Positions 1 through 64,000 of a stretch of 64,000 nucleotides of DNA are shown one piece after another; position 1 is the stretch's first letter, and every line of letters begins with the position of its first letter. The notes beneath the pieces were generated by a model that saw only the letters and a list, made by a program, of their open reading frames with translations, made no database searches and was not told where the DNA came from. Made by a program: the position numbers and the translations under genes. Source of the DNA: Raillietiella orientalis (lineage: Eukaryota); NCBI GenBank assembly GCA_036172245.1, contig JAYWIR010000033.1, forward strand, positions 1,302,001-1,366,000. The letters are read 5' to 3'.

Positions 1-2030
1 AACAAGAACCAACTTCTCAAGTAACTGTTTTATTTGTATTCAGACATCCTTAATTATCTGTCGGCTGTCCCTCCTCACCCCAGCCGCTTCTCCAGTGAGT
101 TGCACATCCCGTTGTCCTAGTCTGGAAGATCTCTGGTCATCACTCATTGTAAAATTTGTTCACTCACTTTCTCATTTTAAGTGACTCTACGTGACAGGGT
201 GGGAGAAATTCAGCCACTGAAACTCTCCCTCTGGGAGGAGGGGTAGGTTCTGCATTGATTCGCTAGGCAACCGACTTCCTGATCAGGGAAGAACGAGACG
301 CAATTTTCCTCTTGTTGGAACGTCCTCTATGCCTTTGCCGATTCGCTCCGGAATCCGTGGGGTTTCCATCGAGTGCTGGACATCCCTAACGCCTCAGACC
401 CCTAAGGGCACATCGACTCAAGCCACGAATCCTGCGAAGAGGACTCAGTAGATCGTCTAGGCTCACTTATCTATTCGAATTCTCGGCACACAGAAGAGCC
501 GACAGGTTTCGTGGAGCCAGGTTTGGTTATGCCTCCCACGGGGGCCACAGGGTTCAGTTCTCGTCTTCGCTAAGGATCCTCACACAGTATTGAGGTCTCC
601 TTCATTTTGTTTTCATCGTCGACTTCAAGCGCGGAGGCTCCTCACAATCGCGTTAGACTCTTTCACATAGAAGGATCCCTTGAATAGATAGCATTAAAAT
701 AGGTAAGGCTCTTATATTTTCTCATCTTCCCTATTCCACAGGCCTTCGTGAAGAGACCGGGATTCTCAAGGGTGTTCTGATTATAGACTCATCTCATGCT
801 TCTAATGTGCATCCAGGGAGGATCGGTTGCTAGAGCGCACTCAATTCTTCCATGATTCGCTTCACATGTCTCTTCAGAATCTTCGGTTGTCTCGGTGCTT
901 CATCTTCGCCGGATTCACAAATCCCAAGGATCGATGCTCTCACCAGGCACTCTCTTTGAAGAGGGAATGCACAGGGAGTCCTCGATGCGAACTCTCCTTC
1001 TTGTCTCCAGGGGATGATTTCCGGGTGCACGCTGCAAAGCAGAGGGCTGGAGTTTTCTTTCTTCTCTTTCGTGCCTGCACCTCAATCTTACTCCTCGTAT
1101 TCCAGATCAGCATGAAAACCCAGACTCTTTCGGTGCCTTTGCTGAGTACGCAGAGCGGGCGCCTGATCTCCAATGGAGTTGTCCACCTCCTGCCTTGACC
1201 ACTAGGTCAGGTTTCGGCTGAGAGTCTGTTCCAGGAATAGTCAGTCTGGTTTTTTTCACCCAGTCATGCTGATTGCAATCTCTGGTAGTCCCCTGATAGA
1301 GCTTCGAGATCTTGTGCCTTCCCGTCGATGCCTCCGTCCTATTTCACCTGTACCAGAAGACCACCATCTTGCTGGTGCACTTGAGGAAGCCACCATGCTC
1401 TAGCAAAGAGAGCGCACAAGGGATTCCCTTCCGCAAGAGGGCAAAGACACCCAGGCAAGTGCTGCTGGAATGCCGGATGCTGCGTTAGAGATGTAAGTGT
1501 GTCGCTAAAGCACTAAGTTCCACGATCGCCGCCCCAGCAGATCTCTTTAGAGAGAAGTCCACGTCTCCAGACTCGCTGGTCACCTCGTCGATGACAATCC
1601 TCCACCACTTACGAGCAACAAAGGCTGCCAAAAGGAGAAGGAATGTAGCCGATACTCTGTGATGGTGAGTCATTTGTGATCACCATCGCCTGCATGCGAA
1701 GAGTGGTGGAACGGTCCAATGTGGGAGGCGAGGCACGAGAGAGCCTTTCAACGCTTGTGGACAGACTGATCCAAAACTGCCGACCGTTCGGTCTCTTTCT
1801 GGCACGATGCAGGTCCATGGAAGTCAGGTGGAAAACGGTGAAGCCAATCCTTCCCATCCCCTGTGCATTGGACTTATTTACTGTGACTGCTCCTCTTCCT
1901 CCTCTCTTCTCACGTCCTGTTGCCTGCGAGGGCGGTGTCTTCGGGTTCGGGCCGGCGCATGTAGGTGTCCGGCTGTTTTGTTTCGGTTTATTTATTTATT
2001 TGCTATGAATAGTCCAGCCATCCGGGATGA
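1..2030 (+). mobile_element. Decayed L1/Tx1-type LINE, 3' part of ORF2 (post-RT, zf-RVT remnant) plus 3' UTR
   Basis: WEK...LPLGGGVG near 200-250 resembles WxxxxxPKxxGGLG. AHKGIP...CR near 1410-1480 resembles the zf-RVT lead-in. WNGPMWEARHERAFQ near 1705-1750 resembles IWxxRNxxxF. A pyrimidine/TTTA-rich tail follows at 1890-2005. Read by eye across frameshifts. Confidence 0.55.
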
Positions 2031-2034
2031 GATG

Positions 2035-3270
2035 GTCACACAGGGACCTTTATTTGATGAATAAAAACAAACAAGTGGTTGGCACAGTTCTAAAAACAAA
2101 ATCGGAAAAATGAAGTCCAGAGAGAGGGTTCAGCGACAAGCAGGTTGGGTTCTGAGGAAGTCCGGAATGTGAGGAAATGGAACAATAAATAAAGGGAAAG
2201 GGATCTTCGGCAGTGGACACTCCCACTGGCTCATTACCGGCGCTGAATGCCGGCGACCTCTGACTCGACTTCTTCCTGCAGGTGAGGCCACCTCCCAGCA
2301 GTCCTCGTGTTAGCGCCTCCCAGGCGGGGGTGACCTCCCTTCCCTGCGCCCCAGACTCTTGCACACGACAGGATGTGGAGTCCGCGCGGATGCAGCACTT
2401 CGTTGGAATCATGGCGCCTTCTGACTCCGCCTCTCGAGAAGAATCTCCGCAGAAACCTCTTGGAGGCGTCATCTGAAAGCAGGAGACCTGAAGGCAACCA
2501 CCGACACAGTCGGCGCCTCAGCCCAGTAATCGGTGAAGAAACGATCCAACGTTCCCGTCCCTGGAGGAGTGCGGTGAGGCTACTGTGTGACGCTGGTTGC
2601 ACTGGAAACCCGAGCGCGGGAACGGCAGCACATCCCCAAGGGAAACACCGGAGTGCTCGTACGCAAAAGGGGGATCGCAGGTTTCTCGGGAGGCACACTC
2701 GAGAGTTCTCCCCACCGAAGAAGTCGCTTTGCCCGGTATCGAGGAGTGACGGTGCATCCACCAGCTCGCTTATTTTCCGTCCATTCACGGGTCGGTCTGG
2801 TCATCGACCTCTAGATCCCCACTAGAAATCCCGAGGCGAGTCTTATACTCATATTGGCTCGTGAAGTAATTTCTCCCGTAGCTTTGCCCCAGTGTTTCTT
2901 CAATAGCTTCTTCAATAGCGGATGTAGATCTCCAGCCACTCGAATCGGAGTTGCCTCTCCATCGCATGTACGATGAGAACACCAAATTGGGAATCTCTCT
3001 TGGAGACACAAATATCTTTGAGGTGGACCTGCTGCCTCAATGCATCCCATCTGGTTTTTCTTAGGAAATGATGAGCAGGACGTCTTGCCTCTGCGGAAGG
3101 GACGCAAACAAAAAGTGGAGGAAAGAGGAGAAGGCGGCATAGGTATTCCGGATAAAGGCCTACTCCGGAGGCAGTTTCTACCGGTAGGAGTGTCAGCTTT
3201 ACCTTCATCTTCCTGAGACGATCGGATCGAGCTTCGAGTGCATGAAAGTCCCTAAGTGGAACACCCAATT
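2035..3270 (-). mobile_element. Decayed LINE, ORF2 post-RT region, degenerate C-terminus and 3' UTR
   Basis: ORF 2912-3268 reads GVPL...HHFLRKTRW...VHLKDICVSKRDSQFGV...FEWL, matching YLGxP / FLW / VxWxxICxPKxxGGLG. KRLLRWGEL lies near 2700-2730. The 3' UTR ends with AATAAA at about 2048-2053 on the minus strand. Confidence 0.75.
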
Positions 3271-3279
3271 ACTTCAGGC

Positions 3280-6095
3280 ATTCACTGCTGAGATGCTTAA
3301 CTGGACCCAGCCCTGCAAACGGCGATCCAGTAGTCACGACCGCAGGCTCCTGCTTGTTCACTCCTATCCCTGTCCCTGAGGATGAACCGGAGCTGCAGAA
3401 GCAGCAATTGGTCGGCGTACGCTGCCACGGCCGGCGTGCACGGGGAATGAGGCGGAAGGGACTCCAAGGTGAGCCCATACCCTCCAGCACCGACTTAGAG
3501 TATCAGCTGAAAAGCAGAGCGCCTCCCTGCTGATTTTCTCTCCTCAGCAGCACATCACGCGCATTGGCGACCGCTGACAAAGACGGTCGTCGGCGCCGAG
3601 TGCCAGGTCGCGCGCAGAAAGTCCACTAAAGTGGGCAGAAGGCCGAGGCGTTTAAGGAGCTTCAGTGGAAGTTCCTGATCGACGTGATGGCCGAGTGGTG
3701 TCCATCACTCCTCGCAGGAACGCCCCCCACAGTTCCGAAAGCAACATGGTGGCCGAGTTCACCAGAATGGTCGGACTCCAGCAGTTCAGACTGCATAGGT
3801 CACCTCCCTTCGGAAGTGTTCTCAGGACTTTTGTTTTGCTTAGAGGAAAAGGGACATCACTGGTATCTCGAGTCAGAGAAGATACCAGTAGCAACAGAGG
3901 GTTCAGTTCTCCGCGAAGCATTTGAAGAATTTCGCGACAAGACCGTCCTCTTCCTGGTGATTCCTTGCTCCTTCAAGGAACACAAATGGGGAAAAAAATC
4001 CCTCCCTGGAGGGAAGGGCTCATCAGAGCGAACATGCTTCACTTCATCTATGAAAGGATCACTCTCCATAAACAACAACTGAGATGCTGCGCTGTCCAAA
4101 GGGGTCCCTGCGTGCAGTGAGGTCGAGTCGCTCCTTGATCTGAATCGCCGCCTAGATCTCCGGGTTCCCATTGAGCAGTGCCCGCACGGATACGGAAAGG
4201 TTAAGCCCCTGGAATACGAAAATGCAAGAGGCTCGCTGTTCACCTGGGGGTGCTCTGCAACGTGATGCTGCTTGGAACGTGGTCTTTTCTTGATCCCGGT
4301 GCTTTGCGATGCGAGATGTCCGTGAAATTCCGCTTAGTCTCAAGGAGATTTTCTTCTTCACGGGTGCATCAAACGTAATCTGGAGCGCTCCCTTTCGTTC
4401 GCCCACTCCGTACCTCCATCCAGCTGGGAGTCTGTCCGCCTGACCCCACCGGACCTTCCCGGAACAGCTGCTGAGCCTGCTTCGTTTCCGTTCGGTCGGC
4501 AGGATGGGACATCCAGGCGTTTTCGTCAGCTGCTGGCAGTGCGTGCAACCTCTTCTGCACCAATGAGAGAAAAGCTTCTCGCGCAATAACCAAGCCGGAA
4601 TCCGACGAAGTTGGCAGGCTGAAAGAACGACTCCCTTCAAAGTTTGTCGGACTCGTCAGGCGGACTGGAGTCTTCCGGGAGCTGTTTTGCTCCCGTTTGA
4701 TCTTTGTTCAGTCTCTCTCTGCAGCCGATTCGTGCCCATTGCTTTGAGCTGCTCTGGTCTCGCGACTTGAGGCACGCACTGCACCCCTCCGAGCGTGGGT
4801 GGAACCGTGGTGCACGAATCGGAGTCATCGAAAGCATCCATTCTTTTGGAAACGCACAGGTCTTTTCCGATAGAGAGCACCTTGCTGCTCCCCCTTCGGG
4901 ATGACGCACTGTTTTTCCCTACATGATTCCCCCCCATGCTCCAGGAAGAAATCACAAAGACGAAACGTTGAAATTGTCCGAAAGTAAAATTCAGATCCTC
5001 CTGAAGACTTGAAAACTGCGGGAGACAGGACAAGTTAAGGTAGGGTGTTTCCTTCTCGGGTGTCACTTTTTTGAGACTGCGTCCAGAGGAATCGCGATCG
5101 CTCCAGAACCTCCGACGCAAATCACTGGGAGATCCCCTGAAGGATTAAATGCAGTGGTCCGTGATAGTCGCCACACCCTTGCTGCAGCACTGCCTGCCCT
5201 CAGAGCAAGAAATGACAGCAGCCAACCGGCGAAGTGGGAGTTTTCCTGCATCATTGCAGGAGTAGAGAAACTCCTGGGCAGTTGGAAGACGAGGAGGGAG
5301 TTGGCGAACGCCGCCACTCATTTCCTGGCAAAGGAACTGCTTCGCTAGAGTGAATTGCTTGGTGTACCCCCCTAAGAATTCGTGGTCCTTCCCCTGCATG
5401 AGAACACCTTTGTGTTCCCGCTACGGTAGAAACAGGATGTCCTGTTGTTTCCACACTGGGACTTCCAATGCAATGAGCGCAGACAGTCGCTTTCCAGGGG
5501 AGTTGCCTCCCTGCGCTATTTGAGGCGAGGGGTGATGGATGGAGTCGTTTAAGCACCTCCTGTTGGACAGCAGTGTCCTGGAGGACTTCTGGCGGAAACT
5601 CACCTCGGCGGTCCGCTTCCCAAAGGGCAACTCTTTGGACTTGCCGAGGAGCATCTTCTTTCAAGGTGGGCTGAAGACGGACGCCGTGGTCGCAGCGATC
5701 TCTTGCATCGCTACTATGTGTTGGAGTCTCGTTCGTAGCGAAGAAAGGCCACCAGCATGGCAGCAGCAGCCCTCATGAGGACAGCAGCAAAGTGGCCTCA
5801 TCTTCTAGAAGAAGTCTCCAGGGAGATCGCCTCCGCCCGGAGCCGCTTCTAGAAGGGTAGAAACGTCTTCAACAAAAGACCTTGTCCCCACCCTCCCATC
5901 TTTTTTTATTTATTTATTGTCCTCTCCCTCTGTTTCCTACTTTTTAGAAGCCTCCTTGTAAACCGGTGCTCAACCTAAAGAATTTCTCCTTTTTTTGAGC
6001 ATTTCTCGTTTTTGAGGGGTTCCTTTTCCCTCCTCCTTGTAATTTGTTTTTTTTTTTTTTGAAAAAAAACGTCCCTGCGTCATTGAGTAAAAGCC
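3280..6095 (+). mobile_element. Decayed LINE ORF2 from RT through zf-RVT to 3' UTR
   Basis: KAEAFKELQWKFLIDVM (~3638-3690, KAFDxxxWxFL). FTRMVGLQQ...SP (RGLRQGxPLSP). EFRDKTVLF (FADD site). SLSINN (SGLxIN). PCAI...ESFKHLLLDS...FW (~5510-5590, zf-RVT). T-rich 3' UTR at 5880-6070. Confidence 0.8.
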
Positions 6096-6129
6096 TGGGC
6101 TCGCAGCCGGACTCATGTTCGTAGGTCCA

Positions 6130-6800
6130 GATCCAAGAGCACCCTTCAAGAATGCAAATGCAATGTCATGTTGGTGCGCGACGTGTTCCCATGCACTCTC
6201 GTTAGTTTCTTGTGCACGTCATCCGTGGATCACAGCACGGTCCTCTTTCTCAGCAGCCCGGCAGATGGAAAGCCATCCGTGTTTGATGTGAAATTCTGGA
6301 ACGAAGGGTACGTTTCGGATCTCCGGTCGCCAGCGGAAGCGAGAGCGGGAACTCTGCTGGATGCAGAGAAGAGCATTCTCTCTGCACCAAGGAAGGAAGG
6401 AGGTAGAAATCCTTTCCCGACGGAACCTCTCTTAATGAAGCTGCGGAATCTGGTCTCGGATCTGGGCCTCGAAAAGATTAGGTTCTGGTAAAAGATGGAA
6501 CCAAACAAATTAAATAAGTGAATATTTCGGACCCTTTTGAAATGAAACTAAAGAAGGTGACCTCTCTGCTGGAGTGTTGGCCAGCAGTTCAAGCTGGAAG
6601 CACTTCAGAGTGTAACTGCGAGCGGAGCAGGCGGACGATTCGACTGTGTGTGAGATTGTACTCAACGAAAAATGGCGCAAAATCCATAATGCCTGCATCT
6701 GCTCGGGCGGCATTATTCCATTCGGTGCCTAAGATGAACTGCACAGAGGAAATCTGAGTGTTTTATTTATTTATTTTTTGCGTTTGTTTGTTTTTGTTTC
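6130..6800 (+). mobile_element. LINE fragment: endonuclease C-terminus and EN-RT linker
   Basis: ORF 6168-6491 contains SVDHSTVL (SDHxP) followed by FDVKFWN (FxFxNxW) and linker-like sequence. Confidence 0.5.
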
Positions 6801-6899
6801 AGGATGTGCCTTCTCAATGGCCATATGAAATTGATCGACCCTCTTGAAATTCAAGAGCATAGCAAACGTATGCGACGTCAGAGCTAAATGATGAACTCC

Positions 6900-9400
6900 G
6901 CAGAATTCCCATTACTTGCTGTTGCATTATGAGAAAGTCTCATTTATCCCATGGAATCCTGGAAATTCGAAAGGGACACAAATCACTTGCAGAATGAGCA
7001 GAGAGTCTTCTTGCATTTGAAAGAGTCGTGTGTGTGTATTGAAGACTTTTGGAAGTTCCTCCTTGTTTCTAGCTAGGGGTCTTTGAAAACCGATGGCGAG
7101 TGAGTGCACATCGTTCCGTTTGCCCACAAGCATCCTCTAAATCGAAGGTACTGGCCATTTTTTCTCATTTTCCCTCTCTCTCTCTCTCTCGAGGAATCGT
7201 GATCGCGGGATCAACGCACGCCTCACCAAAAAATCGAAATTTTCGCCAAAGTTCCTTGGCAAAGAATTTCCCTCCCACAACTTCGGAATCGAAGCATCCG
7301 TTACTATCCAGCTTCTGTTGCACGGAACGGTGGCACACGTTCCACGCGAACATCATCATCCGAAAGCATGCACGCTCGGACTTGGAAATCGCGAGAGGCA
7401 GATTCGTTTCCTGGGAAACGGAGCGGAGGAGCGGGCTGTTCCGCGCAACCTCCAGAATTATTGAAATTACCGCCAGGGGATGATGGCAAGGGAAAACTCC
7501 CAACAGGATGTTGACTTTCTGCAAGAAGCGTGGCAGCTGCTTCCGACAGACTTCGAAAACGGACCGTTTGAAAATTCTGATTCACCGTAAAGGAGAGATG
7601 GTAGAGCAAGAAATCGCAGCGCAATCATCATCCAGACCCTTTGAGAAAGAACCGAAAACTGGTCCTAATGCGTCACGGTGATGAAAGCCAATGCTGAGTC
7701 AGATGCTCGGATGCTAACTAATCAAAAACAGTACGTGTAGCTCCGTTCTTCTCCGACTCCTGCATGATAAATCCCATGTTTCTAACATCGATTTTCATCC
7801 ATAGGAAGCGCAGAAGACATTACTCATCCACCTCTGAAATCTTTACAGGAGCCGAAAATCCAAGCACTCTTCGGGGAAGACCGCTTTCTGTGTTAACACT
7901 TTCTAATCCCATACTCATCTCGGCTAAGAAATAGAATCGAACTTCGAGACTTTGTTTTCCAATCCTCCATATCAGGAACCATTAGATAGGATTCCGGGAT
8001 CCAGGAGACGCAAGAGGCAGGAAGTTTCCCCAGAGCTTACCTGATAAGAGTGAGCTGTCTTGCAGACGTTTTTGATGCGTTGGCTGGCAAGTCAAGAAGA
8101 CTCCCATGCGACAGATTTCTGAAAATTGATTAAATTTCAGAGATGCCAATTCATCTTGTTGCCAAGGAACCGTGTTCCTGGGATTTGAGCTTTACCGTGG
8201 AAACAACAGTGAGAGGTTTTGACACCTTTCGAGACACTTCAGCAAAGGAGAGGGCATCTTGAAGGAAACACCTGACCTCGCTCGCGTGCAGCTGCGACAA
8301 CACCTTTTGCCATCCAACATCGTTTTCTCTAAGTGCATAGAGACTGCGTACAGTTCCTCAGATTCATATCATAATAAAGCATCTTCTCCTAATTCCGTGG
8401 CTATTAGTTGACGAGTACACGGATGAGTTTCGCGTGCACACGTGCCCAGGGAGCTAGAGAGCTCTCTTGAGCTCCTAGCAACCAGAGGCAGGGAGAAGGC
8501 AAGAAGTTCCCTCCACCCCACAGGAAACTCCCTCTTCGCAAATTCGTGAACCAAACATCTCACATCGTGAAAGACACTGCTCACCAGTACACAGTCATTC
8601 CGTACATTGTGCGTTCAGATGTTTCGTGTCCAGGTGGAATCGTATCCATCCACGGTGGCGTTGCTGGACACAAAAGTGAGTTATGCAGGCATGCGTTTTC
8701 AAAGTCCTCTCAGCTTCTTAGTTTCGTTGCTGAGGAAACACAGGAACAGCATTATGTCTATCCAAGTGACCTACTTTCCTTTCTTCTTCATCCCGTACTG
8801 AAGTCGGAGGCTGATCTTCTGAACGGAGGATCAGAGAAAGTGCAATCTCAGCAAGGCGTTTCGTCGTTTTAGAGGAGGATCCGGATGCAGCAGGTGTTCA
8901 AGAGATGTTTTTTTTTTTTGGTGTGTGTGTGTGTTCTTGCTTTTTTCAGGATGCAGCTCTGTCGAACAGATTTTAATCCCGCGTTTCCGATTTGCAGCTT
9001 CCATTTCTGAGGTCGGAACACGCTTGCTGGTTTGGGTCGTGGGAAGCTGAAAGCTGGACCTCTGGAGACTCGACTGTGTGGGTCTTGCTCGGAGGTTTTC
9101 TAGATTGCGTCCGGGATCTAGTACTCGTCCAGAGGAGAAGAGTGGTCATCGTGGACGCCACCTGCCCTTTGAGAGCAGGAGGTGCACCTCTCGTTCTGCA
9201 TTGCTCGGGAAAGATGGTCGGTTTCCCTGGAGACCATGGACCACTAGAGCCCTAATAGTTGGTTTGCAGGGTTGTGGGATCTTGAAATGAAGATGTGAGC
9301 TGGATGCTCTACTGCGAGGAGAGGAACAGATTGCAAGGAGGTAATTCTCTAGAGGGAGTCTCATGGCTACCTCTAGCAAAGCCACGACATGCACTGGATC
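6900..9400 (-). mobile_element. Internally deleted, decayed LINE ORF2 (EN remnant, RT C-terminus, zf-RVT remnant)
   Basis: EN-like DPVHVVALLE and SSGRVLD at 8960-9400. TWIDIMLFL (~8750, FADD position). FAWNVCHRSV (zf-RVT lead-in) in ORF 7165-7524. GKRN near 7120. Confidence 0.55.
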
Positions 9401-10599
9401 CACAGATCAAATTTTATTTATTATCCAGTCGCATAAAGTAATAACAAATGAAATGTAAAAAAATTATACCGAGAGCGAAAGCATAATGAAACCCCAAAGT
9501 CGATGTATCTATCGTGTTAGGAAATTCACCCATACTTCTGCCACATTAGTAATTAACTTTCACGCACTCGTCCTCTCCGCTGCAACGAGCATGCTCTCAC
9601 TAAAGTATTCCTTGATTTTTATGTGAAAACAGGGATGTTTTTGAGGATAAAACCTGCCGCACCTCCTTTCTGCTACTGAGCACGTGCTTACTCGTCTTTT
9701 CAACTTTTTATCATAAACATCCTTACCTTAGATGTTGTAGATTGTTAGTTATCCACTATCAATCCAAGCATTCAAGGTTTCATGCTTTTCAAAGCATATT
9801 TTTCTAAAACTTCCAGGACGTGATTCCAAATATTCAAGCATATGAAACGCCAGGTGAAGAATAAAATACCTACATATAAATATCGGAGTAGGCTTTTATG
9901 ATTACTCCACATGAAATTAAAATACATGCTGTATAATCAGAAAGGCAAAAAATGGAAAACTGTGGGAATTTTCAAAAGAATCAAATTCAAACAACCACAC
10001 GAGGTAGAAACGCAGGGCGTTGGCATTCTAGAGGAACCGGTGCTGGCGCCGGTTGGGTGGAGGAAATTCTGGAGGCGACGGCATGGCCTCAGGCGGACGG
10101 GACGTGAGGCTACGCGACGCGTGGGACATGAAGCTGGCGAGGCGATCCTTTCATCCTGCCGAAATGCTCCCGTTGACTGAACGAGCAGGACTGGCCTCCG
10201 CCTACGTTCCCGGATTTTTCGGCTCTTTCCAAGCATCGGCGTCCCGGCTGTCCCGGGAATCAATGGGCGGACGACGGTTTCAAGGGAAGGGGAAAATCTC
10301 TGGGTCGCTGTTTGCTCCCACTGGCACATCATTTATGATCACAAGCACAAATAAATCTTTCGGGAAATATCTTGGGCTCTTTAGAACGGGCAGCAGCATG
10401 GTCAAAGCCTTTTCGCTGGACAAGGTCGCGTCTAAACGACGACTCCACGCTGGGTGCCTTTGGTCATCAGCCAAGAGCCCCTGCAGACTGTTGAAGACCA
10501 GAGCTGCTCCAGCCGCGGCGTGAGTGGAGCAACTGAAGTCCCAGCATCCCTACAGCATATGCAATCCTATTCAAGTAAGGAATCCCAGAATCTCCGTGC

Positions 10600-12050
10600 T
10601 TCATAAAGGATAAGCAGATCTACTAATTATGCATACCGATGCGTTCGTACCAGTGCTGCCTCATTGGGGATTTTCCAGTACTGACAATGTATTGTACAGT
10701 AGACACAGGTGTAACCAGACAATGCTATTCCTGAAAACAGACAGACACGAAGAACCCGAGATGCTTCAGCATGTGTACCGCCGAAACAGATTACCAGTGT
10801 ACATATACTAGAAGCTTTTCTTTTCTTTTCTTTTTTCTGAATGTTGGTTTTGAGATGAGATAGCATGTGGATGATGAGCGAAAACACTGGTGTTCACGTG
10901 ATGCAGACTTGGACCCAGGCTGAAGCCAAGGGTGAATCACCTTAAAAACGTTCGGTTGGTGAACCCAAGGAAGCAATCCGGAGGTGCCTTCAAGGATGGG
11001 GAACAAAACTGAGCATGACCATCGCGAGGAGTAAATAAAATTGACCGTTTCTTCAAGGTGGACGCAAGTGAGGCATTCAACACGCTAAAAGCCTTATTTC
11101 CAACGAGAAGAGTCCATCGAGTCCAAGGACCAAAGGACATCACCGCAAACTGGAGCAGTTTCGAAACTCCAGGACCAAAAATGCACTGATTGCATCAACC
11201 CATTGCAATTTTCTTCGCTTTTCTCCTATCCTTTGCGGACTGATCCACTCCACTTCCTGCATTTAGCTTTTAATTTCCCAGGGAGATTTTGTTACTAAAA
11301 GACGACATTCATAATATTACGAGATTAAAAAGGATACCAACAGCCACACTGAGCACCACCAGACGCGCTTTATTCAGATCTCATCCCACTATTGAGAGTT
11401 CATGACTGCTGGTGCTGATAATTGACTGAACGGGCAATCTTCCTCGAGTTGCGAGGACGTGGCTGGAGGCGAGAGTTCCTCCCAGCTTTTGAAAGAGGAC
11501 ACCAGAGTTTCCTTCGTCCTTTTCAAATCTTCAAGGATGGGAAGCCACACTTTCCTGTGCCGTGAGATTAGCTGTAAGCCTCCATCTTCCGGCTTCCCAG
11601 CTCAACAGACTTTCAAAGCCGAAGTTCAGGAAATATCTTTGATCCTTTCACTTTATGCCAGACTTACGAACTTACGAAGAGTTTGCGTTGCTGTGACAAT
11701 CTGCCGCTCCAGCTTCCCTGTGATGCAATGCCGTTTCCTTCTTCTTCTGAAGAATCGTTTACCGAACGATAAAGCGTAGTGGCTGCAAGCACAACACCTC
11801 TCCTTGCATCTGTGGAAATCCCTTTCCCGTATGGAACCAACGCTCCTCATCTGTCATGACCCACCATCAGTTGCCTGTTTTTACGCCTTAGCATGAAGAT
11901 CTCACCTTTGGATCAGTTTGCGATCTGCGTTTCCATTTCTGCGCCCCCTCGAAATCCCTAGCGGTGCAAAGCCGCATCTCTGCAGAAGAATTGTGCGCCC
12001 TCGAGCGAGTTGATGAGCCAGCAGTAAGCATCCGATCTCTTTTCTCTATT
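10600..12050 (-). mobile_element. Decayed LINE RT N-terminal half joined to a C-terminal remnant
   Basis: WLLVSFLIS (~11320-11350, WRPISLLN). QSVHFWSW (~11170-11195, QSxFxPGR). NKAFSVLN...STLKK (ORF 10937-11143, KAFD motif). Confidence 0.5.
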
Positions 12051-12099
12051 CCCAGTAAAGCTGCACTCAGCCTCCGGCTGGAGTCGGAACTCGGAACTG

Positions 12100-13950
12100 G
12101 AGCTCTCCGAACTGTTACCGGGGTTCGGGGAAAACTATGAGGTTGGAACCGGATGCAGAGCTTTTGAATCTGATAGTCCCCGAATCAAGGCGAAGCACCC
12201 CGAACTGGACTCATTTTGAGATACTTCTGGCTTACAAACTCAGCAGCAGTTTTTAGTTGTGATGGAGATGGCTGCTCTTCTTGCGACCAAGAAAGCGTCT
12301 CTCGGAAGAACCTCATGCCTCGCAGCATGTCTCCGAGTCCTGCCGGCACGTCACCCACGAGGATCTCCGCTTCCAAGGAATGCTTTCCCTGGTGCTTCCA
12401 TGATTTACTTGTTCTTTTGCCGCGTGGAACCCTTCCTTTCCCTCCTTTCCATCTTCCAATGCTCTGCAATTTGTTACCAACATTTGTTGTGCCGTGGCTC
12501 CCAGTGGTCCGTGGCTTCGAGCTCCACGAATCGCTCTCTTTCGGTGACTGAGTGCTCGTGGTGGCCCCGAGAGGTGGGCTTCCACCTCTTGCTTCACACA
12601 AGAGACTCTTCTCCCATCCGACCTCACAAGTGATGCGCCGAAGGCGAAGTTGCAAACGGGGGGATCTGGAAGCTGCTTTGCAAGCGGCAACTGAAGCACG
12701 CAAAGAAAGGAGGGCAAGACGAAAATTTCGCCTGCTGTCCGCAGATGAGCTCGAGGGAATCTGCTCCATCTGGAAAGCGGCCTAGATAACATCCTTCCGT
12801 GTGCTGGAAGTGCTGACTCAACAGGGCGCCAACAAATTCCCGCAGCGATCGACTACTCTTTACTCCGAATTCTGATGGCCCTCTTCGCTATGGAAGCTCT
12901 ACTTTCACCTGAAGTCTGAGATCCAATCTTTTATAAAAAAAGAAAAACAAAAAGGACAGGCAATTTCAACTAGGGTGTCTTCCCCTTATCTTTGGCGATC
13001 AGGGAGAGTCGGAGCTCGAAGGCAGCTTTGGTAGGGACGAGCCGTCCTCATTAGAGTTTCAGAGATCGAACACCATTTGTGCATCAAGCAGCACTTCGAA
13101 TACTTTTTCGCCTGAGATTTCCCTCTTCTGAATATCAAATTGAAAATGCAATGACGCTATGGTCTCGCAGGAAGTGGTACCCTTAGATAAAGGGGTTTTC
13201 ACTCACCAGAAGGGACCAGCAGCTGGAAATTTGGTGTTCGCGCAGACTGCATCCACTATGGGAATACAAAGATAACATCAGCAAGGAAAATCTGGATGTA
13301 TGGAGTGATTGGAGCACATTGCTTTTTAAGGCCGTCATGATAGAGAACGATGCTTAAGAAGAAACCACCTGAAGAAAAGAAAGCAGCATCCTTAAAGAGT
13401 TCTGGATGTAAACCTGAAAATCCAAATGTGCAGTCGCTGGTCACTGGTCTTACCAGGGTGGCCGGTAATTTGCTGAAGTGCTGTTCTCAGAGAAATACTT
13501 ACATCACTGCCTTGTCTTCTGTGATATGGTGTAGGGATTCAACTCCGAGGTGAATGGTTCCGAATCAAAGCATCCTTCTGACGAGCTTCTCTCACTGTCC
13601 CAGAATGTCATCCCTCGCGAATCCGGAGACGCAGTGACCCGGGTTGGATTAGCTGTGGTTAGGTCACGTTAGGTCATGTCTAGTTCGCAGTGCCCACTCT
13701 AAGAAGATGATATGGAGAAGCTTGGAACTGCCATTCCGTAGGTCAGCTTGTGAGGAAAGGCTCGGTCAGCCTTGAAGTGAAGCAAAGAGAGAGGTCGCCA
13801 GACATCAGCTCATTTGACGCCGTATCTCTCGTGCCATATCTCACGGACTCAAATATTAATCACGGGGATGTGAGAAAGGCGCCAAGATAAACAGAGCCAG
13901 TGTAGGAGGAAGTAAAGAGGGATTTATTTTCTCCTTACCAACCGTTCTTC
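12100..13950 (-). mobile_element. Probable decayed LINE ORF1 region
   Basis: A degenerate CCHC-knuckle-like segment (LLSQHFQHTEGC) lies at ~12785-12830, followed by low-complexity basic/Ser-rich sequence. 12810-12900 is visibly homologous to 14875-14965. Confidence 0.4.
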
Positions 13951-14859
13951 TGTCAGGCACTGCCTTAGGTTTCTCATGCTGCTAAGCTGCCTGCCGTGCG
14001 AAGATTTGTGGCTGCCGATGCTTTTTTCCTTTTTTTTCCCTCTTTTTTTTTCTTTTGGGAAGTGCGAAATTCGCGCTGTTCCAGGAATTGATCGCGAAAC
14101 CCTGCGCATGGTTGCGTGCCTGCATCTCATTACTGCGTCTTGCGGGACCTTCCCAGCAAGTGAAAAAAGTCAAGAAGAATGCTGCTGGAATTTGTGGCTC
14201 CTGAGAGACGCAAGTGATGCGCGCAAGCGATGGCGCATGGCTTTCAAAAAGATGGGATTCCTTTAACGAGGAAACTTCTTTTTTTTTTTCCAATGAGCTA
14301 ACGAACTGTTTTGTGAGTGAGCTTGATGACCTCTTGTCAATGAGATTGATGAGCTGTTTTCAGCGAGATGGATGGCCTTCGTCATTGAGATTGATATTCC
14401 CATAATTGCATACGTCAGCTGCTCTTCGCAGATGCCGTAACGAAAAGTGTGTATGCGTGCGTAAGCTCGTCTTCTCGAATAGGTGTTTGTGAACACACTC
14501 GGAAATACTCGCCGTTTTCACAGTCGGAAGCCCTACAAAACTCTGTAGTCATTCCGCATTCTTCTTGGCTCATCTGTTGGGTAAACCCATCACTGGAGAA
14601 CCATTCCTGACACCTGCTTAGCCGAAAGGGTTGCTTCATCTGCTTGGCTGCCTATTTTGGTCACTCTGAAATTACACTCAGGTGGCAGCACAGGCTGCAG
14701 CTAAATCTGTGACCTCCCTACCTGACTAGTGAAGTGCAAGTGACTATTTATTCATCTACGTATTCATACACTTCCATTACCCATAGTGTGGCTTGGGTGA
14801 GCCTCTCAATTTGAGAAGAGGGTGAGAACGCAGTTCCCATCTTCTATGCTTATTTCCGT

Positions 14860-15350
14860 CGACAAATAAAGGTGGTGGCTCAACAGGAAGTCAATAAATT
14901 CCCGTAGCGATCGAATACTCTTCGAGTTCTGACGGCCATCTTTGCTATCGGATCACTTCTTTCAGTTGCTGGAATAGAAGTCACCTAAAGTTCTGGATAT
15001 TGTTTGTTTGTTTGTTTTTAGAAGAAAAAAAAAAAATCAAAATCGCGATCACGTCAGGAATTGCGAGGAAAGGATTTTCCAAGGCTTTCACCACCTTTGG
15101 GACGTGAGAAGTTGCGTTGTTGGTGATGAAGGACTGGTGCAAGACTGAAGGAGTTCCCTCGGCGCGAAGAATTTCCTTTGGGACACCTTCCTTGCTTGAT
15201 CTTCGGAGTTCCGTGGAACCAAAAGAAATGGTAAGTCCTTTGGCCAGTTCGGTTATCCACGCCTCAACTCTGTCGTTCGGAGGAGCGCCTACCTGTTGCG
15301 TCCAGTGAAATTCCTAGAAGAGTTGAATGGTGCTCCGCACGTTGATCTGG
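14860..15350 (-). mobile_element. Second diverged copy of the ORF1-like region
   Basis: ctcaacaggaagtcaataaattcccgtagcgatcgaatactctt aligns with ctcaacagggcgccaacaaattcccgcagcgatcgactactctt (~12817-12862). Confidence 0.4.
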
Positions 15351-15471
15351 ACGCTCATAAACTCAGACGTCCGAAAAACAGGAACTGGTATTAGTTAATA
15401 AGGATACAGACAAAGATTCCTGTTGACTTAACCTCAAGCAGACAGCTTAAGAACACGGATAAAACTTAAAG

Positions 15472-16303
15472 ATGGTTGTTCACCCGGTCACGCCAGGGCG
15501 TTTTTTTATGGACACACAAATAAGCAAACAAATTGGGAACCCAGTTCCCAGGGAAAACGACAAGGAGCGCGCAGGTCGGTCACTCTGCAAGTCCGGAACG
15601 GGAGAGAAAGGAAGTATAAATAAATAAAGGGAAAATGGGGACAGATGTCTTTGGCACTGGATGCTGCTCCCTTCTCAGGACCGGCGCTGAATGCCGGCCA
15701 TCCCCGACTCGACTTCTTACTGCAGGTGAGGCCACCTCCCAGCCGTCCTCGTGTTGGCGCCTCCCAGGCGGGGGTGACCTCCCTTCCCTGCGCTCCAGAC
15801 TCCAGCACACGGCAGGATGTGGCGTCCGCGCGGATGCAGCACTTCGTTGGAATCATGGCGCCTCCTGACTCCGCCTCTCGAGAAGAATCTCCGCAGAAAC
15901 CTCTTGGAGGCGTCATCCGAAAGCAGGAGACCTGAAGGCAACCACCGACACAGTCGGCGCCTCAGCCCAGTAATCGGTGAAGAAAAAAACGATCCAACGT
16001 TCCCGTCCCTGGAGGAGTGCGGTGAGGCTACTGTGTGACGCTGGTTGCACTGGAAACCCGAGCGCGGGAACGGCAGCACATCCCCAAGGGGAACACAGGA
16101 GTGCTCGTACGCAAAAGGGGGATCGCAGGTTTCTCGGGAGGCACACTCGAGAGTTCTCCCCACCGAAGAAGTCGCTTTGCCCGGTATCGAGGAGTGACGG
16201 CTCGTCCACCAGCTCGCTCGTCTTGCAGCCATCCAGCAACCCCTCAGCGGCTCAGGAGAACTCCCATGCCGCTGGTAGCCTGGTCATCTTTAGAGAAGAC
16301 AGT
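15472..16303 (-). mobile_element. LINE-derived 3' unit (~830 bp), copy A
   Basis: Near-identical to 32391-33218. Contains LLRWGEL, RWPHLQ and the structured 3' UTR. The frame is broken. Confidence 0.85.
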
Positions 16304-16319
16304 GCTGCGAATAGAGGTG

Positions 16320-17560
16320 TGATAGTCATTTGGGACCAATTCGTGGAGGACATTGGTGAAGGCGAATGGTGGAGTGGAGCTAGCAGACGGCAAAGTGTCT
16401 TTGAGCTCATTTCCAGGACTGCAGTTCAGTTCTCCACAACCTTCTGCCACCAGACATCCCAGCTCTTGGAGCACCAGGGGCAACCTTCCAGAACTGAAGT
16501 CCAGTTATCTATATAAGTTATCTATATGGGTAGCCATATCCTTGCTTGCTGCACCTGCTGCGTGCTAGCAGCGAGAAAAGTTATTTGCTGCCGCTGCAGA
16601 GCGGAAGGATGAGGTGTGCAGGAGCTCGCCGTGGAAAAGTCCGCAGTTTAACACAGAGCGCCAGCTGCCAAAGGTGCCCTTGGAACTGCCCAAATCTCAC
16701 ACGGTGCTGCAAAGTCTTTCAGGAGAATCCAGGACTTTGAAGCGTTCCAGAGGACTTTCTTCTTGAGGGCTCGCACCTGGACTTTCTTCGAATAGGGAGA
16801 CGGGCAAACAAAAAGCAGGAAGGAAAAGAACTGTAAAAGTACTCCAGATGGTTTCCCATTCCTTCAAGAAGAAGTTACCATCGAGGAACGGGACGGGAGT
16901 CCATTTTGGCCTTCTAAATGTAGCGCGTTTACGCTTCTTGAAGCGCGAAGGTCTCCCAGCTGAGCACCAGCGTGAAGATTGTCGAGGATGCAAAGATCTC
17001 AGTTCCCTTTATTCCATGCGGTCTCTCGGTTCTTTTTACTCAATCAATAAAAAGAACTGCTTTGCATGCGTGCCCGTGCCTTATTGCTCCTTCTTGGTAT
17101 CCCAAGATCTCAATGAGCCCGGGATAATCGCGCGAACTCACGCGCGGATTCCTGGGAGTGAAAGGGAAAGCTGGTTCTCCTCCTTTCGTTCACACAACTC
17201 CTTGCACCCTTGCACAAAAGCTAGTGACCTCCGGAGCTCAGTGCTGCAGGTCAACGGGCATAGGCATGACGCAACGTCAGCAAGGTACCCGGAAGACTCA
17301 TCAGATGAATGGACATCCTAGAATTTCTTGCACAAAGTCCATGCATCAATTCAGGAAGAATTGTAGCATTCTTCACGTAACCATAGAAACGCGAAGGCGC
17401 AGAACGGAATTACCGTTGTGCCTTTGTGAGAAATCAGCGAGAAAGGTTCCTCGATGAAGTCCCTTCCAGCCACCTTCCCAAATGAGGCTGCCATCAGGAG
17501 TTCCGTGTTCCAGGAAGACATCCGGATGCTTCCGTGACGCGAACTCCCGTCCAGAGCCTG
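16320..17560 (-). mobile_element. LINE fragment: EN start, linker and RT N-terminus (internally deleted)
   Basis: IRMSSWNT (~17505-17530, EN start xSWNxRG). PKWTPVPFLDGNFFLKEWETI (ORF 16697-16993, KxPGxDGxxxxFFxxxW). Confidence 0.6.
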
Positions 17561-18499
17561 ATGTTCTGTTCCCTGTCGACTTCCTGGACTAGGAGGGCAA
17601 ACAGAGAAAGGCAAGGGCTCGAATCGACGGTACGCATCGAGAGGGATCGCAGCGCCTCCGTAGCGGCGCCGACGCCGCCACGGGGGAGCACCACCCGGTC
17701 TCTTTGGAAGCCGGCCGTGGGAACGCGACGGAGCGCGAGCATCCGTGGCCCCACCGCTGCTGCAGCCCACGAAGGGAGACAAACACGTCGGCGGGTCTCC
17801 CGGGAAGCCCAGTAGAGGCGTCTCTCCCGCACGCTGCGCCCCGGCCTGGCCACGTGCAAACGACGTTACGCCATCGCACCGGGTCGGCGCTGCAACCTCA
17901 TGGGGCGCCCTTTGGCCGCTCCGGTCCCTCGTCGGGAAACCAGGAAGCGTCCCGGCCCTCCCAGCGCGCCGCTCGCTCGCACAGTCGTAGCTGGCGGAAG
18001 ACGGCGGGCAACGCCACTTCGAAATCTGAGCTCACGAAGATGGAAGACAAAGAAGCTTCGAATTCGAATATGTGCCAAGAGAGAAGACAGCGAGCTAACT
18101 CTGCTGTTCGACTGCTCGATTTCTGGACTTCTCCTCGTCTCCCCTTCCCCATCCCCGAAGATTTTTTGAGTAGCTCCACATTTCTGGACAACACCGTGTT
18201 TGCTGCTAAAGCACTCGATCCTCGTTTATGCCTGGCAGCTGACGATCTTCTGCGTCGAAGGCACGAACTTCTTCCGAAGCGACTTTATCATCCCTCGGGC
18301 TCGCTCGCACCGCCACTCCCAGAAGAGGGCAGCGGCTGAAACCGCTCCCTGACCAGCTGCCATCCGGAGATTTTCGCACGCCTCGCGTGCTCGAAGCACC
18401 CCCTCCGCGAGTTTTGGAAAGCCAAGGACGGATCCCAGCACAGCAAGCCCTTCGAAGCTCCCAGTCGGACACCAACAAGCGCCTTTCTGGGGGTGCACA

Positions 18500-20300
18500 C
18501 GCCCAAGAGGAGCCTTTCTTTCCCCTTTTAGGAAAGTTGCATTGAATTGCGAGCCTCCGAGAGCAAGAAATTCCCGATGCGATCATCGCTGGCACACACT
18601 CCTGAAGCAGCCGCAGCTACGAAGATTGTTTTGCTTTGCCTTTCCCGTTAACTCCGGCCACGCCGGCGAGTTTATTGAACAACAGCAATGAGGTTACAAT
18701 ACGTCGTGGGAGTATTTGTCCTGCAAAGAACGAAGTTTGAGGCTCTGGCCGTCAACTTCAGCGAATGGTTGCCTTGGTGGAGGATGAGAGAAACTCCTGG
18801 ATCTCCTGCCATACGCGAACTCCACCGCCTCACTGCAAGAGTCAGTCTCTCATGGAGAAAGATCCATTGCTCGAGCGAGGTAGAAAGCAACTGCCTCCAA
18901 AGAGGAAGGAAGACACGCTCGACAGCCGCTGCAGAAGATCGTGAGCGCTCCACGCAAGCTGCTGTGGGCATCGCTCATCCCCTCGCTCCAGTGCTGCCCT
19001 CCCTCAAAAACGCAAAAGACAGAGACATTCCGGCAAGATGGGAAGTGTCCAGCCGCACAAAAGGAAGTAAAAAAAACTCTAAGCTCCTGGACAACTCGGC
19101 AGCAAGCGGACGCTGCAGCTCCGAGGGTCCTGCCAAAAGGACTGGAGCGGCTGTGCAGACGCAACGTGTCCAGCTGCGGACCGGAGATCCGGTGAGTGGT
19201 CAAGCTGACCAGGACCAACAACGATATCTTCCTGAGACCCGCGAACGGTAGCTTCTGATGCAGGGAACCATCCGCACGTGGGCCAAGAACAACGGAGCGA
19301 GCCTGGAGATGCGGCAGCAAATGCTACACTCCTTCTAAGACAACCTCTCGCTGCAGGACGTCATCGTTCAGCCCACCACGCGTGCGCGGACGCAAAGAAG
19401 CTCCCTAGCCGCGACACTGCCCTCCCTCAGGGAGCACTTGCTCAATAACCAGTCGGTCAAACGGGAGGTCAGTTGCGAACTAGGTCTCCGGACGAAGGAA
19501 TTAGGTGGGTGGACCACGGACCAGCTCACGGGCGCTTCGATCCCAAGTACCCCATCGAAAGGACTATTGCGCTGGGGTGAGCTGCTGGGAATACCACAGA
19601 AAGATCTCGAGTGGCCCCCAGCGCTGAACAACACCAGTCTTGCCCCCCTGAAGTGTCAAAAGTCGACACTTGCGCTGCTGCATTGGGGTCTCCTGTGCAA
19701 CGTCTGCCGGTCTCACGGGATCCGGGGAGCTGTGGACTACAACTGCTGCAGGTGCGTGGAACGGGAATCCCTCCTGCATCTGCTTGTGGGCTGTGTTGCC
19801 CTCCGACCCCTTGCGTTAACGCAACTTGTAGTTGCGTTACGCAACGGCCCTTGGTGCACCGACGGACAATCACAGGTACGTGATGAAGCGCCTCTTTGTG
19901 CGCGATGCCCTTTCTCCCGGAGCATATCCAGCAGCTCTCTGCTGCTGTCTACACGGGATTGTGGCGGCCTGGAGCTACGCGAGAGGAGGACGGCACGATA
20001 GGGACGCCATCTGCCTCGCCGTGCGCTTCCTGCGGACGGCAGCCAGATGGCTCTACCTGGGGCATACTCGCATAGACTTGCCGGCATCCTGGAAAGGATG
20101 CAGAGGACGCCCATCAGCACCCAGTGATCCCTTCCCTAACCCTCCCAATTTTTTTAGATATATTTTTTTGCTTTATTTTCATTGTGTATGCCCTCTCTCC
20201 GCTGCCGAGGTGAACCTGCTGATCTGCGTGCCGGTCACTCGGCAATTTCCGAGCATTTTCGAACAATTCAGGGCCGATTACTCTACGCATGTATGTTTAC
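18500..20300 (+). mobile_element. Decayed LINE: EN remnant joined to zf-RVT C-terminus and 3' UTR
   Basis: ORF 19438-20001 has SKGLLRWGELLGIP...LLHWGLLCN...YNCCRCVERESLLHLLVGC, a clear CCHC zf-RVT, followed by FLRTAARWLYL and a T-rich UTR. The EN assignment of 18500-18900 is weaker. Confidence 0.8.
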
Positions 20301-20309
20301 TTTTCATCA

Positions 20310-20830
20310 TAAACGTCCGACTTGGTGATAAACCAAAAGGATTCTTACGCTGGGACGAGCTGATCGCGATATCTCCGGAGGAGGCGAAGTGGCCCCCAGA
20401 GTGTTGGGACAGTGGAACACCCTCCCTTGAGCAAGAGTTGGCATTTCTGGCGTTGCGTTATGGAATCCCATGCAAATAGCTCCTCCATCACAGGACACAG
20501 GGGAGTGTGTATGCCAGCTGTGAAAGTTGCGGCGAGAAGGAACTCTTCCCGCACCTATTAGAGGACTGCGGCGCCCTCCGAGCCCTTTGGGATCGACTCT
20601 CGACAATCCAGAAAATCCTGGCAGGCGACCACAGTAACCTTTTCCGGCGCCTCTTCGTGCGTGCCTCCCTGCCACCAGCCGCAGTTCCCTGCTGTGTCCG
20701 CGGGATCGCAATAACCTAGAACGCTACAAAACAAGGCCAGAACAGCAGGGACGCCATCCACTGGGCAGCAATTTTCTTGAAGACCGCCTCTCGATGGCCC
20801 CTCGTCCTGGGGAAAAAGAAATCACAGAAA
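20310..20830 (+). mobile_element. 5'-truncated LINE 3' fragment (zf-RVT unit)
   Basis: KPKGFLRWDEL...YGIPCK*...SCESCGEKELFPHLLEDCGALRALW...FLKTASRWP. Confidence 0.8.
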
Positions 20831-21553
20831 ACTTCCGCGCGGGGAAGGATAGACGGCTCGAGCGAGGCGGAATGCGCCTGCCTGAGACAAGGCAGAGACG
20901 CTCGTAAGTCGCCGCGGGAGATCGTGACCAGCCCATGCAAGATGCTGCAGGCTTTGTCCACTCTCCTTGCTTCAGTGCTTCTGCCCACTCTGAGGGGAGC
21001 GAGGGACAGCGACCTACCAGCACAGCAGGAAGTGGCGTGCTGCATGGCTGCAAAAGGGGAAACTTCTGGGTGCGTGAGAAATCCGGCCACTTACAGACGC
21101 TGCGATCCCGATTGTTCCACCCAAAGGACTTCTCCGATAAGGCAAACTGCTGGGGAATTCCTCGACAACCCCTGTTGCAGTCCCCAGTGTCGAAGGGCGA
21201 CTGCACCTTCCCACTTCAGTGGCAGTAACCGACGTTGCTGCTTCTGCATTGGGTGATTCCATGTAAAGAGCGCCTTCACCACTGGACATTGGGCAGTGTG
21301 AGTGTGCAGGGAAAGGGAGACCCTCCAGCACTTGCTCTTTGACCCTGTGGAAAGGTTTCTCGACGGTCCTCGGGATCCCCGGGAGCAATCTCAGAGACGT
21401 CGTCAAGCTCCCCTTCTTGCATAAAGCACTGCCACCAGCCGCGTGAGTGACAGTGGCGGCATGGAACGCCGTGAGAAGAGCCAACGCGACAGAGGTGCCA
21501 TCCATTGATGAAAACTTTTCCAGGATCGTCTCGAGATGGCTCCATCTGGCAAC

Positions 21554-21750
21554 AGATAAACGGCAACTTCCAGCCAGCACCCTCTAGAGGACGAACGGGA
21601 CGTCGCAGGACACACAGTGATCCCTTCCCACCTCACACACATGAAAAATCATGTTCGCTGGAGGTGTGTGAATTGGGAAGGGATCACTTTGTGTCCTGCG
21701 ACGTCCCGTTCGTCCTCTAGGGGGTGCTGGCTGGAAGTTGCCGTTTATCT
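21554..21750. repeat. Long inverted repeat (arms ~87 bp, 22-nt loop)
   Basis: 21554-21640 is the reverse complement of ~21664-21750 with only a few mismatches or indels. Confidence 0.95.
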
Positions 21751-21751
21751 T

Positions 21752-21818
21752 AACAAAAAGAAACAAAAAACTTATGAAAAAGCATGTTCGCTGGAAAAGT
21801 TTTTTGTTTCTTTTTGTT
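21752..21818. repeat. Second inverted repeat (22-bp arms) with a near-identical loop
   Basis: aacaaaaagaaacaaaaaactt (21752-21773) and aagttttttgtttctttttgtt (21797-21818) flank atgaaaaagcatgttcgctgga. Confidence 0.95.
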
Positions 21819-21984
21819 CTGTTTTTCCCCATCCCTCGTGTCCCCGACTGGTCCCCGAGAGCAAGTGGGAGCGAACTTTCTTTTTTGTGCGTGTGTTCGT
21901 GGTAGAACTAAGTGCTCTACCCAAATGTACATTAGTTATTGTTATAATAAATCTCCCGGAGAACCTGGGTGAAAAGCTAGGTCG

Positions 21985-22265
21985 CAATCAGCACCGAAGG
22001 CGAGTGGGGTAGCCAGGATGCGTGCTCATGGATGTGCGCATTGCAAACAGTGGGGAAGGCCAACAGAAGAAAAAAAAAGGACGTAAATGAATAAAAAAGT
22101 GTAAATGCTTTATTTTTTTGAGGACCGCTGGGGACCAGGAGAGTGATTGCAGTCTGTTTCCAGGAGCCTATTGCGCCTTTCACTGGGTGCCGGCAGATTC
22201 CTCTTCTATGGGTAGCCAAATGGCGCAACCCTAGACGAGGATTGCCTCAGGAAGCCTCGGGCAGA
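21985..22265 (-). mobile_element. Very short LINE 3' terminal fragment
   Basis: GCAIWLPIEEESAGTQ resembles the family C-terminus (RWPHLQEEVESEVAGIQ) and is followed by a T-rich UTR. Confidence 0.4.
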
Positions 22266-22269
22266 GAAA

Positions 22270-24800
22270 GTTTTCACCCGGTCTCGCCTGGCCGTTTACT
22301 TGATAAAAATAAACTAGTCGGGAACAAAGTTCCCAGACGATGACAAGAAACAAAGGGGAGGTCCACCGGCACGCAGACCGGGTCAACGGAGAGTCTGGAA
22401 CGGGGGAAGGACAAAAGGGCAAAAAAAACAAACAAAATGGGGGGAGGGGACAGGGATTTTTCGTTTCGCCCTTCGTGCACCGAGACGAAAACAAAAAGCA
22501 CCGGAGAATATGGAAAATAAATAAATAAATAAAGGGAAAGAGGTATCAAAGGTCATCGGGTCAGCAATTTCTAACCGTCCATCAACCCGCGGTGGATGCC
22601 AGTGATCTCTTCCTTGGCTTCATCTTCCAGGTGAGGCCACCTTGCAGCTTCCCTGTTGTAGGTTGCTGCCTTTCTGGTGACCACCATTCGCTGGTCGGGC
22701 CCCAGCGATGGCACGGATGCAACATACGGTTGCAATTACTGCAACCGCCGAGAGACCTCTCGGCGCGAGGAATCGTCGCAGCACGTCTCCAGTGGTGCTA
22801 CTAGTCCAAGAGTGCCGTTTCCAGAGTCCGCCACAGTTCTTGGAGGACACTGCAGTATAAAAGGGATCGACTCCACCGACCCACACCTGGCACTGTTCGG
22901 GAATGCAACCCCTCCGGAAACTCGGTGCCGTCGCTCCTTACACTGGAATCTCCAGTGGATGAGGAGCAGTACGGTCTACTTCCAGGCGGGGGGGAATACT
23001 AAACCGTCCAGGCAATAGGGAGGGACCACAAGTTCTTCAGGGACAACACTCACAAGTTCTTCCCACTGAAGGAGTCCTTTCGCCAAAGCACGAGGAGTGG
23101 CAGCATCCTCCAGCTCACGCGTCTTTCAGGCAACGAGGGGTGTTGCATTTCCCTGGATGGTGCAGGAAAACTGCCACCTCGCCTGTTGGCTGCTGTCTTC
23201 TCTTGCCCTGTGGGCAAGCAGAGCTGCGACAGGATGTGACGGCCAGGTTCAAAAGCTCCACCGCGTCCTGCATCCTCACTACCAGGGGCCGTAGCAACAG
23301 ATGTCGTAGGGGGTGAAGATCTTGAGGACACATTCCCTGGAATGCAGCCTAGGATTCAACAACTTCCTGCAGCCAGGCGTGAAAGTTCGTTGGGAGGCAG
23401 GTTATCCACGGATGGGCTTCCACTAGAAAGAGTTGCCTCAGTGAGTAGCCGAACCCCTGCATCCAGTGACGAATGTTCGGCAGCAACGAAAGCAGTCCTT
23501 CCCTGAAGGCGCATCTTCGCAGGATGATGCGTGCAGGAGCACACAACGGGGCAGAGAAGTGCGGATGTGCCTGTCGGCACATCCGTAACCTACGGAGAGC
23601 TCCAGGTCGTCACTATTCCGCGGAGTCAGCAGAAAGAGTCGCGGCCCGCATCTTCGGACTGCATTGCATTCCACAAGAAAATTCGCTGTAGTGTGTCATT
23701 GGGGCTTCGCATCGGTGAGTGGAAGACCGTTCTGCATCGTTCACAAGTTGGCAAGAGAACAACACAGTTCGCAACCAGGTACCGGAAGGGTTCAAATGGC
23801 CAGCACCCGACACAATTCGGAGACACGCTTCTCCTCGTCCAGTGGTGTTGGCGAGTATACAGAAGACTCAGCAGGTGGTACCGATGTCCTCTTCCCCTTC
23901 CTCCCTCTTTATTGTGTATTTTTTGCACGCTTCCCTATACCTTCCCTGCCTTCTGTGGAACCAGCATACGAGTCGATGGTTGCTTCTTTTTCCTCCTTGG
24001 TATCTTCGAACAGTCAAGTGGAATCGACGATCCACGAGTTTACTTTTCCTCCTTTAGAAAAGTAAACGTCTCGGCGTCACCTGACGACGAGCATTGCGTG
24101 GGAGACCCTAGTGCAACATCAGCAGCGCGGTTCCCGACACTTCGCGGGAACTTTGAGAGCGTCACGAGGATCTCCAAAACTTCTAAAGAATTTCCACAAG
24201 GCTATCACTCACCCCTGGACTTTTTCATGGAACGAATGCACTTCGGAGTTCTCACTCTCCCCTGAACATTTGTATGAAGGTTCCTATTTGGTGGACACCG
24301 TGGTCAGGGCGTCCGCGAACTGACGCGAGCATCAGACATCTAAAGTCTTCTCTTCCCTTTTATTTGGTTCCACCCTGACACATCGAAGGGCTTGATTTTT
24401 TCCGTGTAGCTCGAATCGAGAATGCACCCCAAAAAATCGAAGGCTGGTGATCTAGCATCAACGTATTCCGGGGATGGACTGCAAACTCTTCCTGGGTCTG
24501 GGATTTTTGCCCACCTTTACGGATCGTCAGCTGACTCTAAAGAAAGCAAGGCAAAAAGGAGCGCAAAAATCGGCTCCGCATGTCGTTTCTCAGGGACGAA
24601 CCATCTTGGTACGAGTCGTCATCGTGGGAGGGGCTCATGAGATCCGGCAAACGGCAGCGTGATGAGGGAACTCGAGATTCCTAGGAAAGAAGCCGAGCAC
24701 TTGAGGTGGGAAACGGTGGTACTACCGCGTGAGGAAGAGATGTGCTCAAAAGAACTGTAAGCTCGAAGGGAGGAAAGGTTCGTTGCAGTTCCATAGCAGG
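22270..24800 (-). mobile_element. Decayed LINE ORF2 from RT to 3' UTR
   Basis: EFAVHPGIR (~24460-24490, RGxRQG). QFADA (~24305-24325, FADD). 23150-23230 is homologous to 5184-5255 (TAANRRxGSFPA). Structured 3' UTR at 22270-22550. Confidence 0.8.
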
Positions 24801-24804
24801 AAGG

Positions 24805-27800
24805 GTACTCCGGAGCGTTTATTTATAGATTAAATAAACATTTACAATTTCTGTGGATGGACCAGTGGTCCAACCCCTTCCTTTTTGATCTTCCCCCGCA
24901 TCACCGGTTCTCAGAACAGTGAGTTCCACCACGGCAGCAGAGGGAATGAAAAAGAAAAAGAAAAAAAACAAAAGTAAAACAATTTTGGGGGAGGGGTGCG
25001 GAAAGAGATCACTGTCTTCTAGGGTCAGTCCACTGGATCCCTTGGAGGATGCCGGTAAGGTCTTGCTGGATACTGCTGTCCAGGTGGGGCCATCTGATCC
25101 CTATCCGCAGGAAGCAAACTGAGAAGTCGATGGCGTCCCTTTCATTTCTTTCTCGTTCTTTGGCTGCAGTTCACGCCACCAGGATCCCGCGGAGGCAGCA
25201 AAGTGCTGCGAGGACTGCTGCTAGCTGCAGAGCGTCCCGCACAAAGAGGAGTCTCGCAACGTCTCTGGGGTTGCCACCGAGGGTATCACGGGTCGCGGCA
25301 AAGTTTGGAAACTCAAAGGGACCGGAGGGCAACACAGCCCACTAGCAGGTGCGGGAGGGATTCCCGCTCCCCACACCTTTCACAGTTCGGCTCCGCACAC
25401 CCCAGTGTCTACTGATGCCGGTGGGTCTTGCATGCGAGGCCCCAGTGCAGCCGGCTTCTGCCCCTTCAAGGTGAGAGTGAGGGTGTCTATAAGAAGAGGG
25501 GGCCATTGCAGATCTTCCATCGGAAGTTCCAGTAGCTCGCCCCAGTGCAAGAGTCCTCGAGGGGAGGCACTTGGGATCGCAGCGTTCATTAGTTGGCCCG
25601 TCCACTCGCCTGGCCTTTTTTCTCCTACCGGGGATTTCGGCCAGAGGTAGTTCAGCAATTGAGGTATCATGTGGATGTGAATCCTCGATAAAGCAAGGAA
25701 CTCCTCAGCAGAAAGTGGGAAAGGAAAATCAAACTCTATTCTTCCCGTTCGCAAGGACAAGAAAACGAAGATAACGCGAGAGAGAAAGAGAAACAAATAC
25801 CACGGATGTGTCCTTTCAGGAACGCGGCGCACTCACCCACGAAATGAAGGAGGATGCATGCAATCGCTCCTGTCTTAAAAGCAGCGGGATCAAAGAATCC
25901 TGATTTGCTTTCCAGACTCGGACTACGCCAATCTTTTGAAAGGACTGGTACATCCGTGAGCACTCTGCAGAGCACCGTTCGAGGTGTCAGACTTCTGCAG
26001 GATCGAAAGGCTTTATCAGTCTCAGTCCATGAAACGGACCAACGACACACCTTTTGAAAGGCTCCATCCTTCCAGTGTGTTTTCCGGGGTGTGTCCTTAC
26101 TTCTACTGCTGCTAATCTGTACTCTTAAAATCGGTCTCTTGACAGATGAAATCCAGACATGTGCTCCGCAAAGTGCTTTCCTTCTCGTGGATGCTTCCAG
26201 AGGGCAGCTCACACGCCGTGTGTTCCTGGGAAAGCTCGAAGTTTGGGATGAACTCATCCTGGAGAGCAGTTTCGATCCTGTGAAACCACGTACTCAGAAG
26301 GGAATGATCGGCACTGATGCCTGTGGTCGAAGGAACCAAAGAAGTGTCTGACCACGGTCAGAGGAACCAAAGCAACACTAGCAATGCGCCCTCGTCGGCA
26401 GCCGTGTGGCTGCGATCTTCGAGCGTGGCGGGTTCGAGTCCCCCCCCTCACATGGAGTACCTGCACCGAGGGATGTATGAGAGCTCCCCTAACCGCAGGA
26501 CTACGCCGATCGGCCTCGTAGTCTCCGGGTGTGGAACTCATGGAATCCGGATGACCCCGTCGACTGGACGGGATTGGAAAGCTGACCCTCCAGAGTCCCT
26601 CCAGGAACCAAGGAGAGCCGATTCCCCTGCTCCAAATAAAGCCATTCTTTCCCTAGGGGTGAACCCTACGTCGTATTCCGAGGAGCTGGTTGGTACTGCC
26701 CTTAGGGAGTTTCCTATCCAGAGTGTGAAGAAGCGCGCTGCTCCCTTTATGGGAGCGTCCCTCAGAGAAATTGGGAAGCATCCCTTCGAAATTCTGTTCA
26801 GAGGAGTAACAAGAACGATTCTCTTCCCTCTGGAGAAGAAATTCAGAAGAGGATCCCTTCCAGGATTCCTTCGGAAAGAAAATGAGGAACGATCCCTACC
26901 GGGAGGTCCCTCCGGAGAGAATAAGGAAGAGATTTTGTTCGTAGTTCCCTTTTGGAGACAACCAGGATGAGGGTTCCTTTCGGGATTCTCTAACAAGCGT
27001 AGGAGGAACAAATTCCTTCCACCGGAGCCTATCTGGATCCTCGGGTGATCCCTTCGGGGTTATCTCCTAGTCTGAAGAGTTGAACGCATCTTCGGGTGGA
27101 GTGGACACGTGTTGAAAAACTTCGTTGGTTCCCCCCTAAAGACGCGGAAGGTTCTTCAGCACTCCCTCGGAATCAAACAGAAAAAAAAAATTCCAACGGA
27201 ATGGCGGAGATGAAGAAAATGAGTGAAGCAGGAAGTGCGGACCACGGAACGTTTGTCCTTAAAGAAAAACAAAAAAATAGGTGTGTGTGTTGTGATCTTC
27301 GGGAAAGTCCTTCAGAGTTTTGGCGAACTCCCAGGTGCGAGGGAACTCCAGGCTGAGGACCACCTTTGACGAAGTCATCATCAGTTGCCGATTCGCAGAT
27401 TCCCCCTTGATCGAGGCACTTCGGTGGCATCTCTTCTCCTCCACCACCTTGAATTAGAGGAGGGTGCGCTGAAAGAGGCAAAACCGTGGCGGTGGAACAA
27501 GCGGCAAGAAGCAGACTTGTGGGTCCACGAACCGAATGCAAGCTAAGTAGCTGCCCATCTTTTCTTATGATTTGATTTTCATGGTTTCGGAGTTTGACTC
27601 ATGATGGGACGGATGCTTTCAATATATGCAGCCCACGAACACTCCACATCTTTTTCCTGATGCGCACCTCCTGTCTTTTAAGAATCTGCAATTACTTCAG
27701 CAATTCATCATTTCCCGAATCCTGAAATCCCAGCCATCCTGCTGCAGGTTTCTCTTGGAGCAGAGAACATCTCTCTGGAAGAGCAGTGGGAAAGCCGTTC

Positions 27801-28300
27801 TTGATGCTAACTTCTCGTTTTGGCTCTTCTGGTGCCGTTTTCAAGTACTAAGAGAAAAACGTGACGTTCAGTGGAACTTGACTACCCTTCCTTTACCCTG
27901 AGGCCATTGGATTCGACTACAGCTTGGACCGCGAATAGTCTGGTTGCTGGCTGCCAGCCTCCAGGATTTCCAAGTAGTTGTTCTTGATCCGTCTCTCCGG
28001 CTCGCTTGTGTGTCACCGTACTCGTGCCCCGGTCGGAAAGTTAGGATACCAGTGATGTGGTAGGAGGATGTGGTCTGGTGATTCTTCCGGTCTTCAGCAC
28101 AGATGATCACTTCCTGCTTAGTGCACGATGCCCACACAGGCACAGGGCTGACTTGATCCATGAACCTACAGTCTGCCGAAGGCATTTGCCACCCTTGCAT
28201 AGAAAATGTCCCGAGGTCCGACTCTCTCTCAAGATCTTAGTGAGTTGGTGGTGCCTACTCTTTCATCACGGCATGCTGTGGGATGAATCTTGCAGGGCAC
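24805..28300 (-). mobile_element. Internally deleted LINE: ORF1, EN C-terminus/linker, zf-RVT and 3' UTR
   Basis: SPVPVW (~28130-28150, DUF4283-like). SADHSLL (ORF 26112-26339). PRGLLHWGELLELP and PNCERCGERESLPHLLVGC (~25330-25570). IRWPHL. AATAAA plus cgctccggagtacc at ~24805-24825. Confidence 0.75.
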
Positions 28301-28835
28301 TCGGCCACTCTGGAGCGTTTTATTTGAAAGGAATAAACAAGTAGGGAACGTGGTTCCCAAAGCAAACACAAAAAAAGTTGGTCGACACTCATGTCTATTT
28401 CTGGAGCATCCTGTAGCGAGAGGAAAGGATACAATAAATAAATAAAGGGAGGGTACGAATAGGGTATTTCACATTAGGCGCTTAATGCTGACTATCTCCG
28501 ACTCGACTGCTTCTTGTAAGCGACTTGTTTCTTCTTCCGACTCCCAGCGGCCTCATGTAGGCGGCTGCCATGCTGGGATGACCTCCCTTCGCTACGCTCC
28601 AAACTCCAGCACATGGCGGGATGCGACGAGGGCTGCCGAGAGTGACCCTCGCGGCAAGTTCTTGGTGGTGTCATTCGGAAGCAGGAGCCCTCAAGGCAGC
28701 CTCTCTGCCACAGTCTGTGGAAGGTACCATAGTTCAATAATAGGTGAGAGAGAGATTCAACGGTTCCGCCCCTGGAAGAGCTCGGTGAGACCACTTTACC
28801 GGAAACGAGGCGCCGACGCTGAAGATCCCAGTGCA
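28300..28835 (-). mobile_element. Older diverged copy of the LINE 3' unit
   Basis: Aligns by eye with 2250-2600 (e.g. gatgacctcccttcgctacgctccaaactccagcaca). Retains the GGGAAC-cac-GTTCCC hairpin and AATAAA. Confidence 0.75.
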
Positions 28836-28949
28836 TCTCACCTCGTTCATCATTTTTTTTTTTTCTTCAGAATCACTCACAACAAGTGAGAATATCAGAA
28901 TCCCTTCTGAATTCCGTTGATTGTTCCGCACAAGTCTCAGTCCTATGGC

Positions 28950-30750
28950 GAGCATTCATTTCTGTAAGCCGTAGGGTTAAGAGCAACATTTTGTTCATCT
29001 TGCATGGCCACACCAAGAAAAGAACAGTTGAAAAAATGTATGTACATGTTTAGACATTGGGCTGGAGACCAAAATATTAGCATTCTTGGCAATTCCGCCA
29101 TCACGTCTCCTAAAGGGATGGCTTCACTCCCGAGAAGTGGTTCAGCAAAGAATCAACGAGGTAGATGTAAAGAAAAGTTCCAAAGTATCAAGATAAGCAA
29201 AACAGGAACTGCAGTCTGCTCGATAGACAGATGCGAGATTACAGTGCTTACCCTTTTGTTTCACCCCGAGGAGAAAGGTCTTCTTACCTTGGTGACTTTC
29301 TGCAAGGGTTCATGGCCATCGCTTCTCTTTCTGCCCATTTCCTAGAAGAGCGGCGATTTATTCCGCGCTCATCCTGTCGTTATCTGCCCGTTTATCCCTT
29401 CAACGAAAGCAATCCATACCTCCCTACCTGTTCCTGCAGAGATTCCTAGGAGGACTTCCTCCCTGACAACCTCGTGAACGAGCCATGCGTCCTGAATCCG
29501 TGAAGCACGCTCGCGCCTGCGTCATCACCGGCAATGATTCCTAAGCTCATACTTTGATATGCCAGCGCAAAAAGCATCTCTGTTCCTCCTGCCTCGACCC
29601 GTGAGATGATGGTGCTTACGTCAGCGACGAATTGAGTGCCATTTGGGCTTTCAGGACATTTTTTCTCCTGGAATGTGCTGACAGAATTTTACGATTCGTG
29701 TCCACGAAACCGACTTGTTGGCTCTCTTCAAGGCTCTTGAAATCCATTGCCAGAGACTTGGGAGACCTGCGAGGTGAGAGAGATGAAGATTATGACCTAC
29801 GAGGTGAAGATGAAAGAGGAAAATCCGTTCATAATTTCTATCAGCTTCGTATCGCATCTTGCAGGCAGCGTATGCATGCTCACTGGATTGTCTCTCTGCA
29901 AGAGCAGAGATCTGCAGAGATTCACAGCAGATGGACAGAAGCACAGTGGGAAAGAGATAGACATCTGTTGGCCAAGGTCGAAAGAATCCAAACCTCACTG
30001 GGTACAAAACTAAGCTGGAACCAGAGGATGAGGAGACATAACCAATCAAATACATACAGGTATGATGGACTCATCTCACAATAGTGACCTTATGGTTCCC
30101 AAGGGATCGGTCGGGTAGAGGCACGTGGAAAGCAAATAGCACCGGCTCTTCTGTCCACAGCTATCCTAATGCTCGCTCCCATTGAGCTTCCCAGCTTGGA
30201 CCATTTCGTCGCACTCAGCATGAGCATAACGGTGATTGCGAACGGCTTCCCGTGGATGTCAGCCACAATCTTCCATATTAACCACTACCGATACTCTCGC
30301 GGGTGGCGGAAGATGACCAGAAAGGGAGCAATCTGCAAGTCCGAAGAGGAGAGCATTCCTCTCAGCATCGTATTCTAACCGTCCCAGCATCGGGAAGCTG
30401 GAAGGTTGACCCTGGCAACAAAGCTCCCGGCCCTACCGAAGCCTGTGCGGAAGTGTTCCTACTGTTCTGCGGTGGATGCATTCCATGTGGATCCACCTTG
30501 CGGATGCATGGATCGAGCAAGGTGGCGGCGTTCTGATTGCTCAGAAGAAGAAGAGAGGCGCTGATCTTGATGGAGCACAGGAATCTCGCACAACCCTGCA
30601 GATAAACTGATGGTTGGAGTTCGCTGTTCTCTTCATCTTCCTGAGGTCCATGGAAAACTCCTCGCGCTTGCTGTACTCCGGTTGCCAGTTGGCTGACGAA
30701 GATTTTCACACTTCTAGGGTGCTTGGTAACAGAGATGATCCCGACTGCTC
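28950..30750 (+). mobile_element. Highly decayed, deleted LINE (ORF1-, linker-, RT- and post-RT-like pieces)
   Basis: LFHPEE...W (DUF4283-like), CWPRSKE...W (linker-like), VTL-VPKG...WK (RT start-like) and TVIANGF. All matches are weak. Confidence 0.35.
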
Positions 30751-31499
30751 CATGAATCCTCTACTAGACCATTTCCCTGCTGCCCCTCATGAGTTTCATG
30801 CAGATTATACTTTTGTAACTATGGAAATGTGTTGCATCCACCTCCTTACAACTGATAACGTAGTGCACGCTTTTTATGGGAACATAAATGTTGAGCGAAA
30901 GTGCTTTTTCTAGTATCGTCTTTCTGCTCGATTAGCCAATACATGTCGCGTGGGTAGCCTTAACATTTTGTCTTGCCGATATCGTGGCTCCGTCTGCACT
31001 ACTCGATTTTTTTTAGATCATGTCTTTTTGTTAACCTCTTTCATTCTTTCAAAGTAATTTATTATTGCTATTATGTCGCTTTCCAAGATTTCCATGCAAC
31101 TGGTCTCACAGAGACACGTTTTAGGTGCGACATTTCGGTTTCCCTGTTGGTTTTGCTGAGATCTTGCGGACGTCCTTGTGTCCGAGGTGTCCAAACAAGA
31201 TACGGGTCTCGTGTTTTGGAGCAGTAGTCCATGTTTCGTCAGGTCAGACGACCTCTGTGCATACTATTGGGAGGGAGTTCTCGGACAGGACAGTTGAAAA
31301 TTTTTTTAGAGATGTGAAGTTCCTTCATCCCCCATCTCTTTTACAGAAGTGTGACTAACGCAGAGTGCTTTGCGTTAGTCACTTCAGTATCTGGTCATAT
31401 TCCAGACTGTAGCTTTACTCATTGTGAAGCATGCCCTCAAGTTCGACTTAAGGCACGTTGGCTGGCAGATAGGTGACGCATCATAAGATATCGATATCG

Positions 31500-32300
31500 T
31501 AAGAACAGATCCTGATGAGATTTTATTTCATTGTAAATGGAATGTGTGATGCAATAAAGATGATGGTTCTGAATCATCTTACAATTCTTTCGTTCATTCT
31601 GCATAAGGACGTTTGGTACGAGCGTTGATCAATGGCTGTTTCTCAGCTTGGCTTCTTCTTCCTGCTCTGCGTCGTATTCCGAACGCTGTCCATTCCTCGT
31701 GACTTTCTTTAGATATTGCCTAAGGTAGGAGGCATCATCAGGCGCACTCGAAATGTCCTATAAATATCACAGCTCCAGAGAGATAGACGAGACACCTCAT
31801 GGTTGCCTCGTTTATCTCTCTGCACACAGTCGTGGGTTGCCCACGTCACGTAGAACTCGAACAATAAATGCTCTTAGGAGCCTTTACCCTACACGTGTAG
31901 AACGATATCCTGGTAATTTGGTTCATTCCCCTGCCCGGCAGTCTGAGACACGCCTATTTTCCATTTTCAGATGGGCAAGCAGCATCAAGTATCACCGCCA
32001 GTCGATTGCCCCTCTGCAGCAGTAAGTACGACCGCAGGATGAAATCCACTTTGAGAAAACAGCGCTTCGCTGACACCAAAGTACATCCAATAGTCACAGT
32101 CGAGGCTTTCTCAATATCCTTCAGCTGTGGCCACCTACCCCTCTGTGTATACAAGCGAGGACCTCATACTATGATTTCGTATGTGAGGCAAGCAGCACAC
32201 CTTCCTTTTGGCCAAGGGCCTTTATAAGGGATCAACTTAAAGCACGGGTGGGAGATATGTGGTTTCGAACGGAATACTGGCCACACGGAATTAATCCACT
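31500..32300 (+). mobile_element. Possible LINE endonuclease remnant
   Basis: NITAPER (~31763-31785, NxYAP) and VHPIV (~32080-32095, DHxPI). Weak. Confidence 0.3.
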
Positions 32301-32390
32301 GGATTTATGGCCGTGGAGTATCGAGGTGGAGAGCATATATATGTGGCGAAGATAGCGTCCCCCAGCACATGGCACGAACACGTGATAGGT

Positions 32391-33218
32391 ATGGTTGTTC
32401 ACCCGGTCACGCCAGGGCGTTTTTTTATGGGCACACAAATAAGCAAACAAATTGGGAACCCAGTTCCCAGGGGAAACGACAAGGAGCTCGCAGGTCGGTC
32501 ACTCTGCAAGTCCGGAACGGGAGAGAAAGGAAGTATAAATAAATAAAGGAAAAATGGGGACAGATGTCTTTGGCACTGGGTGCTGCTCCCTTCTCAGGAC
32601 CGGCGCTGAATGCCGGCCATCTCCGACTCGACTTCTTACTGCAGGTGAGGCCACCTCCCAGCCGTCCTCGTGTTGGCGCCTCCCAGGCGGGGGTGACCTC
32701 CCTTCCCTGCGCTCCAGACTCCAGCACACGGCAGGATGTGGCGTCCGCGCGGATGCAGCACTTCGTTGGAATCATGGCGCCTCCTGACTCCGCCTCTCGA
32801 GAAGAATCTCCGCAGAAACCTCTTGGAGGCGTCATCCGAAAGCAGGAGACCTGAAGGCAACCACCGACACAGTCGGCGCCTCAGCCCAGTAATCGGTGAA
32901 GAAACGATCCAACGTTCCCGTCCCTGGAGGAGTGCGGTGAGGCTACTGTGTGACGCTGGTTGCACTGGAAACCCGAGCGCGGGAACGGCAGCACATCCCC
33001 AAGGGGAACACAGGAGTGCTCGTACGCAAAAGGGGGATCGCAGGTTTCTCGGGAGGCACACTCGAGAGTTCTCCCCACCGAAGAAGTCGCTTTGCCCGGT
33101 ATCGAGGAGTGACGGCTCGTCCACCAGCTCGCTCGTCTTGCAGCAGTCCAGCAACCCCTCAGCGGCTCAGGAGAACTCCCATGCCGCTGGTAGCCTGGTC
33201 ATCTTTAGAGAAGACAGT
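32391..33218 (-). mobile_element. LINE-derived 3' unit (~830 bp), copy B
   Basis: Near-identical to 15472-16303, with roughly ten differences seen by eye, including a 4-bp A-run indel. Confidence 0.85.
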
Positions 33219-33239
33219 ACCGCGGAAAGAGGTGTGGTC

Positions 33240-35230
33240 ACCAGGCGGTCATTTGATTTTCCACTTATGCGATGCTACAAACGTCGTCGAACCCTGGAGG
33301 ACATCTCCGAGCTGAGTTGAGAAGGCTCTCGCAGGCGACCGAAAATGTGGTGAATTTACCTGGCGTCAGAGGTTCAACCTCATGTGTGTCCCATCCTTGT
33401 CTAGGGGAGCGCTAACCTTCGCTTCTGTTAGCGTTGGCTGGTTGCCCGAGTCTCATGAAAACAAGGTAAGTTCCTGTCCGAGGTGTCTGAATTCTGTGCT
33501 AGTGCTGCATAGGCCATTTGGCTGCTGGTGGAAATTAGCAGTTCGCTCTTCCATGTGAGCGAAGTCAGAGGCAGAAAATCTGAGTATCTTCCAAGAGTTG
33601 ATAGCGCAAGAGAAGAGACAAGGTTGGGAACAGTCCCCGCATGTGTGTCTTCCATTTCTATTCTTACCGCACCCAGATTCCTTAATTTTGCCTTGATGAA
33701 CACACCTTTAAGATGGAAGGAGGAGTCATCAGCTCTTCGATTCCCCTGGCCTCTCATCAAGATCAAAACGCATGTGCGATCCCAGTAGATCATCCGAGGG
33801 AAGAAAGCTGATGGCTGGATTCAGTAGTCGCCACATGTCTTCGGACGTCAGACTAAAGAGAACGCTTGACATGCTTCCTGAGGGATACGTTCCTCGGGAA
33901 GATACAAATTGCAGAGGTTGTCAGACACAGTGCTCGAAATTCAAAACAAGACACGCGTTTCTTAGTGGGTTCGTAATTGCGTGTTCAAAGACTCCATTTC
34001 CAAGATCGCCTTTGCGCTTCCTTAATAATTCAGTAAGGATTCTCTTCCTTTTTTCTTCGCTCGTAAGCTCGGGGATCGGAGATATCATCTGAAATTGCTT
34101 GCGGCGCTTAAGCTGAGGGCGCGTAAGGGAAAAACTCTTTGTCGTGAGCAAGTTAAGAGGTCACCGCTAAGCTCGGCCACCGCGTGGAGATACCGACCAC
34201 TCCGTGGTGCAGACAGTAGCACGAAAATGTGCTGCTGTGACTCCGGTGTTCTTGGCTATCCGAAGCAGAAAGCTGCTTTTGCCGTTGGTTATGTTCCCCA
34301 GTTCTAAATGAAGGTGATTTACGACCACCTGTAGCCATCAGAGGATGTGACTGATTTCCGCCCCAGAAGACATCTGCTGCTTATCTGTCAAGAGATGTAC
34401 CGCATCTTACCTTACAGCTCGCAATTGATGACGATGACCCTTTCTAAAAGAGGAAAAAGAACTTGGAACGCCTCTAATGTCCACTCCAATGAGACGTTAG
34501 AATCGAAAATCCCCGCAGGTTTCCAGAAAGCCGCAGGGCTCCACCAACGCACCTCAGCACTACGCACCGTTCAACGCAAGAGCGCGTGGACATCTCGCGG
34601 GTCGAAGGAAGACCACGTCCAGCGCTGGGCACCCAGAGGTTTTCACCCCCACCTCTGACGAATTTTTAATAGTAGAACGTTGGCAAGTGGGTCTCAGAAC
34701 ACCAGCGTCGGGCATTTGGAAGATAGAGCTTTTTCATCTGTTTTCAACCTCACGAATAAATCATTCCCTGATGCTTTCACGTGGTAATGAACTCTTGACG
34801 ATTCTTTAGCCTGATGTTCTGTGAAATGCGACTTGATGATGGCCCTTGATGAGAAATCACTTTCAATCAAATGCTTATTAATGATGCTTCCCTGTCGCTT
34901 CTTCTGGTGTTCCTCTTCAATCAAACACGGAACACTTCCATTCTCCTGAGTGGATGCGACCGGACGCGTTTCTTCGCATTCCCTGCCTCCTGTCCAGATG
35001 GAACGTGGACCAGGAAAAACAACCGCTTTCTCTCCGAAGGTCCGATCGCCTGAGCTGCGAAATGAAATCGCGGCTCGGAGCTGAAATTCGTGGTGCACTC
35101 GTGTTCCGGGGACTGTGTTGACACGGCAAATTAACTATGCTGCGAAGACGAGCCCGTCTGACATGAGCTCCACGTCAGTCATTTCGCTGTCCCATAAATT
35201 ATAGATGCTGCAGACTCTCCACAGAGTAAG
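33240..35230 (-). mobile_element. Decayed LINE RT and post-RT region
   Basis: TVPGTRVHHEF (~35085-35120, KxPGxDGxxxEF). SSGAEISH (~34350-34375, SGxxIN). RKRKGDLGNG (ORF 33921-34151, PKxxGGLG). Confidence 0.55.
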
Positions 35231-35699
35231 GTCGACTCAACACGTGGCTCTCTGCTCGCGCTGCTCTGCCGGGCTACACGGGGATGCGCGAGTGTAGCTC
35301 TGCGTCTGGGGTGATGGCGCGCTCTTGGGATGCGCGCCCTTTCTGGGGGAAGCAGAAGGGCTTCTCCTGCAGGTGGCGCGCGTGCTGGACGGATTGCAAC
35401 GGGAACGGTCCGAAGTGACCGATGACCGATTACCCAGCTGATGCTTTGGAGCTCGCATTCTCAAGAGCTGAGGTTCGGCGTTTGATTTTCCACTTGTGCG
35501 AAGTGGAGCTCTTGCGGGGAAGGTGGTGGTTTGATGGCAGTGATGCGACGGAGGCTTCGGCGAAAACGACGGCCGAGGGGACGTGCGGAAATTTCTGCTG
35601 CACTTTTTCGCTTCTTCGTTTGCATTTTGCATTCATGAAATTCATGTTTCATTCGCTTTGTCCGCCGCCAAGGAGGGCTCTCCTCGGCTGCTTCGTCAC

Positions 35700-37900
35700 T
35701 TGGGATTTACGGAATAAGATGGCTATCACCAGCGACGCTGCAGTTTTCCTCCATGTAGAAACAGCACATGCGCTAGGCAACAGCAGCTCATCCACTCGCT
35801 CGTGCAAAACGCCACTGCTGCTACCTTGGGCAGCACAGCGCCTAGTTCTGGCACGGAATGGTAAGCAGGGCTCTTGGAATTCTCCTGGTGCCCTGCAGCT
35901 CTCGAATCGCGAGCCGCCCGTCCAAGATATTGCAGGTTTTCATGGGAACCGGTACGATGTGTTTCAGAGGAAAGGAGCGCTTCAGCATCTTTGGACGGAG
36001 CCCCTCGAAGCGCCCGTTCTGGGTTTTCGGCGAAAACTGCCACGCCTTGGTTCGTTCATCTGACCACGTGCGGGGCCAGCGCCATTCCCTCCTCCTCCCA
36101 CCTGGAAAAAGGCTCCGGATCTTTCCATGGATCCTCGCACGGCAGCTTATGGAAAAAGTGGAAACTTCTAATTATTCCACCGATCTTGCAAATTGCTGAC
36201 GCCATCTGGGCGGAAGTCTCAAAGTACTTCTCTTGGTTCTTTGAAATTGTTTTCAAACCCTGAGATTTAAGATCACTTCCTCCAGGTTTCTCATTTCGCC
36301 TGGAAACGCTCGAGCATGTGCTTTCACTTTTCGTCTCGATGTTCCCCGAATCCACTCGTTAGGGTCCCGAGTCTTCTTAAATCATCTCAGATGCACCCAT
36401 GGCAACAAGAATTTCCTACCCGTTTTGGATGCCGGCTGTGTCACTCGAGCTTTTTATAATCAACGCTTTGAGCTGTTTCCCGGGCGAAAGGTGTTTAGTG
36501 GTCTGCCCACCTCGTTCCAACTGCCTCGGAGGTGGCATAGCAGCCAGCCTCCCTGAATTGGAGTTATTGGAGAAGGAAGGCGGGCCGCAGCAAACATCTT
36601 GTAGGCACGATAGGCGGGGAAAGGTCGATTTGATTTGAGGAATGGGACAAAAATGCCCGTCTCAAAAATCAAAAGGATCTCCGAAGCACATTTCCCTTGG
36701 TGTTCCGGAGCAAAGCAGATCTGAGTAGCTGGAAAGACGAAATTCGGTGCCGATATTCAGATGTTGTGAACGCGACCCATGATAATGGTCATCGCGAGGA
36801 TCTGTAGTCTCTGGTCAGAGAAATCGCTCGCCGCATGCCTCGGCTTCTGAGTCGTCGAGCGATCCCACGGAGACGGAATGGTTTCTTCGTCAACTCTGAA
36901 GGAACACTTTCGTGACATTTGTGAGCGAACTGGCGTGATCCTCTTGGGCGAGGCTGCAAGAGCACGAAATTCTTCATTACCGAGGATGCCTGCCGAAGCG
37001 CTTCCTCCTTCGCTTCCTGTGACAGCGACTTGAGCATCCACGGGATTGTGGGATCCAGCCCAAAATGATCCACCGCAAGCCGGATGCGGTCGACAAAAGA
37101 CGGCAAAGCTTGGAGCTTAGGGGAAAAGAGTTTACCGTTTTCCTCTTCCCAAGTTCCATTTCGTGTTTCGAGTCTCTGAGCAAGATCGCTTCTCCCTTTT
37201 CATGGATATGCAGTCACACCGAAGTTTTTGCCCTTAAGGATGACGAAGGCATGAGTCACACTGGTTTCAGTGCCCGTGGACAGCACCTCTCAAAATTCTC
37301 GACCCTAGAACAGTCTCTTGGAGAGCAGAATGGATCCGTTTACTAGAGCAGAGTGGCGAATGTCCACAGATGAGTGCGCTGCCAGCGAGGAACGTAAAAG
37401 GGCTCACTGCTTGAGCGCCTTTATCAGCCTTCCTGTTTTCAGCTCCTCCTCACATTCCAGCCTTCTCACGAACATCCTCTCCAGATCGCCTATGAGACTG
37501 CTTCAGCATCAGCACAAGACTTTTTACACCGAACTACCCATGGTGCAGATTTGGACACGTTCATCGTACGCGAGAAGGGGTTGGGCGTCTTGGAAACGCA
37601 TATGAAGAATTCAGGAGCCAAAAGTGAACGCTCCACATTTAAGCTTCAGTGATGAGTCGCGTTCTGTACAACGTGGAGATGTCTATTGGGAAGCTCGTAC
37701 GGGCTCCTCTGAGGAAAAATTCTTCCGGTAAGACAGAGATTGACAGAGATTCCAATGCTATGATGACGCTGAAAACCTGGATCGTGAAATAATCGACGTT
37801 CTTCCAGCCAGCATCTCGTGTTGGCATCCGATGGTTTTGAACGCCTCCAGGAGAGGTAAAGGCGGGTTCGACAACGTGCTCCAAGTCGGTGAAGAAGTGT
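35700..37900 (-). mobile_element. Decayed LINE EN, linker and RT start
   Basis: AGWKNV (SWNV), PIDISTLYRTRL (PDxxxLQETxL), LICGH (GDFN site), AVDHF (SDH) and EKYFET (linker), followed by an RT-start-like segment at 35750-36050. Confidence 0.55.
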
Positions 37901-38054
37901 AGAAACGAAGAGTAAATCCGTGATGCTGAGGTTTAAAGAAAAACTAATAGAAGTGCACCCTTAATACGTAATGAAGCAGAGAAAAGCCACGTCTTATAAA
38001 ACCAATGATGCCGGTTTTTTTTTTTTTTTTTTGGTGATTTGATAACGGCGTCCT

Positions 38055-38390
38055 ACCAGCAGATATAGCATGCCTGGTCCGCCATCCCGAAGGAACCTTA
38101 AGATAAAGATTGCAGCACTTTGGCTCCACATTAGACTGCCTGAGAGAGGTTGGAACAGAACTACCACTGCACAGCCCAAAGCCAAAGACCCCTGTCCCCT
38201 CTCCCCCTCCCATATTTTTATTTTTCATATTTTTGTTTCTAGTTCCCTCCCTCTCGTTCCGGACTTTCGGCTTTACCGACCTGCGTGTCGGAGAGCCCTC
38301 CCTTCCATCTTCTGTACCCTTTGTCTGGGAACTTCGTTCCCAGATAGTTTTTAAGTAAACGCCTCGGAGCACCCGGATGGAAAGCAGAAG
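38055..38390 (+). mobile_element. Short LINE 3' terminal fragment with complete structured 3' UTR
   Basis: KIAALWLHI matches the family C-terminus. The UTR aligns with those at 15472-15660 and 22270-22460 (TTCCGGAC...CCGACCTGC...GGGAAC-ttc-GTTCCC...TAAACGCC...CCGGATG). Confidence 0.75.
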
Positions 38391-39849
38391 TGCACAGCCG
38401 TGATCGTTCCAGCATGATGCTCCCCCTTTGGATCCCATGACCTCCCCCCATTTCACCTGTCATGGACCTTCAGCCACCAGCTGCAAAAAGGGAGGAGGGG
38501 TCTCCGAAAAGACTGCCACGAGGGCAGTGCAGGGCGCCACGACTGCGCTGCTTTGAAAATGGGGCATCATCAGCGTATGATCTCGCCAACGAGAGAGAGG
38601 GGGGGAGAGAAATCCCATGTGTTATGTAGCTGATGGTTTTTTTGGAAACTCCGAAAAATTTTTACCATATTTGCGTAATTGCTTATGATAATAAGATAAA
38701 ATACATGGCGTGCTGTTTTCCATTCCGATTATGTGGTTGAGATTGTGCGATGCTCCAAGATGCAGTTTTATCAATAACTTCGAGATGCTCGAATCCATGG
38801 AGTCTTCCAGCGACATTCGTGTGATTGAGTGCACGCGATGAAATTTTAATTGCAAGGAGCTGCAATTAAAATTTCCTCGCATCAGTTCCAGGGGAGCCTT
38901 CTTCCGTTTCCAGCAGGTGGCTGAAAGTGCATGACGAGTGGAACTGAGGCCTCGGAATTCGGTTCAAAAAGCAGCGTGTCAAAGCGATCACAGCTGTGCA
39001 CTTCGGCACATTTTTCAACTTCGTGTTCCTCCACCTTGCAAGAGCACAAGACTTCGAGGCGACGGAAGCTGATGCTGCAGATGTGCACCTCGAGGCTGGA
39101 AGATTCGCAGACGCGCGTTTGAAGAAAAGAGTCAAGAGAACGAAGCGTGAAGCTGCTTCGGGACGAGGTTTTCCAGGCGGGGAGCAAGGCTCGAGGGGCA
39201 CACGCGGAAACAAACCGGGATGACCCCACACGATGGTGAGCCAACGGCACGGTCACGGGTCGGCGAGCTGCCTGACCAACACAACTCTGTTGCTTCTGCA
39301 AGAAAAAAAAAAGAAAAGGGAAAAAAACGGGCCGGTGGAAACTCACCCTTCTCTCAACCACGCGTGTTCAACGTGTGGTTCCTTCCAAGGACGCGAGAAG
39401 TGGACCCACGCAGCGCATGCTTTCCGGTAAGAGCGTCTGCCTCAGCTGCAGGTCTTCCTTGCCGGATGGAATCCAAGATGGATGAAACGTTCCTCCTTTC
39501 GCAGGAAGTGGAGGAGAGGTTCATCAGGAAGCGGAGTATCCGCGTGCACGAGCGATGCTGCGGCGGAACAGAAGATCAACCTTTGAGCAGCCGGCGGCGG
39601 AAGCGAAACAGAGTGCGCTGCTTTACCCTCACCGGAGTCCTCCCTTCCTCAGCAGCGGATTCCCCATGTGTCGGAAGCCATTTTGAGGCAAAGCAAGTTT
39701 TAATGGGGCTCACACGAAGGTGGGAAAGGATTTCCTTTTTTCGCGTTTGCGTGCCCGCACGGAAATTTCCGCGCTCCCCAGGCAGTGAAACCAAAACTCC
39801 ATAAAGGGATTGGGCGTGCGCATGCAAATCCTCACCACACGGATCTTCG

Positions 39850-40430
39850 TCGTAAGAGTTAAGCAGCTTACTTGCTAGCCGGAAACTGCGAGGTAATCAA
39901 CCACGGAAGGCACACGCTTGTGTTGCTTCAGCGTGAATCTTGAGCTTGTTTCATCTCTGCCAGAAGATACTCATAGTCAAAAGTCCATTGCAGCGCTTGG
40001 ACGATCCTTCCCATGGCGACGGCCGAAGTCTCTGTGGAAATGCCGGAATGGCGACCGAGCTGACCCCACGAGACGAAAGGGAACAGTAGCGATAAACGAT
40101 GGGTGATGCTGGAGCAACATTTCGACCTGATCCAAGTACGCGAGATGCTCTCCAGAAGACCGCAGTAGAGGAATTGCGGTGTCCTGGTCAATACAGTGAC
40201 CAGGCGCCGCTGGCTTGAAAGCTCCGCATACTCGCTGCTCTCACACAGTCAGGCAAAGGTCATTCTGCGGCCTGGAAAGGCAAGAGGAACAGGTGATCCA
40301 AGATCTGTTTCCTAGGAAGCGAAGGATCAGCTTCGGACCCTGCCATGGAGACGGAGGAACCGATGGCTTCGCGGTTGCCCTCGTAGCGATCCACCGATTC
40401 CCAACTGCGGGGTGTGGTGTTTCGTGGACG
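39850..40430 (+). mobile_element. Possible old LINE C-terminal remnant
   Basis: AAWKGKRN (~40265-40292) resembles WxxRN and upstream sequence is Cys/Trp-rich. Weak. Confidence 0.25.
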
Positions 40431-40591
40431 TCCACGTTCCGATTTCGCATTTTACGAGGAACGGAAATGCCATTCGGAGATGCAAACGCTGTTTTTTGTT
40501 TTTGTCCCCAGGGATATGCACGAAAAAAATGCCTGTTCACGTGCAGCATACTCACAGAAAGATTTCCACTGGAAGAAAACACACAAACACA

Positions 40592-40594
<3 letters not shown>

Positions 40595-40670
<76 letters not shown>
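40595..40670. repeat. (GT)38 microsatellite
   Basis: An uninterrupted GT run, preceded by an AC-rich run and followed by gcgtgtgcgcgcgtgc. Confidence 0.97.
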
Positions 40671-40676
<6 letters not shown>

Positions 40677-43533
40677 GCGCGCGTGCATACAAAAATACAC
40701 GAGCGTGTCACCGGTCCACACATCAGCGCGGTCGTATCCGAGCACATCACTCCGAGAAACGATCCAATTACGATAACATTTCTTTCTTTCATATGCCCTT
40801 AACGACTTTATTGATTTCATGACACGTAAACAAGCGAATCCATTAAAAACAAAATAAGATTAATAAAATTCTTTATCTTCTTCAAAGAAGATAAATGGGC
40901 AGCGGAAGACAGCTCCAGAAAAACCGTCGCAACTGCAAGGGGGGGGAAGAAAAAAAAAAAAAAAAAAATGAGCGCGTCCAAAATGGAACGCCGTCGTTAC
41001 GTGTGGATGAGCGCTGCTCCCCATATCTGACGGAGTCTGTGGGGGGATGCAGGAGCACGGCCGCAGCGGAGGATGCTGACGCTACGTGGGATCTACGTGA
41101 GCGAAGGGATCTGCGCATCCCACATCACGCAAACTCGTACGCACACGTCGGCAGTCCGAGGATCGAAGACCGCCTCCCGATTGAGACGAGACCGCGTCCA
41201 GGAATCACACGGGCGCGGGGAATCCGTTCCCGGGGATGCCGGTGTGATCGCACGTGACCTTCAGGGCGGAGGAGGGGGGGATCTGCAGCCCCGCCGATGC
41301 GCGCGGAACATGCGCACCTCGCGAGCCCTCCCGAAGGCCCGACCCGCGCGCGCGCCGGAAACGCATCCTGGTGAAATCCGAATCCACGAAGGATCCTCTG
41401 ACCCCTGACGGTCCCCGAGGACGGGTGGACCGCAGTGGACCGCGGCCGGGCGGTGATGAATCTAAAAAGGCGAACCTCGCTTCGGACGGGGGGGATGGGC
41501 TTTCGAATCTGGGATGGAGTGGGAGGATGCGGAAGGAAATTTCCATCTCCCGTTCAATCTCAGGATGTGCTTTTTTTTTTCTTCTTCGTTTTTGTTGTTG
41601 CTGTTGAGACCAAGCAGCTGACGGAAGATGATGGTCGTTTCGATGTTCCTCACACCTTCGCGTCTTCCGCTTCTGCGAGCCGGACGTCCACCACGTCAGC
41701 AGCCTCCCTGTTCCTGCCGTTCCCGAATATCAATCAATAATTCCATAACGCGTCTTTTGTTTCGCCTCCCAGATCGAAGTGGGGCTTCCCGGAGTGAGCG
41801 GCCGCCGCGTTCGCCATCTTGAAGCGCCGATCCCGAAACGTCTTCTGCCTTGCTGCTCGCTCGCCGCCAGAAAGCGTGTGCGCTCTCCCCCTCCCAGCTC
41901 GGTCCTCCCCGCTGGCTCGCGCCCGTGAGCTGCTCCGCTCAATCAGATCTGCTGCCAGAGAGTGGAGGAGGCTGGTGATCAGCGGACGAACCCATAAATA
42001 ATGAAATTCCGTCACGTTCGGAGCGTGGTACTTGGACGAGACGAATGCGCAGAGCTCAGGGGAGAGCGGGATTAAAAATTTATCAGCAATTTAAACTTGC
42101 CCTCTCGCACTCGGGCCTTTCCGGCGTCACCCGTGCTCTTCTCCGCTTGCCCTTGAAATCCTCTTGCGCCAGGATGGATGCTGCTCCCTCGGAGCTGTTA
42201 TTGAGCGACAGTGGAGCAAGCCGGGGCTGCTAATGAAGAGCATCTCATGGGACGAACTGTTTGGAATTTCGCGAGCGCTGTTTTCCGTCCATCTGCGGGA
42301 GGACGCTTCGAGAAACGAAGGGAAAAAAAAATACCTCTGTGACCAACATGACCGGATGTCACGTTATTCCTTCGGAAGCTTCCAGAGGAATTCTCCGGGT
42401 TTTGTTTTGTTTTGTTTTGTTTTTTCTTTTTTCTTTTTTTTTTTTTCGGCGTAATTGGGGACTTCTGGGTTTACGTGACTTACGCCCGGCGATCGGGGAC
42501 CGTCGCTCCGCGACCCTGATTCCTGGGTATGGTCGAACCAGATATTACTTTTTGATCTTCTTAGCATCCGGAGGGAGGGGTCCTCCGCTCCGTAGCATGC
42601 GATCTTGTGATTATTCCAGGGACTGGATAGCGCGTTCCCGCGTCCAAAGGAAAGGAGGGAGTGCTCCAGCCACCGTGGGAAGGTCTTCGGCGAGTACCGA
42701 GCACTGATCGAAAAACGATGGGCACATTCGCGATAAGGACGCGTTTGTTTGTTTTTGTTTTTTTTTTTTTTCCTTTTTTTTTTTTTTTTCATTTACCTAT
42801 TTATTTGTTTTTATTTTAATTTTTTCGGGGGCCTTGCTTGCGATGGAAATGCGGATCTCAGCCTCGTGAAGAACTGCCAGCGAGCTTCCTTCACCGCCGC
42901 TGGCAAAGTGCAAGAGAGCAGCTCGAACAAGGCTCCAGCTAATAGATTGTTCGAAAGATTGCTTTCCGATGTTTTTCAGAACCATTTGACTCTCACAATA
43001 CCGGATTTTCCAGAAACTGGCGCCGAGATGCAGGGGTAATCGATTTATCCACTGCGCAGGTCCATGTAAATCTCCTGATCCCAAGATGAAATCGACTAAA
43101 ATATCTTAGGTCAAATCGAATGCGTTTTTATTGTCGTGATTCGCCTTTTTTTCGGGGGGGGGCTCAATCAAAGTTGCGAAATTTCTGACACGAGTGGCCC
43201 CGTGAAAGTGCACGTTGGATGCGGTTGATTCCCCCCGTAGTGGTTTGCAGCGGAGAGAGGGCTCGCGTTGCCACGGTCGCAGCGAACGCAGAAAATGCAC
43301 TATGTGGAGGTTCGGCTCCGGCCCTTCTCTGGTGGGTGGCTGAAGAATAACGGTTCGAAGCGGCGATGTTTGCTATGGTAACCCATAATTATGGTTCCTG
43401 ATGATCTTCTCTTCCTCATGTTTTTGGTGTTTCACTGTACGACGAGTTCGGAAGCTGCTCGGTAAGTAACCTCCAAGTTCGTTTGAGCCGTCGAGCGCGC
43501 GCCTCCGCTGCTGGCACGAAGTGACTCCCGGGG

Positions 43534-43576
43534 GGTGGTGGTGGTGGTGGTAGTGGTGGTGGTGGTGGTGGTGGTG
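43534..43576. repeat. (GGT)n microsatellite, about 14 units with one interruption
   Basis: Seen directly in the sequence. Confidence 0.95.
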
Positions 43577-44299
43577 CGGAGGGGAACTCGCGCGGCCCCC
43601 GTCTCCCCCCGAGCGCGGTAGCATGCGGGGCACATTTGGTGCGTGTGTGCAGCTGAGAGTGTGTTTGTGTGTTTTGCATGGTATATGTTGCCGGAAACGG
43701 TGATCCCGAAAGGGAGAGATCCCGATCTGTGTTTGTCCGAACGGTCGGCAGGGAAGCCCCCCATTCAAAGCTCTGCTTGGCGGTAATCCCGTCGGCTGTC
43801 ACCCCCTTCACCCCCCCTCTCCCCCCTTTCCTTGCTCGACGAACGCCGACTCGGATGCGGATTTGGGTTTCGCTCGCGGATGCTGCCCGCAGCTCCCTCG
43901 CAACAAAGAGAAGAACTTCGACCGCCGTCCGTGCAGCGTCCGCAACAAAACGCGGAGCATCCTTTGTTTCCTTGTTCCCGTGGGCAGTAGCTGTGCCTCG
44001 GAAAGGAAGGGAGGGGGGGGGAATGAACAGGAATGAGTTCGCGAGGCGAAACTTCGTCTTCTTCTCCCACCCCTTTTCCACCCCTCGTCGCACGCCCCGT
44101 GATCTTCCGACAAGATGCCTCTCGAAGAGTTCGAAATAAAAATCCCGCTCTTCGGGTTCCGACTAACCCAAGAAAAAGCATAGAATGGCGAAGAAATCCA
44201 CAAAAATAATGGAGGGGACAGGCATGAGAGTGGAACTGCGTACCAGGCGAGCTCCGCTCGCAGTGCGGGGGAATCGATGAACTCTGGTGTGCAGCCGTT

Positions 44300-47200
44300 C
44301 GGAAGAACATCCCCTTGCTTTTCGGAAGGAGATGCGGTAACCGTTCTCTCAAGGTCTTCAGAGCTGCAAGAGCAGACCCCCTTCAATCCTCGAAAGGGTG
44401 AACGTTCGTCCCGAAGAGAGCACAAAATTCCAACGCATCCGAGCCCCACTTTCAGTCAGTCAGTCCCACAAGTACCCATCCAGGGAAGAAAGGAAAACGG
44501 GTCCAAGAAACGAATCACTGTACACCTACCCACGCACATACCCTTTCTATTCCAAAGTCTGTGGAGGACCATAAGCTGAAGCTCCGGCTGATGGCGTTCG
44601 TGTTTGACAGTCAGTCACCATGAAACCACGATGGTGGAATGTTGCTTCGTACCTCCTCTGAAAAAGATCTCTGCCCTTTGATTCATAGATTCGGTCCTGG
44701 GCGCTACGAGAGCCGCAGCTCTTACCCGCCCGCGCTGCTCGTAGAGTGAGTTGCCATGGAACCGCCTGGACTCTGTCAGACTGCTGCACCGTGGGAATCC
44801 TGCCTGCAGCAGTTTGCCCGATTCCCCCGCTCACCCAGGACGCATCATCTTTGAGAATAAGACAGCGTCCATGTCTCCTAGACCGGGTGGCTGACTTTCC
44901 CCACCAAATCTCTCTTGCGCCTCATTCTTTCCCCGGATCTCCTTCCCTCTTTGGTCCCTTCTGGTGCAGGGAAGGGAGGGCTACCACTTGGAACGGAACG
45001 GAACCTCCCTGTCTGCACACTTCTCCTACAGTCGAAAAAGCGACCTCAAGGTGAGTTGAGGGTCTGGCAGCCTGAACTGGCTTTGAGGTCGGTTTTGATC
45101 AGGGTCTGTCCTGATCAAAAGCGGAAGAAGGCGCATAGCGGAATGGGACAAGAGACGTGCGGGAAAAGCGTGCAAAGAAATCCTGGGGGCGGGAGTGGCT
45201 ATGGGAAGATCAAGCTAAAAAGTGAACCCCAGAAGACTTGGAACCAGCGAAGGCGAAGAGGGTAATGGGGGAAGGGGGAAGTTTTCCTGGAGACCGTCTT
45301 GGGTAGCTTTGAGGTGAAGGTCGGACCGGCTCGTGAGACCTGGCACCCGGCTGTCACCGGCTGAGCTCTTGCAGATCACGCCACCTGGCAAGAGGGCTTC
45401 TCGCAAAAGAGCCACCTTTTCCTACCGACCTCTCACACTTTCCCCCCGAAACCATCTTCGCTCTGTATCCCAGGTCATCCTCCACGCTCTTGTCTCGATG
45501 TGAGCGTGCCATCGGAGGGAAGTACTCAGGACGCCGGGGAGGCGTGCATTTAGCGAAGCGCGGGGATGCAAGTAAGAATCTCGGAAGCGCATCCGGGACC
45601 AAAGGATCAGTGCGTCAGGTGACCTCCTGAATTCCCCAGACCAAATTTCTCTACTTCCGGTAGCGAAGATTTGCCCGGAACTGCCGGGAAAGATGAAGAA
45701 CAGGTGCCTTTGAATAGGGGAGAGTTGAGAAGGGAGTGCTGGGAACCTTTGATGGCAGAAGGCGAGCCTAGTCTGGAAAATGGATGCAGCATTGAAAGTA
45801 ACAGGGAAAGGAGTGGAAAGTCATCCCGAAAGCAGAAGGAAGATTGACGGACACGTACCAGAGTGCGGGAAGATCCGAGGAAAGGATTTTTTTTCCCCCT
45901 CTCGGTATCAAGGAATGAAAGTCTCCCCTCCCAGAACGGATACTGGTCTTGTCATACCGATCCTGAGATTTGCCATGGTCTGCCGGCTATCTGAGAGCGC
46001 TAGCGAATGAGTGCGGCTGTCATCCCTGGGACAAGTCTTCAGGAGAGGGGAGATCCCTGGTCGAGGCAGAGGTGGCATGGGAATAGAGGGACATTTGGTC
46101 TCTAGTGGTGCTTGAAAGAAAGCTACAGAGGAGGAATTTCTCCACCGGCAACCATCGAGTCGACCACAGGATGCAAAGGGAAGCAGCCAAAGGGGAAATG
46201 CCCAGCAGGGATCACCAAAGGTGCTCCAGGATTCCATCACCACCGTTGCCATTAACGATACAGCAATTGTTTGCTACACTGTTTACGAGTTTGCCGTTGG
46301 AAAAGAAGGGAACTTTTCTGCCACTCTCTGCGTGGCTGACTGATTCTGCCGTACGAAGATTTTGATTCTCGTGAAACCTCTGAGGAATCGCCTCCTCGCT
46401 GTTTTCGCAGCGCGCAGCGCTTCAAGAAAAAGGCGATGAAGGAGGAGAGGGACCACTTGAGACACCGATGATAAACAAATGCTCATGAGGGATTCGCAGC
46501 ATCCTGCTTTCTAACTCATGGAAACATAAGAGGTCATATCATTAAGGAGGATCTCATCATCGACAGAGAATGAGCGAAACAGGAAGAAACTCGGTGGAGG
46601 CGTTTCTCAGCAGGAAAGCATTGACAACCTCCGACGGTAAGTTTTCGTCTTTCCTGATCCACCCGAGCTGTCTTCCTGGAGGATCTTTCCGGAGAAAATA
46701 CCCCGCCTTGCTCCTCTCGAAGCACCGAAATCGCCCTTATCCTTCGAGAGAGGTTCGAAATCGGCAGTGGGATATTCTGGGGATTTCCGCAGAGGAGAGG
46801 AACGCCCTCTGCCGTTCTGAACTGAACATTCTGCAGCATTTTCAGCCGGGAATAGTGGGAAGATGCCCGCAATCCCTCCCCCCTGGAAGAAATTTTGCTT
46901 CAGGGAGCACCACCTGCAGCAGCATCGAAAGGCTCCTGAAATCTTTCGGAAGGATCCAATGCAATACTCCTGCACCTCTACCCTGCAGTTCCTGCCGAAT
47001 GCACCGAAATGAGAGGGCGTCTCCTGGAAACCAGCTGATCTGCGAGCTGCAAAGCGCCGCGAGGAGAAACCGAGACCGCGAGAATGACGTCTAGGAGGAG
47101 CGTTTTCTGGAGAAAGATTGCGTGTCAGTTTTCTTCGAGCTCGCGCCAAAGGAGTAAAGAGCCAGCTTCCCTTCTCCCACCCACCCCTCCCATTGCTGCG

Positions 47201-50200
47201 AAGCATCCTTGCTTCCTTGAAAAAAACAAGCAATCCTATGAGTGCCCGTGTAGATGTCTTTCCAAGAATCGAGTCAGCGGGCTCTCCCGCATGGAGTTTC
47301 CATTATGGCGCCAGAGCCCGTCGGGATCCACATCCACCATTTCCTTTTTACACGGGCGAATCCATAATCTGGAATTTCCTTCGAGCGTAATGCCATGCGA
47401 GGGATCCGTTGGTAGGATGCAATGGCAACGGGCCCCGCTGCTGCTCTTTGTGGAAAAGCGCGGATTTGCCCTTTGCCCTGCACCGGTAGCTGTAAAGGCT
47501 CTGCTCGAGCAGTTCACCCACACGCGAGTGAGAGTGACCGCAGGAGTGAGAGACCGGAAGTGATTCGTGGCCGCGTAATGGAGAATGAAAATCGTGGGAG
47601 AAATCAGGGATTGTTTCGAAATTTCCCGGAAGTTCGACGAGGCTGAAACGAGAGCCAGAATCGTGTCCCATAAGATCGAGAGGAGGGGGGAGAGTTCCTA
47701 TTTCTTCGAGAGAACATCCCTTCTTTCCCTTTGCCTCGCACCTGGGTCGAGGAGCTTCCTGTTGTTGCACCAAGCTCTTCGAAGGGTTCTTCATTCAGAG
47801 GGAGAGCATCACTCCAAGGACTCGAACGGCTTCCTGTGGACGGGACTAGTGGCGCGAATCACGGCTTCTTTCCATTCACCGCAAGCGTCAGAAACCACCG
47901 CGACGGGATGCTCTCCCTGAAAACTGACCGCCAGCTGGACGTGCGCATCACGGCAAAGACGTCCTTGATCTTCTGTCTGATTTTGCCTCCGAACGAGGTC
48001 CGAAAAATCTCTGGCACTTCCGAATACGCGTTCGCTCCTCGGGATATCGGAAAATCACCAGGGATTCTAGAATCCGCTCGTTCGATGATTGGTGGACAAT
48101 CCGGGGCATCCGGAATGCAGCCCTCGGGCTCGGACTGTGCCGTGCCACGGCAGCGACGTGGCCTTCTGTAGGCATGCTGCGTTCCTCTTCGTGGACTCTC
48201 CAGGATTCAAGTGGGACCGCTGCGACCCGCTCCGTTTGGTTCCACGGGGTCTCCGTGAGGGGAGAGCGTGGAAACCCCTTTCCGACATGGCAACGAGTCG
48301 GTCCAGGGACCCGGGAGCTGCCTCGAGAACGCGGGGAGTCGCGCGAAAAGGAAGCGTGGCATCTGCCAGACGTGGAAAATCGAAACCCTGGAAGCGATGT
48401 TGAGCCTTCGGGGATTCTGCTCGCTGCAACTTTCCCAGGTGAATTCACGAGGTTTTTTCTCTCTGCCTCTCTGCCTTGACAAACTCGGCGTCAAGGATTC
48501 CGTGTGCTCGAAAAGACATCCAGAAAAACCGGCAGCATCCCATCACTTTCTGTGAACTCCCTAAGAGCTTCATGACATGTTCTGTGTAATACAGGAAGGC
48601 TCAAAACTTCAAATGCCGCTTCAGATCCTCCGAATCTCAGGAATAAGCAGCAGTGATACAATCTCCCTCCCTTCTGTCCAGATTCCATGCTCCTGAATGC
48701 CGGCTTCGCATGCCGCCTTCCCTTCCCGTTTCGCCCCGGAAACGGGAAGATTTGGAGCCCTGGAGTTTCCAAGGTTGCCGACTCTTCCCAATTACAGACG
48801 GGATTTCGTTCTCCCGGATGAAACACGAGCACTCTGCTGCTCTCGAGAAACGCTCAGCTTCAAATCACCTTCCTCCTACCTACAAGAAAGTGAAATGAGG
48901 TCCCGGAGGCCCCTTCGTGGCTTGGGATCCCTGAAACAGCAACTCGATTTTTGTTGCCCTGCAGGATAATCCCTTTTCAAGAACTCTTGGAGGAGTTTTC
49001 GTGCCTCCGCGTCCGGGAGCGAGAATCGCGGCTTGTGATGCCCAGCAGCTTCATGAGCCGCGAGGAAGGAACAAGGCGGAACGGAAGGACCTGGACGCAG
49101 GAGTTCTTGAGCTTGTAACCAGGCGACGGCAGCAAGCCGAAAACTCCTCTAGTCGCATCTGTGCTGAGGGGTCGCCTCGCCTCCCGTTTCTCGTTCGAGA
49201 CGCAGAGATACGGTTGCGCCCAAAGGGGACGCGTGAAATTCCGAGTCCTGAAGTGGTCAAGAGTTTTTGGGGGCGCGATGAGTCGGATGTTGACGATGGG
49301 CCGGAGCGATCTCCATTTAGCCATGGTGCTCCGGAATTCCTGACGTGCAGGAGTGACGAAAGAAGAAGAGGAAACTGAACCGCAGTCAAGATGCATTCGG
49401 AAAAAAAAAAAGCGACAGTCCCCAGCTTCAACAGCATCCACGAAACCGAGAAAACGAGTCGTTCTTCTAGAGTTTCCAGCTGATGGCATCTTCCGTGCCG
49501 AAGCACGAAAGTTTTCCTTCTCCACGACAAGCCAAGGTCCTTGCTGCGAGAAGGCTAGACGTGAAAGCAGGGAGGCAACGGGATCGAAGAAAGGGCAGCG
49601 TGCTCAGGCTGTGGAGGGGCTGGTCCAAAGCCCAGCGTCCCTCCGAACGGAAAAGCACTTGCAAATCTCCGCCCTGAAAAACGGCAAAGGCTCGCTTGCG
49701 CACACAAACAGACGTAAGAAATGGAAAATCCATACTCCGAAATCGGGGAGGCGCTGAGAAGGGCGGCCGTGTCTGAGTCGGCTCCGAGACTCGTGCTTTG
49801 GCAAACAGGAAGAAACCAGAGCAAATTTATGATGATCACAGGATGCTAAGAAAGGGAATGACGGACGCCTCAGCCAGCCCCATTCCGAAGAGGGAAAAGG
49901 AACATTGGAATAATGACGCAACAGTCGAAAGAAATAGGAATCTATAAATTCTACACATTGCCTGAAGCTGCTGAACATTGTGCTCCGCAAATTTTCAGTA
50001 ACTTTTCAGGGAGCGGAAAGCTGAAAAGGCAATCGACGGCCGCTTTAGTCTGTGTCAGGGAAGAGTTCCGAAGTGCCGGGACCTTCCTTGCTTGACACTC
50101 GGGAATCGTGTAGGCGAAATGATGCTGCCTGCTCGACTCCTCGTTGCTATAGGAAGATGCTGACGCTCTGTGCACCGGAGAATGGACGTGCGAGCAACGG

Positions 50201-51050
50201 TGGGAGTCTGCGACTCCTCCACACAGAATCTCAGACAGTGCAGTTTTCTTCATAAGAAGGCGCTCGCCTCCGAATGAATACTCCGCCTCAGGATCTACCG
50301 CAGATGAGCCCAGTGAGCCCCTGGAGCTTGCGTGTGCCATCCGGCACTGGGATGCTGGGAGCTTTCTGTTTTTTTTTTTTTTTTTCCCGCGGAGAAGAAT
50401 TCCAGAAGCGCAACCGCCGAAGAGGTGTCGACAACTTTTTGAGAAAAAGGCATGGAGGCTTTTGGGATCCCAGGCTGGACCTTGATAGTAAAGCATTGGG
50501 CACAAGTGCAAGAATCGTCCGAAAATCCTCTGAGAATCTCTGGAGCAGTTGTCGTCTAGTTGGAAGTTTTTCAGGCCACTCACTCATTGGAGTAGTCAGG
50601 AGGCTGTAACCTCCAGCCTTCCAGTCGACCTGAGCGCAAGTTGTAGGTAGCTGAAATCAGCATTCCATTTGCAACCAATCCTCAGTAGAAGGATGAATCC
50701 TCATCCCCTGTTTTGAGTAGAAGTCGTTCTAATCCTGGAGGTTGCGAATTTCCATTCCAGCTGAGAGAAAAAGAAACACAGAGTTTGCAAGAGGGTCCGG
50801 TCGAGAGTCTTTGGCAGCCGACCTCGGAAAGATTGGAATCGGATACAGCTTCAGCATCACCTGAATGTGCGAAACCTGGCAGAGTGTGGCTTCAGAGTAG
50901 GGGATGTTTTATTCCGGCTGGAACTGCCTTTAGCGACCGGAAATTCGTCCGAAACTTTGCAGCGTTTAGCGGGCAGCCCGGGATCGACATTGGAATGCTC
51001 TTTTACTATCTTCTAAGCCTATTTCTCAGCGGGGGCCCTTCATGATGGAT
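44300..51050 (-). mobile_element. Near full-length decayed LINE (ORF1 to ORF2 C-terminus)
   Basis: ORF1-like sequence at 49800-51000 with a knuckle remnant (YFFRLLRHYSNV). MGHDSG (~47660, PGxDG). FLPGGR (~46880, QxxFxPGR). GRIPT and LHRLWNRK (~44550-44810, zf-RVT lead-in and LWxxRN). May be more than one element. Confidence 0.6.
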
Positions 51051-51899
51051 TTGTATAGGTTGGCCGAATGTGGTTTGAGTCTCTCTTGTGTGGCAGTAGG
51101 AAATCCCAGAAACCACGAAATGTACTTCCTTTAAAAGTAATGATGGGGGCAAAAGACCTTACATGTGGTATACACGTACAACTTTCCTCAAACACGTGTG
51201 GCTCTGTTTGCACGTATTTTTGCTATGGAACACGACATACGCATTGCATAGAAGAAAATTTGGCTTGGTATATTACATGCACAAAATCTCGTAGTGTACT
51301 GCCTGTTACACCTTCCACAGTTTTCAGGACAGGACACTTCCTACATAATGACGTGATACCAATGCAGAGATGGGACTATAACACAATAGGATCAGAAAAC
51401 GAATGCTAATGTGAACATAATGCCAATTAACGTTGAAGCGGGAAAATGCACGTTCCTGTCCGAAATATGAACCCAAACCTTCTAATTACGAACCCAAACC
51501 ATTTCATGGTTCCCAGAACCAACGAAAGCACGATATTCCCTTGCATATCGACGGATAAGGCGTGAAGGAATTTTAGGTGTAAAGCTTAAGACGTGAATAG
51601 GTGTGGTGGTGCGAGGTAGTGGGGGTTGGTGTTACTCCAACAGCTTAGTAACTTCCTTTTTAGTTCCCTTTTGCTTAATTGCTCGGCTATAATTTCACCT
51701 TCAAAGTTGGGATTTTTTTTCCCAATAATAAAACTCCTATTGACTGTCTGGAGAGGAGAGGGAGAAAAAAAAAAAAAAAAATCAATGGGACTGGAACGGG
51801 TTCCCCCGTTCATTAGTAAGGAAAAAATTGCCTTGCAAGAAATGGGACTCATATGAAGAACGTACAGTCTTAATAACAAATGACCTTTCGATGCGAAAT

Positions 51900-54300
51900 T
51901 AAAACCCCCTTTAACCAGAATGGCTGTGATTAAAAGATTTTCGATTCCGTCAGCTCATTTCAGCACAATGCCATTAGCAGGGTGAATTCGAAATCTCCCG
52001 ATTTCGGCCTCTGTCTAAAATCTCCATGTGCAGTGGATGATAGCTGATGGCACGAGAGGATTTCGAAATCCCTGCTCCAGCTTGGCAGCGAGGAAGTAGT
52101 GTTCCATTTGGGGGGAGTGTTCCTCGAGTGAGGGTTGTGTGATGAACCAGTCAATCACTCACCACATTGAGCAGAGCACGATCCCGGATCTCTGGAGATG
52201 AACCCGTACGAGACCACACGCTTTGATCACGTCACAGATCGATGCTATCCCATATGAGTCCCTTTGTTCGAGCAGCTTTCGCACCCGCAAAAAGTGGAGG
52301 GAGAGATTCGGAAACAGGTTGCTGAGTTACGCAAACGGGGAGAAGCACCGACGCTTCTCACTGAGAAACCCTTTCCGGAATATCCAACGGACCTTTGTGA
52401 ATCCAGAAATTCCTTTGGAAGAACTGGAGCCTTGGAATGCTTCGAGCCGTTGCTGCCTCTTGAGCACGATGGGAGGCAGCAAAGATTTTTCTGATGCGGA
52501 GCTTGGGTTCGGGACCAAAATGGATACACAACGGCGAAGCATTTGGTGTGCGAAGTGTATGTGGACAGCGCGTTCCTCAAGGAAGGCACTGTACGCCGTA
52601 CGCACAAGTTTCGGCCTTCACGTGCTGCAAAGTGACCTTCGCCCATAATGTGTTCGCAGTGCTCTGATGTCTTTTATTGCACATTTTTCTTCCTCGTCCT
52701 GATAAGTTGACTCTGATTCGGTCTGTTTCTTTTCCAAGGCGCTGAGAAGGAGAAAGCGATTCTTTTTCCCCTTCCAAACTTTAGGTGCCTTATCCATGCT
52801 CCTTGGGTATCGACGGAACAGCCTATTTCGGTAATCGGCCCTACGGCTGCACAGTCGGTATAGATCCAGGCAGAACTCGTAGTAAAAGAAGGAGGTGCAT
52901 TCAGGCATGGTGGCTTCTCACAATGTTTCGGTGCGTTCCACCATACGGCGCAGCCGAGACGGATGTGTTGTTCGCGCCAAGTTGCATCGCTGACCCAAAA
53001 TGAAGTGGTCTCACGGAGTTTCCTAGGCAACAGCAGCAAGTGCCTTGATGAACAGTACACCCTGCATTCGCGGCTGCAGCACCAATCTCCAGGTGCAGAT
53101 CAGAGAGCTAAGAAGACGATGGAAAGCATCTGCAAAACATGCGGCCCAAACTTTCGAAGAGTCCAAGAGAGGTGATGAAGCCATGGAAACGTTGGTTTTT
53201 AATGGAGAGGCAATTTCGTTCCGATCCCAATGCACCATCGGCCGCGCTCTATCGCCGCGCTACAAGCACATGACGTCCTTTCGTGCAGCAGACCCTAGCT
53301 ATCATATAGAGCCTGCTCCCTGTCAGCTCCCTGTCACCTACGACAACCCTGTCAGCTTATATCCTATGTAATCATCGGAAACCTTAACATCAAGAGACGG
53401 GTGGGAAACAGCAACCAGGAACAGGAAAACTTCTGCCTCCAGATAATTTGAAATGCATCTCGAAAACCAAAAAAGTTTCAAGATATCAATCAAGATCTCG
53501 GACTGTTTCTTCCGGTACGTGGACTTTTCCCCGTTTCAATCTCGGTGGAGCCTGGGACGACGCTCGTGCTATAAAAGCAAAGAAATCCGGTTCGACGAAA
53601 CCAAGGAAAAGACAACCACGGCTGGCTCGTAGCCGGGATGGTGCGTCCTCCACAGCCTCCATTCGGGAACACAGCCATATGCCGCGCTTACAAAAGCGTC
53701 AGCAATTTGCTCGTCGTGGAGTACGGGGGACAAGGTTCGTGGGGAAGCCCTCCACCCTCGCTGAGCTGCGCTTCCTGTTCCGGGAAAACTGCGTCTCAAT
53801 GCCCCAGCAAGGATGGACCAACCTTACACAACTAGTAGACCCACCCCTCATGGCTCCTGCATTTTTCAAGAGCTCCTGGATGTGTTCTTCTTCTAACGAC
53901 TTCCTCTGGGACACTACTTACCCTTGGAGTGAGGCGAGCAAGAGTCAGGGGGAAGAATTTCTTCCCTGCCGAGAAATTTGGGGCTGCTAAACCAGTGCAG
54001 CTAGCTATAGGCATTCGGGAACAGGGGAACAATTGGATCTGGATGAGGGATTACTTGCAGGGGTACGAAACTTTGCTCCGTAGAACTACAGAAATGGTTA
54101 TAACCATCTGGACCTCGTGGTGACTTATCTTGATTGATAGTAATTCAGCAAGTTACTGTGAAACTTATTCGGGTGCAATAATTGTTACTACGTTACTCAC
54201 AAGAGTGAACACGGCATGGTCTCCTAAAAGAGCGAACCCAGAAAGACGCACAGCACAACCCTTTTGGTCTCTTCCCTGTTATCGGAGATGGATGCTCAGG
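51900..54300 (+). mobile_element. Decayed LINE EN, linker and RT N-terminus
   Basis: ADGTRG (~52043-52060, AxGxxGG), LQSDLRP (~52625-52645, SDHxP), PAFFKSSW (ORF 53448-53990) and an LDxExxxxxVxxxF-like segment near 54035-54075. Confidence 0.6.
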
Positions 54301-54749
54301 TAGATGGACTCAGTCGTTCGATCCACTTACTGCTGTATAGCGTTTAGGTTTTCGAGTGGATTCCCCCGAAAGGTGGAAGGTGATGGAGGAAATCATCATC
54401 AGATTCCATTCCATCATCTTCAATTTGGTTTTTGTTTTTTTCCTATAGCTTTACCTGGAGGCATTTTGAATTCCCCTCTGCGTTTCCAATTGCAGTAACG
54501 CTCCAAACGTCCTTCATAACCAAACTCCGGGGAACCTTCAGTTTCACCTCATTGCAAGACTCTTAGGACTATTGTAAGAAGCAACATCCGATATCTGGAA
54601 CGAGTTTCCGTTACATACTGAGATCTCCGCTGTTCGTTTCACTTCCACTAAGGAGGACTTTTGTTGAGAATTCCTCATTTTGCAGTGGATCGTACGCCCT
54701 CTCCCTTGCTCAGTTCTTCCCTACCAGTATCCGAATGCTTTAGCCATTA

Positions 54750-55850
54750 ACCGAGATGCATCTATTCAGCTACTATCTACGTAAATGATGGCATCTTCAA
54801 TTTAGAGCGCATATGCGATTCTTGCAGACCTCGGCACCATCTCGTAGGGCAACGACCTCGGAGGAAATCAGCAACAGTCAAAGGCAATGGCAACCAGGAA
54901 TACAAAGTAGGCCCTTTTCTGAGAATGGAGCCCTCTTGGAATGCGAGCAAGTTTAAAATCTCGGTCCGCTCTGTTTCAAAAAATCTTGCATGGCTAACCG
55001 AATTTCCAAGTGTCAGCCCCCCTGTATCTCCTGGTAAAATCTGGCAGGACACAGCGAGGGTGTGGCTTTTGGGGGAAAATGCCAAACTTTCGCCCATCGC
55101 TGTCTGGTGGGCACTTCGTTCTTCCGTTGCTAGTAACTGAAAGACACGGTTCGCCAGCTCTGTTCTTGTGTCGGCCAAGTCCCCGAGATGTGGACGCAGG
55201 AACGGCCCACACCCCACCCTTGTTGAGCTGTTCCACAGCGCGAACCAAAACACAGTTGCATCTTCCTCTCTTCGAGTGCCAAACAGATACCCTGATGCTT
55301 CCTCTCTTGCGGGCAGCAGCTCATCCTCAAGGTCCGAAAGCGCACAGACTTGAGAATCGGCCTGGTGACCATCCATCTTCACGTTTTATCAATTTGGAGC
55401 GGGTTTCCCAGCGCCTCAAGTAAGCCGGATGAGGCGCATTGGTACGGCAGCCGCGTCTCAGATCCTGCCAAGATCTCGTCCTACGAACAGACCGTGGGTA
55501 CTTTTATCGCTGATCTCCGAGTCGATACATATCTTGCAACACATAACCACGCGAGATACCCAAGAGCAAGCGAACAGTCTGCAGTATCCTCAATGATAAT
55601 GAACACAAACACGGAAGCATCTGAGAGTTCCTTCAGACGGTTGCCTGAGTGATAAAAGCACTGTTGCGGATGCGCGAAAATCTTCATCTCTGTGGCATGC
55701 GCGGCCATGGAGATGGAAAGCTGTAACACGTTCCTAGTGTGCTATTCTGACGGTGATCGCGAACATTGGTCGATTGAAGCAAAGGGCGAAGAACTGGTCC
55801 AACGTAGGGCGGAGAGGAAGATGAAGGAGTTTTTCTCGTGGGAATGCGAT
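54750..55850 (-). mobile_element. Decayed LINE RT C-terminus and post-RT region
   Basis: Frameshifted MFA-DH (~55750-55768, FADD), FYHSGNRL (FxxxSGLxxN), ARYVS...DEILAGSETRL (YLG...KxxxRL) and FWFALWNSSTRVGCG (WxxLxxPKxxGGxG). Confidence 0.55.
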
Positions 55851-55919
55851 GTGTTGCTTATGAGGAGAATTGTAGAAATCGAGTTTCTAATCATTGTGTT
55901 TATTAATTACTGTGGTGTC

Positions 55920-56400
55920 TCAAAAGTAGAATAATGTTGAACTTACGGACAAAAGTCGTGATGTTCTGGTTGAGATTTTCTTGCATGAGAATAGTATGGT
56001 GCGCTGGGGGGAGGTGTGGTTGCCAGGAGCAGTAGAGAGGCTGTATTGTACGAGCAAATCGTCAGCCGCTGGTGACGTTCTGCATGAGTCTAGTGATAGC
56101 CAGAAAGGCCCTTCTTTGATGTGAGGGTTGAGATGATGCACCAACATATAAAACAAAGTCAAAGACTGTTTGCAGTCGCCACAGTTGTTCACACTCATCA
56201 CCACCACAAGCAAGGCAATAATACATAAATCCTTCGTTATAACCCTATCGTGTACCATCGACCTCGCCGTGCACATTCTGTACCCACCCTGTAGAAACTT
56301 AAATGTACGCAAAAAAAGCTCCAACGAGGCCTCTGGAAGCTCGATCTGTTTTTCGTTTCATTCTTCGCCTCATCCTTGAAATATCAGGTATCCCGCATCA
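55920..56400 (-). mobile_element. LINE zf-RVT remnant
   Basis: MVHDRVITKDL...NCGDCKQSLTLFYML matches HxRxxTxDxL...CxxC...T.xH. Confidence 0.5.
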
Positions 56401-56949
56401 CATTCAATTAATCTTTCGAAGCGGATCATTTGATATGATACATTCGTGGCATCCATCATGACTGGTTAGTGAAATACATGGTTGCGAACGTTGAGAAAAA
56501 CTTTCTCATGAATGAGACACAAAGCTCAGAAAATCCATGGGGTTCAGAAAGCACCGCTAATTTTTGCCCACCATGGTTGGATGCGCATGAAAAATGCGCT
56601 CCTCCCGGAGAAAAATACTGCACTCGATGCATTATGATTTGCTATATAAAATTCACCTTGAGAGAAACGATGCTTGAAACGGACGGATGCGGATCACCAG
56701 AAGATCCGGGAGTCTGCCGAGTTCGGAAATGGATTCACGAGGCCGCCACAGCCTTCAGCATCGTCTCGAAAGCCTACCTATCGTTTATCTCACTCTGAGG
56801 AGGCTGCGGTGGTACAAAGCGACTTTGCGAGAAGGCCCTTGGCATGATCTCTATTGAAGACCCCAGTCGATGACATTCACGCTGGCAGCCGAACACTCCT
56901 CCCTCCCTCTCCCCCTCTCACGTTGCCAGCCTCCACGGTTTCCTTTCGC

Positions 56950-58500
56950 TTTCTTAGATACGTGGACGCTCGAGGCGGGGAAACTCCCCAAACCCTTTGC
57001 AGTTCACCCTGAAAATTGTCTTGCCCCTTTAAATAAGTGGGATCAGATATTTTGGGGGGGAATTTGTGGTTGTTGTTTTTTCAATCATGAATCCTGCATT
57101 TCCCTCTAATGTACGTAATTAACCTATCATTCTGGAATGATCTTCGGCTTAGAGAATAGCATCGCGAGAACCAGGGAAAAGCTACCTAGGCAACCCAGTT
57201 TCTTAGCTGCTCAGCTTCATGAGGAATTTATCCATTGAGGAGTCCATAACCCTAGGGAGATCACTGCCCGTTGACATCTCAGAGCATCCGAATGCACACC
57301 GAAAGGTCATCACTTCGGGGCGCTTCCGTCGCAGTCGCTCTGCACCATTTTGACGAAGCATCTCCGTGGATGCGGGGCTGTGCCGTCGTTGCGCATTTTG
57401 AGCACGGGAAGTGCTGCACAGGACATGCAGCTGCAGGACAGTCGAGTCCCATTTAGTCCCACGAACACGCGGAAGCGCTGACAAGCTGTAGCACTCAGCG
57501 TGGATTCTGACCTTATCTGCAAGAGATTCAGATGCGTGCCTAAGAGTGCAGATCACATCTGAAACTCATGGAGGGCAAACTGCTGCTCCATGCAGGCAAA
57601 GAGGTTGCTGGGAGCAAAGGGAACCTGGAAAGAGACATAGTAAACCAGGACGAGAATCAGGAGATGCAGGGTCCACATCAAGACAGCGCAAAGTAATCGC
57701 AGGACCAGATTGCTTTCTTTGACCATTGGTGCCATCTGCTCAACAGGGTAGCAGTCGACTGCAGTGTGCTCTTACAATGGCACTTTTGCCTTACCTTGTT
57801 CCCCCCCTCAGGCGCCAAGTGCTCGTAAATTGGTGCATTGTACATGATGATGCCCGGACTGCGATGGAGGATTCGCACACATTTTGTGATGGGCTTTTTG
57901 GGTGGGCTCCATATAGCTCAACACACCTCAGTTACATAGTGTTTTGGATAATGAGCATGCGCGAAAAGTGCGCCACTCCTCCCTCACATATTGAAAGCAA
58001 AATCATCTTAGAGAAGGGATGCAGCACCATGAGAAACACTGATCTGAAGAAACACTCATTTGAGTGGTCACAAAAAAATGAACACTTAACACGGAAGGAT
58101 CATTCGGCTTTCCTTTTTTTTAATCTCAAAGTAAGTAAACAGAGAGACGTCCTGGCGAGGATCGTGGACGGAGTATCGTTGTATATGGGATTTTGCTCTC
58201 CCTTGAATCGGATCTTTGCTTGATTCCTGATGCCCACGGTCAACAGGAACCGGAATTACCACGCAGCGTTTCGTGAGCACACCAACCGACTTTGGCAACC
58301 ATCCCTGCCACTGTTCTCTGACGACGGACGGCGTCAAACAACTCTGACCCTTTGCCAGCAGGAGATCGAAGAAAGATGAGGGCTTTGCAGTCTGACTTTT
58401 TGGAAGATGAATCGGTGGTTTCGCAGCCCCGTATTCGGCAAAATGATTTGTGGCACGGAGATGAATCCTCAAAAGAAGCAAAAGCACCGTGTCTTCTTAT
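56950..58500 (-). mobile_element. Possible old LINE C-terminal remnant
   Basis: Cys/His-rich segment (EHLAPEGG...KCHCK) followed by LKMRN (WxxRN). Weak. Confidence 0.3.
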
Positions 58501-59399
58501 AAAAGGTTGTTCATCGATCTGAGCTGATTAGCAGAATGATTATGTCAGATTTTCGTGCTTAGAGAAGCGCAGACCTATGATGTCGAGTGACCACCAACCT
58601 ATTTAAGCACCGACTTTAGATCACCATGCCCTCCACTCCTTACCAACCGTCACGAAGCAGACCTTCTGCAAGAGGATGGAAACTCGAACGGAGCCAAGTG
58701 AGAGCTGTAGGAAATGCCTAGCTCTCATTCCTTCACGCATTCTCTCAACTCTTAAGCAAGAGTGGAACATTCGATGCTAAAGGGCTCGGGTGACTGAAGC
58801 TAAAGAGGCTAAGAGCTGAAACATGGAACTTTTGAGCAGACGCTCAAACTAAAAATAGGCTGTAGAGCGCTTAAAAATAGAAGAAAACGCACGTGATCCT
58901 CAGATTCCGCAACTTTGGCTTTGTCTTTCTCAAATGCCTTCAGAATCTTTGACGAGCGAATCTCTGGGAGGCTGCGTCCTTTCAACAGAATTTTGTGATC
59001 TCTTGTCCGAAAGACGACTGTGAAACCAGGTCCTCCATCTTGGAATCAGGTTCCTCTCGTTGATAGTTACAAAGATGGCTCCTCTAGCCTTGTTCAGATT
59101 CTGTGTTTCTCAGCCCTCATTGGGAATCCGAAGTGGTTCCGTGCCTTGAGGAACCGCTCCCCGAGATGACCTTCCTGAGGGGTGCAGCTACGTAGGAAAC
59201 TCAACAGGACAGCCGTCGGCATGCACGAAATCGAGTGGTTTTAGCAGCTACACCCAAGCACGCTGCGTCCTGAAAGGAGTGCACATCCCTGATGTCTCGA
59301 GGGCTGACTTTGAAAGAGTCAGCTTTCACCTCTGAGGATTAGAAAGCAGGGCTTCCTCTTCCGTTTCCTCGTTGCCTGATTGGTTGCGTTCCGTGGATC

Positions 59400-62300
59400 G
59401 AGCTAGGCGGCTCGTCACAAGATCTGTTCTTAGCATACGGACGGAGAGTTACCGTGACCACGAGGTTGTCCTTGTTCAACCATGGAGAGAAGAATCAGCG
59501 TCCCCTGGCTCCTCTCCTGCATCATCGGGCGAAAATCCAGTGCGAAGAAAATTCTGTGTTCCGTTCTCTTCCTCATGTGAGCTACCACGTGCTAAGGGCC
59601 GGATACAAAGAAAGGGTGAGAAAAGATCCACGGAGATCTACAGATGGAGATTTGCTTCGGCTACTTTGCGGGATAGAAGAAGATGCACCTGGGAAAACAT
59701 TCCTTTAAGGCTGTCTGTGAGTCTCCCTGTCGGATGAAGGTGCTCAGCCTGAGGACTGAATCTTAATCGGGAAGACAAACCTGTGGATGCTTCTTACGAA
59801 TCCCTTCTTCTGAAATACCGGATGCCTGCTAACTCGTTAGGGAAAAGAATCGCCGAGAAGTCTTTAGATGGGGTTTGTTAGGCTGGACCACGAGGCATTC
59901 AGAGGCTTCTCTCAGAAGATCCAGATTCAGGCAGTAAGATGCACCTCCTGCCATCTCCTAGGGACACAACTCGAAATCGGGTTGCTAACAGCAGAGAATT
60001 CTTGGCGACTGCCGTATCAACAACTACAAGATGCTTTTGCAGTGGTCGCCAAGAATCTCCCTTTCATCTTTATCCTGATAAACAGAGTCTGAATTGGCGC
60101 TCCTGCCCGAAGTTGCTCGAGCTGACTGAACGATTGCGGAAGAGTTTAATCTCTGGTGTTGTAAGCATGCTGTATCTTCTCGTCTTGTGAGCTTCGCTTC
60201 CTCCGTGAGAGATCGCGGCTGTTCGCGATGCACGGCAGCTGAGCTCTAGTAGGATAGGTGGCTCCTTTACTTTAGGGAAGTGACGCATGGTCCACCGCTG
60301 GCTCCAGGCATGGTGCCAGCGCAACTGCTTCCTGCGATTCGACCTCACGTGGTGCGAAACTGAACCCCTCGAGTGTGCTTGGTCCGCGTGCTGGCCGCTT
60401 TCGCCCGTGCTCTGTGATACCGCTCTCGCGCTCTTCCTCGCAAAAGTACCTTCCGGTAATTCAAGTCACGGGCGACTCGGGGGCCACGATCCCTGCCTAA
60501 ATTCCAGGCTTTCATCAGTCTCGTTACGAACTTTATCGGGCGAGTCTCATGCCACGTCTCTGGAGCGGGGAGTCGACTAGAACTAGGATGAGACTAGAAC
60601 TTTTCAGCTCTTTCTCTGGGAAGTCTTCCCTGTCGATCATTTCCCTCATCTGCGGCTTGGTTTGCACCCAAAAGACGGTTTACCTTCCTTCTTTCTTCCC
60701 TTTTTTATTCTCTATTTGAAGATTTCGCCTGTGACTTGGGGATGGAGAGTTCCTCTTCGCCCCAAATCGTCCGCGAAACCCATCCGCAGATCAGTCGTTC
60801 CCGGCAACCCCGGGAGATGGTACGGCGGCGGCGTCCCAGTGATAAAGCTGAATTCCATCGCGGATCCGTTCGAAGTCCTGACGTCACCAGGTCTGCATAC
60901 GTCACATTTCGCTCCGCCCGTTCGGGAGAGCGTCGAGATCCACGTGCACCACACCCACACGGAAACCAGAAGGCGGAGTTCTAAATGAGCTCAGCGCAGC
61001 TCCCCAAGTCGAGAGTGGGCCGTTCGCCGAAAGATGCAGCCAGACCAAATTTGAGGGAGGGAGGGAGCACCTAAGAGGAAGAAACACCTCGTAGCGGATT
61101 TGCAGCTCCAGTGTCTTCTTTGTAAACGTAACGGAGCAGCCGGCCACGGTAGCCGTGCGTGAGGTGTTCCCGATTCCACTGCAGCTAGTAGCTGGCCCCG
61201 AGGCAGTGTGCGGTCAGAGCAGCAGCGAGCCGTCAGCTGCACGCAAACTTTCAAGACTCACCAAACCGGAAAGTGCTAAGCTCCTCGCAATCACTCCCGG
61301 GTTCCGAGAATACGCAGCATGGACCGTCCGGAAGTACCCAATGGGGTCATCCTGCTAGGTCAGGTCTCCCTCTCTTCGCCCTCCACGGTGCTACCCTGCG
61401 AAGAGCTTCCCTACTCGAGAAGGGGTCTCTGCGGTCGAAAAGAAGAGCGCACCCCTTCCTTCTAGGAGCGGATAGATCTGGAAAGCCTCGAGGGTCCGTT
61501 GCGGAATCCGCAGCTTCCGTGTGCCAGAGATCACCGCGAGGTCGATTCGAAAAAGGAGAAGAGCTCGAGAGACCGTTCCCGCCTCCAGCCGGGTGCACAG
61601 GAACGGGTCGGGCGGTGCCAGTTGGCTCCTCCCAGATGGTGGGACGTCCCTTCAAAGCCGCGAGGTGGAGCGCCGCTCCGACGAGTCCCGACTCTCAGTG
61701 GTCGGCGGGAAGCTCCGTTCTGGACTTCCCAGAAACCGCCAGAGTCGACGCCTCCAAAGGAACACCCGCGCGGGCGAGGAGGGTGGGAAGGAGGCATGAA
61801 AGATTTAGTTGTGGTCTTCTTTTTCCTTGCCGCTCCGCAAGATCCTTGCGCGTCCCTTCGAGTTCATCCGTGTTCAGGAATGACCCTTTTCTCTTCGCAG
61901 CGTGTCCACACTCCCTGACCTCTTGAGGACGCTTTCATCTAAGGAGATGAACCCATGCGTATACCGTATGGTCTCTTCTCCTACGTTCCCACACCTCTTC
62001 CCGGGAATACCGGGTGTTCGATAGCGCCGTATACCCCGCCGATCGGCTTTGGAACCCTCAGGTTTCACCACTCCGATTCCCGAATCCTCAAGTTCCAAGC
62101 ATCCTACGACGATGATGGGAATCCTCCTGGGCTCTTTCGTTTTCGCCGCTTTCCTTCCAGCTTTTTTTTTCGTTTTGGCTCGTCAAGTGCTGGAGAACAG
62201 CTAGCTTCCTCAGGGTGGAGGTCACGAAGCTCTTCAAGCACTGTGAACGCCACCAGAGTTCGCGTAACTCTTCAGGTTATAGAGGGTAACCCGGGATGGA

Positions 62301-64000
62301 CCACCCTATGAATCCAGGAAGGCACTGGAGGAAGGAGTCCGTTGCTCTCTTACGCTTGGGAGGGAACCTCTTCCTTATTTTCTCCGGAGGGGACCAGGGG
62401 TTGTTTCTTCCTCAGAGTGACCCCAAGGAAAGGATCCGCTTCCTGTTTCCTCCCCTGAAGAGAACTCCGAAGGGAGCAGCTCGATTCTGACATTCCGGAG
62501 AGATGAACTCCTGAAAGAGTATGAACGGGTTCCATGTTGCGCAATGGACGGTTCCGTTTTCACAAGAGGGCTTTCTGATTGCTGAAAAAACTCTAAATCC
62601 CTGCCGGTCACCGGGAACATCCTCCCTTCATCAGTGCAGCACCCGAAACCCACACGCCTACCAGCGTCGTCCATGGCACACCCATTTCTCCAGGTGGGGA
62701 TTCGAACACAACGCCTGGTGCTACGCGCGAAGACCTCAGTCATCACGGCCGCCGACGCAAGCGCGTGGCCACAAGGAACTCACCCACTGCCTCCAGAGCT
62801 GTCCTGGAGGCAGTCCTCAGTACTTCCTCTGCCGTCGTTTCCTGCTGTCGGAAAAGCACCTGAAGTCCAGTAGTACCTTTCCTGCTCCCTACCCGGCTTA
62901 GCTCCAGATCTGTTCCCTGTATGGGCTCATCATAGGCTTACCAACCTCCCGCTGTTTCCGGGGACCCCCATTTGATCTGGGCTGTCAGTTCCATGTTTTC
63001 TGAAGACTCGGGTGCGTCCTCGGGGACTCTTTCCATGCGGCTCACCTCCCGCGCGTGCCACCGTTCCATCTTGGGTGAGCGACGTCCTCACAAACAGGAA
63101 GTCAGGTCGCGCCACATCGAATCGATTTGCAGTTAGCGGATCGGAGGTGTTCGCTGTTCAGAAGAGGGTGATTCTGACCGCGGTCTTGCCCGAGGCAGGG
63201 CAAGCTGTCCCCTCAGCCCGGCTGTATCCTGTGGATCCGTTTGAAATCGGTTCATTAACCGTTTGGCTGCGTCCGTATCGTGCAGTTGGGAATAAGATTA
63301 TATCTGGGACACTCAGAGTAGCCTTACCTGAGTGACCACTTCGCCTGAATCGGGCATGTGCATTCCATTCTGGTTGTGGGTGGCTGGAGTAGATCTCCCC
63401 TACCAAGACTTTCAAAGGAACTCTCACCTTATCCCCTTTTTTTTTTTTGAGGAGGGGAAGGGGAAGGGACAGAGGGAACGGCTCTTCAGCTGTTTCTTTC
63501 GCGTGACTCTCTTCTTCTCTCTTCCGATGAAGGATTTTCCACGAATCCCATGTGATCTATTAGTTTGCAAGAGAAAATTCCAGCTGGTCCCCCACCATCT
63601 AGGAAACCGACAGTCTCTTGCTGACGCACTTCCTTAACGCCTTGCTGCTACTCCTTTGTTCCTCTATAAGGACCGTCTCTGTTTATCAAAATGACAGGTC
63701 ACGGAGATGTTGCTTCCAATCTCTCGAGTCTACAGACTGAATGTGGACAGCTAGGAGGCTGTTGAAGACGCATGACTGTTTTTTTGTTTTTTGCTTAATC
63801 TCCTTAGCGATTTTCGGCTGTTGCTCTTATACCGAGATACCGGTTACCCCCTGCCGCCACAGATTTTTGGGAGGGAACCGTCAGAAGGCATTTCTGCATG
63901 CCTTTGGAGGCTCTCGGTCTGGTCCGCAGTTCTCAGTGGGGCCGGCCGTATCTGATATCACTAACGAGAAGGAGCACGGAGACGCTGTTGCCTGGCCACC
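59400..64000 (+). mobile_element. 5' part of a decayed LINE: long ORF1 region and start of EN, running off the window
   Basis: DUF4283-like segment at 59850-60360 (LNWRSCPKLL, NCFLRFDLT). 62260-62450 is homologous to 26890-27080 (minus). EN-like motifs at 63570-63960 (LY...DFWEG, W-GRP-S). Confidence 0.55.

Follow-up and report, generated by a model that had tools for sequence, protein, structure and literature searches.

In stringent-type LINEs (non-LTR retrotransposons), as described for zebrafish elements of the L2 clade, the ORF2 protein binds a stem-loop in the 3' tail of the element (PMC4176376). The same report assigns the reading of the stem to a conserved region of the protein and that of the loop to a variable region, giving specificity for the cognate RNA, and it cites as stringent-type the insect site-specific LINEs R2 and SART1, whose reverse transcriptase (RT) needs the RNA of its own 3' UTR for target-primed reverse transcription (PMC4176376). 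The structure of the corresponding hairpin has been solved for UnaL2 of the eel (PMC1636434). In CR1 elements, a 3' hairpin is thought to be the RT recognition site, and it is followed by an 8-bp microsatellite, ATTCTRTG, according to PMC8665684.

We describe here a stem-loop, HP1, encoded in the 3' tails of a repeat family in one 64-kb stretch of DNA (the whole stretch analyzed, hereafter the window). The window has a GC content of about 51%, a CpG observed/expected ratio of 0.85 and a TpA value of 0.48. A pattern scan for GGGAACNNNGTTCCC (GGGAAC-N3-GTTCCC) returned five exact matches in the 64 kb against 0.01 expected, and none of 100 dinucleotide shuffles (0/100) contained five or more; when up to two mismatches were permitted, ten matches were found against 3.3 expected. 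All five exact copies (5/5) occupy a constant site in homologous non-coding tails of one repeat family. We took as the sense strand the one on which ORF remnants lie upstream and an AATAAA-like motif is present, and on that strand the loops read UGG (15535 and 32454), UUU (22320), CAC (28344) and UUC (38327). The copies at 15535 and 32454 lie in stretches (15472-16321 and 32391-33236) that are 98.1% identical over 850 bp, so the five copies represent four independent lineages, designated A, B, C and D. With an nhmmer tail profile and a covariance model we recovered 11 tails belonging to 10 lineages in the window (Table 1), and the exact hairpin is present in 5 of the 11.

We consider it a reasonable inference, and a probable one, that the repeats are LINEs. 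Their 5' ends vary: A2 extends 846 bp from its end, A1 continues and weakly resembles B further up, and copy D is only about 230 bp long. Common 3' ends combined with varied 5' ends look like the pattern left by 5'-truncated retrotransposed copies. A peptide motif of the LLRWGEL type has six matches in the window, each on the same strand as the tails; in the five matches with a known end (A1, A2, A3, H and I) it stands 695-772 nt upstream of the tail end, and for the sixth, at 20342 (+), no tail was found downstream. There are also three occurrences of a CxxC-x7-H-x4-C knuckle, which in H and I stands about 450-600 nt before the end of the tail. One of the knuckles matched the Pfam family zf-RVT below threshold (E 0.067; 14.3 bits, where 27.5 are required), and a weak lead from the protein atlas points to a cluster whose proteins carry this domain in 29% of cases. 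The zf-RVT domain is more usual in L1-like elements.

No RT or endonuclease family was recognized by Pfam in any of the 140 ORFs of at least 120 aa in the window (140/140), in the 122 of 566 ORFs of 55-119 aa that lie near the elements, or in the 3 kb upstream of A1 with stops read as X. All the copies seen are short 3' fragments, so the absence of these domains from 64 kb is no test of the family; since no such domain was found, the designation LINE draws on the shared 3' ends, the 5' truncation, the lack of poly(A) and the weakly zf-RVT-like knuckle. Inspection by eye recognized no target-site duplication at A1 or A2, whose 5' ends are uncertain. Terminal repeats were not found among the copies, and neither a tRNA-like head nor a short element carrying the family tail was recognized in the 64 kb. 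Word-index searches returned no relatives for the ORF at 15720-16283 or, in a search of longer proteins, for the ORF at 19339-19998, and the ORF at 2237-2800 had no usable match in the protein atlas. The sole HMMER match among 1.84 billion representatives was a 17-residue repeat match with no Pfam family and was rejected. The window also holds a weak ribonucleotide-reductase-like ORF, which was non-significant against solved structures (E 0.06). A scan for the dinoflagellate spliced-leader motif had no match with up to three mismatches allowed, and the literature on coccidian LINEs offered no link to the window.

Relatives of the tails were sought in several collections. The Rfam library includes the R2 element family. 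An Rfam search, suggested alongside an initial reading of the window made from its sequence alone (the sequence-only reading), returned no match at gathering scores over the whole window and four matches at E<=1 over positions 1500-39000, none of which falls on a tail; on this scope no curated family, R2 included, matches the tails. A pattern independent of the hairpin, CGTTCCGGACT-N6-12-ACCGACCTGCG, found no stretch (0) in the metagenome, prokaryote-genome and viral collections. A pattern based on the hairpin retrieved 117 metagenome stretches, which we rejected as relatives: three unrelated repeat families account for 49 of the 117, the upstream block of the present family, GTTCC[GA]GACT, occurs in none of them (0/117), and the tail profile matches the motif alone. 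Full-text literature on GGGAAC/GTTCCC in combination with retrotransposon and stem-loop held nothing relevant. Pairwise tail identities computed with cheap gaps were uninformative and were not used in grouping the lineages.

Table 1. Tails, hairpins and related features of the repeat family, in window coordinates; p values are those of the fold test described in the text.
Feature	Lineage or copy	Positions	Strand	Description
Tail	A1	15472-15650	-	profile/covariance-model match
Tail	A2	32391-32569	-	profile/covariance-model match
Tail	A3	2006-2200	-	profile/covariance-model match
Tail	B	22254-22452	-	profile/covariance-model match
Tail	C	28280-28464	-	profile/covariance-model match
Tail	D	38208-38397	+	profile/covariance-model match
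Tail	E	5883-6108	+	profile/covariance-model match
Tail	F	21804-21985	+	profile/covariance-model match
Tail	G	23901-24095	+	profile/covariance-model match
Tail	H	24799-24889	-	profile/covariance-model match
Tail	I	20258-20336	+	profile/covariance-model match; without HP1-like hairpin
3' UTR and tail	A, copy 1	15472..15674	-	203 nt; ends ...GGGTGAACAACCAT, no poly(A)
Tail of copy A3	A3	2006..2240	-	no HP1
GGGAACNNNGTTCCC exact matches	A-D	starts 15535, 22320, 28344, 32454, 38327		pattern scan of the 64-kb window
HP1	A, copy 1	15534..15550	-	UGGGAAC-UGG-GUUCCCA; 7-bp stem, 40-nt segment -9.3 kcal/mol
HP1	A, copy 2	32453..32469	-	98% identical to copy 1; non-independent
HP1	B	22317..22338	-	GUC(U)GGGAAC-UUU-GUUCCCGAC; -11.3 kcal/mol, p 0.008
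HP1	C	28344..28358	-	GGGAAC-CAC-GUUCCC; 6-bp stem, -7.9 kcal/mol, p 0.014
HP1 (focal hairpin of the sequence-only reading)	D	38323..38345	+	GUCUGGGAAC-UUC-GUUCCCAGAU; 11-bp stem in fold
HP1 variant	H	24858..24872	-	UGGACC-ACU-GGUCCA (GGACCACTGGTCC at 24859-24871); p 0.008
HP1 variant	F	21901..21921	+	GGUAGAAC-UAAGU-GCUCUACC (DNA GGTAGAAC-TAAGT-GCTCTACC); p 0.09
HP1 variant	G	24018..24035	+	GUGGA-N8-UCCAC, 2 nt upstream of HP2; p 0.17, non-significant
Different hairpin at HP1 position	E	6014..6032	+	GAGGGG-N7-CCCCUC-like; p 0.004
Decayed extra copy	K	14824-14838	+	one-mismatch hairpin GAGAAC-GCA-GUUCCC; marginal covariance-model match, E 0.91
HP2	A	15500..15529	-	GUUU...AAAC, encloses AAUAAA-like motif
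HP2	B	22294-22314	-	GUUU...AAAC type
HP2	C	28317-28338	-	GUUU...AAAC type
HP2	D	38347-38360	+	GUUU...AAAC type
HP2	E	6046-6070	+	GUUU...AAAC type
HP2	G	24038-24067	+	GUUU...AAAC type
HP2	H	24817-24839	-	GUUU...AAAC type
Possible HP3	A	15483..15497	-	CCUGG-CGUGA-CCGGG
Possible HP3	B	22277-22291	-	HP3 site
Possible HP3	D	38364-38376	+	HP3 site
Possible HP3	F	21955-21969	+	HP3 site
Possible HP3	G	24071-24084	+	HP3 site

We aligned the last ~200 nt of lineages A, B, C and D with MAFFT L-INS-i (239 columns). Invariant columns number 59 of the 239, and 13 of these are the T and stem of HP1; elsewhere 46 of the remaining 223 columns (~21%) are invariant. The T and stem are identical at 13/13 bases, and the loop (3/3 bases), the 10 nt upstream and the 5 nt downstream vary, an estimate of stem conservation that has to be read with the fact that lineages A-D were found through carrying the motif. 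Invariant runs of at least four bases in the A-D tails are limited to TGGGAAC, GTTCCC, GTTT and AAACG, and the two longest are the arms of HP1. Since TGGGAAC and GTTCCC are the HP1 arms and GTTT and AAACG are bases of HP2, the four best-conserved blocks form two complementary pairs. The sequence-only reading had described five 3' UTRs that share a 6-9-bp stem with the loops ttc, tgg (twice), ttt and cac amid much more diverged flanks, and it had interpreted the pattern as selection on RNA structure. The loops are borne out on the strand defined by the ORF remnants and the AATAAA-like motif, and the flanks are indeed diverged, with a pairwise identity among lineages A-D of 46-61% outside the 15-nt hairpin against invariant arms. 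The five exact copies stand as reported, counting as four lineages, and the stem of D is longer, at 11 bp. As for selection on structure, the invariant arms and free loop are in its favor, and the absence of covariation in the stem and the non-significant pair tests given below are not.

The minimum-energy folds of A, B, C and D all contain HP1, and the stem lengths and energies given in Table 1 were read from such folds of 40-nt segments. In lineage B the folded stem comprises 6 bp and a further 3 bp across a 1-nt bulge; in lineage D the segment with HP1 reaches -15.4 kcal/mol, and none of 500 shuffles (0/500) was equally stable. We also compared the 40 nt upstream of HP2 with 500 mononucleotide shuffles per lineage. 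This fold test gave p<0.05 in five of the 10 lineages (B, C, D, H and E) and p 0.07 in lineage A. As wholes, the ~100-nt tails of A, B and C have fold z-scores of -0.26, -1.04 and -0.44, respectively, and only that of D is unusual (-2.88). Counted by lineage, the exact HP1 is found in 4/10, another hairpin near the same place in 4/10 and none in 2/10, namely A3 (p 0.85) and I (p 0.95), where the same 40 nt upstream of HP2 were folded. The fold tests across the 10 lineages thus indicate that a hairpin at the place of HP1 is common in the family and not universal. The variant of lineage H retains the triloop, has C-G for A-U at one pair and has a stem shorter by one G-C pair than the exact HP1, and the variant of lineage F retains the inner GAAC and differs in three outer pairs on both sides. 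HP2 begins 5 nt downstream of the exact HP1 copies; in F and H the distance from the variant hairpin down to HP2 is 13 and 19 nt, respectively. The hairpins of different sequence noticed earlier at 21901-21921 and ~24859-24870 are therefore real members of family tails, and the equivalence of position claimed for them is approximate (13 and 19 nt against 5 nt).

By analogy with the LINEs described above, we tentatively favor, at somewhat short of an even chance, the proposal that HP1 is the stem-loop of a stringent-type LINE 3' tail and the probable grip for the ORF2 protein at target-primed reverse transcription. On this view the palindrome would be the genomic copy of a stem-loop that forms in RNA, situated in the 3'-terminal domain of elements that are decayed, truncated at the 5' end and devoid of poly(A). 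It would serve as a protein-binding handle on the element transcript, most likely for the element's own ORF2 protein, which would grip HP1 when starting target-primed reverse transcription; a retrotransposon without poly(A) would need some specific 3' signal for its reverse transcriptase. Both the shape of the invariant stem and the identity of its bases would be read, and the free triloop would be either irrelevant or a subfamily mark of the cognate RNA. The evidence base for this proposal is one 64-kb window with 10 lineages. A cis-recognition element had also been proposed in the sequence-only reading. The fixed place of HP1, its occurrence beyond chance, the lack of poly(A) and the fit to the stringent model agree with that proposal, which has to be narrowed to the extent that the exact hairpin is present in only 4/10 lineages and copy A3 does without it.

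HP1 adjoins two further hairpins in the same tail, HP2 and HP3, which were absent from the sequence-only reading. In lineage A, HP1 occupies positions 126-140 of the UTR, and 63 nt separate its end from the 3' end of the element. HP2, which follows HP1 there, is A/U-rich, and in B, G and H its two arms pair without a mismatch along 8-10 bp. It exceeded shuffles in stability in 4/10 lineages (B, E, G and H); in the remaining 6/10 it was weak or absent. This result for stability is favored by the choice of the segments, which were picked by their complementary ends. Its GUUU/AAAC bases are retained in 8/10 lineages and lost in A3 and F, a distribution wider than that of HP1 without being universal. 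HP3, a possible hairpin of the form CCYGG-N5-CCRGG, has 68-71% of its cells paired, with one-sided changes only, and in lineage A it is followed by about 10 nt of terminal sequence. A1 and A2 terminate at the same base, ...AACAACCAT (...CCAT), and are followed by unrelated DNA without an A run; an A run is lacking after the other tails as well, the shared terminus itself being defined for A1/A2 only (one two-copy lineage). L2-clade LINE tails end in short tandem repeats. The present tails differ in this respect, as no terminal tandem repeat was seen: the A copies end ...GGGTGAACAACCAT, and none follows the other tails.

The architecture of the tail allows for a functional RNA hairpin with another job, such as 3'-end formation without polyadenylation, stability, export or packaging by another protein, and HP2 would then hide the AAUAAA-like motif. 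The 3' arm of HP2 carries an AAUAAA/AAGUAAA motif in all lineages, with the element end about 25-35 nt further and no A tail, an arrangement that speaks for such a job. The same conservation and folding evidence that we cite for binding by the ORF2 protein would apply equally, and the dispensability of HP1 in A3 and I is easier to reconcile with an accessory role than with an initiation signal. However, HP2 is thermodynamically weak in 6/10 lineages, and the tested 3' tail hairpins of LINEs without poly(A), as far as they are described in PMC4176376, serve the binding of the ORF2 protein or RT. We consider another RNA job unlikely, while giving it appreciable weight.

Formal structure tests bear on whether RNA or DNA is the selected form. 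RNAalifold, applied to six tails, gave HP1 as its sole prediction with an unfavorable covariation term (+1.86); the exact stem shows no covariation because it is invariant. For the structure with three hairpins, a sequence-only alignment of the 10 lineages had 72.8% of cells paired, against 35-50% with the partners slid by 1-3 columns, and this was non-significant, as 100/500 shuffles matched the paired percentage and 134/500 the covariation score. The alignment fitted by the covariance model takes in two partial matches of marginal quality and had 76.7% of cells paired; 15/500 shuffles matched this percentage and 35/500 the covariation score, which is likewise non-significant, given that unconstrained alignments attain such levels 5-25% of the time in the pair-test tool's own trials. 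The covariance model left the variant hairpins of H, F and G out of register. Wobble cells in HP3 (seven G-U and six A-C) gave no strand-specific support. The case for selection rests on the conserved complementary blocks and on hairpin stability, and not on covariation.

The stem is invariant and does not covary, which means that the identity of the bases counts; a DNA site bound by a dimeric protein would leave the same signature. The selected object might then be a double-stranded DNA palindrome bound by such a protein of the host or of the element, for example in transcription control or termination. Invariant half-sites around a fixed 3-bp spacer of free sequence, in four lineages whose flanks differ by 39-54%, are what a palindromic site would look like, and the exact motif without compensatory change and the wobble pairs without strand preference are in line with it. 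Against this, lineages H, F, G and E can still form a hairpin from different sequences, for which a fixed DNA-binding protein offers no explanation; the pairing in B and D outruns the 6-bp core by means of different flanking bases; and the element derives from a transcript and has the site within its final 80 nt, adjoining two more hairpins. We know of no factor whose site is recognizable in GGGAAC-N3-GTTCCC. On balance, a selected DNA palindrome is improbable.

Copy A3 shows that tails can change partners. It has a 188-codon frame open to its stop (ORF 2234..2800), and in the comparison of A1 with A3 the final 550 columns of the ORF region show 94% identity (519/550), the columns from the stop codon on 54% (132/246). 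We placed the ORF/UTR boundary at the stop codon, where the identity drops. Given that A3 has a near-identical ORF end and a tail without HP1, the hairpin is not strictly required, and a near-identical coding lineage appears to have spread at least once with another tail; alternatively, A3 could be a dead-on-arrival chimera. The mobility of tail modules between lineages, evident from the break between A and A3 at the stop codon, fits the view that HP1 has no function and is a 15-mer that was inherited from an ancestral tail or spread by tail exchange, its survival being a matter of luck and of the choice of exact matches in the sequence-only reading. The recovery of the copies through an exact match, the non-significant covariation and the small sample would be compatible with this. 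Recent module exchange would, however, have conserved the flanks and loop too, and these differ around a T and stem without a single change; the next longest invariant runs again form a complementary pair. Drift is very unlikely to have left 12 specific stem columns invariant against a background of ~21%, the estimate being ~1e-8 per site set by our own arithmetic from the aligned tails. We give the absence of function a small chance.

A Helitron 3' end carries a hairpin about 10 nt before a CTRR terminus. That the repeats are a non-LINE element of this kind, with terminal hairpins and for example a Helitron-like 3' end, would accord with hairpins near a conserved terminus and with the failure to find RT/endonuclease domains, poly(A) or, by eye, target-site duplications, but it is very unlikely, as A1 and A2 end in ...CCAT and not in CTRR, the shared region extends over at least 850 bp with upstream ends that vary as under 5' truncation, and a CCHC knuckle (weak zf-RVT) and a conserved peptide motif are found on the same strand, a fixed distance upstream.

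A more elaborate and improbable form of the proposal that the ORF2 protein recognizes HP1 would have the GGGAAC/GUUCCC stem, common to several co-resident subfamilies, read by a conserved part of the protein, the triloop (UGG, UUU, CAC, UUC or ACU) acting as a subfamily barcode that confers a separate cis-preference on each lineage, and whole tails being swapped at the stop codon, as in A3, to escape or capture recognition. If the weak zf-RVT hint is right, the family would on this reading be an L1-like lineage working in a stringent, poly(A)-independent way. The invariant stem, the presence of up to three hairpins and the tail exchange at the stop codon could make the family a useful test case if the whole genome is examined, and these details together would permit a direct test of co-evolution between tail and protein. 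The HP1 tail would also serve as a reliable 3' anchor for annotating the repeat family.

Hairpins in the 3' tails of LINEs without poly(A) are an established recognition device, to which the present finding adds a family and not a principle. Like UnaL2, ZfL2-1 and ZfL2-2, the present elements lack poly(A) and have a short stem-loop in their last 60-80 nt; the stem stays constant and the loops differ by lineage, in keeping with the two-part model of the L2 clade. The present copies differ from R2 and SART1 in being dispersed and, as far as 64 kb shows, not site-specific. Where CR1 has its microsatellite, the present tails continue with two more hairpins and a terminal sequence that is unique, and no sequence similarity was seen. 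The L2-clade stems described in PMC4176376 are exchangeable and the loop is the strict determinant there, whereas the present family has a fixed stem and a free loop. Up to three hairpins, together with this invariant stem and free loop, set the family apart from both L2 and CR1 tails, and the combination is the reverse of the usual picture of specific loops on covarying stems.

Upstream of HP1, the GGGAAC-N3-GUUCCC hairpin carried by several non-coding 3' tails of a decayed, probably LINE-type repeat family, the block CGTTCCGGACT is conserved at a distance of 40-61 nt, and ACCGACCTGCG follows ~10 nt after the block. The GUUCC within CGTTCCGGACT has the same letters as the 3' arm of HP1; judged from this match, the block could pair with GGAAC of the HP1 5' arm instead, generating an alternative fold. 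We compared A3 (2006-2800, minus strand), a copy whose tail is devoid of HP1, with the copy A1 (15472-16230, minus strand); identity was 94% as far as the stop codon that ends a 188-codon frame, and 54% past that point. The entire 3' UTR seems to have been swapped between lineages, with the breakpoint exactly at the ORF end.

Features located in the window (strand given where assigned)
Feature	Position	Strand	Remark
Conserved block CGTTCCGGACT	2159-2169	-	
Conserved block CGTTCCGGACT	15590-15600	-	
Conserved block CGTTCCGGACT	22392-22402	-	
Conserved block CGTTCCGGACT	32509-32519	-	
Conserved block CGTTCCGGACT	38255-38265	+	
87-nt inverted repeat	21554-21640 / 21664-21750		95% complementary, 23-nt spacer; just upstream of tail F
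22-nt inverted repeat	21752-21773 / 21797-21818		perfect, 23-nt spacer; just upstream of tail F
U6/U6atac-like sequence	33342-33438	-	Rfam match below gathering score

The 117 metagenome loci matched by a hairpin-based pattern included members of unrelated repeat families (e.g. loci L006, L013, L016 and L022). In 23 loci a shared GGGAAC-N3-GTTCCC precedes another hairpin, GTTTCC..GGAAAC; the form GGGAACGGCGTTCCCCTTC.GTTTT was common to 19, and a third form to 7. These families were rejected as kin of the window's tails, which they do not resemble beyond these forms. Within the window, a perfect palindrome, AGGAAC-CGT-GTTCCT, is located at 8165-8179, with the outer pair altered on both sides. 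It stands in sequence that bears no relation to the tails and probably arose by chance, as 3.3 two-mismatch matches are expected.

Six tails in both orientations lie within 19.3-25.6 kb, and the region is therefore a nest of insertions. Two of them, F (21955-21985, plus strand) and B (22254-22291, minus strand), are arranged tail-to-tail with ~270 bp between them. The 22-nt inverted repeat directly follows the 87-nt one, and the two account for three Rfam matches of miRNA-precursor-like type, all of them weak (E 0.016-0.95) and far short of the gathering scores. Window-wide, the observed/expected ratio is 0.48 for TpA, a strong depletion, and 0.85 for CpG, only a mild one; a (GT)38 microsatellite occupies 40595-40670.

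The U6/U6atac-like sequence lies ~105 nt upstream of the 5'-truncated copy A2, in the same orientation. Its Rfam score of 31.5 bits falls short of the gathering score of 33, with E 3.4e-4 for the 37.5 kb searched. Its core, GAAGGUUAGCGCUCCCCUAGACAAGGAUGG, is a good match, the 5' box is degenerate and the sequence ends in UUUU; inspection by eye of the upstream sequence revealed no TATA-like box. The element could be an snRNA pseudogene, or an snRNA-LINE chimera generated via template switching.
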